Below are positions 1-64,000 of a DNA stretch of 64,000 nucleotides, piece after piece. The DNA comes from Phoronis australis (lineage: Eukaryota; Animalia; Phoronida), in NCBI GenBank assembly GCA_002633005.1, contig NMRA01000682.1, positions 144,148 to 208,147 on the forward strand. Reading direction: 5' to 3'. The notes under the pieces are model-generated. The model saw only the letters and a list, made by a program, of their open reading frames with translations. It ran no database searches and was not told where the DNA came from. The translations under genes and the position numbers were made by a program. Position 1 is the stretch's first letter, and every line of letters begins with the position of its first letter.

Positions 1-650
1 TTATAAAAATCGATTTTGGTTCAATTTTAGATCTCTACATGTACATGTAAGTTGTTATTCGAGTCCGACCCAATTGATATTTTTCAACATTCAATGTTTT
101 GGGAAAAGCAAAACATGGCTCCATTTTCTAATTTTCAATTCCTAGGGAAACAAAAATCGATTAAGGCTTTTCACACAGAGACCGTGTAAAAACACATTTT
201 ACGATAAGCGCAGAAAGGTATCTGTTTAAGAATCCTTTGCCCTTCATATTTTCTTCTGACAGTCGGCAGATCCAGAACGTAAGTTCACCCAAGAAATTTA
301 AGATTGTGAGTAACTGTAAAACTGTAGAAATTTGCTTAGCTTAGAACTCCGTTTCACTAAAATGGCTAATCGGATTCAAATGAAAGAAAGAAAGTGTCAA
401 TTTTGTAAAGTCCAGACCTCCAAAATGATTTGCAACTTGTTCAGTTTGTATTGGATTCTTTAGGAAATTTGGAAATTGATAACTTTTATCAAAAATATGT
501 TTTATAATTTTATAGATATTTTGCTAAATCAGCAGAGCTGATAAGTTTACCCATTTCCTTTAGTGTCGCATAGAATCTGTTTAAAGGAGCTGGGAATTTG
601 CTGCCTCATAATTAAGAGATGTAAAGCATACAAAAAGAGTGTACACGTAC

Positions 651-692
651 CTGTAAAACCACAGCAAACAATGCAAATATCTCCGACGTCAT
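651..692 (-). CDS. possible signal-peptide exon of a second gene running off the left edge
   Basis: tgtttttcag|ATG...CAG|gtacgt encodes MTSEIFALFAVVLQ; an upstream gtaagt donor at 741 would give a 49-nt intron. No further exons were found. Confidence 0.3.
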
Positions 693-1342
693 CTGAAAAA
701 CACAAGACAAACGCTAGTTAAGTCCTTCAAAGTTAACTTACCGTCTTTGTTTCATTTTGGTTGTTCTGGCGCAAATTCAAAAATCACGTGGACAGTCCGC
801 CAATTTCGTCTCGAAGGAGGAACCTTGTCAGCGGACCACACTAATTTCTTCCACGGAACAGAATGATTGACAACGGAGGTCAAACATACATGTAATAAAA
901 TGTAGCTGCTGTTTTATCCAGGAAAGTTTGTTGTGAAGCACATTGAGTCTGGTTTGCAAAAAATTACTCACCATTAAGTTAAGTTCTTAGAGCCTCGGAG
1001 ACATTAGGCCTATTGCCAAGTTACCTAAATGATTAACGCCCACAGACGCAATTTTAAAGCCAATATAAATAAGTCATTTCATTTTAAAGGCAATTTAGCG
1101 AAATTTTTAGTGAAGGGTTCGTTTTTGTTATGAAGACTACATCACAGTAAATGTATTGATGTCTGCCAGACAAATTTACCAAAATTGCACGGTGTATTCA
1201 AACGTTATCTCTATTTTGGAATCGAATTTCGACTCAAATTTAATGATGTCTGCCATATTGGAAGACTGCGAGTTTGATTTTTTCATTTTTTCACATATTT
1301 CTTGCTGTAAAATTTAGTGACACATACCTTTACACACCGTTC

Positions 1343-1582
1343 TCTATGATTCAAGAGTTTTTACTATCTATGATTCAAGAGTTTTTACTATCTATGATTC
1401 AAGAGTTTTTACTATCTATGATTCAAGGGTTTTTACTATCTATGATTCAAGAGTTTTTACTATCTATGATTCAAGAGTTTTTACTATCTATGATTCAAGA
1501 GTTTTTACTATCTATGATTCAAGAGTTTTTACTATCTATGATTCAAGAGTTTTTACTATCTATGATTCAAGAGTTTTTACTA
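1343..1582. repeat. 24-bp minisatellite, 10 copies
   Basis: (tctatgattcaagagtttttacta) x10 with one variant unit; it produces the SMIQEFLL repeat ORF. Confidence 0.95.
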
Positions 1583-2122
1583 GCGTTTAATCACGCAAGT
1601 ACATGACTTATTGAGAAGTTAAAATGCTCACAACTCACGTTGGAGGACAGTGACAAAATGGCGACTTTGCTGAATTAAGCGACATGTTCAAAAGGATCTT
1701 TGTCATTGGTGAAGGTTTACCTATGATGCATTTGATGACACTCTGCGTTGTCAAGAGTGCACACAATTTGGCATTTATATTTCCGTTTGCAGTTTTATCC
1801 AATTCCAAAAAATGAAGTTGCTTTCAATTTTGGCGTATAGACTGATATTTGAAAATCTCCTAGTTTTTACATGTACATAAACTGTTTTTTGTACTTCAGG
1901 CTACATCGAAGTCAGAAAATGCGACACATTTTATTTGATTCACAGTAACACGCTAGACTGAGTCGTCATGGTAACAGTTTACATGTCATCTTTCGATCGC
2001 ATTCACCTTACTGTGATGAGATCACTTCAGATTTAAGTTCCTAAATGTAACACTCAATTATTTGAAAACTGCAACTATTATTAAAATCTCTTTGTCTATT
2101 TACACCGACCTCTTGTCACTGT

Positions 2123-2172
2123 CACGACGTTTCGACGTTTCGGTAGGTCTATTCTCCGGCCATCGTCAGGTG
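2123..2172 (-). ncRNA. type I hammerhead ribozyme motif (left arm)
   Basis: Reverse complement reads CAC-CUGACGA-U-GGCCGG-agaauaga-CCUACC-GAA-ACGU-cgaa-ACGU-C-GUG; stem II 4 of 6 paired, GUC cleavage triplet. Confidence 0.6.
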
Positions 2173-2213
2173 TTTCCGCGTTCTTAGAAGAACGAGGACG
2201 GATATGTGGTAAA

Positions 2214-2290
2214 TCCGCGGTGTAGCAGTTAAAGTGCTGGACTCGAATTATCTGTAGTTTCAGAAGTGGGTTCAAATCCTGCCTCGGACA
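2214..2290 (+). pseudogene. tRNA-derived (Ser/Leu-like) segment, not a functional tRNA
   Basis: GTTAAAGTGCTGGACTCGAA resembles the D and anticodon region of class II tRNAs; GGGTTCAAATCCTGCCTCGGAC resembles the T arm and acceptor end. The D arm is shortened and the anticodon stem is broken. Confidence 0.6.
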
Positions 2291-2349
2291 AAAAATTCAC
2301 ACCAGGTTTGTACCACATATCCGTCCTCGTTTTTCTAAGAACGCGGGAA

Positions 2350-2399
2350 CACCTGACGATGGCCGGAGAATAGACTGACCGAAATGTCGAAACATCGTG
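2350..2399 (+). ncRNA. type I hammerhead ribozyme motif (right arm)
   Basis: CAC-CUGACGA-U-GGCCGG-agaauaga-CUGACC-GAA-AUGU-cgaa-ACAU-C-GUG: 3-bp stem I, stem II 5 of 6 paired, 4-bp stem III, AUC cleavage triplet. Confidence 0.65.
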
Positions 2400-4619
2400 A
2401 CAGTGTAAATAGACAAGAGGTCGGTGTAAATGGACCAATAGATTTTAATAATAGTTGTAACACGCCACCACCTCAGAGCGGTTTTAGAAAGTGATGTGGA
2501 AACTGTGAAACCCATCCGTTTATAATGTTTACCATCATCTAGTGACTTATCTACTATTGATACCAAACAGTGGTTTAGATTATTTCTATACCGAGGGATA
2601 CTAAGCATAAGTTTTGGTTCATGAGTACTATAAGTAACATTACTGTTTAGAAATCAAAGTAACGATACATCTGGGCAAGAAGTCACCATTCCGGAAAAGG
2701 AATATTTACAGAAACAATATCAACAGTAATAAAATATACACGCATTTGTACACACACAGAAAAGTATTTAAGAGATGCTTACAAAGGTAAGTTGATAGGT
2801 TACGCAAAGACATTTGATAGTAAACTTAAAATTGCTAAAAAACACTCCAAAACCAAATATCACTCCGTTATGTAATTTACCGTAACTTACTTTTAATGCA
2901 GAAAATGTCTTGTTGAAAAATTCCTTACACCAGCTTCAATAGGTTGTCGAAAGTGGCTACATATTTTGTTCAGCATCTCAGCCAGGTCAATGGTTATATG
3001 ATAAATTTCCATGAACCAAAAATTAGTCAATGTTGAACTACATTGCTGTTATAAATCAAGACTTCTTACAAGTCTCGTAACGTTACCTGCATATCGGACG
3101 ACTGGTAATTATTTATTAAGTTATTGAAATATTTGCAGATGAGTTGCTAGTAACTGTTGCAGAGACAGGACACGGCAAAATACTTTAATAAAAACTGAAG
3201 TTATTTAAATTAGCCCCAAAATGAAACTAACGCATGTTTTGTGTGATGCATTCCCAATAACAAAGTTTTTTTCATTTTTAGACATGGCAATAGCAAAAGC
3301 TACAAAATAAAACCAAAGCCAAAGTACCAATAGTCAAAGGAAAATCATTTCAAGTATTTACAGCCTGTTCTACTTCTTTCCGGTTACCTGTATATATACC
3401 GTTAGACAAAAAATAATTCGTAAAATTTTACCTTCTAACTTGTATGAGCACCCAAGCAGTCACAACTGTACATGGAAATATATTTCCCTTTTATGTATTA
3501 TGATGGCAATAACACCGAAAAAAGTTGCTGTGAATTAACAATAAACCTGTCAGTTTTGAAAAGGTGCGACATGTGATTCCTGCTCATGCGGCTTGAGCGG
3601 CAACAAAAGCCTTTAGACGATACTCCTTACATGAGCGTTTCAAAGGAAATATGAACAACATACAGGTGTTCGGTGTGCTCAGCGACATTTTAGAAGGACT
3701 TATTTAGATAAAATCTAGCCCCGCCCTCTGCTAAACGAGCTTTAGTGACGAGTGTCTGGGACTAACCTATAGTACACACCTCTTTGTTGACCGGCGCTGT
3801 TTTCATATGCGCAAAGGTTGCTAGGAAAATGTTTGACGTTTGTAGACGCACGAGCAACACGCTGGTGAGGTGAGTTGTGTTTGGGTGAGGTAATCAGGGC
3901 GATCAAAAAAGCAACTAATAAATGTGCAAATCCGGTAACAGGTTTCACTATCACTTGAGGACTTAGAAACATAAATCAAAATCAAATTTCATTGATTATT
4001 AAGAGATGAAAAACATTCGTCTACGTTATGAGTCGCATGCCGCCTAAAACCGAAAATCGTCTCCTAAATGGTGAAATTGTTTGACTTTACATGATTTTTC
4101 GTCTTCCTAACATTATAAGCAGGTACTTTCGTCCTTTACATAACGTATTTTTTCATTTTAATTTAAAATATTCCTGCTTTAATTTCGGACGTGCCCGAAA
4201 AAACGGCCAGACGAGTATATTTTTAGAAAAACCGTATGCAAGGGTCTGCTCTCGGAAACGAGCTACTTTTTAAGCGTTTGTGATTTTGAAAAGACACTAA
4301 AAGTTTTCATTGTCGCCTTCACAAGTCACGTTTGTGAAGTGTGCAAATTGGGACGGTACAAGCGTCACTGCTTTTACTTACAAGGTACCTATTGTACACT
4401 GTCTTGCAGGCTTCATTTCCTTTACAAAACGGGTCCAATAAAGACTTTTTACAATTGGTCCATGGAAATAAAACAAGACTTTACGAATTGGTGCATTCGT
4501 TGCCCTGACCGGGATAATTTTTTGCTCTTGGTTTGTTTCTTTGCATTCTAAAGGTCGCATTAGCACAAAATTGTCACAAAACCCCTAACTATGGAATAGC
4601 TCAAAGCCTGAAGTTTTTC

Positions 4620-5250
4620 GCCATGATCGGAGTCAAGAAGGGGGACGTGGCGACCATTTTGTTTTTGAATTCAGATTCAAATGCTCATAGAGGTCGCGAT
4701 TTTTGACGTAGACGGCTGAAAATCTACACTATTACTGTAACAGACGTGTATTATACATTTGCTTTGAATTGTGAACTTCGAGTCAAAGATGGTGGAAATA
4801 TCGGCTACTTAACCGGAAGTTTCAACTTGACGGACCTGACGCCGTTTTATCACTATTGAATCGTGCTGGGTTGTTATTTTAAACACAAGAGCAAATGACG
4901 TGAAACTTTACATCCGGATTTAAGTTTTACTCTTTCAAATGAATACTAACTTTTTCTTGTACAGGCCGTTTTAATTAGTTGACTGTCATCTTAAGAAATG
5001 TATCGTCTGATTTTTTTCGAAAATTTCGGGAATTTATTGCAACTATTTGGTGTGATAGAACTTTGAAAGGGTTTTCAGAAGGTGTTTTCTATTTTTCGAT
5101 AGGACGTCCCTTTATTGATTTTTGGGGATTTTGTGATGACGCTGTTCCTTTGTTGACTGACTTTTGCCGCACTTTTGTTTACGTTTTATTGCGCAAGACT
5201 ACGTTTCTTACTCGTTCGGGACATTTTCATTCATTATACTTACTAACTTA
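4620..5250 (+). repeat. interspersed repeat, diverged homolog of 10190-10840
   Basis: Shared collinear blocks such as ggacgtc...gttgactga.tttt...caagacta..tttcttactc. Confidence 0.6.
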
Positions 5251-5269
5251 TAAAGATTCATGTTGGTGC

Positions 5270-6285
5270 CGCTGACTGTCGCTCATCTTCTGCTTTATAG
5301 GAATCTCCATTGGCCGTTTCGGCCCTGATCCAATTCCACTTCCAATACCCGGGCTCCATGAGGTAGAAATTTACCTCAGGTCTTGCGACAGTCATGTTTC
5401 CATGTGTTACTTCTCTGCAGCCAGATGTATGCTGAAGCTGCTTCTGTTGCTACTGAACAGGTCTTTTGTAGTTTTTGCGTAATGACTTGCATGTTGTGAG
5501 CACCATAATCTTCGTCATTCTCCGTAATTCTTTGCAGTAATCTTCTACAGCCAACATCTACACGAATGTCGTGACACTTCAATCTACATTTATTACCTGT
5601 GGAGTGATGTATTAGACCTTGAGACTTTTAAAAGTGTTTTTTTTTCTCGTCAGCGACATCGACTGTCGTCTCCCATGTCAGTGTTAGCTCTACTATGGCC
5701 TATTTTTTCGGGCTGTCTGACCTTTAAACTATATCAGACCTCATTGCTGTCACTGCTCTGTTTGTTGGAAAACTTGCTAGACTTTCCATATCTACGGACA
5801 TCTTGCAGTCTATGGATTTGTGGAATAAACTCTGGTGTTGACTTCCTCTTTCATCACTGCACTTTTCCCTGCTATTCTTTCAATGGCCAAGGCCTTCGGC
5901 ACTTGTTTATGCCTCCACTTGTATTTGGCCTCTGCCACTGCTGCTTTGCACGCCAATAGTATGGGCTACAAAGTTCCCCGTTCCCATCAGCTAACACATC
6001 TGTCGTCTTCAGTTTTCCCCATCGACTCAAATTCCTCGTCGTGGGTAGTTGTTCGTACTCCGCTCTAAGCACAAGGCTGAGTTTTTGACTTTCCGATGAC
6101 AACAAATCTTCTGGAGTGACCTTCTTTTTGAAGCAGCTATGTCAAGTTCTCCATTCACCCTGCTTCTTAAGTCCCCTGCTATAGCATCCCTCTCCTCTTC
6201 CTCTGCAACGCGTTTCCTCAGAAGTGCTAAATCTCCACCTTCCTTCCCTTTTGTCTTGTTCCACATGTTAGATGGTATTAAACCC
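5270..6285 (-). mobile_element. HERO-type non-LTR retrotransposon, 3' part (zinc knuckle, restriction-like endonuclease, 3' UTR), decayed
   Basis: Frameshifted motifs YEQLPTTRNLSRWGK, MRSDIV...IVELTLTWE...EKKK (PD-(D/E)xK type), VDVGCR and AASAYIWLQR match HERO-clade C-termini. Confidence 0.75.
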
Positions 6286-7149
6286 TGCCCTTGTGTCAGA
6301 ATTAATATAGATTAAGTCATTGGAAAGAATAGATCCATTTTAAGTTGCCGAAAATTTGTGAATATTTAATTTTAAATCATGGGGTCAAACTTGTTGATAT
6401 GTATTTTAACGGCAAAATCTATTTTTAGATGGTGTTTACAACTTTGGGTTCAGAGCAATCTAGAGATTCTAGAAAATTCTGAGAACACATCGTAACAGCC
6501 AAGGATATGATTAGATAAGACCATGTGGTTTTTATCAGCCAATCACTAAATGAGTAGAATATTATAATATGGGCTAAAATCAAGAAGATATTCACATGTG
6601 CCATTGTAGTCGAATCATAAAGGCTTGCTACAGTGTACAACAGAGCCATCTCAAAAGATTCTAGAGAGGATCTTGACAGGCCCAAGGGTTAACGAAAAGG
6701 AAGTTAACTAAGAGCTTGTCACTTGCATCGTGGGTAGTAAGATACTGCATGAAGTGTTGCGCCAGCAGAGTCTGTGAGCAGCAAGAAGAATCGTGGGTAG
6801 TAGAAATTGCTTGCAAGTGTTGCAACACCAAAGACGGTGACCAGCAATTACACTGTCTCAATACAGTGTGTGTGTAGTTCGAAAATTCACCAACAGGACA
6901 GTCATCCAACAAGTGGAGAGTCCTACCTTGGATAGAAGATAAGACATTTCATTACTTTGGTTCATTGATTGAAGAAATCTTTAAAGAGGGCGCTAGTGTA
7001 GTTACTCGTATTTGTAGTTGATTACTTAATTAGCAATAGGTTTCACTTGTCTAATTAGTGGTTATCATATAATAAATGAATTACTGGATTTGATTATTCA
7101 CTCTCCATCTACGCACAATCGCTAAGCATAGCTAACTTTTAAACAAACC

Positions 7150-7750
7150 CACAGTCAATCTCTGACACATTGTCTTGCCACGTACACTGTTCCTACTATA
7201 TCGCTGTGCCGCAATCTGCTCTCTGCCACCGCCGCCGACATATCCCACTTTATACCTGACGTGATCTCTACTCTAGCACGCCTCACCAAACTATCCTTAG
7301 AACCCTTCAACGTCATCCAGTCTCTATCTTTCCCGACCTTGGACTCCTGCACTAGTGACTTTGTTGGTAAGGCGACTTGCCGTATAGATCGACCCACACT
7401 CGTAAAAGTTGCTGGTACTCCCAACCATTTCCTGCGATGACTTTCCCCTCAATCAATTCCACGACGGTCAAGCGTATGTTATAGATACCCTGCCTGACGC
7501 CATACCAGTTTTGGCTATATTCCAAATTAAGTAACACCACATGTTGTATCTTCCTGGAAGTTTACTCGCGTCGATCTCACTCAGGTTCCCCACCATCATA
7601 CACGTACGTACTATTCACTGGCTTTTGGACTCCCTCGGTGTTGTGTCATAATTCTTGTCTGGGTATTTCAAAGGGTTCTTGTCCAGAGATGTTATGGATT
7701 CGCCGTCAATGCTGAAAGGATCATGGTGGCAAACTTGCCCCTTTTTCGGG
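7150..7750 (-). mobile_element. HERO-type retrotransposon, region after the RT domain, decayed
   Basis: GVPATFTSVG...LPTKSLVQESKVGK.R..MTLKGSKDSLVR...SGIKW...AESRLRHSDIVG, and FSIDGESITSL...PLKY; collinear with the 5270-6285 piece. Confidence 0.75.
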
Positions 7751-8400
7751 TATATCGTTTTTTCGACTTCCTCGAGAGCCCGAACTGGGGCTTAGGAAGT
7801 GGCTCGCGGTGGTGAAGAATGAAATCTACGCTGTTAATAGCAAGTATGAGGCCGTGAATCATCTCCGTGTCTGGGGCCGGCATTTTGTCGACAGTGATTT
7901 CTCTAACGAATACCGGTTTACCAAAGAACTATCCATACTTTCCATTATCTGTGCATGTTCACAACCCTTCTTCAGTATTTCATGATCAGTGTATTCCGGT
8001 TCGAACTGATAGGCTGTGAAACCTAACGATCCGACCCGTGAAGTCTTCGTGGGATGAGCTCTTGACTACTGAAGTCGGGATCGGCGCCGGGCGAGTTGCC
8101 ATGTATTCTGCGTTCTGTTTGAAAATGAATTATTCTCATCCTAACCAATGCGTATATAAAACTGAAACAAAGTCTGTCTCAATAGATACAATTTGTAATG
8201 CCTTTGCAGTATTCGTGAGTGCAAATGTCGAGGACCACGCTATGAATAAACCACTGCATTACCGGCCATTGATTCCGGCAATTAGGTTATTGACCGCATA
8301 CATTCATTTCCCAACGCAAAGTATCACCCGTCGCCCTACTATGGCAAAGAGAATCTTGATTATATGCAAAGAAAAGAAATGGATGTTAAGTCCTCTACTT
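7751..8400 (+). mobile_element. internally deleted Kolobok-like THAP element, partial copy
   Basis: Closely similar to 49730-50260; THAP remnant KWLAVVKN...LRVWGRHFVDSDF. Confidence 0.7.
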
Positions 8401-8439
8401 TTTTGTCGCTACTTCGTTGGGGATAAAACACCCCTCGGA

Positions 8440-9230
8440 CTTGGCCCATCCGCTTGAGAGTGTTTCGGATTTCCAAAGTGCCCGCAATAGCTTCCACAAG
8501 AGTGGGCACCACTTGTAGACTTTGTAGGACAATCCTGAAGGAGCCGCTGTTGAGCTCATACTTGCTTTTTGACCCCTTCCTGCACTTCACATTGCTCTGA
8601 CTCCCCCATTTCAAAGGTCACTCCTGGTTGATCCCCAATGATCATTCAGTCGGCTGGTGGTTGTGGATTGTCACGGCCTAAGTCGTTGTGCACCTACTTG
8701 GGATGTACCTGTAGTTCTTCTCTTGTGGCTTCCATCTTTCCACTAACCACCTTAGCCAGTAGCTGTTTCACGAAACCATAAAGGTTCTAGATGAATTTCT
8801 GTCTTCGTGTCGCGTAATCTTTGCGTTGATTTATTAGCCTTTCTGCTCGCCTCAGGTTTAACAGAAGGTCCCTCAGCTCCTCATGCAAGACCGCTAAGCC
8901 TTCTCTCCGTCCGTTAGCACTCATGTAGATCAGGGTAAGGTGTCGAAGTTCTGCACGGATGTCGCTTATTTTTCTTTGTCTTGGAATGGGTCCCGCTGAT
9001 GTTTTGTTCTCTTTTTTGTTTCACAATCACTCTAATTCTGTCCTTAAAGACATCGCGTCTGTTATTGTTGACTTCTTTCTTTTAACAGATCTTTTCAATG
9101 ATACCTTCCAGATGCTTTTCAGGTTTTGATGTAACTGACTATTGTGTATGCATTATTTGGCCAGGACATCTTCTTTACCGGTTGCGAGTTGGCCAGATCA
9201 TTTTCGTGTAATCGTCTTGTCAGTTCTTCA
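8440..9230 (-). mobile_element. HERO-type retrotransposon, region before the RT domain, decayed
   Basis: Minus-strand fragments RQRKISDIRAELRHL, LRRAE and YGFVKQLL resemble the basic helical region that precedes RT in HERO elements. Confidence 0.65.
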
Positions 9231-10189
9231 ATGAGTTGCATCGGAGTGCGAGGAACCGACAAACTCTAATTCCACCAGTAATTGCAGCTTGAAAAAACAA
9301 ACTGTTAACTAAAACTATTTCAACGTATCATGGAGTATATTGCGAATGAGTATACACCCTGTACAATATAGTGCAAATAATAAAAATATGACATTATGTA
9401 AATTCACTTTAACGTACCCTCTCCCTAATTTTATTAGGACTGGCCCGTTAATGGTTGCTCGTGGAACTATTTCCGTGACTACGATAGCCCGTTCTCAAGC
9501 CCTATTCAAGACCACCGGCGTTCACGCCACTTTCTGTTTTCAATCACGAGAATTCAGCCAGAGCAGACTCCCGTGTAGGTATGTGCTATGGGAAAGTCAC
9601 CCAACGGCGTAATACGATTATGAAATATGTAGAAGGCGCACTGATACCTCTATTGCAACAGGTCGTGGGTAGTGGATCATGGGTCGAGGGAGTTGTGGGT
9701 CGAGAAATGTGGGGATCGAAGGGGGTTTCAGAAAAATCCTATTCTTACATTCTTGCTCACTTTCCCACACATGCTGCAATTGTTGTCGTCGAGTTAGGCG
9801 TTGTCCTTTGACTGTCGTTGGTCGTCACGGTCATGTTGGTTCTTCCTCCACCCCCGCTCTTGCAGAATTCTGGGGGCTATTCTCTTTGCAAAATATGTGG
9901 GTGTCGATCTTGAAAATCGACTGCAGGATTGGGCTGCAAACTCGTCTGCCCCGTCCAGCCTATCGCGGATATCACTTGTCCACGGTTATCGTTTTATTCA
10001 TCATCGCCACCATCAATAGCATCATTGTCAAAATCATCTCCTTTCCCCACTAATCGTCCGATACTCTTTGCAGTCAATTTTTCTACAGGTGTCTCCTCCG
10101 AGCGCTTTCATCAAATTACATGTCATATTTTTCGTCTCATTCGCACGAAATTCTCACAAAGCTTCGGAATAGCTCGACTGTTATTATTT

Positions 10190-10840
10190 TTCGTGATGAT
10201 CGGTTTCAAAATGGCGGATGTGCCGGCCATTATGTTTTCAATTCGGATTCAATCATACACCATTATTGTAGCAGACTACAGTAGAACGGTTGTGTTAAAA
10301 TTGACGGTAATAGCGGACATTGCGTTTGGGCACTTCGATCTTGCAACGAGAACATTTTATCCTGCTAAATGCGCATTGTAGAACCAGTTGCTTCGAAATT
10401 GTATGTGTTAAATTCATGTAAGTATTTGTTATCGAATGCTAACTAACGGGAATGGTGTATCTAACACATGTTCATGACTATTCAGTCGCGATGGGATTTT
10501 ATCTTGAACAAATTGGATTCTTTACCAATAATTCTTTCAAATGAATAAGAACATTTTTTCTCAGACGTACAATTTTGGAGTTACTTGACTTTCCGTTTAA
10601 AAATAAAATGCAAAATTTAAATTCATTTTGGAAAATTTGTGAACTTTTGTGAAAATGCTTTGTTAGATTGAGTTTTGAACAAGCTTGCAGAACGCTAGGA
10701 CGTCTCTTTTTTAATTATCTGGGATTTTCTGAATATGACGATGTTCTTTTGTTGACTGATTTTTGCTACACTTTTGTTGGTTGACCTTCTATTTAACAAG
10801 ACTATCTTTCTTACTCATTTCTGACATCGTCATGCCTCAT
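10190..10840 (+). repeat. interspersed repeat, diverged homolog of 4620-5250
   Basis: Same collinear blocks, followed by a degenerate (CAT)n tract. Confidence 0.6.
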
Positions 10841-12298
10841 ATGATTTTATCATCATGTTCATCATGGCCACTATCATTATCATCATCAGGATCATGATTG
10901 CTTCTATTGCCAGTTATCTTACATTGTTTTTTTCCGTCGATTTAGCCAAGTGTCGCTCATTCGAAAGCTTTTGCTTTTTTGTTTTAAAAAAATTTAGAAG
11001 GAGGCTTCGAACTATGGAGCTGAACCATCTTTTTTTCAAAATTAGTAATCGCATTGTGTCTGCGGTAAATGGTACGCCACGGTATCGAAGAAGTATAAAA
11101 TTGTAAACTTTAAAACGATACCAGTACTGCTTTGCGTGAACTGTGGCGTAATCCTAGCGGGTGAATTACGAACAGCTGTTAACAATCGTTTACTTTGGTG
11201 AGGTTTCTTAAGACCGTACTACATATCTCAATGAAAGACTCGTGTTTCACGAGTACGTTACTGACCTTACAAGCGTACGCAAACAAGTTGGCCGCTAGCA
11301 ACTTGGCTAAAACCAAAGATCACAAACTGGTTCAACATCTGGGTCAGCAATTACTATTCTTTTTATTATAATCTCAAGGTACAGTGCGTGCCTACATTTC
11401 TCTGCTCGAGAATGTCATGTTTTACGAGGATCCCTGCCAAATCTTAGTTTTCACGTGTGAAACCTTGCATTAAAGATATTCGTACGAGATTGAACTCGAA
11501 ATGGCCGATATTGGTAGCTCGAATCTAAAAGTAATCAAGTGCGAACTCGTGCCAGAATCTCGTCTCAGAAACCATTAATTACATGTATAGTAGGCTGTTA
11601 CTGCACATTAAGTTTCTTTTTGTAGTGAAGGAGGGCGGAGAATGCCAAGCACACATGTAAATTTGAATTCGTTTTCGAGTGACAAAGATTAGACCCCTGG
11701 TACTGGGCTATCTTCCATCACAACTCTAGACATGTAATGCCAAGTCTCGCACGTAATCCATACATGTTTGTGTTAGAGCTTGCGACAACGAGATTTCACG
11801 GGACTGGCTGAGAGAATTTACAAGGTGAAATTCCGCTTGTCTGCTCGACTGTGCTTTAATCGAGTGTTGTAGTTATCAATCACGTCTTATTTCACATACA
11901 TTTTTTCGTTTTGTACAGAATGGATTCAGCAAGCGAGACTCTTAATGCACGGTTTCAGGTAACCAGCGATTTTGTGGCGAAATTAATCAACATACAATGT
12001 ACGCATCAATAACTCTGCCCTTTCCTTATATGCACTGACCCGTGATCCTGACTTGTTGGTACGTAGCGTAATCTGGTCTGTGATGTTTTTTTCAGCCCCG
12101 GCCTTAGAGACACTTTCTACACCCTATCGCACTACACGTTAGGAGTTTTTCAACAATACAATTTCGAGTATGGAAATCGTGCTACTTTACAGGAAAATGG
12201 CATTTGTGTTTGTTGTGCACTTATAACAGAAAAGAACTGGTGTGTCTACGTAACTTCCGAAAAATTACTGTTGTATTCATTTGCGTACATGTAGCTAA

Positions 12299-12345
12299 AT
12301 GTGTGTGTGTGGGTGTGTGGGTTGTGTGTGTGTGTGTGTGTATGC

Positions 12346-12376
<31 letters not shown>

Positions 12377-12440
12377 AGCGCGCGTGTGTGTGCGGGCGTG
12401 TGTGCGTGCGTGAGTGTGCGCCTGCTTGTGCGTGTGTGTT
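12299..12440. repeat. (GT)n/(GC)n compound microsatellite
   Basis: Seen directly. Confidence 0.95.
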
Positions 12441-13749
12441 CTGTTTTTGTAAACTTATTTGATCGGGTGAACACTGGATAGACTGTGGAAGAACCATTGT
12501 CGATGTACATTTATTGGTGGATTGATCTAGTAATTCAATAATATGTCTTTCATGATAAAACTGTGTTCAGTTATAGAGCAAGGATGGATTCACATGTGCT
12601 CGATTCAGTTCACTGTTTGTAATTGTCAACGTTGAACGATGTATTTGATTTCGTGCATGAAATTAAACTTTTCCAGCAGTCTTTAAGTTTTAAGGTTTTA
12701 TGCAGCTCAGTCATAAAAATGCGTAACTTGTAGAAAGCACAGTCCACGGTGTTTCTCGGGGATAAAAAGTCAACGAAACCATTTCTTTTTCCCTCATGTT
12801 TAATCCAGGAAATAATTGAAAACCCAAATTGGGTAAAGATTTGATTTAGGCATTATTCTCTCTGAAATCACAAATTCACAAATACCTGGGCCTGAACAAG
12901 GAAGCCATTCCGTTAAATTGGCGAGTATTCCGGTCCGTGCAAGAATCTTATGAGTGAGTCTAGTGTGACCTAGTGCTTCGCTTTTTTACATTACGATATC
13001 TTGCGAAGTCTTGCGGGCTCTTTCATTTTTCGCGAGTTACTCGCGTCTACGAAATACAAGCCTGGGCACAGGCCATTTGCGTTGGCCTTTTTAGACGAAA
13101 CTACCTTGAAGAAGAATTGAATACCATTTCCCATTTACTGCATAATTGCCATCAAACCTTAATTCCATCCATTAGTTTCTGGAGCTTCGAAGGCCGCAGC
13201 TTTAGTCTTAATAACCCGTTATTTATGCTGGGGAGGTGAAACGTTTGTTTAAAAGTTTCCGTTCCATAACCGAAGATTTCTGTTCACAGTTGAGTAGCAA
13301 GCACCTTCAGGCAAAATGCATTTCTCTATTTTTATACTAAAATGTTATAAATACTTAATAATTGTTCTTGACCTAGTTCGAGTTTAAAGAGAACGAAAAT
13401 GTGTTAGTGCATAAAATGGCCCAAAAGTTGAATCTCTACCGTGCCTGTCAAGAGTGGAAATGGCCACTTGTTCTACATGCAGCTTGATGGGGGGTGATTC
13501 CAGTTCTTGCCCTGCCGCCATGATTTTCGCACTTCTGTCTCTTCCTCTCCGTCAAGTACGCGTTGAGGTTGCTGATATCAGACAATTACATTTACTTGCC
13601 GATCGTGTCCCTGATGATACTAATTTTTTTCGAAATTTGCCCAAACAGTTTATGTGGAAATCATTTGGCCCCACCGAAATACAATTGCCATACTCGCCAT
13701 ACTCGCGCCGGTGAACCCCACGCATGCATTGGAAATGTACCATTAAAGC

Positions 13750-14280
13750 ATAGAACTCTAGTCCTGGAATGCTAACACCCGCAGGTGACATACGTATTCT
13801 TATTGGAGCCTGCAACCTTGAGACTAGACGCGAGAATTTGCACTGTGAATTTCCGCGTGTCTGCTCAACTGAACTATGATTGCTTATTGCACGTAAAGTT
13901 ATTCATGTAATCAAGTCATAACTAATTTCATTCCGTAATTTTAATTTTGTTGCTTTTGTTCATCAAGCGAGACTCTTGAGGTACATTTAAAGACAATCGG
14001 CCATTTCTCGGCAAAATTAGGCGACGAACCCGACAATAGAACTCTAACCCTGGAATGCAAACTCTCCCACGTGACCAATGTAATAATTCTATTCTTAGAG
14101 CTTGTGACACCGAGACTAGCCGTGAGAGTTTGAACTGTAAATTTCTAGTTGTCTGCTCATCTGAGATTTGATCGAGTGTTGTAGCTGTTAAGTCAAGCCT
14201 AATTTCATACCTTCGTTTTCATTTTGACACTTTTGTTCATCAAGCGAGACTCTTGAAGTTTGGTTCTCGACTGCCAGTTA
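13750..14280 (+). repeat. two diverged tandem copies of a ~285-bp unit, with a third copy at about 11720-11960
   Basis: Recurring tagaactcta..cctggaatgc...gagactag...gtctgctca...caagcgagactctt blocks. Confidence 0.7.
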
Positions 14281-14559
14281 TTTCCCCGCAAAAAGTTCTT
14301 ATTTAGTTAGATTACATGTTTTTAAATTATTTCATACGGCCTAAATACTCAAAAACTCCAAATATATATTGTTGAGACGCTTTAATGAGTAGTTTCACTT
14401 TCAGTTTGTTGACTGATCATACCATTATATGGAGTTTGGTCAACTCATCTGCAATCCCTTGTCTGTTACATGCATTTGTTCATTGTACGTCTGATTTTAA
14501 GTCAGGCTAATGGAGCTGAAGGTTTATGTAAGGACACGCCCATAAATCGTTGTCCCATT

Positions 14560-14720
14560 ATTATCCAGACTCTCATTCACTTGTTTGCATTCATTCACTA
14601 GCAAGACCGAGCTTAGAGGACTAGCAGACATCTTTGTGCAATGCTCGATTCCAGCCAGGTTTCGAACCCGTGCCTTCCCAATGGGAGTTCGGAATTCAAC
14701 CACTGAGCCATATTGTCTCC
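14560..14720 (-). mobile_element. tRNA-derived SINE
   Basis: A box TGGCTCAGTGG and B box GGTTCGAAACC at tRNA-like spacing, followed by a non-tRNA body. Confidence 0.65.
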
Positions 14721-15259
14721 TCGAGCTGAAAGTCACTCTTATTTGACTTTGATAATTGTCCGTCCTCTCTAACACTGCAAACGAGTTGCATGTTAATGTT
14801 CTGAGTAATACTCCCAAATTACGAAATATTACGAAATAAAGTGTTGTGAAGTTACTGGCCTGATTCACAAAAGAACATCTTGGAACATTAATTAACCTTA
14901 ATTAAATTTATCGATATCTTAACTAGATTCACTACTTAGGCAATACTGGTTGAATCCGTGATTTTGACTTTCAGTTACAACTACTGTACGTGGGTACAAC
15001 AATTATTAGGGAAAAACGATGAGCCTCATAAATAGTCGTCCATGAATGTCATCTTGTTCAAACACGCTCTTCCCTGGTGAGTCCCAAACTCGCTCGTCTA
15101 AAACACATTTAATAATGTATACATTCCTGCGCCAATCGATGCTTTTCATGGACAGAGACTTTTTTGACACTGGAAACCACTGTTTGAAAATGTCGAATAC
15201 TGATCAATGTCTGCATACCACGATTGTGAAATTAGATCTGTCATCGTGATGGGAAATGA

Positions 15260-15341
15260 TTAAGGGTAAAAAAATGAAAGTAAGATAGTCATCAAATGTC
15301 TTAAGGGTAAAAAAATGAAAGTAAGATAGTCATCAAATGTC
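15260..15341. repeat. 41-bp perfect tandem duplication
   Basis: ttaagggtaaaaaaatgaaagtaagatagtcatcaaatgtc x2. Confidence 0.9.
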
Positions 15342-16899
15342 TTCTGATGTAGTTTTTGGAAATATCTAATTTCACTATAACTTTGCCAATAGAAAAGGGC
15401 GTTAACGTGGTTTCTGAGCGGGATACGATACACATCATTACGGACACGATGTAAAGTACAATTGAGTTGCACTCTCGAGTGCACACAGCGTCGTCACAAA
15501 CCTTGGCACATGTCCAAAAGTAGTGTAAAATACTGATTATCTAAAAATGAATTAATGGACTAGTGCGCAATTTCCATTGGTTATCAGTTCAAGATATTTT
15601 GATATTTTAGACATTGAATCAAATAGCTTTTTATGCTGGGCGAAATAATACACTTGTGCCCCGACTCAGCATATCTCAGTGGTCTATACAAAATGGATTC
15701 GAAATACGTTTCAACGTCTATACATGTACATGTATGTAAAGCTGCGTTTTGCCATTTTTAGCTCGGTAAAACCTACATGAAATTGCTCTCTCAACGTCAG
15801 TTACCATGATAGGATTCCGCTTCTTCCAAGTCTTAAATTGTTTACTCGAGGCATTTTTTGTAATTTGGACTTTTAGGTTTGGCCAACCCCGTTAAACTAT
15901 GAAGCATTTCTTTTGTCGCTGATGCTTAGGTTTGGGTTATGAAATCGTCTCTTTTATATTTGATATTAGTTTATTAAATAATACTGTATGATCTATTTTA
16001 GGTAACGTAAGAAGAACTACTTGTTTGTATGTCATGGAAATTAGTGGCAGGTTTCTGAGGTTACAATTGACCAAATACACTGCAAATAAGCTTGAACTCT
16101 TCGAGGGTCAGCATGGATCTTTAAGTTTGACTAAATTTGTTCTTGTTGGTAACAGAAATTGAATTCTAAAACGATAAGGAGTACCATGAGACTGATTGAG
16201 AGTAAAGGCATAGTTCATTTTTGTTGTTTTGTGGCCAGCGATTTAGGGCGAAATTGGATCTTAGGCGTTCATAAGCACGCTTGTCCGATCATGTACCGCA
16301 GTGTGATGAACGGCACAGGGTAAGGTTAGCACACCGTTTGAGGATTGCGTGTTGTCTATTTTGGCGCAGAACAGGGTTGCGTTCAAAGAAACGCATGAAC
16401 ACGCAAGTTTGTAAGATGGCAATTCACGTTTTCATACCTATGTTTTTTGTGAGTCTACGGAACATAGCCTATGATGTCATAGGCCAACATGTATATACTC
16501 AATCATGGAACCTGTTTCAAGAAAACTGATTTACCTCAGACTATTCACCTCAGACAAGTGTAAGATTAATCTAAGATTGCTTTAATATGAGACCGTTCGA
16601 AGAAAGTGACAATCATGAAGATTGTTTGTATCGCCTGAGTCCACCGCACGATTCCACGGGATTTGAAAATATCCATATTTCAAGGTCAAATTAAACCGCT
16701 TCATCTGGAGACGACAAAATGAATGCAAATTTCTCAGAATGTGTGTTATGATAAAACTTAACGCAGGGTAAGGTATCATTGTTTGACGCCGCAACGAAGT
16801 ATTCTATGTGACCTACGGCTTCAGTGATTTTAGAATGAGATGTCCACTTTAACAAATAAATTGAAGACAAGCCGACAGCAAGGGTGAGACTGGAATTTT

Positions 16900-17285
16900 A
16901 ACACGTCTTAATAGTGGAGTTCTCGTAGTGGCGCTATCTAGAGTAAGGAGAGCGCGAAAACGACTTGATACCAACTCGGGTTCGGTGCAGAAATTCAATG
17001 AATACGTATTGGATCCTTAATCCAAGAACAGAATAACAAAACCCACTGAAAGTCACATGTTTGATTATATTACAGGTTCGCTATTTTATTTTAGCTTTTG
17101 ACAACGGCTGAGATCGAAAATTTCCCGCTTTGTCGGTCGCACTTCTGACTTCGCTGTGCGAGGAATTTTCTTCACAGTGGCAAATGTATAGAACATGATA
17201 GTCTTCATACGTCGATATTTTAAGAGGTGTGTTGGCTTTTTCTGTAAAAGATTAATGCGCCCCACTGCACAGCAATGGATATTTG
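16900..17285 (-). mobile_element. THAP-domain DNA transposon remnant (second family)
   Basis: Homologous to 27720-27900; minus strand reads HCCAVG...KYRRMKTIMFYTF. Confidence 0.5.
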
Positions 17286-17634
17286 ATAGCAGCCCCGTAG
17301 CCAGGTAGGGGGTTCGAAGGGTTCGTTCGACCCCCCCACACGGAAAAGGTCCATCCCCAGCCTATTCGTTAAAGATAGGATACAGATGGAAAACAACAAA
17401 ATTGTTGCAGATACTAGTACTACTAACTACAACGATAACTGAGTTAGTATTAATTTTGAATTTACCTCTGATTCAAAGCACTTAACGTAATCATCAGGCC
17501 GTACCCGGCCAACTTCGCCCGAGTGGTATTTGCGTAAATGACAGGATCGTGCAGACGGTTAGAGGAGGCTTTATGTTATTCATCGGCATGGAACACACAT
17601 GCCGGCCCGTAGGAGGGCAAAAATTATGGGGGGG

Positions 17635-17987
17635 NNNNNNNNNNNNNNNNNNNNNNNNNNNNNNNNNNNNNNNNNNNNNNNNNNNNNNNNNNNNNNNNNN
17701 NNNNNNNNNNNNNNNNNNNNNNNNNNNNNNNNNNNNNNNNNNNNNNNNNNNNNNNNNNNNNNNNNNNNNNNNNNNNNNNNNNNNNNNNNNNNNNNNNNNN
17801 NNNNNNNNNNNNNNNNNNNNNNNNNNNNNNNNNNNNNNNNNNNNNNNNNNNNNNNNNNNNNNNNNNNNNNNNNNNNNNNNNNNNNNNNNNNNNNNNNNNN
17901 NNNNNNNNNNNNNNNNNNNNNNNNNNNNNNNNNNNNNNNNNNNNNNNNNNNNNNNNNNNNNNNNNNNNNNNNNNNNNNNNNNNNNNN
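17635..17987. other. assembly gap
   Basis: Run of N. Confidence 1.
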
Positions 17988-17989
17988 CA

Positions 17990-18118
17990 AGTGTCCATGG
18001 CCCTCTAAAATTTTCGGGGATTCCGTTTGGCAGTTCGGGGGTGGGAATTTCTTACGGGTAAAACCCTGGCTAATACTCTGCCCTTCCCCCCACTCAAAAT
18101 CCTGAATGAGCCCCCGGG
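17990..18118 (+). mobile_element. GC-rich MITE, possibly hAT-type
   Basis: Shares cctggctaatactctgccc...actcaaaatcctg with 48126-48272 and 52480-52633. Confidence 0.65.
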
Positions 18119-21039
18119 TCAATCCCAGGAATGAAGCCATCAAGAATTGAGTAACCGTGAACCAACACAGAGAGCAAGAATGAGCCTAGGAAGAGTAAGT
18201 ACGATGTACACTGACCGGTAGCGAGGAGCTGCGTCAAGTAGCTACATGTGCATGTATAGCTGAGATCTAACTGTGTGAAAATACGAAATTCTCGATTATC
18301 TAAAGCTAGTTGCTGGTCAGCTCAACTGTGATTCACTTGAGACATGCAGCTCGTACCGGCCGTTCTAAAGCCAGGATTCGTTTTATTGTGATCCAGTTTC
18401 GAGAAAACTTTATATCATCATGGTCATTATTTGAAGGAGTTTTTTGAAAAGATGCGGTCCCGAACTCCCTTGGGGCTGTTTCGAAGTGCTTAGTTGAAAA
18501 ATAACCTGTAGTCCAGTTTATGGTGACTGAGGAAAAGGATAACGTGTCCCAAAAATGTACACACTTCCTGAACGCCTGAAATCCAAATTCAGTTCCCGTG
18601 GATCAGAGAGAGTTTGCGAGGGCCTACTGCATGGTTACATCATGTTTTAACGTGGGTACGTCAGTCATGACGTGCAAGCATTCAATTCAGTTTTAAAGAA
18701 CTAACATCCTTGCTCAATGCTACTGCAAGCTAAAAACACCAAGGAAGTATAAACACAACATTTCCAAGCAACAAGTTTAATTTTATTTATTTAATGACCT
18801 TGAAAACGTGTTTTCTTTCTGCGGTTTGCAAGTCTGAATTTCATCAATGTTTTTGAGATTGATTTTAGATATGCAAAAATCGTCGGTGATCGGATTATTG
18901 AGTTTTTCCAACTTCAGGCTGCAATTAAATTCACTGAAACATCATCAATTCTTACAATATTAGCTTCTAGTTGTCAAAAACCATCTGTGAATCTATCTAT
19001 TTTCGTAGAACCATAAACAAGTAAATAAATCAAAAGCCAACGAATGTGTTTATCAAAACGGAATGTTATAAGCAACTTCCGCATACAAGCTTGCAGACCT
19101 TGACGTGTAACCGGGGGAAGATGGGAGATGGGGCTTGCTTTCAAGGTGTATTTTGTTCTTTTCAGAGGTACCTATAACTGTTCACGAGGCTAACCTAAAC
19201 TCCACTGATAGAAAAATAAAACGCTGAAATGTTTGTTTATGATTGCAAGTGTTCTTTGAGTATCCCCTTTTGACATGTACACGGTCATCACAAATAGTAA
19301 CCTAGACAGCACTGTTTTCCACGTGTGGGAATTCCTTACAAACAACTCATGGTAACAGTCTTCAAAAGAGATCTTGTGATACTACGGGAATCAGTAACAT
19401 TATTTTATAACTAACCATCCTTTTGTATAATACAAAAATAGTGATATTCACGTTCTTCAAAATTCCAACCTTTCGATGGCGGCAATCCTACTGTATTTTT
19501 CACATTTTTGTTGTTTGGGTCGAATGACTGTGCTGAGCTGTGCACGATTGTTTTGTGCTTTTGAGGGATATGGAATTTCAACTACATGTATCATCGTGAC
19601 TACTTGACGGTGTCAGATTTACATGTCTAGAGGGACAAAGAGAAATTTCCCACGAACTGCTCCCCGAGAGACGGTATCGTCTGAAATTAGACATCTTGAG
19701 ATGAAAGACTAAACCTGAAGCTTGGAAAAAGAGTGACAGTGCATTCCACTGGCGTGTGGTCCCAAAACTATGCCCCCGAGCCCCCCCCCGCTTCTTAAAG
19801 CCCTGACATGATAGGGTAAGAAGAGAGTCTAGAAGTAAATGTCTGTACCTAGCCAAGTTATAGAGCAGCTAGAGAACACTCAAAATGTAATGTGGTGTGA
19901 ATGCCTTAAAATCGACCAAGAAACAAAACAGCAGAAAGTAGGTTTCTTTTCTGGTATTGATTGCTAGCATAGTACGTTAAAGGGCAGGCGTTTTTCAAAT
20001 TTAGAAATGAAAGTCTTCGTCCAATACAGGTTGGCCTATGTCAGAATAAATATTGATTGTGTTTTTCATGCAGTGTCCACTTCGATTGTGGATCGGTGAA
20101 TGTTTGCTTTTCCGTACTTTTAAATGCAGTAGAGGCAGACGGTAAGTTCACTAAAGACAGTCTTGCGTCGCTGGTCAAAAACCAGACATTCAACTGAGGA
20201 CTTTAATGAAATCTCCAAAGTGTCGACGTCTGCAAAATATCAAGGGTCCACCTTTCAAGAAATTCCAACCATCCTTGGGCAACGCTAACTACGAGCCTGG
20301 GTAGCAAATAGGCAATAGAACACCGTTTATACCTGCCAGTAGGTTGAAACTCCCCTCGGCATAAGATGAGCTCTGTAGGTATTGCTGAACGCACTGGTGG
20401 GCGTCTGGCGGGATAGTGCATTTCATTATGGCACGGCTACTTCGAAAGTCCTCTATTAAAATGAATTAGTGGAATTCAAAATCGTCTTGTGATTTAACAG
20501 ATCATCTAGAGTATGTGCCAAGAATGATTTTTAATAGCCAGAACCCAATATATCCAATTCAACTCCTCGCGATCATTTTGGCTCATTCTACTGGAATGCT
20601 GACCAGTACGTCATCAACCAAATGTGCGCATGTTGACAATTCTTCTAACGGGTGAGGAGAAACAACCCATTTGTCACGTGGTACATTGAAATTTTGGTGA
20701 TAAATTTACCCAACAGTTCACATGCATAAAACAGTAGATAGTAGTCATTTATGACAATGGCCTTAAACTTTGTTTACCAGGCGGCACTTGACATAAATAA
20801 GAACGCAATCGTTATTTCCACAGCCTGGGATCTTGTTTTTTATCACCCGAGATCGAATTTGAAACATTTTTGTTATGTTCTATTCCATTTTTGTGGGACT
20901 TCAAAATAAGTATTTTATATTATGCTATGCTCCAGTACATAATAGCTTACATTGTGGACAACTGTCTAATTATACATGTACAAGTACTGTGTACTAATGA
21001 CCCAATCATTACGGCTAAAAGTTCGAGTGTGAACCACAC

Positions 21040-21760
21040 GTGGTAGAAAAAGTATTGTACCTTTGTGGACTTCAGTATGGCGGCTGACAGTCTGAGAATT
21101 ACACGTGTGTTTTATTGTTTGTTTAAGTATAATCTCCACAGGAAAATGTTCAATCTCCAAAAGAATATTTATGCTGAAGTGAAATCTTGGGTGAGAATAC
21201 AGAATCAAGTGACACCCTACTTTGAACGTAAGAGAGGAGTGAAACAAGACTGCAAACTGACCCCTTTTTTATTCTCTGTTTTTGTAAGCGGGCTGGTTCA
21301 GAGGTTAAAGGAAATGGAGGTCGAGGCATCAAGTTTGATGATAGTGAGTCTGTAACTTTTTGCGGGTTATTCAGTGCTTATGGCGGACACAGTGCCTGGA
21401 TTTCAGAAAAATTAAATGTGTTGCATAATTAGTGTTTGGACTGGAGTCCTTGTGTTATTCTTGAGAAGACAAATGTTGTCGTGGAACTCTATGAGCACAG
21501 GAAAATGGTTTTACAATAAAAGTTGTTTGAAACGAAATCTCATTTCAAGTATCTCAGTGTGTAATTTTCTTGCAGATTAAACATGAAAGAAAATTGCAGA
21601 ATAGTAACTCTGCAAGCTAAAAAAACAGTGAACATGTTAAAAGTATATTTAACTAGTAAAATGAAGTGTAGTTCAAGACATCATTTGATAGTATGGTAGT
21701 TTCTATATTGGAGTACGGTGCCAAGATACAGAAAGTGTTCACAAGCGTATTTTTATAAAG
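21040..21760 (+). mobile_element. non-LTR retrotransposon reverse transcriptase fragment, decayed
   Basis: RGVKQDCKLTPFLFSVFVS (QG..LSP.LF motif), then an eroded FADD-type motif and FKYLSV (YLG-like). Confidence 0.7.
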
Positions 21761-22017
21761 AACATGCACACGTCATTTACACCGGAATCGACTACAGTCC
21801 CACGTTTTATCATCAGATTGTTAGACAAAAAGTCCTTCTACATGGGTCCATATTTTAATAAAATGTTCATAATTCAGGCTGGTATAGTAAATTACCTTTT
21901 CTATGTTATGATATTCAAACATTTCATTTTTCAGCCATTATAAGCAGGGAGGTCTGGAATTTAACCTAGCTCTATATGTATATAACTGACGTTTTACTAA
22001 GCAGATAAGGAGATTAA

Positions 22018-22222
22018 GTACTAGTCCACGAGAGCACCAGCCATGAGCGGCAAGGTGGGGGTCAGCCGATTTTCACCAAATTTGGCACATAGGTAGTCCT
22101 ATGGGATCTATAAACAGCGGTAAAATATTTCCTCAAAATATTGCGTTTTTCTAAAGTTATAGGCTCAAACACATTTTACGGCTTCGCAGCCATGTTTTCA
22201 CGGTATAAAAACTGTCCAGTTT
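22018..22222 (+). mobile_element. terminus of a TTAA-flanked DNA transposon or MITE
   Basis: TTAA|GTACTAGTCCACGAGAGCACCA...; about 200 bp match the reverse complement of 51430-51646. Confidence 0.65.
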
Positions 22223-22681
22223 NNNNNNNNNNNNNNNNNNNNNNNNNNNNNNNNNNNNNNNNNNNNNNNNNNNNNNNNNNNNNNNNNNNNNNNNNNNNNN
22301 NNNNNNNNNNNNNNNNNNNNNNNNNNNNNNNNNNNNNNNNNNNNNNNNNNNNNNNNNNNNNNNNNNNNNNNNNNNNNNNNNNNNNNNNNNNNNNNNNNNN
22401 NNNNNNNNNNNNNNNNNNNNNNNNNNNNNNNNNNNNNNNNNNNNNNNNNNNNNNNNNNNNNNNNNNNNNNNNNNNNNNNNNNNNNNNNNNNNNNNNNNNN
22501 NNNNNNNNNNNNNNNNNNNNNNNNNNNNNNNNNNNNNNNNNNNNNNNNNNNNNNNNNNNNNNNNNNNNNNNNNNNNNNNNNNNNNNNNNNNNNNNNNNNN
22601 NNNNNNNNNNNNNNNNNNNNNNNNNNNNNNNNNNNNNNNNNNNNNNNNNNNNNNNNNNNNNNNNNNNNNNNNNNNNNNNNN
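22223..22681. other. assembly gap
   Basis: Run of N. Confidence 1.
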
Positions 22682-23143
22682 CCGGGGTCTTCTCCACAGA
22701 ATGCAAAGAGTGGTGAGTTAACCATACCTATGTTATATAGAAATTTACTAAGAATTCTGTAAGTAAGTCTAATTTAGAATCATTTGATCAGGACCACAAT
22801 GTTTAAGTTTGAAAGGACTGTTGTCAACACTTGAAGAATACTAAATAGACCACGCTATAGAGATTCAAAGTTGTGACAATGGATGCAAAACAAATGTAAT
22901 AAGGGCTGGTGAGAATGGGAGAAAAATTATCAAGTCTGTTCAGCAAATAATTAAACAAGAAATGCTGGAAATCAACACTGAGTTAGCAAAGATAAAAAAA
23001 GAAAATAAAGTACTCAAGGAAGAGATTAGTAAACTAAATCAAAACTCACGGAGAAACAGCATAAGAACACATGGAGTGAAACAAGACACAAAGAATAGTT
23101 TGGAAGTAGCAACAGACTTTGTAGAGAAAGCATTGAACATCAA

Positions 23144-23315
23144 GATTGACCCATCGCTGACTGATAGAGCCCACCGGTCACTACATATTGGACGATCTAA
23201 CTTCATACAGCTACCAAATTCTTAATACGGATTGACCCATCGCTGACTGATAGAGCTCACCGGTCACTACATATTGGACGACCTAACTCCATACAGCTAC
23301 CAAATCCTTAATACG
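23144..23315. repeat. ~86-bp tandem duplication inside LINE ORF1
   Basis: gattgacccatcgctgactgatagagc...cttaatacg occurs twice. Confidence 0.9.
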
Positions 23316-24453
23316 GCTTGTAATGACAAAAGAGTTCTATCCAGTTGGTCCAGTGGTGCAACGAAAGTTATATTGCGTGACGTCAGAATTACACATATGG
23401 TTGACGACTTTTGAACTTCTATACAATTGAAGAACGAAGACGGACATGAACTTCACCGGCATTTTACGTTTTGTGCTGTAGTTACATTGTATGGAAGTGT
23501 GAGTCCAGGTGTCAATTACTGGTACAGTGTATACATGAATTGTTATAATTAGTTTTGGAAATGTCATAGTGCTTTACTTCAGCTTGTACTATCAAGTACA
23601 AGATAGATAAGGGTTTTTTGTTAGATAGTGGTTAAATTAAACAGTATTACCTTAAGTTACAGGGGGTTGAACAATGAAACAAAGAGACATCAAGTATTTG
23701 ACTTTTTAAAAACGAAAAGATTGACGTAGCCTTCTTACAGGAAACCTATAGTTCGTAAGTGTCTTTATCTAAATGGTGTTTAGAATGGGATGGTTGCATT
23801 TTTGCTTCTCATGGTTCCCAACATAGTAGGGGAGTTGCTATCCTCTGCTCCAGAGCCACAGATTTTACATACATTGGCCAAGATCCAGCTGGTAAATATG
23901 TGTATTTGGAGGCCATTGTACACAATATCACAATTATTTTCTTAAATATTTACTGTCCGAACGAAAATGTTGCTGAATTATCTTTTCTAGATCAAATAGA
24001 TTCAGTTTTATCCAAATATGGAAAAAGTAAAAATATCTTCTGTGCAGAGGATTATAACTGTCCCTTATAAACAAACAGAGTCTGAGGGGCACAAGCTCCA
24101 AGCAAGTTGTTATAGCCCGTATAAGTAGTCTACATGTATCTAAAAAGTATACTGTTTTTGACGTTCGGAGGTATCAACATCCTGGGAAGAAACAATTTAC
24201 ATGACGTGATAAGTATTTTAATTCCTTAAGTAGAATTGGTTACTGGCTTTGTTGTTCCAAGTTTTTAAGGACCACATTAAAATTGGTATTCTTAACTATT
24301 TTATATATTTTAACCATGCTGCTGTTAAAATTGCAATTACCTTAAATGATATTTGTGCCAGAGGTCCTGTTTTTTGGAAACTTGATATCAGCTTTTTAGA
24401 AAATGATGTCTATGTATAGAATTTGAAAGAAGTTATTACAAAACTGGTGGAGG

Positions 24454-24691
24454 AATATGTAGACTAACCAATATGTAGACTTAACCAATATGTAGACTAA
24501 CCAATATGTAGACTTAACCAATATGTAGACTTAACCAATATGTAGACTTAACCAATATGTAGACTTAACCAATATGTAGACTAACCAATATGTAGACTTA
24601 ACCAATAAGTAGACTAACCAATATGTAGACTTAACCAATTTGTACACTTGACCAATATGTAGACTTAACCAATATGTAGACTTAACCAATA
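24454..24691. repeat. 17/18-bp minisatellite inside LINE ORF2, about 13 copies
   Basis: (aatatgtagact[t]aacc)n. Confidence 0.95.
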
Positions 24692-27269
24692 CACATACCA
24701 AATGGGAAATGATCAACATGAAAATCAAGGAGCACACAGTGCTTTTTTAAAAACAAAAAGGACAACTCATAATAACAGAGAAGAACTCACTAGTTTGGTA
24801 AATAATTTGACAGTTGAATTACAAACGGGTAACTCAAACAATGAACCTATGGAAGACTTGAACGGAGCCAGAGCAGAATTACAATTATTGCAGACCCAAC
24901 AAGTAAAAGGAGAGATGATCAGAAGTCGAACTCAATGGATACAAAATGCAGAAAGTAACTCAAAATATTTTTCTAACTTAGAAGAAATAAACAACAAGAA
25001 AAATTTATTACAGAGCTTAGAAATAATAATGGACGATTAATTAGATGTCAGGGCTTAATAAGAAGGAAATTTATGATTATTTCTCCAAGTTGTATAGCAA
25101 TTTGGGAACAAACTTAAATTTTCTCAATCTGCTTGAATTGCCTGACACTGTCACTTGTGATGCTAAAGACGACTGCGAATTACAGTCATTAGATTTCTGG
25201 AGACGAATAACATTGTCAAATATTGATTACAATTTGTTTACCAAAGTTATGACGTCAGGTTTAAGTACCTGTACGCAGCAGTTGATACATATTAATCAAA
25301 GTGCTGTTAAAGGGACATTTATTGGTTACAATATAAGAATATTGGAAGATGTTATTGCGTAAACAAACTTTAATAAAGTTCAAGGTCATAGCCTGTTTTT
25401 GGACTTCAAAAAATCGAATGGGAATTTATACATAAGCTTTTGCATGCCTTTAATTTTGGACCCATTTTAAAAAATTTCTTAACATTCTCTATAACAACCT
25501 CATTCCATGTGTGACTAACAATGGCCTGTCCACTAACTACATGTATGTTAAGCTTAAAAGAGGTGTCATGCAAGGAGACTCATTATCAGATTAGTTATTT
25601 TGTTTATGTGTCGAAGTAATAAAGAATTGTATTAGAAATAATAATTTAATTAGAGGTATTAATATTGAAGGAAGTGGATTTAATGTATTGCAGTACGCTG
25701 ACGAAAGAACACTTTTACTCCAAGAACAGACATCGGGTTTCAATTTATTAGACTTCCTTCAAAGTGTTGTGGTAGTGTCTGGGTTAAAGTTCAATGCAAA
25801 TATGTATGATGGCCTTCATCTTGGCAAGTATATGGAATGCAAGGACATTTTGTATAACTTTAAATGGTCTGGAAAGCCAATCAAATGTTTAGGCAAATAT
25901 TTTGGACACAATAAGGAAATAAAAACAATGCCTGTTATTGTGATGACAAAATTAAAACTTTTCAAAAAATATCACACATACATGTATGAAAAAGGGGAAA
26001 TATTCCTTTACTTTGGAGAATTGAGGTGATAATAATGCATGTTATGAATACCTTAGATATGCCTGCTAACAAAATACAGAATATAAATAATATTATCCAG
26101 GGTTTCAACTGGCTAAATAGATCCCCATGAGTTAGAAGAGATATTGCTGTGAATAGTAGGGAAAGAGGGGGCTTAGCTGTTCTGGATGTCAACATTTGGT
26201 ATAAGTCCTTGTTATTTAAATGGAATAAACGTTTTTAGAAGGAACAAAGTAAAGAATGGGATATATATCACCTAAATATGTCTAAAGAAAGTACCGTGGT
26301 TGTTTAATCTTAAAATCCAATTATGCTTATAAAAAGAAACTCATAGAAATTATCAGTTTATTGCACTCTGATATGTTATGGTCCTGGCAGAATATAACAG
26401 ACTACTTACATAAGAATTTTGGTTTGAAAAATCGAGTTGTATGGAATAACAAAAATATTTTGATAAATGGAAAAACCGTGTTCTACATCAGCTACTACAA
26501 TCCTGGAATTACTTTTATTTAGGACTTCCATGTATCGATAATAAATAGATATCTTTGGAGGTTTTGAAGGAAATGTACATGTATAAGCTAAGCAATTGGA
26601 TAAAGTTCGAAGCTCTGGCCAAGGCAATGAAAATTTCAGATAGTCCGGTTAATGATAGAGCTAGCAGCATGCATGACATTACACCGTATCAGATTGTTAC
26701 GCGATGAACAATAGATGTATTACTTTCCATAGAGATATAAGTTCCTGATGCGGAACACAGTTTTTTAGCATTTTTGCCGACAAGCAAATTAAATAGATAT
26801 ATGTTGTGCCTTTTAAACTGTTGCTCCAACCTCATTTAAAAGTTTTTAAGTAATATCACATTCATAAAAAAGTTTACACAAACTATACTTTAAAAAAAGA
26901 TTGAAAAAATCAAAAACGACAAATGCTAATTTTGTGGACTAAACAGAAACTTTTAATCCCGTTTTTTGGATTGTGAGCATGTACTTTCGTTTTAGTATGA
27001 ATTGCCAACTTGGATTTCAAACCTTATTGGAGGTAACATTTACTGAGTGAAAAGCGTGTCCAGCTATTTGCATATTTTGGGGATCAATGTTTTGACATAA
27101 ATCTTTTATTAACTTTGGCTCAGTAGTTAATATACACTTGTTCCAAGTCTTCGTGTATTACTGTACTGATTGTTCCCATTTTTTGACATTGAAAGGACAT
27201 GGAAAAGTATATAATCTTGAGAATCAACCCCCGACTTAGAAGGATTTTTGAAAACCTTATACATTCAGT

Positions 27270-28020
27270 ATAAATTGGAGAAGAGCTGAAATGTGCGAAT
27301 GTGGGAGTGAATGTGTTTTTGTTTGCGCGGTTTTTTCTTTCCATTCTTCTCTATTCCATTGTTAATTTGGGTTTCTACAAATAAACTTATCAAAACATAG
27401 AGTAATTTAAGATTTGTGTCTTTAGGGAACGAAGAATTTGAGCTATAGACAGTTCTCCACCATTCACCTAACAGTTCTCTACTAGGACAATCTCCCGACT
27501 TATTCTGAACTTTCTTTTTTGTGTTAGCAAGTAACAAACATTGCGTGAAAGTACACTGCAAGTGATTTGTAGAAATTAAAATTTTCTTCCAGGCCCTCTA
27601 GTCAATCTTCTGAAACACGAAATTTTAAAGGATTTAATGAATGACTTCAGATGAACCATTTTGCACACTCCCAGCGAAGAAAAGTTTATGTTCATTAAAT
27701 TTAGTTTAGTTGTTTTCTCCGGCTGGGATCGAAAAATTTCCGCTTGATTAGCCGCAGCCACAATCTTTTTAAGTGGATTCTTCTCCCCAGTGGGAAATGT
27801 ATGGAACACGATTTCCTTGTTCATCCATTGATATTTCAAAAGCCTCCCTTTCTTGCATGAGGCCATAGTATACCCCACCACACAGCAGAAAAAATTGGAA
27901 AGGTTTTATGAAATACTGTTTATATCAAGTTGAAAGCTCCCCGTTCGCATTACATGGGTTCTGTAGGTGGCGCTGAACGCCTGTCCATCAAAGACCTGAT
28001 TGCCGTCTAGCGCGGCTATT
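27270..28020 (-). mobile_element. THAP-domain DNA transposon remnant (second family)
   Basis: FCCVVGY...IVFHTFPTGEKNP, then LWLRLIKRKFFDP after a frameshift: the THAP C-x-V-x-G...F..FP...W pattern. Confidence 0.55.
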
Positions 28021-28504
28021 TCACAAAATCAGCTATTTGATCTTGTTCCATTTAGCCCTGTCTCGGCTTTGGCTAATTTTCGGCTACGATTTAAGTGGTG
28101 TACAGATTGGCTCAGCATCGTTAGAGAATCCACGAAATTGCTTTGTTAACTCTTTTTATTCCATCTTTTCAGTATCATATTCCAATTATCTAGAATTAGC
28201 TAAAACAGAAGGTCTTGGATAGCATGATTCAGAATACTTAATTAAAATAATGCGATATATGCAGCTTCCGATTCTTAAATTTCCTGAATTAGCCAATGAA
28301 AGCATAAAGCCTTCGGCGATTAGACTCTTAGTTTTTGCCAAGTTAGACCATAAAATGAGTCTCAGGTATATTTGCGTTTTCACGCCCACAATTACATTAA
28401 ATTTCTTACATGAGTGAAGATCAATGGCGTGCCATGCACTGCGGTGGCCATTTTGGTAACACGCTTTCAACATTTAAATTTTTCCCATACTCATTTTGAT
28501 GTCG

Positions 28505-28510
28505 TTTATT
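28505..28510 (-). promoter_or_regulatory. candidate polyadenylation signal of the ZP gene
   Basis: AATAAA on the minus strand about 205 nt downstream of the stop codon. Confidence 0.4.
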
Positions 28511-28715
28511 TGAGAACTGTAGTTAAAAGAGTATCGTTTGCGAGTACGCTTGGACTAAAGTGGCTTACGTTACAATACGCTTTGTGATTTATAATTATAA
28601 CGTAGTGCAAAGAATTCCTTTGTTAAGCAAATACGCAAGTGTCAAAATGACATTCCAGTTACGTTCACGTTGGAAAAGAGAGAACACTTAGTATTCAAGA
28701 ACGTCATTAAAGCTT

Positions 28716-28903
28716 TTAGGTGTAAACTGGGTTGTCTTTTCCAGTCAAAATGTCCTGCTTCTTCGCCTGTGCTCCAAAGTAGGCAGCGACGCCAATGGCT
28801 ATCACGAGAAGTACCGCAAGAACAACGACAACCACGTAAAAAACAGTGTTGCTGGTATACCCAGCACAAAGAGGTTGCAGGTCTGTCTTGCTCTCGTTGT
28901 TTT
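28716..28903 (-). CDS. ZP-domain protein terminal exon (transmembrane helix and cytoplasmic tail)
   Basis: Acceptor atttcag, phase 1. Encodes NNESKTDLQPLCAGYTSNTVFYVVVVVLAVLLVIAIGVAAYFGAQAKKQDILTGKDNPVYT followed by TAA at 28716-28718; about 24 hydrophobic residues followed by KK. Confidence 0.88.
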
Positions 28904-31430
28904 CTGAAATATACTTGCAGATTAGGCGAAAAATATTTTTTTTTTAAAGCAATATTAACACCGACATGAAATTGACCTCAAGATGTGCCTTAAATCAAAG
29001 CATGTACATGTATGATATCTGCTTGGAAAGAACTAATAGTTCGCTATTTCTTCAGCCTAAGTTTATAAAAGTGTAGTCCTTCCCGAGCTCACAAATGCAA
29101 CCTAAGGAACAAAGTAAGACTATATCTAAACTTTGGGTTTGATGTCTCTTTAAATTCTCCCCAAAACAAGCACACACGCAAGCATACGTATACGCACGTA
29201 CAACCATGAGCTTCTGCATAGAATTCGATTGCATGCGTATAGTATGCGCTAGTGTACATTTTCATGTACATGTACATTATAGAGTGGGAGTGAAAGAATG
29301 ACTGTGAAAGAGAGAGTTAGTTTCCAAACAAATCTTTTAGTAATTAAATCTTCTGTCGCAATTGAGCAGTCAATTTCATGCCGTCCGATCCAACTGTATA
29401 TCGGAAAAATTACATGATCACTTTTCAGACACCTGTTCAGAGTTGACATGCTGTCCTGTCAGAAGCCATAACCTCCGCCATGAACGCTCGTCAAACATTG
29501 TAACAAACTAAAGCGCCGAACACAAACAGACTTAAACTAGAACAAGTTACTCTTTGAACGAGTGTCGCTAGGTTTGGGGATTGTCTGGACGCAATTTGCC
29601 CCACTTGTGACAACTTATTCCACCTTAATTATTGTAGGGTAACTTGCGTCACTTATTATCCCTGCAGCCGCAAACATAGTGCAAGTAATTAACAGTTGCG
29701 GTTATTTAAATATAGGCTATTTTTCGAGACGTATTCGCATCTTCTGTCCATTTTATACACAGGGAGCCAACTTCCGACTTGCGCTAGTTATGGGATATAT
29801 GTGTTTGTGTGTGTGTGGACGCTTCGCTTAAAACGGGGTAAGTTGCAAAGAGTGTTGACGGGACTTTAAACACTATCTTTAAGGGTAACACTTGTGAAGT
29901 TGGCACCTACAGTATGTTAAGATCATCGCTCTGAGTCCACTAGTACAACAAATTGCCAAATTTAAAGAGCTGTTAGGCGTGTTGGTTTGCTTTGTCTACG
30001 TCACCGCGAGAATCACCTTTTAATGTAAACATCTGCGATTACCACCCTCACCCAGTAGTGGTCTATTCAGACCCCTATTTAATAAAACTGTTATCGAAAT
30101 TTTGTTGTTTGTGCTGGGATCTCGCGGTGACGCAACATTGCACGAAAGGGCAGCTTCACCTATCATTTGACGGGCTTATATTTGCGTGATTGAAGTCGCG
30201 TCTTCTTATTTTACTAAGGTTTTGCTAGGACTATCAGGTTAGCTGAATACATCTAAAATAACAAAATTCCGTTGAAGTTTCGCTTTAACTCAACCTCATC
30301 CAGATACAGTGGGGAAACTTGTTCTAGGGGATGGCTGTGTGGCTGCAAACGACGGGCAAGGCAGAATCAATTATCAGGTGCGTTAACGTGCAGACGGTTC
30401 ATCTTTTTTCGCGCCGTATTCGCATCAGGCGTTCATTGTCATGCACAGAACGACAATGCTAGTTCAAGTGAGGCAAGTTGACTAGTACAAATTGTTGGGT
30501 ATCGATATCACTGGACGTATTTTGTGCCATACCATGCCTCTTAGGCCGTTTCTATCTACAGTGTACAAATGCAAGCAACCATAGGGCAGACAATCGACCT
30601 CCCTGGAAGACATCAAGAGCGATAAGTGTTTCTTTCTCGCGTATAGACGTATTTCCACACGATCTTCCGCCTTTTCCTAGTGTGGTAAAAACATATGTAC
30701 TCTACAAAGGATCAATTTCCACATGTAGTATATCACTTTTCTGAGTGATTTTGTGTCATAAAAGAAAAAACGCTGGAATGAAAGGCATTTTCACCAGTTA
30801 CACAGCTCGACTCGGGTTGAACAAGTAACGAAAATAGCTACATGTAACTAGTAAATGCTTTTCAATTATGATTTTTACATTTTCACGTAGACACAAGTTA
30901 CATGTATATTTATTCAGTAGGTCACACTGATGTAACAACATTTTATGGTTTCCGAAACCATAAACTAGCCAAAAATTCCGACGGGGCAGTTTTCTGTGAA
31001 AAAGTTACAGTTTTTGAAAAAATATATTTTAGGTGTTGATCATTCCACCTATGAGTAAAACTAAGGTATACTTCAAAAAACTCCGTGACACATCATCTTA
31101 CCCCATCTGCCAGACTTTCTCATGCAGTGACTCTAACACAGACGAAAAAAGTCCAGCTGCTCAAACGACGCGTTTTTCCGTTAGAAGAGAGCTAGCGTTG
31201 AACTGAGGTGGCAGGGTTGGTATTCAGTCGTGAACAATAACGTGCGTCTGATAAGGGACGGGAGAATATGTGTCCGTGAAAGGAAAATAACCAAAGTGCC
31301 TGCAAGAAGAGTTTTGCGTGCGGGCAGGTCAGTGAATGGCGAGAGCCCTTTGGGTAGTTAACAATTCACGAGCTTGTGTGGGTTTGAAATTTTCCATTTT
31401 TACATTATTCGACCTATGAAAGGTACTCAC

Positions 31431-31518
31431 CCTTCTTGACAGACACGGTGAAATTGGCGTGGGCAAAAATGACACTTCCTTGCCGAACGTCACGCCTTCT
31501 TCGTTTCAGCGAGCAGGT
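31431..31518 (-). CDS. ZP-domain protein exon (furin cleavage site and external hydrophobic patch)
   Basis: Acceptor attttag, donor gtgagt; 88 nt, phase 0 to 1. Encodes TCSLKRRRRDVRQGSVIFAHANFTVSVKK(E): a polybasic site right after the last ZP cysteine, as is typical of ZP proteins. Confidence 0.88.
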
Positions 31519-31903
31519 CTAAAATACGTTTGGAACACGTTAAACCAGGTTCACAATCAAGGTGATAAACGAGATCAGATTGTCTTTAATGTAAAGAATA
31601 GATTTCTGATGACATATGTGAGTAAACAGTTTCACCTCCTGGTCTTCCACTTTCCAACAGAGCCCGCTCCATTCCTGTCTCAACTTAGATTTACAATCAA
31701 TGGCTACATTTGCACTTCTTTCTTAAAGAACCGTTTATGGATTTTTGATATATTTTTATAATTTGTCGTTGCCGACACTTTTCCATAATTGTCTCTTTGA
31801 GGCTTTCCGCTTTGTCTTAACTAAAAAAGTTCATGTAGCTCGAATTTGTTTGAGCAAGTTTTGTTCATGGTTGATCATGTTTCACTACATCTAGATAAAA
31901 CTG

Positions 31904-32197
31904 CAGGGTGTCCCAAATTGTTCTCACACTTTAAATAACAATAAGGGTGTTGTTTATTGAGTTATGAACATAATTGTTTGCAAAAACTGACAAGATGTGG
32001 TGAAACAGAGAATTAAAGTTCGTAAACAAAAAAATGCATTGCTCATTATCTTGGATGAATGACGTAACAGTAGCATTGCGCATACCTTTCAGCAAGGTGT
32101 AACCATGCAGTAGGCTGGAGGCAGAGGGTGACCAACGAAAGTTGAATTTTTAACCCCTGACGTTGTCTTGGAGTGTGAACATATTTTGGGACACCGT
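31904..32197. mobile_element. Tc1/mariner-type MITE in a ZP gene intron
   Basis: Imperfect terminal inverted repeats cagggtgtcccaaa...cacact and agtgtga...tttgggacacc. Confidence 0.6.
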
Positions 32198-32801
32198 TAA
32201 ACACCATGAACTAAACTGACGAAATGATGGGCCAGCTGGCGTCATTCAGACAAAACCAAAAACATAGTCACGTGGGTGAAAAGGGCACTTGCAAGCTAGA
32301 TTTCCCTTAGTATATCGGCCGACAACGTTTGTCTCCCCCCAAACATAGTGAATTAACAAAATTTTCTCCTAAACCTTCTAAGAATCATAAAGCAACAAAG
32401 AGCATATTTGGTTCTGGTCTGCATCCCGACTATTTTTAAACCTACATCTTGCCAGGATAAACATTGTTTTTGGTCAAGTTCTCATTTTTACAAAAGGCAC
32501 ACAAACGCATGGGTGAAGCCAGTTTTCAACCGATGACGCTGGGCCTACGCTTTCATATACTGTCGGTACGTTATAACTTCAGAATGACAAGCGTCAGCGC
32601 CGCCCGCGCCACGGTCGTCTCCAGCTCTAACAATTGCCACGACGCTGCCCCTGAAGCTGGTTAAGCCGATATGAGGACTCGTGCAGCAAAAATACAGCAT
32701 AACCGCACCAAAACGATACGAACCAGAATCAACAAAACTCTGTTTTTGATATGGAGCAATGTTAATGACAGCAGCGTAATTGTAAATAAAACCGTCCATA
32801 C

Positions 32802-32994
32802 CACTGGCTCGCAGTTCGCGTCACCTGCAGTCACACATATCGCCAATTCGACCTCCACCGTTACAGTTGCGGACAATGGGGGGGCAAACATGACCATCTT
32901 CACTGCAGTTGAGTCGATGATAACAGTGTTAACAGATTTTGTACCTTTTTGCTGAGCGGTGTTTTTAGCAGATGTTTCTTCACCAGTCGTACAG
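32802..32994 (-). CDS. ZP-domain protein exon (end of ZP-C)
   Basis: Acceptor atatttag, donor gtatgg; 193 nt, phase 2 to 0. Encodes CTTGEETSAKNTAQQKGTKSVNTVIIDSTAVKMVMFAPPLSATVTVEVELAICVTAGDANCEPV. Confidence 0.85.
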
Positions 32995-33257
32995 CTAAAT
33001 ATTGACACGAAAGTGTTTTTAATCGATAATTGCGGAGACCATGAAATCAAAAACAAACATTTTATCAGTCACAAAATCTAAAGTTGCTGCTAGTAAACCA
33101 CTATGAGGCCTATTTGAGTAGCCTATTGATGCAAACAAGAGGACAAAAACAGTGGGTTTGACATCATCAACAGTTCTTGTTGCCTACTGCACCATCATGC
33201 AGTCATCCTGAAACTCTTCAAATAGGAATATACGGGTAAAGTTGTTTGGAAGTATTT

Positions 33258-33378
33258 GCGTCACATCACGTAAGCTAATGAACATCCGTCTGAAAAGATT
33301 TCTGCCCCTAATGGAACTCGAACCCGGGAAATTTGCTAACCATGCAGACCCCATTTCCTCTGGGCCATCGCGACCAAT
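33258..33378 (-). mobile_element. tRNA-headed SINE fragment, same body as 45980-46125
   Basis: A-box-like TGGCCCAGAGG and B box GGTTCGAGTTCC, then ggggcagaaatctttt...ttcattag.ttacgtgatgtgac. Confidence 0.65.
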
Positions 33379-35253
33379 GGTCGAACACAGAAACTCAATC
33401 TGACTTAGAAGTGGGCAACACGTCCATAGCGTCGTGAATGTACAGTATGTAAATATGTAAATCTTGACCTGGCATGGAAATATAGATTGTCAACATGTAG
33501 AACGAGAGCGTCAGTATAACTGTTAGATGATTTTCTTTTTTCTGCTGGTACGGCAATAGAGATTACTTAGACAGTTAACCTATTGTTTTCATTTCTGTTT
33601 TGATTTTCCATTTTCTTTTAGGCAACCTTAGCGATGGTTTGAAATTAAGATTTAGCTTAAAATCACATGTTTTTTAAAAACTATTTAAAATCATTTTAGT
33701 TTTAAACCACCTTGAAAAAAGAAGAGGTTTTCTAAAATACGATCGTTCGTGGACGTTAGCAGCAGCGTGAACTATTAACGTAGTAAGTGCGAGCGCACAA
33801 TAAGTTCGTGGATGAGATGCCTTTTAGAACGCTCGTTTCTTTAAACCACTGTACTTCTTACTGATGACACATCCTATCTAATTTCACAAATACCGGGTGC
33901 ATGCAAATTTGGATTACTTATTCCTGATTTTAAAAAAAATCACTGAATGAAAAGGAGACACGACGTGTTTAGCGCAAAAAGGATGAGAAAGACCTTCAAA
34001 GACCGTTGCACAAAATATAAATTATTTTAACAATAAACTAATGGATCATAACAGACAATGCAGCTGAAAATTGGTTTAAAAGGCAAACATGGACTGAACA
34101 CCCAAAAATTAGCATAATGAGCCGAAATGGACATAGCAGGTCAAAATGCATATGATGGGTCAGGATCCCGGAGCTATTATGTCCATTCCAATATAATTGA
34201 GAGGAGCGGTATCAATAGCCGTAACTTCTACTGATTCAGCAAAATATGATTTTTTTATTTTTACTTAGATTAATAGTATAGATTAAATGCTGAAAATGGG
34301 TTGGTAGGGCAAAAATGTGCCTACATAATGTGTCAAAATGGACATACTGGGTAAAAAAAGATCATTGCTATTTTATCTTGAAATTGGAATCCCTTTGACC
34401 CAACTGCTGTGGCGACGGCTATCTAATCCCTGTAACAACACGTCATGGGCCTGATTTGAAACAGTAACGCTCTGTCTGTTCGTCGCAGGCCTAAACATCC
34501 TTCCTAATCTGGGTCACGCACAACATGAAGTCCATTGCGTACAGTAAGTGATCTAGACAAAAGTTGTTTTGAAGTAAAACCCGGGTTTATTGCCCATTTA
34601 ATATTCTCTGACGAAGTACGACATGAGACCAAAGACTGGCATGCGCAAAACGTGTGCACCACATTTTTAGTACATGTATAACGCCTGCGCACCATTCTAC
34701 AAGCAAAGTTAATGCTTCCTTGCTTCTTGTGATACCACCCAAACTGGTTCTCGGACCCCTCCTGGTGCACAATTAGTTTGATTTCATGAGAGTATGTGTT
34801 AACTGTATGGTGTAATATGCAGTGAGTATATGCCTTTGTATCCCATGTCGGTGGATTCCCCCGAAGGAGTGGGTTGATAGGTACGTGCAGCCAATGAATT
34901 CGGATGTGCATTTTCATTCTCAAGAAGCGTCCTAAGTATTTGGTTGGCTTTGTGGGATTCATGTAGGTATTCCATAAGCGTAAGTTAAGGAAGCAAAAAC
35001 AGAAGCCAAGGCCTAACACAAGTCATCACATCATATCTCCATGCTTTTAAAGCGAACAATATGTGATCACACTAGCTTTTCTCGCGAGTCTACTGGATGT
35101 AGGGATCTCAGCCTATATTGGATGTCTGACCATAGTTAAGTATAGGCAGAAAAGAATACACTTTCGGTAACCACAGGTCCATTCAACTAACGTCAGACGT
35201 TAGCCGGTCTTATTTCTTTGTTTTATTTTCCGTAATTTTAATTTACGTCTTAC

Positions 35254-35341
35254 CTTGACTTAATCACCTGAAGGCTCTTTGTTGCACCTGATTTGTACCA
35301 GGCATTAACGATTTTTGCCAGTCCAGCATAGGTCCCTGCGG
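35254..35341 (-). CDS. ZP-domain protein exon (ZP-C)
   Basis: Acceptor tcttgtag, donor gtaaga; 88 nt, phase 1 to 2, bridging the flanking exons exactly. Encodes (A)AGTYAGLAKIVNAWYKSGATKSLQVIKS(S), aligning to the ZP-C 'v..CwA...lI..GC' segment. Confidence 0.8.
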
Positions 35342-35793
35342 CTACAAGATCAAATTTATTAATAGACAACATGACTACACATTGAAATAGTATGGATTAC
35401 GAATACAAATCAACAGTTACATACACGAATAATGTTTTTTTTTGAAAACAAGGTGATGGTTTTCCGTGACCAATCGAACCGAAAATGTTGTCCGGTTTCC
35501 TGGCACGCGTTTCCAAGACGCAAGACTGCAGAAGTTAAGATGACCACGTGCTTCGGTGGTATACCCTGGCAATATCCGCACAGAGAGTCCTACAAACTGG
35601 AACTGAACAGTAGTATGATGGACAGGGTGTACAAGATTTGTGGAATCCAGAAAGAGTTTCAGAATTATATCAAGGATTTGTCTGTAATAGTACAGAAACT
35701 TCAGTTTCCAGCTACTCTGATTGTTAAACTACATACTGATTATCTTTGTGGGTTGACACACCACACAATGGAGGGGGTGGTTTATCCGTTTAA

Positions 35794-37867
35794 GGGGAAT
35801 GCCACCCATAAACAACCTATTTTGCATCAATTTAAATCGAGTAGTTCCACACCATAACAGCAAGAAGGGTTCTTTTACCTGACGGCAGACGGAAGTGTTG
35901 AAATTAACCAATGACGTCAGAGGTTCGAGTGAGATGTGCTCAGCAGTGGCAACACGCTTACTGGTGTCAACTTTTTAATTGACTCATCGTTTTAAACAAA
36001 TAAACCATCAAGATTCGTTGTAAAACCTTTACGTGTTGTTTTATTTCACTGATACGAATTTATAGGTATTTGAACGCACTGTAGCCTACAATGTTCGGCA
36101 GGCAAACCAAGGTCTGTCGATGGAGTTTGGAACCTGTTTGGTGATAAATTCGACTTATCCTTCCGTGTGTTGTAATTTTAGACTTGCGGTCTTTTCAGTT
36201 CTAAACACACACGGCGCTTTCTTATACCGGCCAGTGGCTCGAAACCCGATCAGGCCCATTGCGGCTGGACTGAATACATCACGAACATAAACCAGCCAAA
36301 GTTCGAAACTAAACTAAAAGAGTAAATTAGTGAGCCAAACAATATGCACGTGATTATTCTGGTGAATTAGCCACGAAACTGACGAAACTGAAAATCTACT
36401 TACTGGCAGGGGCCGCGAAGCCAGGTTACCTTTCCGCAGAACCGTCAGGGAAAAGTTGTCAAGTAATAATGATTGGAATAATATATATCTAAGTAAAGAT
36501 TCCCCTAACATCTAACCATAGGATATAAAAACGAGTTATTGTGTCACATCAGCTTTCTGTCAGCAATCATTGCATTAGTATGCGCTCATACGTCCTCGGT
36601 GCCCAGTCAATTAGTGCTATTTGCACCTAAAACCGGTAGGCCTAACTCATTGATTTATTCATTACGGGATTCTCAGAAAATTTGCACTCAGGAACACTCC
36701 AAAAGAATTACACGTTGTATCTAATGAGACGGGCATTGTTTCATTTTTATAGAAGCATTGGTTAGGGTGAGAAACAGAACCCACAGTCATAAACGTTAAC
36801 ATCGAAACTCGCAATCCCGACTTAGAGGGCCCTCTTGGAAAGCAGTGCTATCACTGAAGAGGCCACCCTCATTTTAAATATCACAATAATAAATAAATAA
36901 ATAAATAGACGAGTGCTAATCCGACGAAGACTTCACAGGTGGATCGTTGGGTTTCACGAACTATCAAGAAATACTACAGAGGCACTGTGAACGTGCACAG
37001 ACTACGCAACATATGGATAGTTCTAAAAACCTTTTGAATGACTTGTCATGGTGTCAGTGCGCCAACTGCTCGATAATCCAGGAAACGATTGACGCTTGCG
37101 TTCGCTGCCATGAAATTCTGCAAGTGAAACGCCTTCTTGGAGAAACGCAGATGTGACTAACGGACCATCCTGATTTTGCATCGCAGGCCAAACAGAGATG
37201 TGCTTACGATGTTCTTAGGGCTGACAAAAGTAACTGCCGAAAACATCCTACATACCAAGGACCAAACAGAAGCCTGAAGAACGGGTAGCTTAAGTCGTCA
37301 CATAGGTTATATAAAACGCTATGTCCTTGACTTGAATTAAGTGCAATTGTTTATGTTTTCAAGATCAACTACAATTCTCCATAATCAAAAACTGGCGAAC
37401 AGCTGATCAGAGTTTCTTTTCTCCTACCTCTTAACGCTAACACACTAGCCACAGCATCTGACTTCAGCCTCAGTCTCTTTCTATGCCCTGGCATGAGCTG
37501 TTTGGTAAGGTGGCGTTGGTCAGTGAAATCACTGTCGACGAAATGCCGGTCACAGACACGGAGCCTGTTCCACGGTTTCATACTTGGAATTCACTGCCGC
37601 GAGCCACTTCCGAGGCATTATAGACTCTCGAGAAAATCGATTAAACGATTTAACCGCTTTCCTCGCACAAGCTGGAACGATGAGACCACACCATAACGGC
37701 ACTCACTCTGCATAAGAACCGCTGACGTCGCTGCGTCGCTTCTCACCTTCCTTTTAGCTTAACGCGACACTTCTCGGCGAGGTAAGATCGACCGTATAAG
37801 AGGTAATGTGGATATAGACCGATTACGACGGTAAAAAATAATAGTGAAATCGGGAAGCATTCTCCTT
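35794..37867 (-). mobile_element. Kolobok-like DNA transposon, internally deleted (THAP ORF on minus, P2X7-C-terminus-like Cys-rich ORF on plus)
   Basis: TTAA on both sides (35790-35793 and 37868-37871); imperfect TIRs GGGGAATGCCACCC and GGAGAATGCTTCCC. THAP motifs LRVCDRHFVDSDF...LRLKSDAVASV. Convergent ORF with WCQCANC...ACVRCHEI...DHPDF. Confidence 0.7.
36826..36906 (+). mobile_element. very short 5'-truncated LINE 3' end with (TAAA)n tail, inserted in the Kolobok-like element
   Basis: Stem-loop agggccctctt...aagaggccaccct plus aataataaataaataaataaat; absent from the homologous position in the 49493 and 7751 copies. Confidence 0.55.
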
Positions 37868-40800
37868 TTAACACTACAGCGTACCATGCGTAGCTCAGTT
37901 TACTGCAATTGCGCAGAAGATTAATCCACAAATTTGTTACGCGATTATATGTTGATCTTACAAAAATTGTTTAGGATCAGTAGTCTGTTTTCGCCTAAAG
38001 ACCATTTACATTTATTCACACGCGCGCAAGTCGCGTATGAATTCTGTTGTGCACATTGAGGTGGATTGCTCTAAAACCCCTTCGTCCGCCGCACCCCTCT
38101 ACCCCCTCGATCCACGACTCCCATGACCCACAACCCCTCGACCCAGTCTACACAAGCACGACTCAATCTCAACATAGAACAAGCGCTGACTCACATGTAC
38201 AACGAGTCGGCTTGTAAGTTAGGCTCGTTTTCCCTGTTTTTGCAATTAAGAGAATCGATTCGGACAGTTTGAAAGCCAAAACAGAGAAAAAAAAACAATG
38301 CAACCAAATGAAATCAAAGACCTATCAATTGTACAAATGTCGTTCCCGGCAGAGCGTAATCATCTCGTCTGCTCTTCAGTGAATAGCAGAATCAAGGTTT
38401 TTTGGGAGAGTTCGATCGAGGAACCGACGAATATGTAATTTCTTCAGCAAAGCAGTTGGAAAAAATAATAACAGAAAATATCGCAATGTGATATGGAGTA
38501 CGCCCTCTATTGTAAACGAGTATACAACAGAAAGCAAATAATCAAAATGTGAAATTATGTACATTCACGTTGATCTAAACTCTCCCTAAGTTCAGTAGAA
38601 CAGGGCCATTGGTAAGCCGTCATGGAACTATTTCCGTGGCAATTGCTGGATTACGTGAGCTTTTCAGATGAACACAGTGAGAGAGCTGGAGTACATATAT
38701 GTAAACATTGGTTTGCCAACTTTCTCCCCTTACTCGCGCTGACATATTGATAACAACACGGCTGTATCCCGACTAGGCAATCACTGATATCGGGATATCC
38801 TACAACGCTGGTGTGTAACGGTATAAGACTATAAATAATATGGCACGGCTTAATGTGAGTCAGTTAGGTTATAGTAGAGTTGAGAATTGAGCTAGATTTG
38901 AGGAAAATTTTAGTTGAAGTTAATTTGAGTTGAAGTTGAAGTTATGACAGAGATTAGATACAGCAGGTTATTGAACCAAAGATTGTAACATTTGCTAGAA
39001 GTGCCTTTGGATTTCGTCACAAGTCAATAAATGTATATGATATTTTAACTCATTGTACAAAATGATACATTTTGTTAACGTTTTTAGTTTGTTTATTTAA
39101 GAACAGTTACAGATTTAAAAGGATACTAAACCCTATTTTGATGACTTCCACCAATCCTCGTTCCGTCACCTTGTTATGAATCATTGGCTTCAATTGTGAA
39201 ACCCAAAGGCAGGAATCAACTAAAAACTCAAGCTCTATATCTCATAAATTGGATATTACTACAGTCCTTGACGGGAAGTCTTTTCCACAGTTTTCTGTAA
39301 TTCGCTAAAAGCGTAGGTCACGCTTGACCATTTAGCAGACATTGAAAGTTTTCAAATTTGCCTCCATACTTTTAAGGCTTGTTGAGGGTTACAGAGCTTT
39401 ATTTTGTTTCAGAGAACTCGATGCTAACGTTGCTCTTAGTATATGTTAACAGGCCAAGTCCGGGTTTGGTATCCTCTTAAGGGAAGCTGGTTTAATCCTC
39501 TTGGAATATTATGTAATCTAAAGCTGATATTAATAAAAAACAACCACGGTTTTAAGTCGACTTGACATGTTTCGGTGTCATTTATTCACACAAGACCATC
39601 AGAAGAGAGATATTCAATGGCCACCTAGATAGGCTCAGCAACAAGTAGTGAAGCCCAGATACAGTCCGTTATAGGGAGTGACAATGTACTAGACCAACAA
39701 TGACAACCTGTGTTGTGCCAGTTGCCTATTGAGATTGTGCTTGCACCAACTGATGTTTTAAGCCTCACGAATTTTAAGCTCCTTTGTTGTTGCTGCCTGG
39801 TCTATTATTGCAAAGTCAATGAAAGAGCATTACTGCTAACAATGATTGGAGCTCTGTAGATGAATATTTACATGTGAACTTCTGTCAGAATTTAGATGTT
39901 CATTGGTCCTGATTTTCAAATGGCGAACAGTTTCGCCCATATAACTGTTCTAAAGATTGCTGAATTTGGTTAAATGTGGGTATCACAACCAGTCAATAAA
40001 TTAACATATTGAATGCACAAAAGAAAACCTTTGCAAAGTATTTTATTTTAAATAGCAAAAAAATCCTCACATTTAAGAACGGTATTTTTATGTCTCATTC
40101 AGAAATGTTTTGATTGCCCTCTTGCCGTTGCCCACAGACGTTAAGGGCGGTAGCCAAGGTTCTCTTCGTTCACAGTTCACCAACTGGTGATTCTACGTTC
40201 ACAATAAGTCGGCGTTTTTTCAGTCGTATATTAAGTGCCGTAGCATAATTAATTCTGGTCATATCTTTGTTCGTGTTTTTTTAAACGGAAGCATCTACCC
40301 CTGAGAGGAAATCGGCGTATGGTGAACACTCAACAGTGACGCTTATTCGAAATTTGGAAATATATTCCACAAACGCGGGCTTCTCAGTTTCATGCAGACG
40401 GTGAATCCATGTCGGCATGTCTAAAGAGCCAAATTGTGTCAAACGCGAGACAAAAGGGTCCATTACCTTTGATTCTTACTAGAGTAGACACAGGGCACTA
40501 CGTGGTCCAATTTGATAACACAGTAAGGCTTTCTTTTTACTTTAATCTTGTTAATTATAGAGTCATAGTATGGCAGGAAACACGAACGTTGGGTTGATAA
40601 AAAGCAGACACTTCAGTTAAAACTTTCTTAATAAAGAAGACGTGAAAGATTTGGAACCTTTATCAGCATCGGGAGCTTTTTGATGTAAATGCTCATCAAA
40701 TCAACAGGAGACAATTTCAGAGGTAAGGAAAGCAAAAGTTAATTAGTCGGACGCAGCTAGCTCCGTTCAATTCATGATTAAACTGCTTCTGTAAAAAATG

Positions 40801-41154
40801 CAGACACTGGACGGGCAAACGGACGGACGCACGGTCAGACAGACAGATATGGATTTAAGATGCACCTGAATGCAGGTGCATAACATTAAAGACCTGGTTG
40901 CGTTAACATAATTTCTCGGGCAGAAATTCCATATATCGCTTCGAATTGATTTGTTCATTAATGTTCACAAAATAGCTGATACTCAAATTATTAGGAACTT
41001 AAAAATAAGTCACACCAAACCATATAACTTAAAAACGCTATACACTCACTTTCCATCACAAAACACGCAACAGTGGTCGCACGTGGTATTTATCAAAAGT
41101 TCACCTCATGGGCAGAACTCGGGGTTTATACTAATACTAATACTACGCACTTAC

Positions 41155-41303
41155 CATCATCAAACGTTACACGTAGCTTCACTTCTGTCCCAGCAGCTAC
41201 CGCGACTGTGGTCGAATAAATTTTGTTATTGTCCGAATCATCAACGATCTGCAGTGTCAGCACTGGTATGGTTTGTTTCGCAGTGACATCATCGAATGCT
41301 TCC
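41155..41303 (-). CDS. ZP-domain protein exon (internal hydrophobic patch, start of ZP-C)
   Basis: Acceptor tcttcag, donor gtaagt; 149 nt, phase 2 to 1. Encodes EAFDDVTAKQTIPVLTLQIVDDSDNNKIYSTTVAVAAGTEVKLRVTFDD. Confidence 0.85.
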
Positions 41304-44300
41304 CTGAAGATGAGCACGATAAAGTTCAGTTATCTCCTGGCATAAATTCGGCAGGAGAAAAGATTGTGTCAAACACCGTCAAAGAAAAACTGACACAACG
41401 GTAGGTCAGTAGGTTGGTATAAGGATAAACATATAGGCCTATGTATTAATGCTAAGTATCAGTCCACGGCCCCACCTACCACAGTACACCCAACAAGCGG
41501 TAAAGTATAACACCACAAAGTTTGGTGGTTTAGGAGATACAAGGGTTGTCTTCTTGGGGGGGGGGGCAAAATGAGACGATTTCTTGAAGCGGAATGAGTC
41601 ATTTTACTAGATAAATTACTAGATTTGTTAATCTAACTCATTGAAAACCAAACTAAAACATACAATATGCAACTTCGGTTACATCGAAGAAGTTATTGTC
41701 AGGGGCCACTGTTATCATCAACAATTACAAGGTAGTGTCATCGCTAAAAGCTGCTCATATTTTGCTCGAATGGTCATTAATCGAACTAGAAATAGGTTTT
41801 GTGTCAATTAACACATGCCAATGTTCTCAAATTTTCACATTAAAAAGTCCTGGTGTACAAGTGTTGCATCTGTACTACGCTGCGATTTCTTCGCTGACAA
41901 CATCGTAAGCTACAGTTTCCTTAGACATCCAAAGCTGGTACGTGTGTATAAACGGTTCAATTAACATCGCAAATTCATTTCGACATTCTGCTCAGACCGC
42001 AATGAATTACAAAAGGGCTTTTCGATCGATTTCAACTAGCAAAACAATTTAGCAGTTGGTGTAAAGAATTGTGGCTGGAGGGGGGAGACGTTTGTAGGAT
42101 GTGTTAGGGACTTCACCTGTCGGCTTAGAATAATGCTGTCTTAGTTACAAATTTTGCCTTCTGGTAATTAAATCAAAGTTGTTTTAAGCATAAAGATGTG
42201 ACAAATTGACTGAAAGTACATTCTTAAATTTTGTAATTGTTCCTGGTAAAATAAGTCAAATTGTATTTAAACCCTCCTTCGTCATCTGTACTTTCAGAAT
42301 GAGTGTGGTATAGACAACGTCCTCTACAAACTTCTTTGCACGAGTCCCAGACTGGTCATCACCTGAAGAAACCTTGAGGTATTGTTTCATTCATTCCCTT
42401 AATATCTCATGTAGTGACATTTCACATTTTATTCAACCCACAGCTCACAATCATATACAAAGATATCACTGTTTCGTTTACAGAATAAACATTACTTGTT
42501 TAAAGCATGTTCAATTTCTACTCAGTGATTCACCCAGGATTTCGAAAATATGGTGTCCAAAATCTGGTTCCCAATATTTCGGATTGTCCGTGATTCCGAC
42601 GACGCATTACACCTACCAGCGTGCACCAGCAACCCCCACACAGTGATTTTTTACAAAAATACGTAGATCAAAGAATTTACATCTGCGTTTTCAAAATAAC
42701 CCCATGTAGCGAGCTTTTTTACTAAAAAAATGCTTGGACCTAGACTTTTACACCTAAACTTCTGAATACAGACAAGCTGCTTACCAGACAAATATTAGAG
42801 ATATTTTGAAAGTATGAGTGCACTTCGTTGATGATGGTGTCACTGATGTTCCATATTAAAACATGAAAATGCACATTGAAATGCACGAAACAGTGTTTCA
42901 TTTGAGTTATTTATATTAGGTTTGTGTAAACCGTACTTTAGTGTGAAGTTTTTATTCTAATGTATCAGTGCTTTGGAGGATGTTAAGTTGAGCAAAGAAC
43001 AGTTGTAATGTAATTAATTTACATGTGAAAATTTTAAACTCGCTTACAACTGTAGTATAAATGCAAGCTAACTCCAGCTGCTTGTTGAAATTCTGTGCAT
43101 CATTTTGGGATGGGGAGCAATCACGATTTCTAAAAACCTTATTTTGAAAATTTGCCCTTTTACGATTCCATCTGTCGATTCAATGTCGCTGTTTCAGCTT
43201 CATATATACTCGTCTGAGTTTCCAGTGTAGAGGCCTCAGAATGAATTTTAAACTAAATGTCTTCTTACAAATGCCACTATTGTCATATTGCAGGGATTCA
43301 GAGCTGTTGTTCACTTTTGTCCTTATCTTCTTTGTCACCTACATCCTCACAATCTGGATCAAACTTTTGTGTCTGCTCTTGTAAAGACTCTATGCTCTAT
43401 TTGAATTAAAAGTAGATATAGGCATGCCTTATATCACGAAAACCAACTGTTCATTTAGACCATGTACCATTAGTATGATATTGATCTCGAATTGTTCCTT
43501 GATAATAAAAGGTGTGAATTTTGGGCTTGAAAATCTCCATCAACTTGTTACTACTTGAGAGTTTCTTTAGGTTGACGAGTCACAGCATGCCATTTCATTC
43601 ACCTGGCATGGTCAAAATCATAATGAACTGACTGTTCTTTGCAAGACCAAAACGTATTTCTCATCTGAATGAGGAAGGCGCTTAAAGTCAAAAGTTAAGT
43701 TGCGCGGATAACATGGTTTATAGCCGCAGTAATTCTTCTGTGAAAATGCAACTCTACATGTATTCTCTCTCAATGTAGGTTTCTTACTGCTTGTTGAAAG
43801 ACGATAATAGTATGACCATTGTTTGAGCTTGATAAAACAGTTGTGTGGTAACATATTCATACAACGGCTCCTGAGTAGCACCATGTTGCCATGAGTTCAA
43901 TTTCTTGTCTTAGAACTCTAGGATCCACTTAAACCATAAAGTATTCTGCAATAGCCATCAAAAGTTATAATGCGATGAAGATTTATACAAAGAGTCAAAT
44001 GGCAATCCGTGCATTAGTTCTTGCACCATCTTTCTAATTGCAACCTCTTACACTTGTTGATACTAACATACAGTTGGTGGTATAGATACATCTATCATTA
44101 CTCGTACCCAATGTTGGTTTCCTTTGCCATGTATCTTTGGTTTTAGTGTTGCAGTGTTCAATTGTATTGTAACTTATCACAATATTTTACGCTTACAGGC
44201 TACATAGGTACTTCAGTGATAAATCCAAGAGTAATGCTGTCGAGGATTAAGAAAGGCCTATATTCCAATGCCACCAGTGTCCATTAGTATTTGCTTGAGA

Positions 44301-45295
44301 GAAAAACAAGGCGTGCTCAAACTTGACACATGACTTGCAGGGGCCACCCAGTTCATTGCTTTAACGATCAATGGTTTTGCAATGACAACAAATGTTATTT
44401 GATCTATCAAAAGAAACTATCACTGCTTCAGTGAACATTTGACAATAATTTTAAAGTTACCTTTGCACACTAGCTTGACGTGGATATAGACTGTTGTCAG
44501 TACCAAAAGGACACGGCTATATTTTTAATCTCACTCATTTACCGTACAGCATATCAATCTGACATTCTACTTTTTATATATGTAAACTGACAATCCTTGA
44601 CCACTGTTTGCATACATTGTACATTTGACTCCAAAACTGTGATATAGTACCTGCTCTGTTATTGAAGTGTTCATGTAACTTGGTTCATGTTGAGTCTATC
44701 AACCATCATCATCTGCTTTTGTTGATCCACGTGGTTGTTTGAAGTGACTACGTAATTAAAATAAATGTGTCCATGACTTCAAACGTATGTTGATTAATTA
44801 CATGTCATGCAGCAACTCTTGTTTGCAATTACATTTCTGTTCTGTTGAGAATTACTGCAGTGGGATGCATTTGATATTATACAGGTTAAACTTCGGTAGT
44901 GAAAATCCATTTTGTTCATTAATGTGATTATGTCATTGCTGTAAAAGCTGCTATAAACCTGCTTTCCTTAGATTAAACCAACTCTTGATTTTGACTATTT
45001 ATTGCCTTGGCCCATTCCTTACTCAAAGTACAAGTGATTCTTGGAATTAAAAAGAACTGACAGTTCGTTATATCTCAAACCTCAGTTGCCTTGAAACAGC
45101 TTGTCATTTTCTGTAGGTGAATTTGTTACAAGCCAAGAAACCCATCCTCACCTGGGTAAAGAATCTTATTGATAGGTCTGACGGGAAAAAGGGTGTAAAT
45201 TAAAAGTTACTTTATTGTTGATGGAATGTTGGTTTGTAGCAACTTTATCAGTTCTGTTTCATCACATTTAAGTCTTCATCCGATTTTCAGTATGA

Positions 45296-45463
45296 AAAAT
45301 AATAATAATAATAATAATAACTTTTTAAGTAAATTTTATAATAATAATAATAAATTTTTAAATAAAGTTTGTTAAACATTATATTATTATTATTATTACA
45401 AACTTTATTTAAAAAGTTATCATTATTATTATAATTATTAATATTATAATAATAATAATAATA

Positions 45464-45522
<59 letters not shown>

Positions 45523-45540
45523 TAGTAGTAGTATTATTAT
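45296..45540. repeat. (AAT)n/(ATT)n compound microsatellite with internal inverted segments
   Basis: Seen directly. Confidence 0.9.
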
Positions 45541-45979
45541 GAAACCAAGAAATGGTATTGGGAATAAATTTTGTTTATTAGTACCACAAAGAAATCACAA
45601 TTATCTGAGTACTAAGTAGTAGACAAAACAAATATATGCATTACACACATGAAATATGGTGCCTGAGTACATAAAATAATTTGTTTGACAGTAAGCAAAG
45701 TAGATAAAGCAGTACGATTGTGACATAACCTTGCATTGCGAAAGTATGTTGGGGTAGGAGCCTTTTGTTGTAGTTGGTACCTTTGTCGAAGGCCAGCACA
45801 TCATTACAGTAGACTCTTGCCAGTTCCTCATTTATGACGAAGAAAGCAAAAAAAAGCCTGATTCAAAAATAAAAATGAAATTTTATTCATAGCCATGTAT
45901 AAGAGAAAAAATCCTTCATTAACTAGACAAGTTTACTTCAAAAGATGTATACCGTATAGAATGCGAACAGTTCGTCCCG

Positions 45980-46125
45980 TCAGCACGCCATCTTTCTGGT
46001 CACATCACGTGACCTAATGAATGTAAGTCCGAAAAGATTTCTGCCCCAGACAGGGACGGGGGCAGAAATCTTTGGATTGACATTCATTAGGTTACGTGAT
46101 GTGACCAAAAATATGGCGTGCTAAG
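45980..46125. mobile_element. foldback pair of SINE bodies (family of 33258-33378)
   Basis: agcacgccat...gtcacatcacgtgacctaatgaatg...agatttctgcccc and its reverse complement, separated by about 10 nt. Confidence 0.7.
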
Positions 46126-48125
46126 GGGAAAAACATGTCTTTCTGAAGAAGATATATTTATACATACCTTATAGAATGTACTATAGGCAATCCATTGTTA
46201 TGGTTATTTTGGTACTTATATTTAAATTTCAGATAAACAATAAACAAAACCCAAATAACGAATGTGTTTTATTGTTTTTTGTTTGGTTTGACTAAAATCG
46301 GACCTGATCATGAATCTTCCAATAATCCATAGATAGGCTTAAATGAATATTCATGTCACAGGCGTACTGTCAGGGCCGTAATAATGTTTCCACTTCACAA
46401 TTGCCAAGTAAAGGTTTAGTCCAGTTATCATTAATACCTAATAGCCTGGAAATAATTTGTTAACTTTTTTCAGTAAGTAACAATTATGAGCATGTTTTTA
46501 GCTAATTTATTTATTTATTTGCTAAATCGAGTTTTGGGTATTTGTCTGAAACATTAATGTTGAGTGCAAGACCAAATCTCCGCAGCCAGAGCTTTATAAG
46601 GAAAATGATAAAATGTTATTAAAAGTGTCATGTCAGCAGTGTTTTCTTTCACAGAGACACACGTGTGCATAATGAGGGGGCTTAACTGGATTTCCAAAAC
46701 TGTCTTGATAAGAAATACTCACAAGCATAAGCAAAATACAGGTGACAGATTGCTTCTTATAGATCTTTTCAGTGTAGTGGACACTGCTTAGCTTCTGCCA
46801 CAGTAACACCCTAATGACAATTGCAGCTGGTGATACCCACCACCCCAGTGAGTATGGAAACAGCAAGTTGCATACAATGCCCTCATCCTCAGACATACTT
46901 ACAGTATGTGAGGCTGAAAAAAAACACATTAATTTTGAGTTTTAGTTTAAACATGACCTCAACATGAAGAGAAATATTGTTTTCAACAACATTCTTGTTG
47001 GTGTCAGCATAGCTGCAAACTTTTTGTTGTTCTTCACAAAGCCAGTGATCCACTATTAATGAAGTTTTAAGACAGTATAATTTCAGAATTTCATGTGTCA
47101 TATTTTAGTGATACATAGCAAATGTATTTTATTACATGTTTTCAGTTTTGTTACATGTACCTATAAAGCTTGTGTTATTACTGATGAAAGAAAACAATAA
47201 TAATGACTTAACACAAAAGTTATGTAGAATCGGTTCTATTGAGTTAAGAAACGAGAGCTCCAAGCATACCTGCATGTGAAGAGACCGAACATCAATTGCC
47301 ACCTAAGCCTATTCCTCTGCACATGGCTCAGTACTCCAATCATGTTGTCACTGTAGCTTAAGTATTGTTGTACAGTTATTGTTGGTGAAGTGGTGATGCA
47401 CACTACGACGAACCTTTAAAAACATGATAATCACATAAATGCCAATCTGAGAAGTACATTTATAATTGATCAATACATTCCATAGGACACACATTTACGC
47501 AAAAGTGTGAGTGTACCAGAAATTGAAACTTCAGAGTTTAGCTGTTTCTAGACTGATTAAGTTAGTTCCTGTGTTAACTTACCAATACTGATGCTAGAAG
47601 TCTGTAACAACTGACATTCAAGGAAGATAGATGATTTTCGAAGCACTCTTTAGACCCTCGGCTATGTAAAGTGATGCATTGTGTTCTTGATAAAGTGAGT
47701 CTGCAAGGGCCTAGTCGCACACTCAAATTCCAAGAAAGGGTACATTAGTTAAAAGAAAGCACTGTCATTAACCTTCCCCTGTCCCTATCCCTTTTATTTA
47801 CCCAATGGAAACCATACAACTGATAATACAAGGTGTAACCTGCTCGACCTTTTGCCTTTGAGAAGGTCCCATAAATAGTACATTGTCCTGTAACGATGTG
47901 ACCACTCCCCGTGTCCTGCAATTTGAGAACCAGATTTCTTCACTGAATAACAGGCATCATATTTGTTGCATCCCATTCCCAACCATGGTTTTGTATGATC
48001 TCGGTTTTCTCGAAACAAGCTTCAGCCTAGCAACACTTCCCAAGTTTGCTTGCATTCAATCCAAGGCTTCATCACTGATCCAGTGGTTTGTGTTCAAGTT
48101 GACTACATGTAGCTAGCTGACTAGT

Positions 48126-48541
48126 CAGTGGTGGACTAAGAGGTGGGGGGCTATGGCCTCCCTAAAATTCTCCCAGCTCCCATTTGGCAGTTTGGGGGTG
48201 CAAATGTTTGTCGAATTAAATCCTGGCTAATACTCTGCCCTGTTCCCCCAACTCAAAATCCTGGGTCTGCCAAAGGGCGAATCCAGGATTTTGAGTTGGG
48301 GGGCAGGGCACAGGAATAACCAGAATTTCGCGACATGTGCGCGCCCAGCCTGATGTAGGTATGCGGGGTCTCAAATTTTCGGGTTTGTGGACCTTATTAC
48401 TAAAAAAAGACATAAACGGTAAACGGGGTTTGTTCAAGGGGCATATGCTAGTCAGCAATTCGCACCCGGACTGCCAAATGGTATCTGGGAGAATTTTAGG
48501 GGGGCGTGGCCCCCTTGGCTCCTTCTTAAATCCGCCAATGT
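48126..48541. mobile_element. two adjacent, oppositely oriented copies of the GC-rich MITE family
   Basis: 48126-48272 forward; 48273-48541 is a longer reverse copy ending in aatccgccaatg. Confidence 0.7.
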
Positions 48542-49492
48542 GCCCTGCTAGTACAATATACAAGTAGAGTATATATAGTCCCTGGTGATAGACGATGCTT
48601 TTCTTATGGCAATGAAAAACCACGAATAATTTTGCAAGTCAAGTATAAAGTCTGAAAACTGCCAGGAGATAGAAATTCAACTCACGACCATCGAGTGACA
48701 AACAGGGTGTATCCAACCACAAATACATTACACTCTTTTTCGGTCATAGCATTGATAGGCCTAGGGCTAGGGCTAGCCTTGGTACAAATCTGTATACTAA
48801 ACATGCTACCCTGGCTGTGTGAATTTCGGGGTCTATTGAAAAAAAAACACAGCGGTACACACAGTGTACCAATATACAGCCACCTGACTGGCTACGGTAC
48901 CACTGCAGACTCGACCAGAGCACAACGATTACTATCGAATTCAGTACGTAATTTTCCCTCAGGTAATGTTGTCATCTAATTCCAATCGTAATAGTTAGAC
49001 TGTTCAACTCATACAGGGAGCAATATCGTCATCAAATTTTTTAAGAAACGAATAAATTACCTGGTTAAGGCGAACTTCTCTTCTTCGAAGCAGTACCGGA
49101 TACAGCTGACTATTTGTCTGCAGTTGCCGAAAGGTCAAACCGCACAGCATTATGGCCAAACTTCGTTTGTTTTGATCACACAGAATTTAAGAAAATAAAG
49201 ATAAAAGAAAACAAAACTATGTGCAGGCAGCATATCGACCCCATACTTACGAAAAGTTCTAATTAAGTGTCAGAGAGTATGTTTCAATGCTTTTTATGCA
49301 GATTCACGATGTTTTTAAAACGTCTAAAAACGGATCATGTGACTTTAAGGCTCTGTTGTTTTCAATTTGGTCGATCCCTATAGCCTATGACTGGGGACGT
49401 GCAACAAAAGATATTACCAATACAGCTGATTGAATATAACTGTTAATTTTCAGGGATATGCAGAAGCTGCCAGACAAAACGGGCTGACTTAA

Positions 49493-50260
49493 AGGAGAAT
49501 ATCACCCGATTTAATTTCTCTTGTTTACCATCTTAATCGGTCTATATCCACATCGCCTCTTATACGGTCGACCTCACCTTGTCGAGAGTTGTCGCGTTAA
49601 CCTGCGAGGAAAGTGAGAAGCGTTGCAGCAAGGGCAGTGGTTCGTCTGTAGAGCGAATGTCGCTATACTGCGGTTCATCCTTCCCGCTTGTCCGAACAAT
49701 GAAACTGCGAAGAAAGCTAGTACATTGTATATCGTTTTTCGACTTCCTCGAGAGCTTGAAATGCCTAGGAAGTGGCTCGCGGTAGTGAAAAATGAAAGGT
49801 ACGGTGTTAATTGCAAGTATGAGGCCGTGAAACATCTCCGTGTCTGTGGCTGGCATTTCGTCGACATTGATTTCTCTGACGAATTCCGGCTTCCCAAAGA
49901 ACTATCCATACGTTCCGTTGCCAGTGCTTGTTCACGTCACCTCTCCAGTAATTCTTGATCAGTATATTCCGGTTCGAACTGATAACCCGTGAAAGCTAAC
50001 GATCCCACCCGTGGAGTCTTCGTCGGATGAGCTCTTTTCTAAGTCGGGATTGGTGCCGGGTGAGTTGCCATGAAGACGTTTATTATTCTGCGTTCTGTTT
50101 CAAAATGAATTATTCTCATCCTAACCAATGCTTATATAAAACCGAACATAGTCTGTCTCCTTAGATAAAATTTTTAATGCCTTTGCAGTATTCGTGAGTG
50201 CAAATTTTAAGAAGCCTGCAATGAATAAACTTATGCGTTACCGGGTTTTGATGCCGGCAA
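49493..50260 (+). mobile_element. Kolobok-like THAP element, internally deleted, match ending at an N
   Basis: TTAA|AGGAGAATATCACCCG terminus homologous to the 37867 end. THAP ORF PACPN...FRLPRE...KWLAVVK...LRVCGWHFVDIDF joined to an opposite-strand GYQFEPEYT remnant. Confidence 0.75.
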
Positions 50261-51429
50261 NGACCACATTAAATTTAATATGTTTAATTTTTTCATTAAT
50301 GCAAGTTTAGGAATCAGGAAAGGCGTATGCTGAAGAAGTGGCTTCTGGTGAAGTTGGAGACTTGCCAATTGTTAGTAAAGGTTTGGTATGGGAAACTTCA
50401 AAACCAGAAAGAAGGTACCCTTCTGGACAACTAAGTGAGGGGGATACAGAGAGGCCGAAAAGTCTACTCCCCGAAGATGTGACAACGAGAACTTGAAACT
50501 TGAGGAACGAGTCGGGGAAAAATATTTGCCAAAGATTACTGGCTAAAACCACAACAGGTCCAAAGTAATTTGGCCATTCTCACCAAATGTGGGAAAGTGT
50601 AACAATTGGATGTAGGAGACACGACAGAGGAAGTTGAGTATATAATAGAAAGAAACAGTCTGCGCTTTAATATCGCCAAGGAAGTAGCATTGTAAAAATT
50701 CAAAAAGAGGAAACAGTACAGTGGTTGGACCTGTAAATACTCTTGCTGATTCGCTAAATCCAGTGGTGACATTATTATGTCAGCACAGCTTGGTGGGGAA
50801 GTTGACTTGATTGATTTAAATATATGTGAAGAAATACCCATATGGAAATTACTAGGCATCACAATTACCCGGTATAAATCAAAACAACCAACATTTCTCG
50901 AGTTCATGTCTAACCCTGTTCACTGGGGAGGATATAATAGACTTTTTCTAGGTGTACTACGGTCCTACATGTAGGTGGTAAGTAATAAAACATTTAAAAC
51001 ATTCATGAGGAACAAACTCATTGCAGAATATCAAAAAACATTAAAGACAATCTGATTTTACACCTGTACATGTACGTCCTGAAAAAACGATCTCAGATAT
51101 TTGAAAGTTCTCATTTTAGTACATTTGTGGTGCCAAAGTGTATAACTAATCAACTGGCTGACATTTTTTTTATTTATGCAATGAAAACTAACATGTTTTG
51201 TCAACATCTTGGTCAAGTTTCATTGTCATACCAGTGGGGGGGGAGATTTGGTATAGCATTGTATTAAACATAATCTCAAATTGCCATAACGGGGGTATTG
51301 TAGTAAAACTACTAAATGAGGGCGGTAAATCGGTATGGTTTGTCAAACATCTATGTAGCAGTCCACTGGCATCACTAAACAATGCCATGTGAATAATAGT
51401 TCAATAGCTTTCACTCAAGGAAAAATGTA

Positions 51430-51676
51430 AACAGTTAAATTTGGACAATTTTTACAACGTGAAAACGTGGCTGCGAAGCAGTAAAGGTACGTGTCGGACT
51501 CCATAACTTTGGTATAACGTAACATTTTGGGGAAGTGTTTGACCTCTATTTATAGACACCATAGGACTACCTATGTGTCGAATTTGGTGAAAATCGGCTG
51601 ACCCCCACCTTGCAGCTGGATGGGTGGTGCTCTCGTGGACTAGGTACTTTTAAGTACTAGTCCACGAGAGCACCAG
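51430..51676. mobile_element. back-to-back termini of the TTAA-GTACTAGTCCACGAG element family
   Basis: ...ggtgctctcgtggactaggtacttTTAAgtactagtccacgagagcacc...; the left part matches 22018-22222 in reverse. Confidence 0.65.
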
Positions 51677-52479
51677 TCCGTTTCACAATCAAATAAACAA
51701 ACAATACAAACTGAATTAGGGCACACACGATACTTGTCATGATCCCTCTCCCGACATACTCTGGTAAAGTTTCAACCAAAGTTCAGTAATATTTCGTGAT
51801 TCCGTGATATGTCTAAGGTGCATAAAATTTATGGAATCTCTGCATTTGCCAAGTACCAATCGAGTCGCAAACTATTGGGCATTCTACTAGCAAACTGAGC
51901 GTTGTTTTCGATAGCATACTCTTCCTATATAATGCGCTTGCTTTGACCTTTATACACGTATATTCCCATTTGTCGTTCCTTCTCAATCCTTAACAGATGG
52001 TTTGAACTATGACTACCTTACTTCTAAATAGATAAAATTTGAGTCTAATACTCCAATAAAATCGATTCGTGAATTGCTGTGACGAGCATCTCTGTGACTA
52101 GGTGTCTTAAAACGGTAGACACAGACTAACATTTCTGTGGGCCAGCTGTCTATCGTCAATTTCACCACAACACTGTTCAGGAATCATTTACCACTTCTTG
52201 GCTTTTCGAAATTTGTAGCCAAAGTTGTCAGCAAAAGCACGGTTTTCATCTTTATTACTTTCTGAAATCTCATATCGAAGTTTGCAAAACATTGTATATG
52301 ATGCAATAGGCCTCTGTTCATCTTCAGTAACATATTTTAACTGGCATTTAATTTCCTTGTGCAGTCTTTAGAGCGTGGAGCACGCTGCAGTATCCTTTTA
52401 ATGAGTTTTTCGCGACAGACGACTTACACTATCTCGATGTCTCGAGTAGGAAAACCTTTATGAAACTAAAGAGGTCGAG

Positions 52480-52633
52480 CAGGCAGGAGCGGTTTACTTG
52501 ATGCATTCAACCATGCCCCCCCTAAAACTCATCCAGTTTCCATTATCAGATGGGGTGCGAATGTCTGATTGGGCAAAGTCCTGGCTAATGCTCTGCTATG
52601 CCCCCCTAACTCAAAATCCTAGATCTGCCCCTG
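52480..52633 (+). mobile_element. GC-rich MITE copy, possibly hAT-type
   Basis: cctggctaatgctctgc...aactcaaaatcctagatctgcccctg. Confidence 0.6.
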
Positions 52634-53264
52634 GATACAATGAGACTTAGATGAAGACAAATGATCCGACAGGCGGTCGCAATTTTCAGCAGTACTGCAT
52701 GCATACATGTACATGTATATGTGTGTGTGTCCCTGGTCGAGTACAGAGAGCACTTCATAAGTGAAATGATTATTGGTCTTGAGATGTTACCGTGTTACAA
52801 TTTTCCAACTTGAAATATTATGAAATCAGAATATTTCATGGTTTTTTTTGAGTCTACGCACACTGATTGATCAGCAATCGAACCAGAATCGAACGAAAGT
52901 CAAAGCAGTGTGGCCATGCTCTTTCTGTCAGTCAGGGTTATTACCACTGAGTGATCCTCTTGAACCGTTTTCTTTTATCTTGACAAACCATCCTTACTCA
53001 CACGACAAAATGATATCTTCATATCCCAAAATACTGTATCAGTTGACCACACCTGTCTATTTGTGCTGATTTGTCGTATACGACAGTCACATTCGACTAT
53101 CGTGCACAACAAATGTTGTAGCGTTCGTAGACTGTAGTCCAGTCCTGGCTGATGGATTTTCGTCAGTTATGGGCAAGTGATGGGTCAAATAACACAGAAA
53201 TGTATGTTTTGTAAAAGAAATAGCATTCTAAATGTCATTTTTCAAAAGAAATCTAATTACTAAC

Positions 53265-53428
53265 GTTGCAGTAGCGTTTCTGGTCAAGTTTCTACTCAGA
53301 ATCGGTTCTCCTTTCGCATCATAAGAACATGTGTAGGTGTGCTTGGTGTCGAGAGGGCCACTGTTTGTACCATCAGATAAGACGGTAGCATAAATTGTGA
53401 TTTCCACATCGCCAGCTCCAGTTGGTTT
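53265..53428 (-). CDS. ZP-domain protein exon (second half of ZP-N and linker)
   Basis: Acceptor atttttag, donor gttagt; 164 nt, phase 0 to 2, fitting both neighbours. Encodes KPTGAGDVEITIYATVLSDGTNSGPLDTKHTYTCSYDAKGEPILSRNLTRNATA(T), with ZP-N Cys4 in a C-x-Y motif. Confidence 0.85.
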
Positions 53429-55015
53429 CTAAAAATATAATGTGATGCTTTTACGTTACATGAGCCATTTCTATTTGATATCACGACTGCTGCGCGATAT
53501 GACTATCTTTTGCCGGGAAACTCGTGGAATTGGCGGTTGTTCGACTACAGCGACTGACTAGGGATGTTCATTCAACAAAAGTTCCTGAGATTAAGACTTC
53601 CACGACAATGAAGTATAAATGTCTATGTTAATGGCAGGGAACAGGTCAGTCGTAACACTGTAACAAACTATTGTGGGCCCCTACATTTATTTGGTTACCA
53701 TTTTATTACATTGCTAACATAAAAGAAACCAACTTAGCTCGGCAACGCTTCAACGTTGTGTACTTTAAAAATCCAGAAACTTCCCTTTTGAGAAGGCATG
53801 GTACCGAAGCTCAGCATTCAAGGGAAAATAATTGGGGAAGACGGCTATGTTCACTGAGACAAGCGAGGCAGCAGCCTGGCAATGCAATCAAAAAAGCTTT
53901 TTCGTGAGGTCAAGTCATAAGATTAAACAGTAAATTTCATTACGATTTTTTGAGACGCGTTATTACAGTTATGCAAAGAGAGTTTGCCAAAAGCTGTTTT
54001 ACGACTACGAGCTAGATATTCGCACTTTCGGTTATAAAATACTTAAAACATATCGGACATGTCTATGACCAGGTATCTCATGTCCTCCCTAAACACTCAA
54101 GCTCAAGCTCTCGAAAAAAACCTCGTGCCAACTAGCTAACGTAAGTTGAAGTTGGCGGTCTAGGTCTCAGTGTCAATGGTGAAAGGTTATGATTTTTTCC
54201 TAATGTTATTTCTTCTACAGTTTCAAAGCTTTGATCTTAAAATTTATTGTACATGTTTAAGAACATACAGTGTGTCAATTACACGTGCAACCTTTCTCAG
54301 ACATCTGCCACGTAGGAGTTTTTCGAGAAAATCGGCGCAAAAGCATAGAACACAACAGCACCAGATGACGTCAGATAGCGGAACAGACGCACTTCTATAT
54401 GTACATGTATCCAACGATAAACATTACAGTACAACCATGTAAATTGCAATAACCTTATATACATGTACCAGGTTTTACGGTCACGTCCGTCATTTGCAAA
54501 TTCTGTTGCTTGTTTAGATCTGTTTAATCCAGTTTCCTTGTTTCTTAAATTTCTTTAAATATGAAATTCGCATTTAAAAATTTGCAGACGGTCTGGTACA
54601 CAGTGGTCCAGACGCGAGGAGCCCGTCCGGGTGGGCCCATTGTCCTGATAACCCGGACTGACTCTTGATATGCTTTAACAATATATAACGGCTAGAGACC
54701 TGACTCCAAAGTGTAGCAGTGTTTACCAGTGGGACTCATCCCAACAACGTGTATATGCACTTGACGTTACTATATTCTGGAGAAACCGAACCAATATTAG
54801 TAAAACTGTCAGCCAATAATCAAAAACGAAGAGAAACCGAATAGCTCAGAAGTATTTTTGCACCATAAAGGAAACTGGGGTACTGACTGGGGTTGTAATC
54901 TTGATTACAGGAACTGCGGAAAATCTTTTGAGAACAGCAATGTAAGTAGACTAATTCACATGTACATGTATAACAATACTGCAGTTTATAAACGGAATGA
55001 TACGGCTATACTCAC

Positions 55016-55182
55016 AGCCAATCCGCACTTGGCATACAAAAAAGTCAATCTACCCTCGCCGTTACTGATGGGTGCCTTGCAATTATTATCTGTGGCTTTT
55101 CCTTTCACATACATTAGGGTTTTTGTAGTGTCGGCCCCTCCTATGATTAGCGTCGAACCATCCTTTTCACATTTGTATGATC
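55016..55182 (-). CDS. ZP-domain membrane protein, first identified coding exon (first half of ZP-N)
   Basis: Acceptor tttacag, donor gtgagt; 167 nt, phase 1 to 0. Encodes (G)SYKCEKDGSTLIIGGADTTKTLMYVKGKATDNNCKAPISNGEGRLTFLYAKCGLA, with ZP-N Cys1-3 spacing and the typical YVKG...C...F.Y..CG pattern. Confidence 0.85.
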
Positions 55183-55338
55183 CTGTAAACGAAACGTGTA
55201 TGGTGTAGTAATGAGTCAAGTATTTTTAACTCAAAATCAAGTACAACATGATAAAGTTTTGAACATTATATTCGTGTAAATTGGGCCAATTCCCTTTGTA
55301 AACGATAAATACGTGTAATACTCGTCAACATAGGCGTG

Positions 55339-58300
55339 TTATTACTCTGCGCGTGCAAGCACAGAGTTTTACTGTTCTAAGAATTTTATCTTTTTATTAC
55401 TCAGCGCGTTCAAGCGCAGAGTTCTGCTGTGCTACGTATGTTATCTTTTTATTCTTATTACTCTGCGCGCGTAAGCGCAGAGTACTGTTGTTCCTGGGTT
55501 TTCTTCAATTTTATTCTTATTCTTATTCGTATTCTTATTACTCTGCGCGTGTAAGCGCAGAGTGCTGTTGTTCCTGGGTTATCTTCAATTTTGTTCTTAT
55601 TACTCTGCGCGTGTAAGCGCAAACTACTGTTGTTCCTGGGTTTTCTTCAATTTCATTCTTCCTATTCTTCTTATTCCTCTTATTCTTCTTATTCTTATTC
55701 TTGTTGCGACCAACTTTGAGGCTTAAGAACTCCAAATTGGGTGCAGGTACGGTCTTTAAATTCAGCATATGACTTTTGACAGTATATACATTTCGATTGG
55801 TTATATAATCATATTCCATATTGCACCGGAAGAGGACGTTTGGTGCAAAGGTCACATAATTTTCAGAATGTTACTCCTTCAGTTTTAAAGCTATCTTTTT
55901 TCAAATTCGGTGCACAGGTATAAGTAAACATGACAATTTAAAAAAATACTTTCCTAAGTAATCGGGTCACCCAATCAGGTGAAATAGGTCAAATGTCATT
56001 ATGTGCAAACTAAAATTTTGAGCTAGACTCTTCAAATTGACAGGTCTGATTGCCACAGGTAAATCAAATCGGAATCCAATGTTTCAGGTCATTTAGTGCA
56101 AACTTGAGTCATTAGGTGCATTTTTCTTCTGGAAATTTGACCTTTTCAATCAGCAAGTTTTCTGATGTGTCAACCGTTAGACAACAGTGATTCTCAGCAT
56201 GAAACACATTTTCCATGGACTTTGCAATAATTCTCCTAAAGATACTTAAAATGAACCGGATAAGGTCAATTAGTGCATAGGTCATGTAACTTTTAAAATG
56301 TTATATATCTTACGTTTTTCAAGGAATTCTGTTCAATTTCAGCACACTGGTGTAAGTCAACATGTCAGTAGAATACCCTACTTTACTTTGCAATAGGCCT
56401 AATTAATCAGAAAAAAGAGGTCAAAGAACATTGAGTGCAAACTAAATTTTTGAGCTAGAGACTTCCGAATTAAGTACCTGTTTACTTAGTGCAATCGAGT
56501 CTGAATTCTAAATTTTCAGGTCATTTGGTGCACCCATGGGGTCATTAGGTGCATTTTTCTTCTGAAAGTTTGACCAGTTTATTCATCTTGTATTCTGAAG
56601 TGCTTAAAGTAAAACATCTGTGATTCTTAGCATTAACCACACTTTTAATCAAGTTAACAATTACTCCCTCATCGGGGCTCATAATGCACCGGAAGAGGTC
56701 AATTAGTGGAAAGGTCATCAAAAAATTAATATGTAGGTTCTCCTACAATTTTAAAGAATTCCTTTTCATATTGGTAAACAAGTTGCTGTCAGTAACTTCC
56801 CGTAATAATTCCAGTAATACGCACGAGCAGAGTCCGTTATTGTCACGGGGTGACAATAATCTTTCTAGTTCTTCTTATTCTTTATCCGACCAACTTTGAG
56901 GCTTAATAACCCCAAATTGGGTGCAGGTACGGTCTTTAAATTCAGCATATTACTTTTGACAGTATATAAATTGTGATTGGTTATATAATCATATTCCATA
57001 TTGCACCGGAAGAGGTCGTTTGGTGCAAACGTCATATAATTTTCAAAATGCTACTTCTCCTTCAAAGCTATCTTTTTTAAATTCGGTGCACAGGTATAAG
57101 TCAACATGACAATTAATAAAATAGTTTTTAAAGTAATCGGGTCATCCAATCAGGTGTAATAGGCCAAAGGTCATAAGGTGCAAACCAAAATTTTGAGCTA
57201 GACACTTCAAATTGACAGGTCTGATTGCCACAGGTAAATCAAATCGGAATCCAAAGTTTCAGGTCATTTAGTGCAAACATGGGGTCATTAGGTGCATTTT
57301 TCTTTTGAAAATTTGACCTTTTCAATCAGCAAGTATTCTGATGTGTCAACCGTTAGACAACTGTGATTTTCAGCATTAAACACATTTCCCATGGGCTTTT
57401 CAATAATTCTCCAAAAGATGCTTAAAATGCACCGGAGAAGGTCAATTAGTGCAAAGGTCATGTAACGGTCAAAATGTTATATGTCTTACGTTTTTCAAGG
57501 AATTCTTTTCAATTTCAGCACACTGGTGTAAGTCAACATGCCAATTGAATAGCCTATTTTACTTTGCAATAGGCCCAACCAATCAGAAAAAAATAGGTCA
57601 AAGGTCATTGAGTGCAAACTAAAACTTTGAGCTAGAGACTTCAGAATTACATATCTGTTTACTAAGTGCAATTGACTTTGAATTCTAAATTTTCAGGTTA
57701 TTTGGTGCACCCATGGGGTCATAAGGTGCGTTTTTTCTGAAAGTTTGACCAATTAATTTATCTTGTATTACTAAGTGCTTAAAGTAAAACATCTGTGATT
57801 TTTAGCATTAACCACAGTTTTAATCGAGTTAACAATTACTCCCTCATCGGGGCTCATAATGCACCGGAAGAGGTCAATTAGTGGAAAGGTCATCAAAAAA
57901 TTAATATGTAATTGATTCTACAATTTTAAAGAATTCCTTTTCATATTGGTAAGCGGGTTGCGGTCAGTAATTTCCCATAATAATTCCAGTAATACGCACG
58001 CACAGAGTCCGTTGTTGTCACGGCGTGACAATATTATTTCTAGTTCTTATTCTTATTCTTCGTTCCTTTTCATATTGTTATTACTCCTAAATTCATTCAT
58101 TTAGAGCAATACTATTCACTGTGGTTGATACGATAGTCAAGGGATTTATATTGATTATATTTTTGACCCAAACTGCACTAGGATGACCTGAAACGGGTCA
58201 AGGAGTGCATTTTGTCAAAATGCTTCTTCTTCTACAGAGTTTTAGATAGACTCTTTGAATTTTGTTAACAAGTAGGCACTAGAGATCTGCATCCGAAATT

Positions 58301-61199
58301 TACTTAGATTTCCAATCGGATCAACGGAACCCAGTTTCCGGGTTGAAGGTCATTAAGTGCAAAAGTGATTTTTGAGCTAGATCTTTCATAATCACCCATA
58401 TGACCAACCTTCATAAAGGACGTTCAGGCACAAACATTGGGGTCACTAAGTGCAACTTTGGGGTTATTAAGTGCAGTTTTCTGTTAAATTTAAGACTTTT
58501 TCAATAAGCTTGAACTTAAATGATGCAGTAGGGAGAGCGTTCATATTCATGGTGGTTCAACCAACTGCCGATCAAATTCTATTGATCACCTGGATTTGAC
58601 TCAAAAAGTACCGGAATGACCCGAAATGTGTAAAGGAGTGCATTCCGTCAAAGTGCTTCGTTTTCTAGGGTTTTTTAGAAAAACTCTTCCAATTTTGTTA
58701 ACAAGTTGGTAACAGATAAGTGCTTCCGAAATTTTATTTTATTTCCAGTCGGATCAAGGGAACCGAGTTTCCGGGTCAAAGGTCATTAAGTGCAAAAGTG
58801 ACTTTTGAGCTAGACCTTTAATAATCTTGCATATGGTTACAATTTATAAAGGAAGTTCAGTTACAAACTTTGGATTCACTAGGTGCAATTTTGGGGTCAT
58901 TAAGTGCAGGTTTCTGCTAAATTTAAGAATTTTCAATCAGCTTGTACTTAAATAATGCATTAGGGAGAACATTTATATTCATGGTGGTTCAACGAATTGC
59001 CGATCAAATTCTATTGATCACATGAATTTGACTCAAAATGCACCGGAACGACCCCCAAAAGGGTAAAGGAGTGCATTCCTGCGAATTGCTTCTCCTTCTA
59101 CAGGTTTTTAGATAGACTCTTCAAATTTTGATAGCAAGACGCACTAGAGATCTGCATTTCAAATTTATTTGGAATTCCAATCGGATCAAAGGAACCGAGC
59201 GTTCAAATTCATGGTTATTCAACCAATTGCCGATCAAATTCTATTGTTAATACGTGTATGACCCAAAATGCACTATAGGACCGCATGAGGGTCAACCAGT
59301 ACAATGCTCTGAATTGCTTCTCGTTCTGCGATGTTTGAGATTGCCTTTTAAATTTCGTGAACAGCTTGGTTCCATATAAGAGTACCCACAACTTACATGG
59401 AATTTCGATCTGATAAACTGAACTGAATTTTTGGGAGAAAGGTCAGTAAGTGCAAAAGAGATTTTTGAGCTACACCTTACATAATCATGTATATCATTTT
59501 TATTCGTAAAAGAAACCCATTCACAAATTTTAGGGTCATTAGGTGCAACTGTGGGTACATTAAGTGCAGTTTTCTCTTGATATTCTAACTTTTCACTCTT
59601 GCTCTTTCATACATGTACATGTAGTTACCAGGGACATCGCTCTCTTTCACACAAACGATGCAACTTCTATGCAATGTAATGCGCCTATACACCATTCTGC
59701 ATGTGCGTACACCACGCGCAGAGTTGTAGGTGCGCATACGCAATTGGGTTCTAGTTATTCTTCTGAGTCTTCCTTCCTCTCCAGATTATTATTACTCTTA
59801 CATCAATTCACTTACGACAATCATATTCACTGTGTTTAATACGACAATCATGGGATTTCTATTGATGATACAGTTTAGACCCAAAATGCATCAAAATGAC
59901 TCAAACCGTGTCAAGGAGTGCATTCTTTCAAAATGCTTCTTCCAGAGGCTTTTAGATAGACTCTTTGAATGTTGTTAAGCAGTAGGTACTAAGGAAGTGC
60001 ATCCAAAATTTACTTGGATTTCCAATCGGATAAAGGGAACTGAGTTTCGGGGTCAAAGGTCATTAAGTGCAAAAATGATTTTTGAGCTAGACTCTTCATA
60101 ATCATGCATATGATTACCATTCATAAGAGAAGTTCAGTCGCAAATTTTGGGGTCACTAGGTGCAACTTTGGGGTCATTAAGTGCAGTTTTATGTTAAAGT
60201 TATGATTTTTCAATCACCATGTACTTAATTCATGCGATAGGGAGAGCGTTAAAATTCATGGTGGTTCAACCAATCGCCGATCATATTTTACTGATCACAT
60301 GGATTTGACTCAAAATCCACCAGATTGACCCGATTTGGGTCAAGGATTGCATTCCGTCAAATTGCTTCTCCATCTATAGGTTTTATAGAGACTCTTCAAG
60401 TTCTGTTTACAAGTAGGCACTAGAGATCTGCATCCGAAATTTACTTGATATTCCAACAGGAAAAAGGGAACCGAGTTTCTGGGTCAAAGGTCATTAATTG
60501 CAAAAGTGAATTTTGAGCTAGACCTTCCATAATCATGCATATGACTACCACTCATAAAAGAAGTTCAGTCGCAAACTTGAGGGTCACTAGGTGCAAAATT
60601 GGAGATATTAAAAGCAATTTTCAGTTAAATTTAAGACATTTTCAATCAGCTAGTACTTAAATGATGCGTTAAGGAGAGCATTCATATTCATGGTGGTTCA
60701 ACCAATTGCCGATCAGCTTCTATTGGTCACATGATCTATGGCTCAAAATTCACTGGATTGCTTTGAAACGGTCAAGGAGTGCATTCTGTCAAATTGCTTC
60801 TACTTCGATGGGTTTTTTGTTACACTCTCACAATTTTGATAACAAGCAGGCACTAGAGAAGTGCATCCGAAATTTACGTGGCATTTAAATCGGATCAAGG
60901 GAACCGAGTTTCCGGGTCAAAGGTCATTAAGTGCAAAAGAGATTTTTAAGCTAGAGCCTACGTAATCGCCTATATACTTTTAATTGGTAAAGAAAATTCA
61001 GTCACAAACTTTGCGGTCATTAGATGCAGTTTTCCGTTGAATATTCTTACTCTTTATACTTGGTCTTTCATAGTTACAAAGGACATTTCTTTCAGATAAA
61101 GGATGCAACTTCTATGCATTACAATGCCCCTATACTTTACTATGCACATGCATACACCACGCACAGATTTGTAAGTGCGCATACGCAATTGTGTTCTAG
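55339..61199 (+). mobile_element. cluster of non-autonomous Helitron/Helentron-type (HINE/DINE-1-like) elements with internal tandem arrays
   Basis: 5' heads TTATTACTCTGCGCG..AAGCGCAGAG followed by (TTC/TTA) simple repeat. Four 3' ends, each with the inverted match CACGC.CAGAG, a hairpin (e.g. ttattgtcac-ggg-gtgacaataa) and CTAG|TT, at 56868, 58043, 59754 and 61199. Bodies are rich in ggtca...gtgca repeats. Confidence 0.8.
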
Positions 61200-62519
61200 T
61201 TTATTTTGTAATTACTCTCAGGCCCCACATTTAACTGTGTCAAAAATGTAGCTGACGCTTGTAGTAATGGAAATAAACTGACGCCATGGACGAGAAGCGA
61301 AGGACTTTGTTTCAAGAAAACTCACGGCAAGGTGAAAGGTACACTGACGTCAATTTCTCGATTTGACATATCACAAGCTCCCCCATCTGTGAAAAGTCAG
61401 ACATGCAAACAATATGTCAGAGGCAAATATATGTACCTGGTTGAATCAATGAGTGTTTTTGCACTAACCAAAAGCTCCTCGACAAAGACATTACCCGATG
61501 CTTTTCAACAGAGAATCGTATGTTCATGATGTGGGAATTTGTAAAGGCGACGATCAAAAAATAAGAGTTCGGGAATAAGTATCTGGGATCCAACGAAAAT
61601 GCGAAGAACCCCACCTTCACCTGACAAATGACTGATGCGATATGTTCATGCAAAGCTGGGTATGTACCATGAAGTGGAATTATCTGAACGATGTCATAGA
61701 TTTCAGGACCTTTGGAACAACATCAGAGAAGATTAATCTATATTCTTATTCTGTTGTCTGCTAAAGTCCGCCATATGAAAAGTACGTCACAACAGGAGGG
61801 AACTCCCCGAGTATTAAGTAGGTCGGGTCGATAGCACTGTTTACGCGTTTCTTCTCTTCGAACGAAATATTTTGATTACATAACCTCAGGTTCACAGCTC
61901 GAGTACACATTCATCTTGAGCTAGCCAACCGGCTAGCGCCGGTAGGTCTAGGGCTCTGCCTAAGTCAAATTAATGAATGGAATTGGCCGTAATTGCATCA
62001 TTAAGGCATTCAAGTTAGGTCTACCTTCTGATGAACTTGGCATTTTTGTAATTTCATTGCATGAAGGAAGCTTTCAGGTACTTTTAAACGTAAAGTGGTC
62101 ACTAAGCAGTGGTATGGTTACAAAAGATACCAATTCTGGTGTAGTGGTAAAAAAGCTATTTACAAAAATAACTCAAGTTCGTTTTTAAAGATTCATAAAT
62201 CTAAATATCGAGTTTTGAACAGATTCAAAATAGCTCTCTCTAACTCTACAGGCGAAGTGTATACAACAGGCTCTCATCAAGTAATTCAACTTGTTTAGTT
62301 TTTCGTGACATCAGCTCGAATAAGGCTTTGAGTTAAATAATCCAGTGCCCCTCTTTGTGCCAATCGAATCTCTCAATTCTGGAAAGAAGGTCAGTTGAAC
62401 GCCAGCTTACGGGTATGTGAATAACAAAAAATTCTGCTACGAAACACAACGATGTCGAAACAATTGAAAATTAATAAAAATGACAATGAAACAACAGTTC
62501 AATAAATAAAATAGGAGGT

Positions 62520-63439
62520 TGTACCAAGAAAGTTTCCTACCGCAACCAATTCCACACACGTTATATAGAAGATGAACGAGTTATAAAACGGATCACCCAT
62601 AGTAATGTTAAGACCTTTAGCCAGAAGATAGCCTTTCGTGAACTATATATTACAAAACCATAAAACTAAAGATCTTGTGGTTAAAAACAATATGTGCACA
62701 AAGTCGGCACGAATGATAGCCAAAACTGACTCGATTTATCAGTTCAAGTGCCCTCACATCGAATGTATTCGTTCAAACACTGACTGCTCAAGGTATGTTG
62801 GTTATACAACTTGCACTTTATCTCGCCGGTTATCTATGTATTTACAAAATGGATCCCTTAAAGATCACTTTCAAACACTCCACAAACAGAAATTTTCTGG
62901 TTCAGATATTGTTGACAATACCATCGTCAGGTATTACGAACGTGACTCATTTCGTTTGAAAATTCTCGAAGCTTTAATAATTAAAACTGAAACTCCTTAC
63001 ATAATTTCCCAAGATACTGGGTTCCATCGTACCTTGTCGTAAATAGTGTAACACATAGTATGTATTTCATTAAATTTTACAGCGTTTTATAGAACATTAA
63101 TTCCCATAACAATTCCTTCTGTAATTGCGCTCTTACATACAGTATTCGTATTTAATGTCATTGTTCTTGTTCCATGTAACATACACGATAGCCTATATGA
63201 TTTTAAATTTATTTGCCTTGGATAACTGAAGTCTAGTCGAAGTACAGCAACTATATTATTATGAAATGTTTTGTACAGTGTTTATTTTATATATACTCAT
63301 ATATTTGTGTTCGTGATGCCACTTACACTGGTGATCTACTATTTCAACTGCCATCTAAAGAAAGACATTCATGTAGACACTGCAAAAGTTTGTTGAACAA
63401 ACTATCAAAGGCCAAGAACAGCTTACTTTTCAATGAAAC

Positions 63440-63440
<1 letters not shown>
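62520..63440 (+). mobile_element. Penelope-like element 3' end (GIY-YIG endonuclease and pseudo-LTR), decayed
   Basis: IYQFKCP...C...YVGYTTCTLSRRL...H...H...LKILEALII...P is the PLE GIY-YIG signature. Downstream LLFQLPSKER...KLSKAKNSLLFNET resembles a repeated PLE ORF start. Ends in (TA)n. Confidence 0.8.
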
Positions 63441-63505
<65 letters not shown>

Positions 63506-63521
63506 GTATATATATATATAT
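63440..63521. repeat. (TA)n microsatellite
   Basis: Seen directly. Confidence 0.95.
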
Positions 63522-64000
63522 TGTATTTGGGGACGATCAGAAGCTGAAGACCCTGTGGGTGAAACAGCCATGAATCAGCATCACTCATCTGATTTTTGAC
63601 TGGTGAAGAATTGACCTATGTTCACTGTGTCATTGTGACCATGGCTGGGAACTCATAAATTTTCGAATCTGAATTTAAAATTTCAAGTTTTTGCTCGAAA
63701 ACGTAGCTTGAATCTAAGGATTTTCGCACACAACTAAAACAATAATTTTTAAAAGAATTTCGAGTTGAAAGATTAAAGGCCTATGGTCCGAGTTATAGAA
63801 GAAAAAAACTCTTAACGCCGTTTAAGCCGGTTTTTTGATGTGACATGGAGTTCAAAAAGTTATTAACTTTCAACTTGTTCAAAAAGTTTGAAAAAATCGT
63901 TGTAAATACTACAAACGAATGAATTGTTTACAAAGAATTTAGTATCCCGACCGCTAAACAGATTATAAACATTACAACAACGCATGCGCAGCCACAGATC

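Follow-up and report, generated by a model that had tools for sequence, protein, structure and literature searches.

A multi-copy repeat of Phoronis australis that probably couples a tRNA-like head to a Penelope-type hammerhead end

SINE-like short parasites normally rely on LINE enzymes. Those derived from tRNAs are described as carrying A and B boxes near the 5′ end within a length of 80–500 nt (PMC8969392). The insertion footprint reported for Penelope-like elements (PLEs) consists of an inverted 5′-truncated copy at the 5′ end and a 30–40 bp tail, often present at one end only (PMC8557442). According to the account of the Anolis element PAc, its ORF starts at helix II of a hammerhead, and reverse transcription starts internally at two sites in an AC-rich stem-loop about 111–118 nt into the ORF. 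The tail corresponds to the stretch between these two start sites, and hammerhead cleavage is dispensable for insertion in vitro (PMC11167929). The traits given for PLE hammerheads are an unpaired base after A9, a G10.1–C11.1 pair and a palindromic 15.2–16.2 (PMC4209133), and the in vivo role of hammerheads in metazoan PLEs has been described as unknown (PMC7761336).

Here we analysed an insertion within a 64,000-nt stretch of Phoronis australis DNA (hereafter the window), which is AT-rich and eukaryote-like. The insertion very probably represents a real, multi-copy element with a PLE footprint, of which the tRNA-like head is an integral part. The copy in the window is aged, with a degraded head. 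The repeat is short and abundant and joins the tRNA-like head to the hammerhead-bearing end of a Penelope-type element; with a probability of about one half, we read it as a non-coding hitchhiker that Pol III would transcribe and that a Penelope RT/GIY-YIG protein would copy in trans.

Among the described systems, the EN+ Penelope/Poseidon PLEs, such as PAc, share with the element a type I hammerhead with an ATG at helix II and an AC-rich stretch downstream (PMC11167929), as well as the one-sided tail of 30–40 nt and the inverted 5′-truncated arm (PMC8557442). Unlike PAc as described, the element has no open ORF from the ATG, carries a head with tRNA-like A and B boxes before the hammerhead and has a helix III lengthened through an 8-nt duplication. 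The schistosome repeats Sm-alpha and Sj-alpha resemble it as short non-coding repeats in which a type I hammerhead comes after a Pol III-type promoter. However, they are described as tandem repeats cut to monomers, whereas the two arms of the element are paired head-to-head, with a PLE tail and a helix I of 3 bp; neither a PLE partner nor a PLE footprint appears in the passages of the Sm-alpha descriptions drawn on here (PMC6765202, PMC2770079, PMC8490949). The metazoan non-LTR retrozymes are likewise short non-coding hammerhead repeats, for which an origin from PLE end repeats and mobilisation by PLEs have been proposed (PMC7229834, PMC7761336, bioRxiv 10.64898/2026.07.22.740005). In these accounts they form tandem arrays and circular RNA and are said to lack promoters, whereas the element carries a promoter-like head and lacks tandem units at the locus. 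No head-to-tail units were found there, nor any tail-to-head joint among the 15 of 21 joints listed. The TRIMp3 elements (Cassandra, Helenus and Ajax) share with it a Pol III promoter derived from a small RNA and placed in the terminal repeat, non-autonomy and independence of LINEs, but use LTR-retrotransposon machinery (PBS, PPT) and, as described, have no hammerhead and no PLE footprint (PMC10886601). The separate parts of the element are each already known, and Sm-alpha sets a precedent for joining promoter and hammerhead. In the full-text literature consulted, neither a PLE end repeat with a tRNA head nor a tRNA SINE mobilised by a PLE was described, and the supplements of PMC4209133, PMC8557442 and the 2026 preprint could list such elements.

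Anatomy of the insertion and of its family

The insertion comprises a forward unit, made of head, hammerhead, post-hammerhead region and tail, and an inverted arm in front of it (Table 1). Copies were surveyed through contigs and RNA reads aligned to the region, which is present in four DNA runs from one sample. The read depth is about 120 in the flanks and 8,000–50,000 within the element. In the X1 contigs, it amounts to 121 in the right flank, rises to 7,500–11,000 across the greater part of the head and reaches about 40,000 in the 5′ half of the hammerhead. Further on, it is 106,000–110,000 at 2424–2447 and 58,000–42,000 at 2460–2483, a 3′-biased profile across the element. Summed depth is no copy number but serves as a rough guide, by which the family holds several hundred insertions, with the head detectable in about a fifth of them. 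This agrees with the preliminary description of the locus, which had proposed a multi-copy element. The depth of the head is about a fifth of that of the tail (11,000 vs 58,000), partly through truncation and divergence, and the depth ratio of arm end to tail is about 2:1.

Table 1. Features of the insertion, in positions of the window
Feature	Position	Strand	Basis
Whole insertion: inverted arm and forward unit (head, hammerhead, post-hammerhead region, tail)	2072–2492		Depth jump, loose contig ends
Inverted 5′-truncated, tail-less copy of the forward unit (corresponds to 2311–2457)	2072–2211	–	131 of 147 alignment columns identical
Type I hammerhead motif, left arm; predicted cut between 2126 and 2125	2123–2172	–	Pattern match at –2169; one of 11 drawn pairs does not form
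tRNA-like head; A box about 2218–2228, B box 2269–2279	2213–2290	+	Perfect B box; family A-box bases
Spacer: A-run after the head, no T-run terminator; 6-bp hairpin 2328–2343	2291–2349	+	Sequence, fold
PLE-type type I hammerhead motif, right arm; predicted cut 2396^2397	2350–2399	+	Pattern match; all 11 drawn pairs form
ATG at the start of helix II, TAG at codon 5	2359–2373	+	Translation
Post-hammerhead region, with the highest abundance in the family; T4 run 2443–2446	2400–2457	+	X1 depth
One-sided 35-nt AC-rich tail	2458–2492	+	Absent from left arm; contig ends at 2492

The left end of the insertion is marked by the loose ends of 13 X1 contigs. On the right, the element had been taken to end at 2457, but 83 X1 contigs have loose ends at 2492, which is the real boundary. 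There, these 83 contigs, together with 77 X2 contigs and 70–82 reads per RNA run, enter mixed sequence. Beyond this point only about five letters are common to the copies, after which agreement falls to 0.43 among the 83 X1 contigs; the tail of other copies accordingly extends about 5 nt further than in the window. The left arm has no such tail. Position 2447, at one stage considered as a third class of 3′ end, was later read as a diverged sister tail. The word tgtaacac, once suggested as a target duplication, proved not to be one, given that its right copy (2456–2463) lies inside the element and its left copy (2046–2053) lies 18 nt outside; the true flanks have just a 6-mer in common.

The two arms are near-perfect inverted copies, as originally noticed, and their alignment contains 9 mismatches and one 7-nt gap. 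Furthermore, a base at 2197/2325 is common to both arms and absent from about 99% of the family depth, which indicates that both arms came from one source. They had been viewed as fixed brackets around a tRNA segment. Instead, the unit consists of head, arm and tail, to which insertion added the left arm as a further, truncated copy. The arm junctions differ between copies, which rules out fixed inverted termini. The palindromic layout of the locus could also point to a MITE whose terminal inverted repeats derive by chance from the hammerhead region. However, the tail is one-sided, the junctions vary, the depth is 3′-biased and there is no target duplication; neither fixed symmetric inverted termini nor a target duplication of fixed length was found, and a MITE origin is extremely improbable.

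The insertion carries two marks of an EN+ PLE, namely an inverted 5′-truncated copy joined at the 5′ end, with a junction that varies among copies, and a tail of 30–40 bp at a single end. Together with the depth bias toward the 3′ end, they substantiate the PLE-type insertion that had been suspected from the letters. As for the marks of a tRNA-derived SINE, the unit has A and B boxes near its 5′ end and a fitting length of about 280 nt, and a target site duplication with a LINE-type 3′ tail was not found. The insertion ends in a PLE-type tail, with neither poly(A) nor a simple repeat.

Hammerhead motifs, arm junctions and the predicted cut

Hammerhead cores are located at +2353 and –2169, both facing outward, and they are the only two pattern matches in 64 kb, whereas 100 dinucleotide shuffles gave 0.03 matches per window on average. 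The fold drawn for the right arm has a 3-bp helix I (2350–2352 with 2397–2399), the CUGACGA core at 2353–2359, an unpaired U2360, a helix II (2361–2380) starting at the G2361–C2380 pair, the GAAA at 2381–2384 and a 3-bp helix III made by an 8-nt duplication, with the cut predicted after C2396. All three traits listed for PLE hammerheads in PMC4209133 are present here at the motif level. The drawn fold is not the one of minimum energy in either arm (–1.3 vs –7.9 kcal/mol on the right, –1.8 vs –9.4 kcal/mol on the left), and the Rfam hammerhead models found no match in the window. Thus, of the full hammerhead core that had been reported for each arm, the motif stands, in two outward matches, and the Rfam search did not second it. 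Copies of the family differ in the 8-nt unit from which helix III is built: a one-unit, minimal form of the hammerhead occurs in 17 X1 contigs (6% of the depth) and in 36 of the 136 X7 reads. Across all 26 variants recorded, none at ≥25% of the family falls in the catalytic core, an outcome that by our estimate has a chance of about one in four and does not prove selection.

Among the 15 of 21 joints listed, at least seven connect opposite strands: 2228>2396, 2309>2395, 2320>2395, 2320>2404, 2336>2448, 2344>2396 and 2387>2461. Side length or matching microhomology identifies 2228>2396, 2344>2396 and 2320>2404 as head-to-head. For 2336>2448 and 2387>2461, the side lengths suggest the same arrangement; the overlap values misfit 2387>2461 and 2320>2395, and the direction is ambiguous in four of the seven. 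Two further joints, 2137>2394 and 2141>2390, were discarded as inversion junctions, for they represent an 8-nt deletion.

Four of the seven listed opposite-strand joints end at 2395–2396, beside the predicted cut. The chance that 4 of 14 ends fall in four positions is about 4e-5 under a uniform model and 6e-4 with a guessed weighting by depth; restricted to the two firm ends at 2396, the chance becomes 0.004–0.06, and both ends at 2395 could reflect alignment trimming next to the mismatch of the window copy at 2394. The clustering is suggestive of a scar left by hammerhead cleavage.

Between the predicted cut and the 3′ end of the family further downstream lie 96 nt. Self-cleavage therefore cannot make the 3′ end of the copied RNA, and the proposal that it does so had to be given up. 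The 3′ ends would be better explained by internal start sites of reverse transcription, as described for PAc (PMC11167929), and the tail is likely the stretch between two such sites. Moreover, cleavage at the predicted position would leave promoter and tail region on separate pieces of RNA, so that head-bearing copies would need RNA that is uncut or re-closed.

tRNA-like head, transcription and coding potential

The head has the only perfect B box in the 64-kb window. By chance 0.47 B boxes per window are expected, and a B box within 200 nt upstream of a hammerhead match occurred in none of 100 shuffles. Family bases at 2226, 2227 and 2233, each in 95–97% of the depth, recreate a string resembling an A box, and three extra bases occupy the variable-arm region of the head in 48% of the family depth. 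We presume that the head resembles a Ser/Leu tRNA. Rfam reported no tRNA match to the head or anywhere else in the window, although it detected tRNA heads in six of the seven metagenome loci tested; ARAGORN made no call on the head at default settings and called 2213–2290 only at 80% of its threshold, a setting that gives 28 calls in the window. Hence, of the tRNA-like segment with a B box that had been noted, the B box is secure and the tRNA identity is weaker. From its sequence, the head is likely an internal Pol III promoter.

The head is bridged to the hammerhead in at least three other contigs, among the 8 of 1221 pieces listed, so that the two are joined in other copies as well, in accordance with the preliminary description. 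One of the listed joints carries the inverted arm into the head. Two copies start at the head start: the window copy and the expressed copy in X7, which likewise aligns from 2214.

The first T4 run of the family is at 2443 and another lies at 2482, so that two such runs come before the end of the tail. The T5 run at 2330–2334, which we considered as a terminator of the family, is a private mutation of the window copy: position 2332 is C in 97% of the X1 depth, just as a later mutation had been supposed. RNA reads map to both strands and show no sharp boundary on either side, which points to co-transcription rather than to Pol III output.

These reads, the minority depth of the head and the failure of Rfam and default ARAGORN to recognise it would also fit a decayed tRNA or SINE head that was captured once beside a PLE end fragment and has been carried passively since, with no working promoter and with read-through transcription. 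In addition, metagenome loci such as L020, L030, L033 and L038 have a shared tRNA-like head before unrelated hammerhead sequences, which indicates that chance adjacency of head and hammerhead does occur. However, the A and B boxes are better in the family than in the window copy, the two copies mentioned above begin at the head start, and no separate family with the same head on another body appeared among the 12 of 195 loose ends listed. We consider passive carriage of the head improbable.

The ATG at 2359 agrees in register with the start codon of PAc, and an AC-rich stretch follows about 100–115 nt downstream of it, mirroring PAc as described (PMC11167929). The frame closes at codon 5 in both arms, and no family variant at ≥25% opens it, which favours a non-coding, SINE-like derivative of a PLE. 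The window copy has no ORF for RT and GIY-YIG. Nevertheless, the unit could be the pLTR (end repeat) of a protein-coding PLE, a repeat that would start with a tRNA-derived head, in which case the short two-armed copies would be by-products of 5′ ends and the ORF would lie out of register, downstream or after splicing. Besides the register of the ATG, an adjoining frame at 2357–2491 is free of stops for 45 codons. Furthermore, 17 X1 contigs diverge at 2447 into long unaligned ends that are partly tail-like (about 18 of 30 letters by eye) and possibly represent a sister family running on, and the mixed loose ends could conceal coding copies. On the other hand, an open frame of 44 codons arises in 13% of shuffles, protein searches with the peptide of 2357–2491 returned one repetitive match (P0002) and no convincing homologue, and the 83 X1 contigs that end at 2492 cease to agree after about 5 nt. 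Given the early closure of the ATG frame in both arms, a coding element of this kind is a credible possibility that we hold to be somewhat less than probable. It would be a protein-coding retroelement with a tRNA-type promoter, likewise unusual.

Elsewhere in the window, a separate PLE remnant at 62632–63042 gives a weak Pfam match to GIY-YIG and has 47–63% identity to seven proteins, three of them with RT. PLE machinery has thus existed in this genome. A link between the element and this remnant was rejected, for the two belong to different families and their DNA does not align beyond 15 nt. No relatives of P0004 were found in viral contigs.

Proposed copying route and related repeats

For the reading of the element as a Pol III-transcribed hitchhiker of a PLE, we propose the following putative model. 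Initially, the A and B boxes would direct Pol III to begin at about 2213 and to read through the hammerhead; tailed copies could arise only if transcription leaks past the T4 runs at 2443 and 2482. The PLE protein would then bind downstream of the hammerhead and nick both target strands. Synthesis of cDNA is assumed to begin internally at two sites, near 2457–2460 and 2492–2497, as in PAc in vitro. Two cDNAs primed on opposite strands would afterwards join at their 5′-truncated ends, yielding a tailed and a tail-less arm arranged head-to-head. In the window copy, one arm may have reached the head start (2212–2214) and the other may have halted at 2311. On a template already cut by the hammerhead, the cDNA would stop at 2396/2397 and give short, promoterless copies, and the head would be inherited through uncut RNA only.

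An extended form of this model is possible but doubtful. It would have a Pol III SINE run on Penelope rather than LINE machinery, with the truncated copies recording in vivo cleavage at 2396^2397, which was sought and not found in PAc RNA-seq. The 8-nt duplication would have given the 3-bp helix III, and ribozyme alleles active as monomers or only as dimers would set the ratio of promoter-bearing to promoterless offspring. A count of inversion junctions across several hundred short copies, set against the predicted cut, makes in vivo cleavage testable by means of genome sequence alone. If the hitchhiker reading is true, PLEs join LINEs and LTR elements as drivers of parasites with Pol III promoters.

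We also searched other sequence collections for similar arrangements. The exact 26-nt arm motif had no match in metagenome contigs. The pattern of a B box plus a hammerhead had none in viral contigs and occurred at 42 loci in metagenome contigs and at 5 in prokaryote genomes. None of these 42 and 5 loci is homologous to the element beyond the B box or a 14-nt word, and many of them are prokaryotic tRNA genes or chance matches. In 19 pattern loci, inspection by eye of the frames of ≥110 codons revealed no evident PLE ORF. One family, comprising L005 with its duplicate L017, L023, L025, L027, L031, L032 and L042, lies in animal-like DNA. It has no homology to the Phoronis element, and its hammerhead folds as type III in six of seven cases. 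Its tRNA head is Rfam-positive in all four loci tested, and partial tandem and inverted copies are present, which shows that repeats combining a tRNA with a hammerhead arise repeatedly.

Diverging contigs and the PLE remnant

At window position 2447, 17–18 contigs in sets X1 and X2, aligned to the main element (2072–2492), diverge from the alignment, and their onward sequence partly resembles the one-sided 35-nt tail of the element. These contigs possibly represent a sister family. Toward the other end of the window lies a remnant of a Penelope-like element (PLE), whose GIY-YIG frame shares 47%–63% identity with RT+GIY-YIG proteins and is followed by two degenerate hammerhead-like strings, recognized by eye near positions 63226 and 63544. 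The PLE remnant and the main element are separate families.

tRNA heads and hammerheads in metagenome loci

Among the loci retrieved by the B-box-plus-hammerhead pattern search, one repeat family has a unit of about 320–330 bp with an Rfam-positive tRNA head, a T5–6 run and a type III-like hammerhead. The units occur in partial tandem and inverted arrangements, and the copies end just 3' of the hammerhead. This family is independent of the main element. At a single locus, L009, a strong tRNA match precedes a hammerhead-like string that by eye has the look of type III. In eight further loci (L003, L006, L015, L020, L022, L030, L033 and L038), a common tRNA-like SINE head precedes differing minimal hammerhead sequences; these are probably nested abundant repeats rather than a single family.

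Other repeats in the window

Features in the window and in metagenome loci
Feature	Location	Strand	Basis or detail
LINE ORF1/ORF2-like broken frames	22845–26029		by-eye likeness
PLE remnant, 5'-truncated	62632–63042	+	GIY-YIG frame, protein comparison
Short palindromic elements, MITE-like (n=3)	45975–46129, 48218–48328, 51625–51675		
Dispersed repeat, ~530 bp	7750–8281 and 49727–50260; also 36643–37868		
Complex tandem arrays	55339–61201		periods ~430 bp and ~1.2 kb
Two short repeats	1800–1873 and 2900–2956		elevated DNA depth, RNA reads
tRNA match plus hammerhead-like string	L009:1094–1253	-	55.9 bits for tRNA
Metagenome repeat family	L005, L017 (duplicate of L005), L023, L025, L027, L031, L032, L042, around pattern match		animal-like contigs

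The broken frames look by eye like fragments of LINE ORF1 and ORF2, and a Pfam search of them gave no clear match. Pattern search of the window found no hammerhead match in the three palindromic elements. The dispersed repeat shows 84% identity and has more fragments. Besides the main element, the two short repeats also display elevated DNA depth together with RNA reads.
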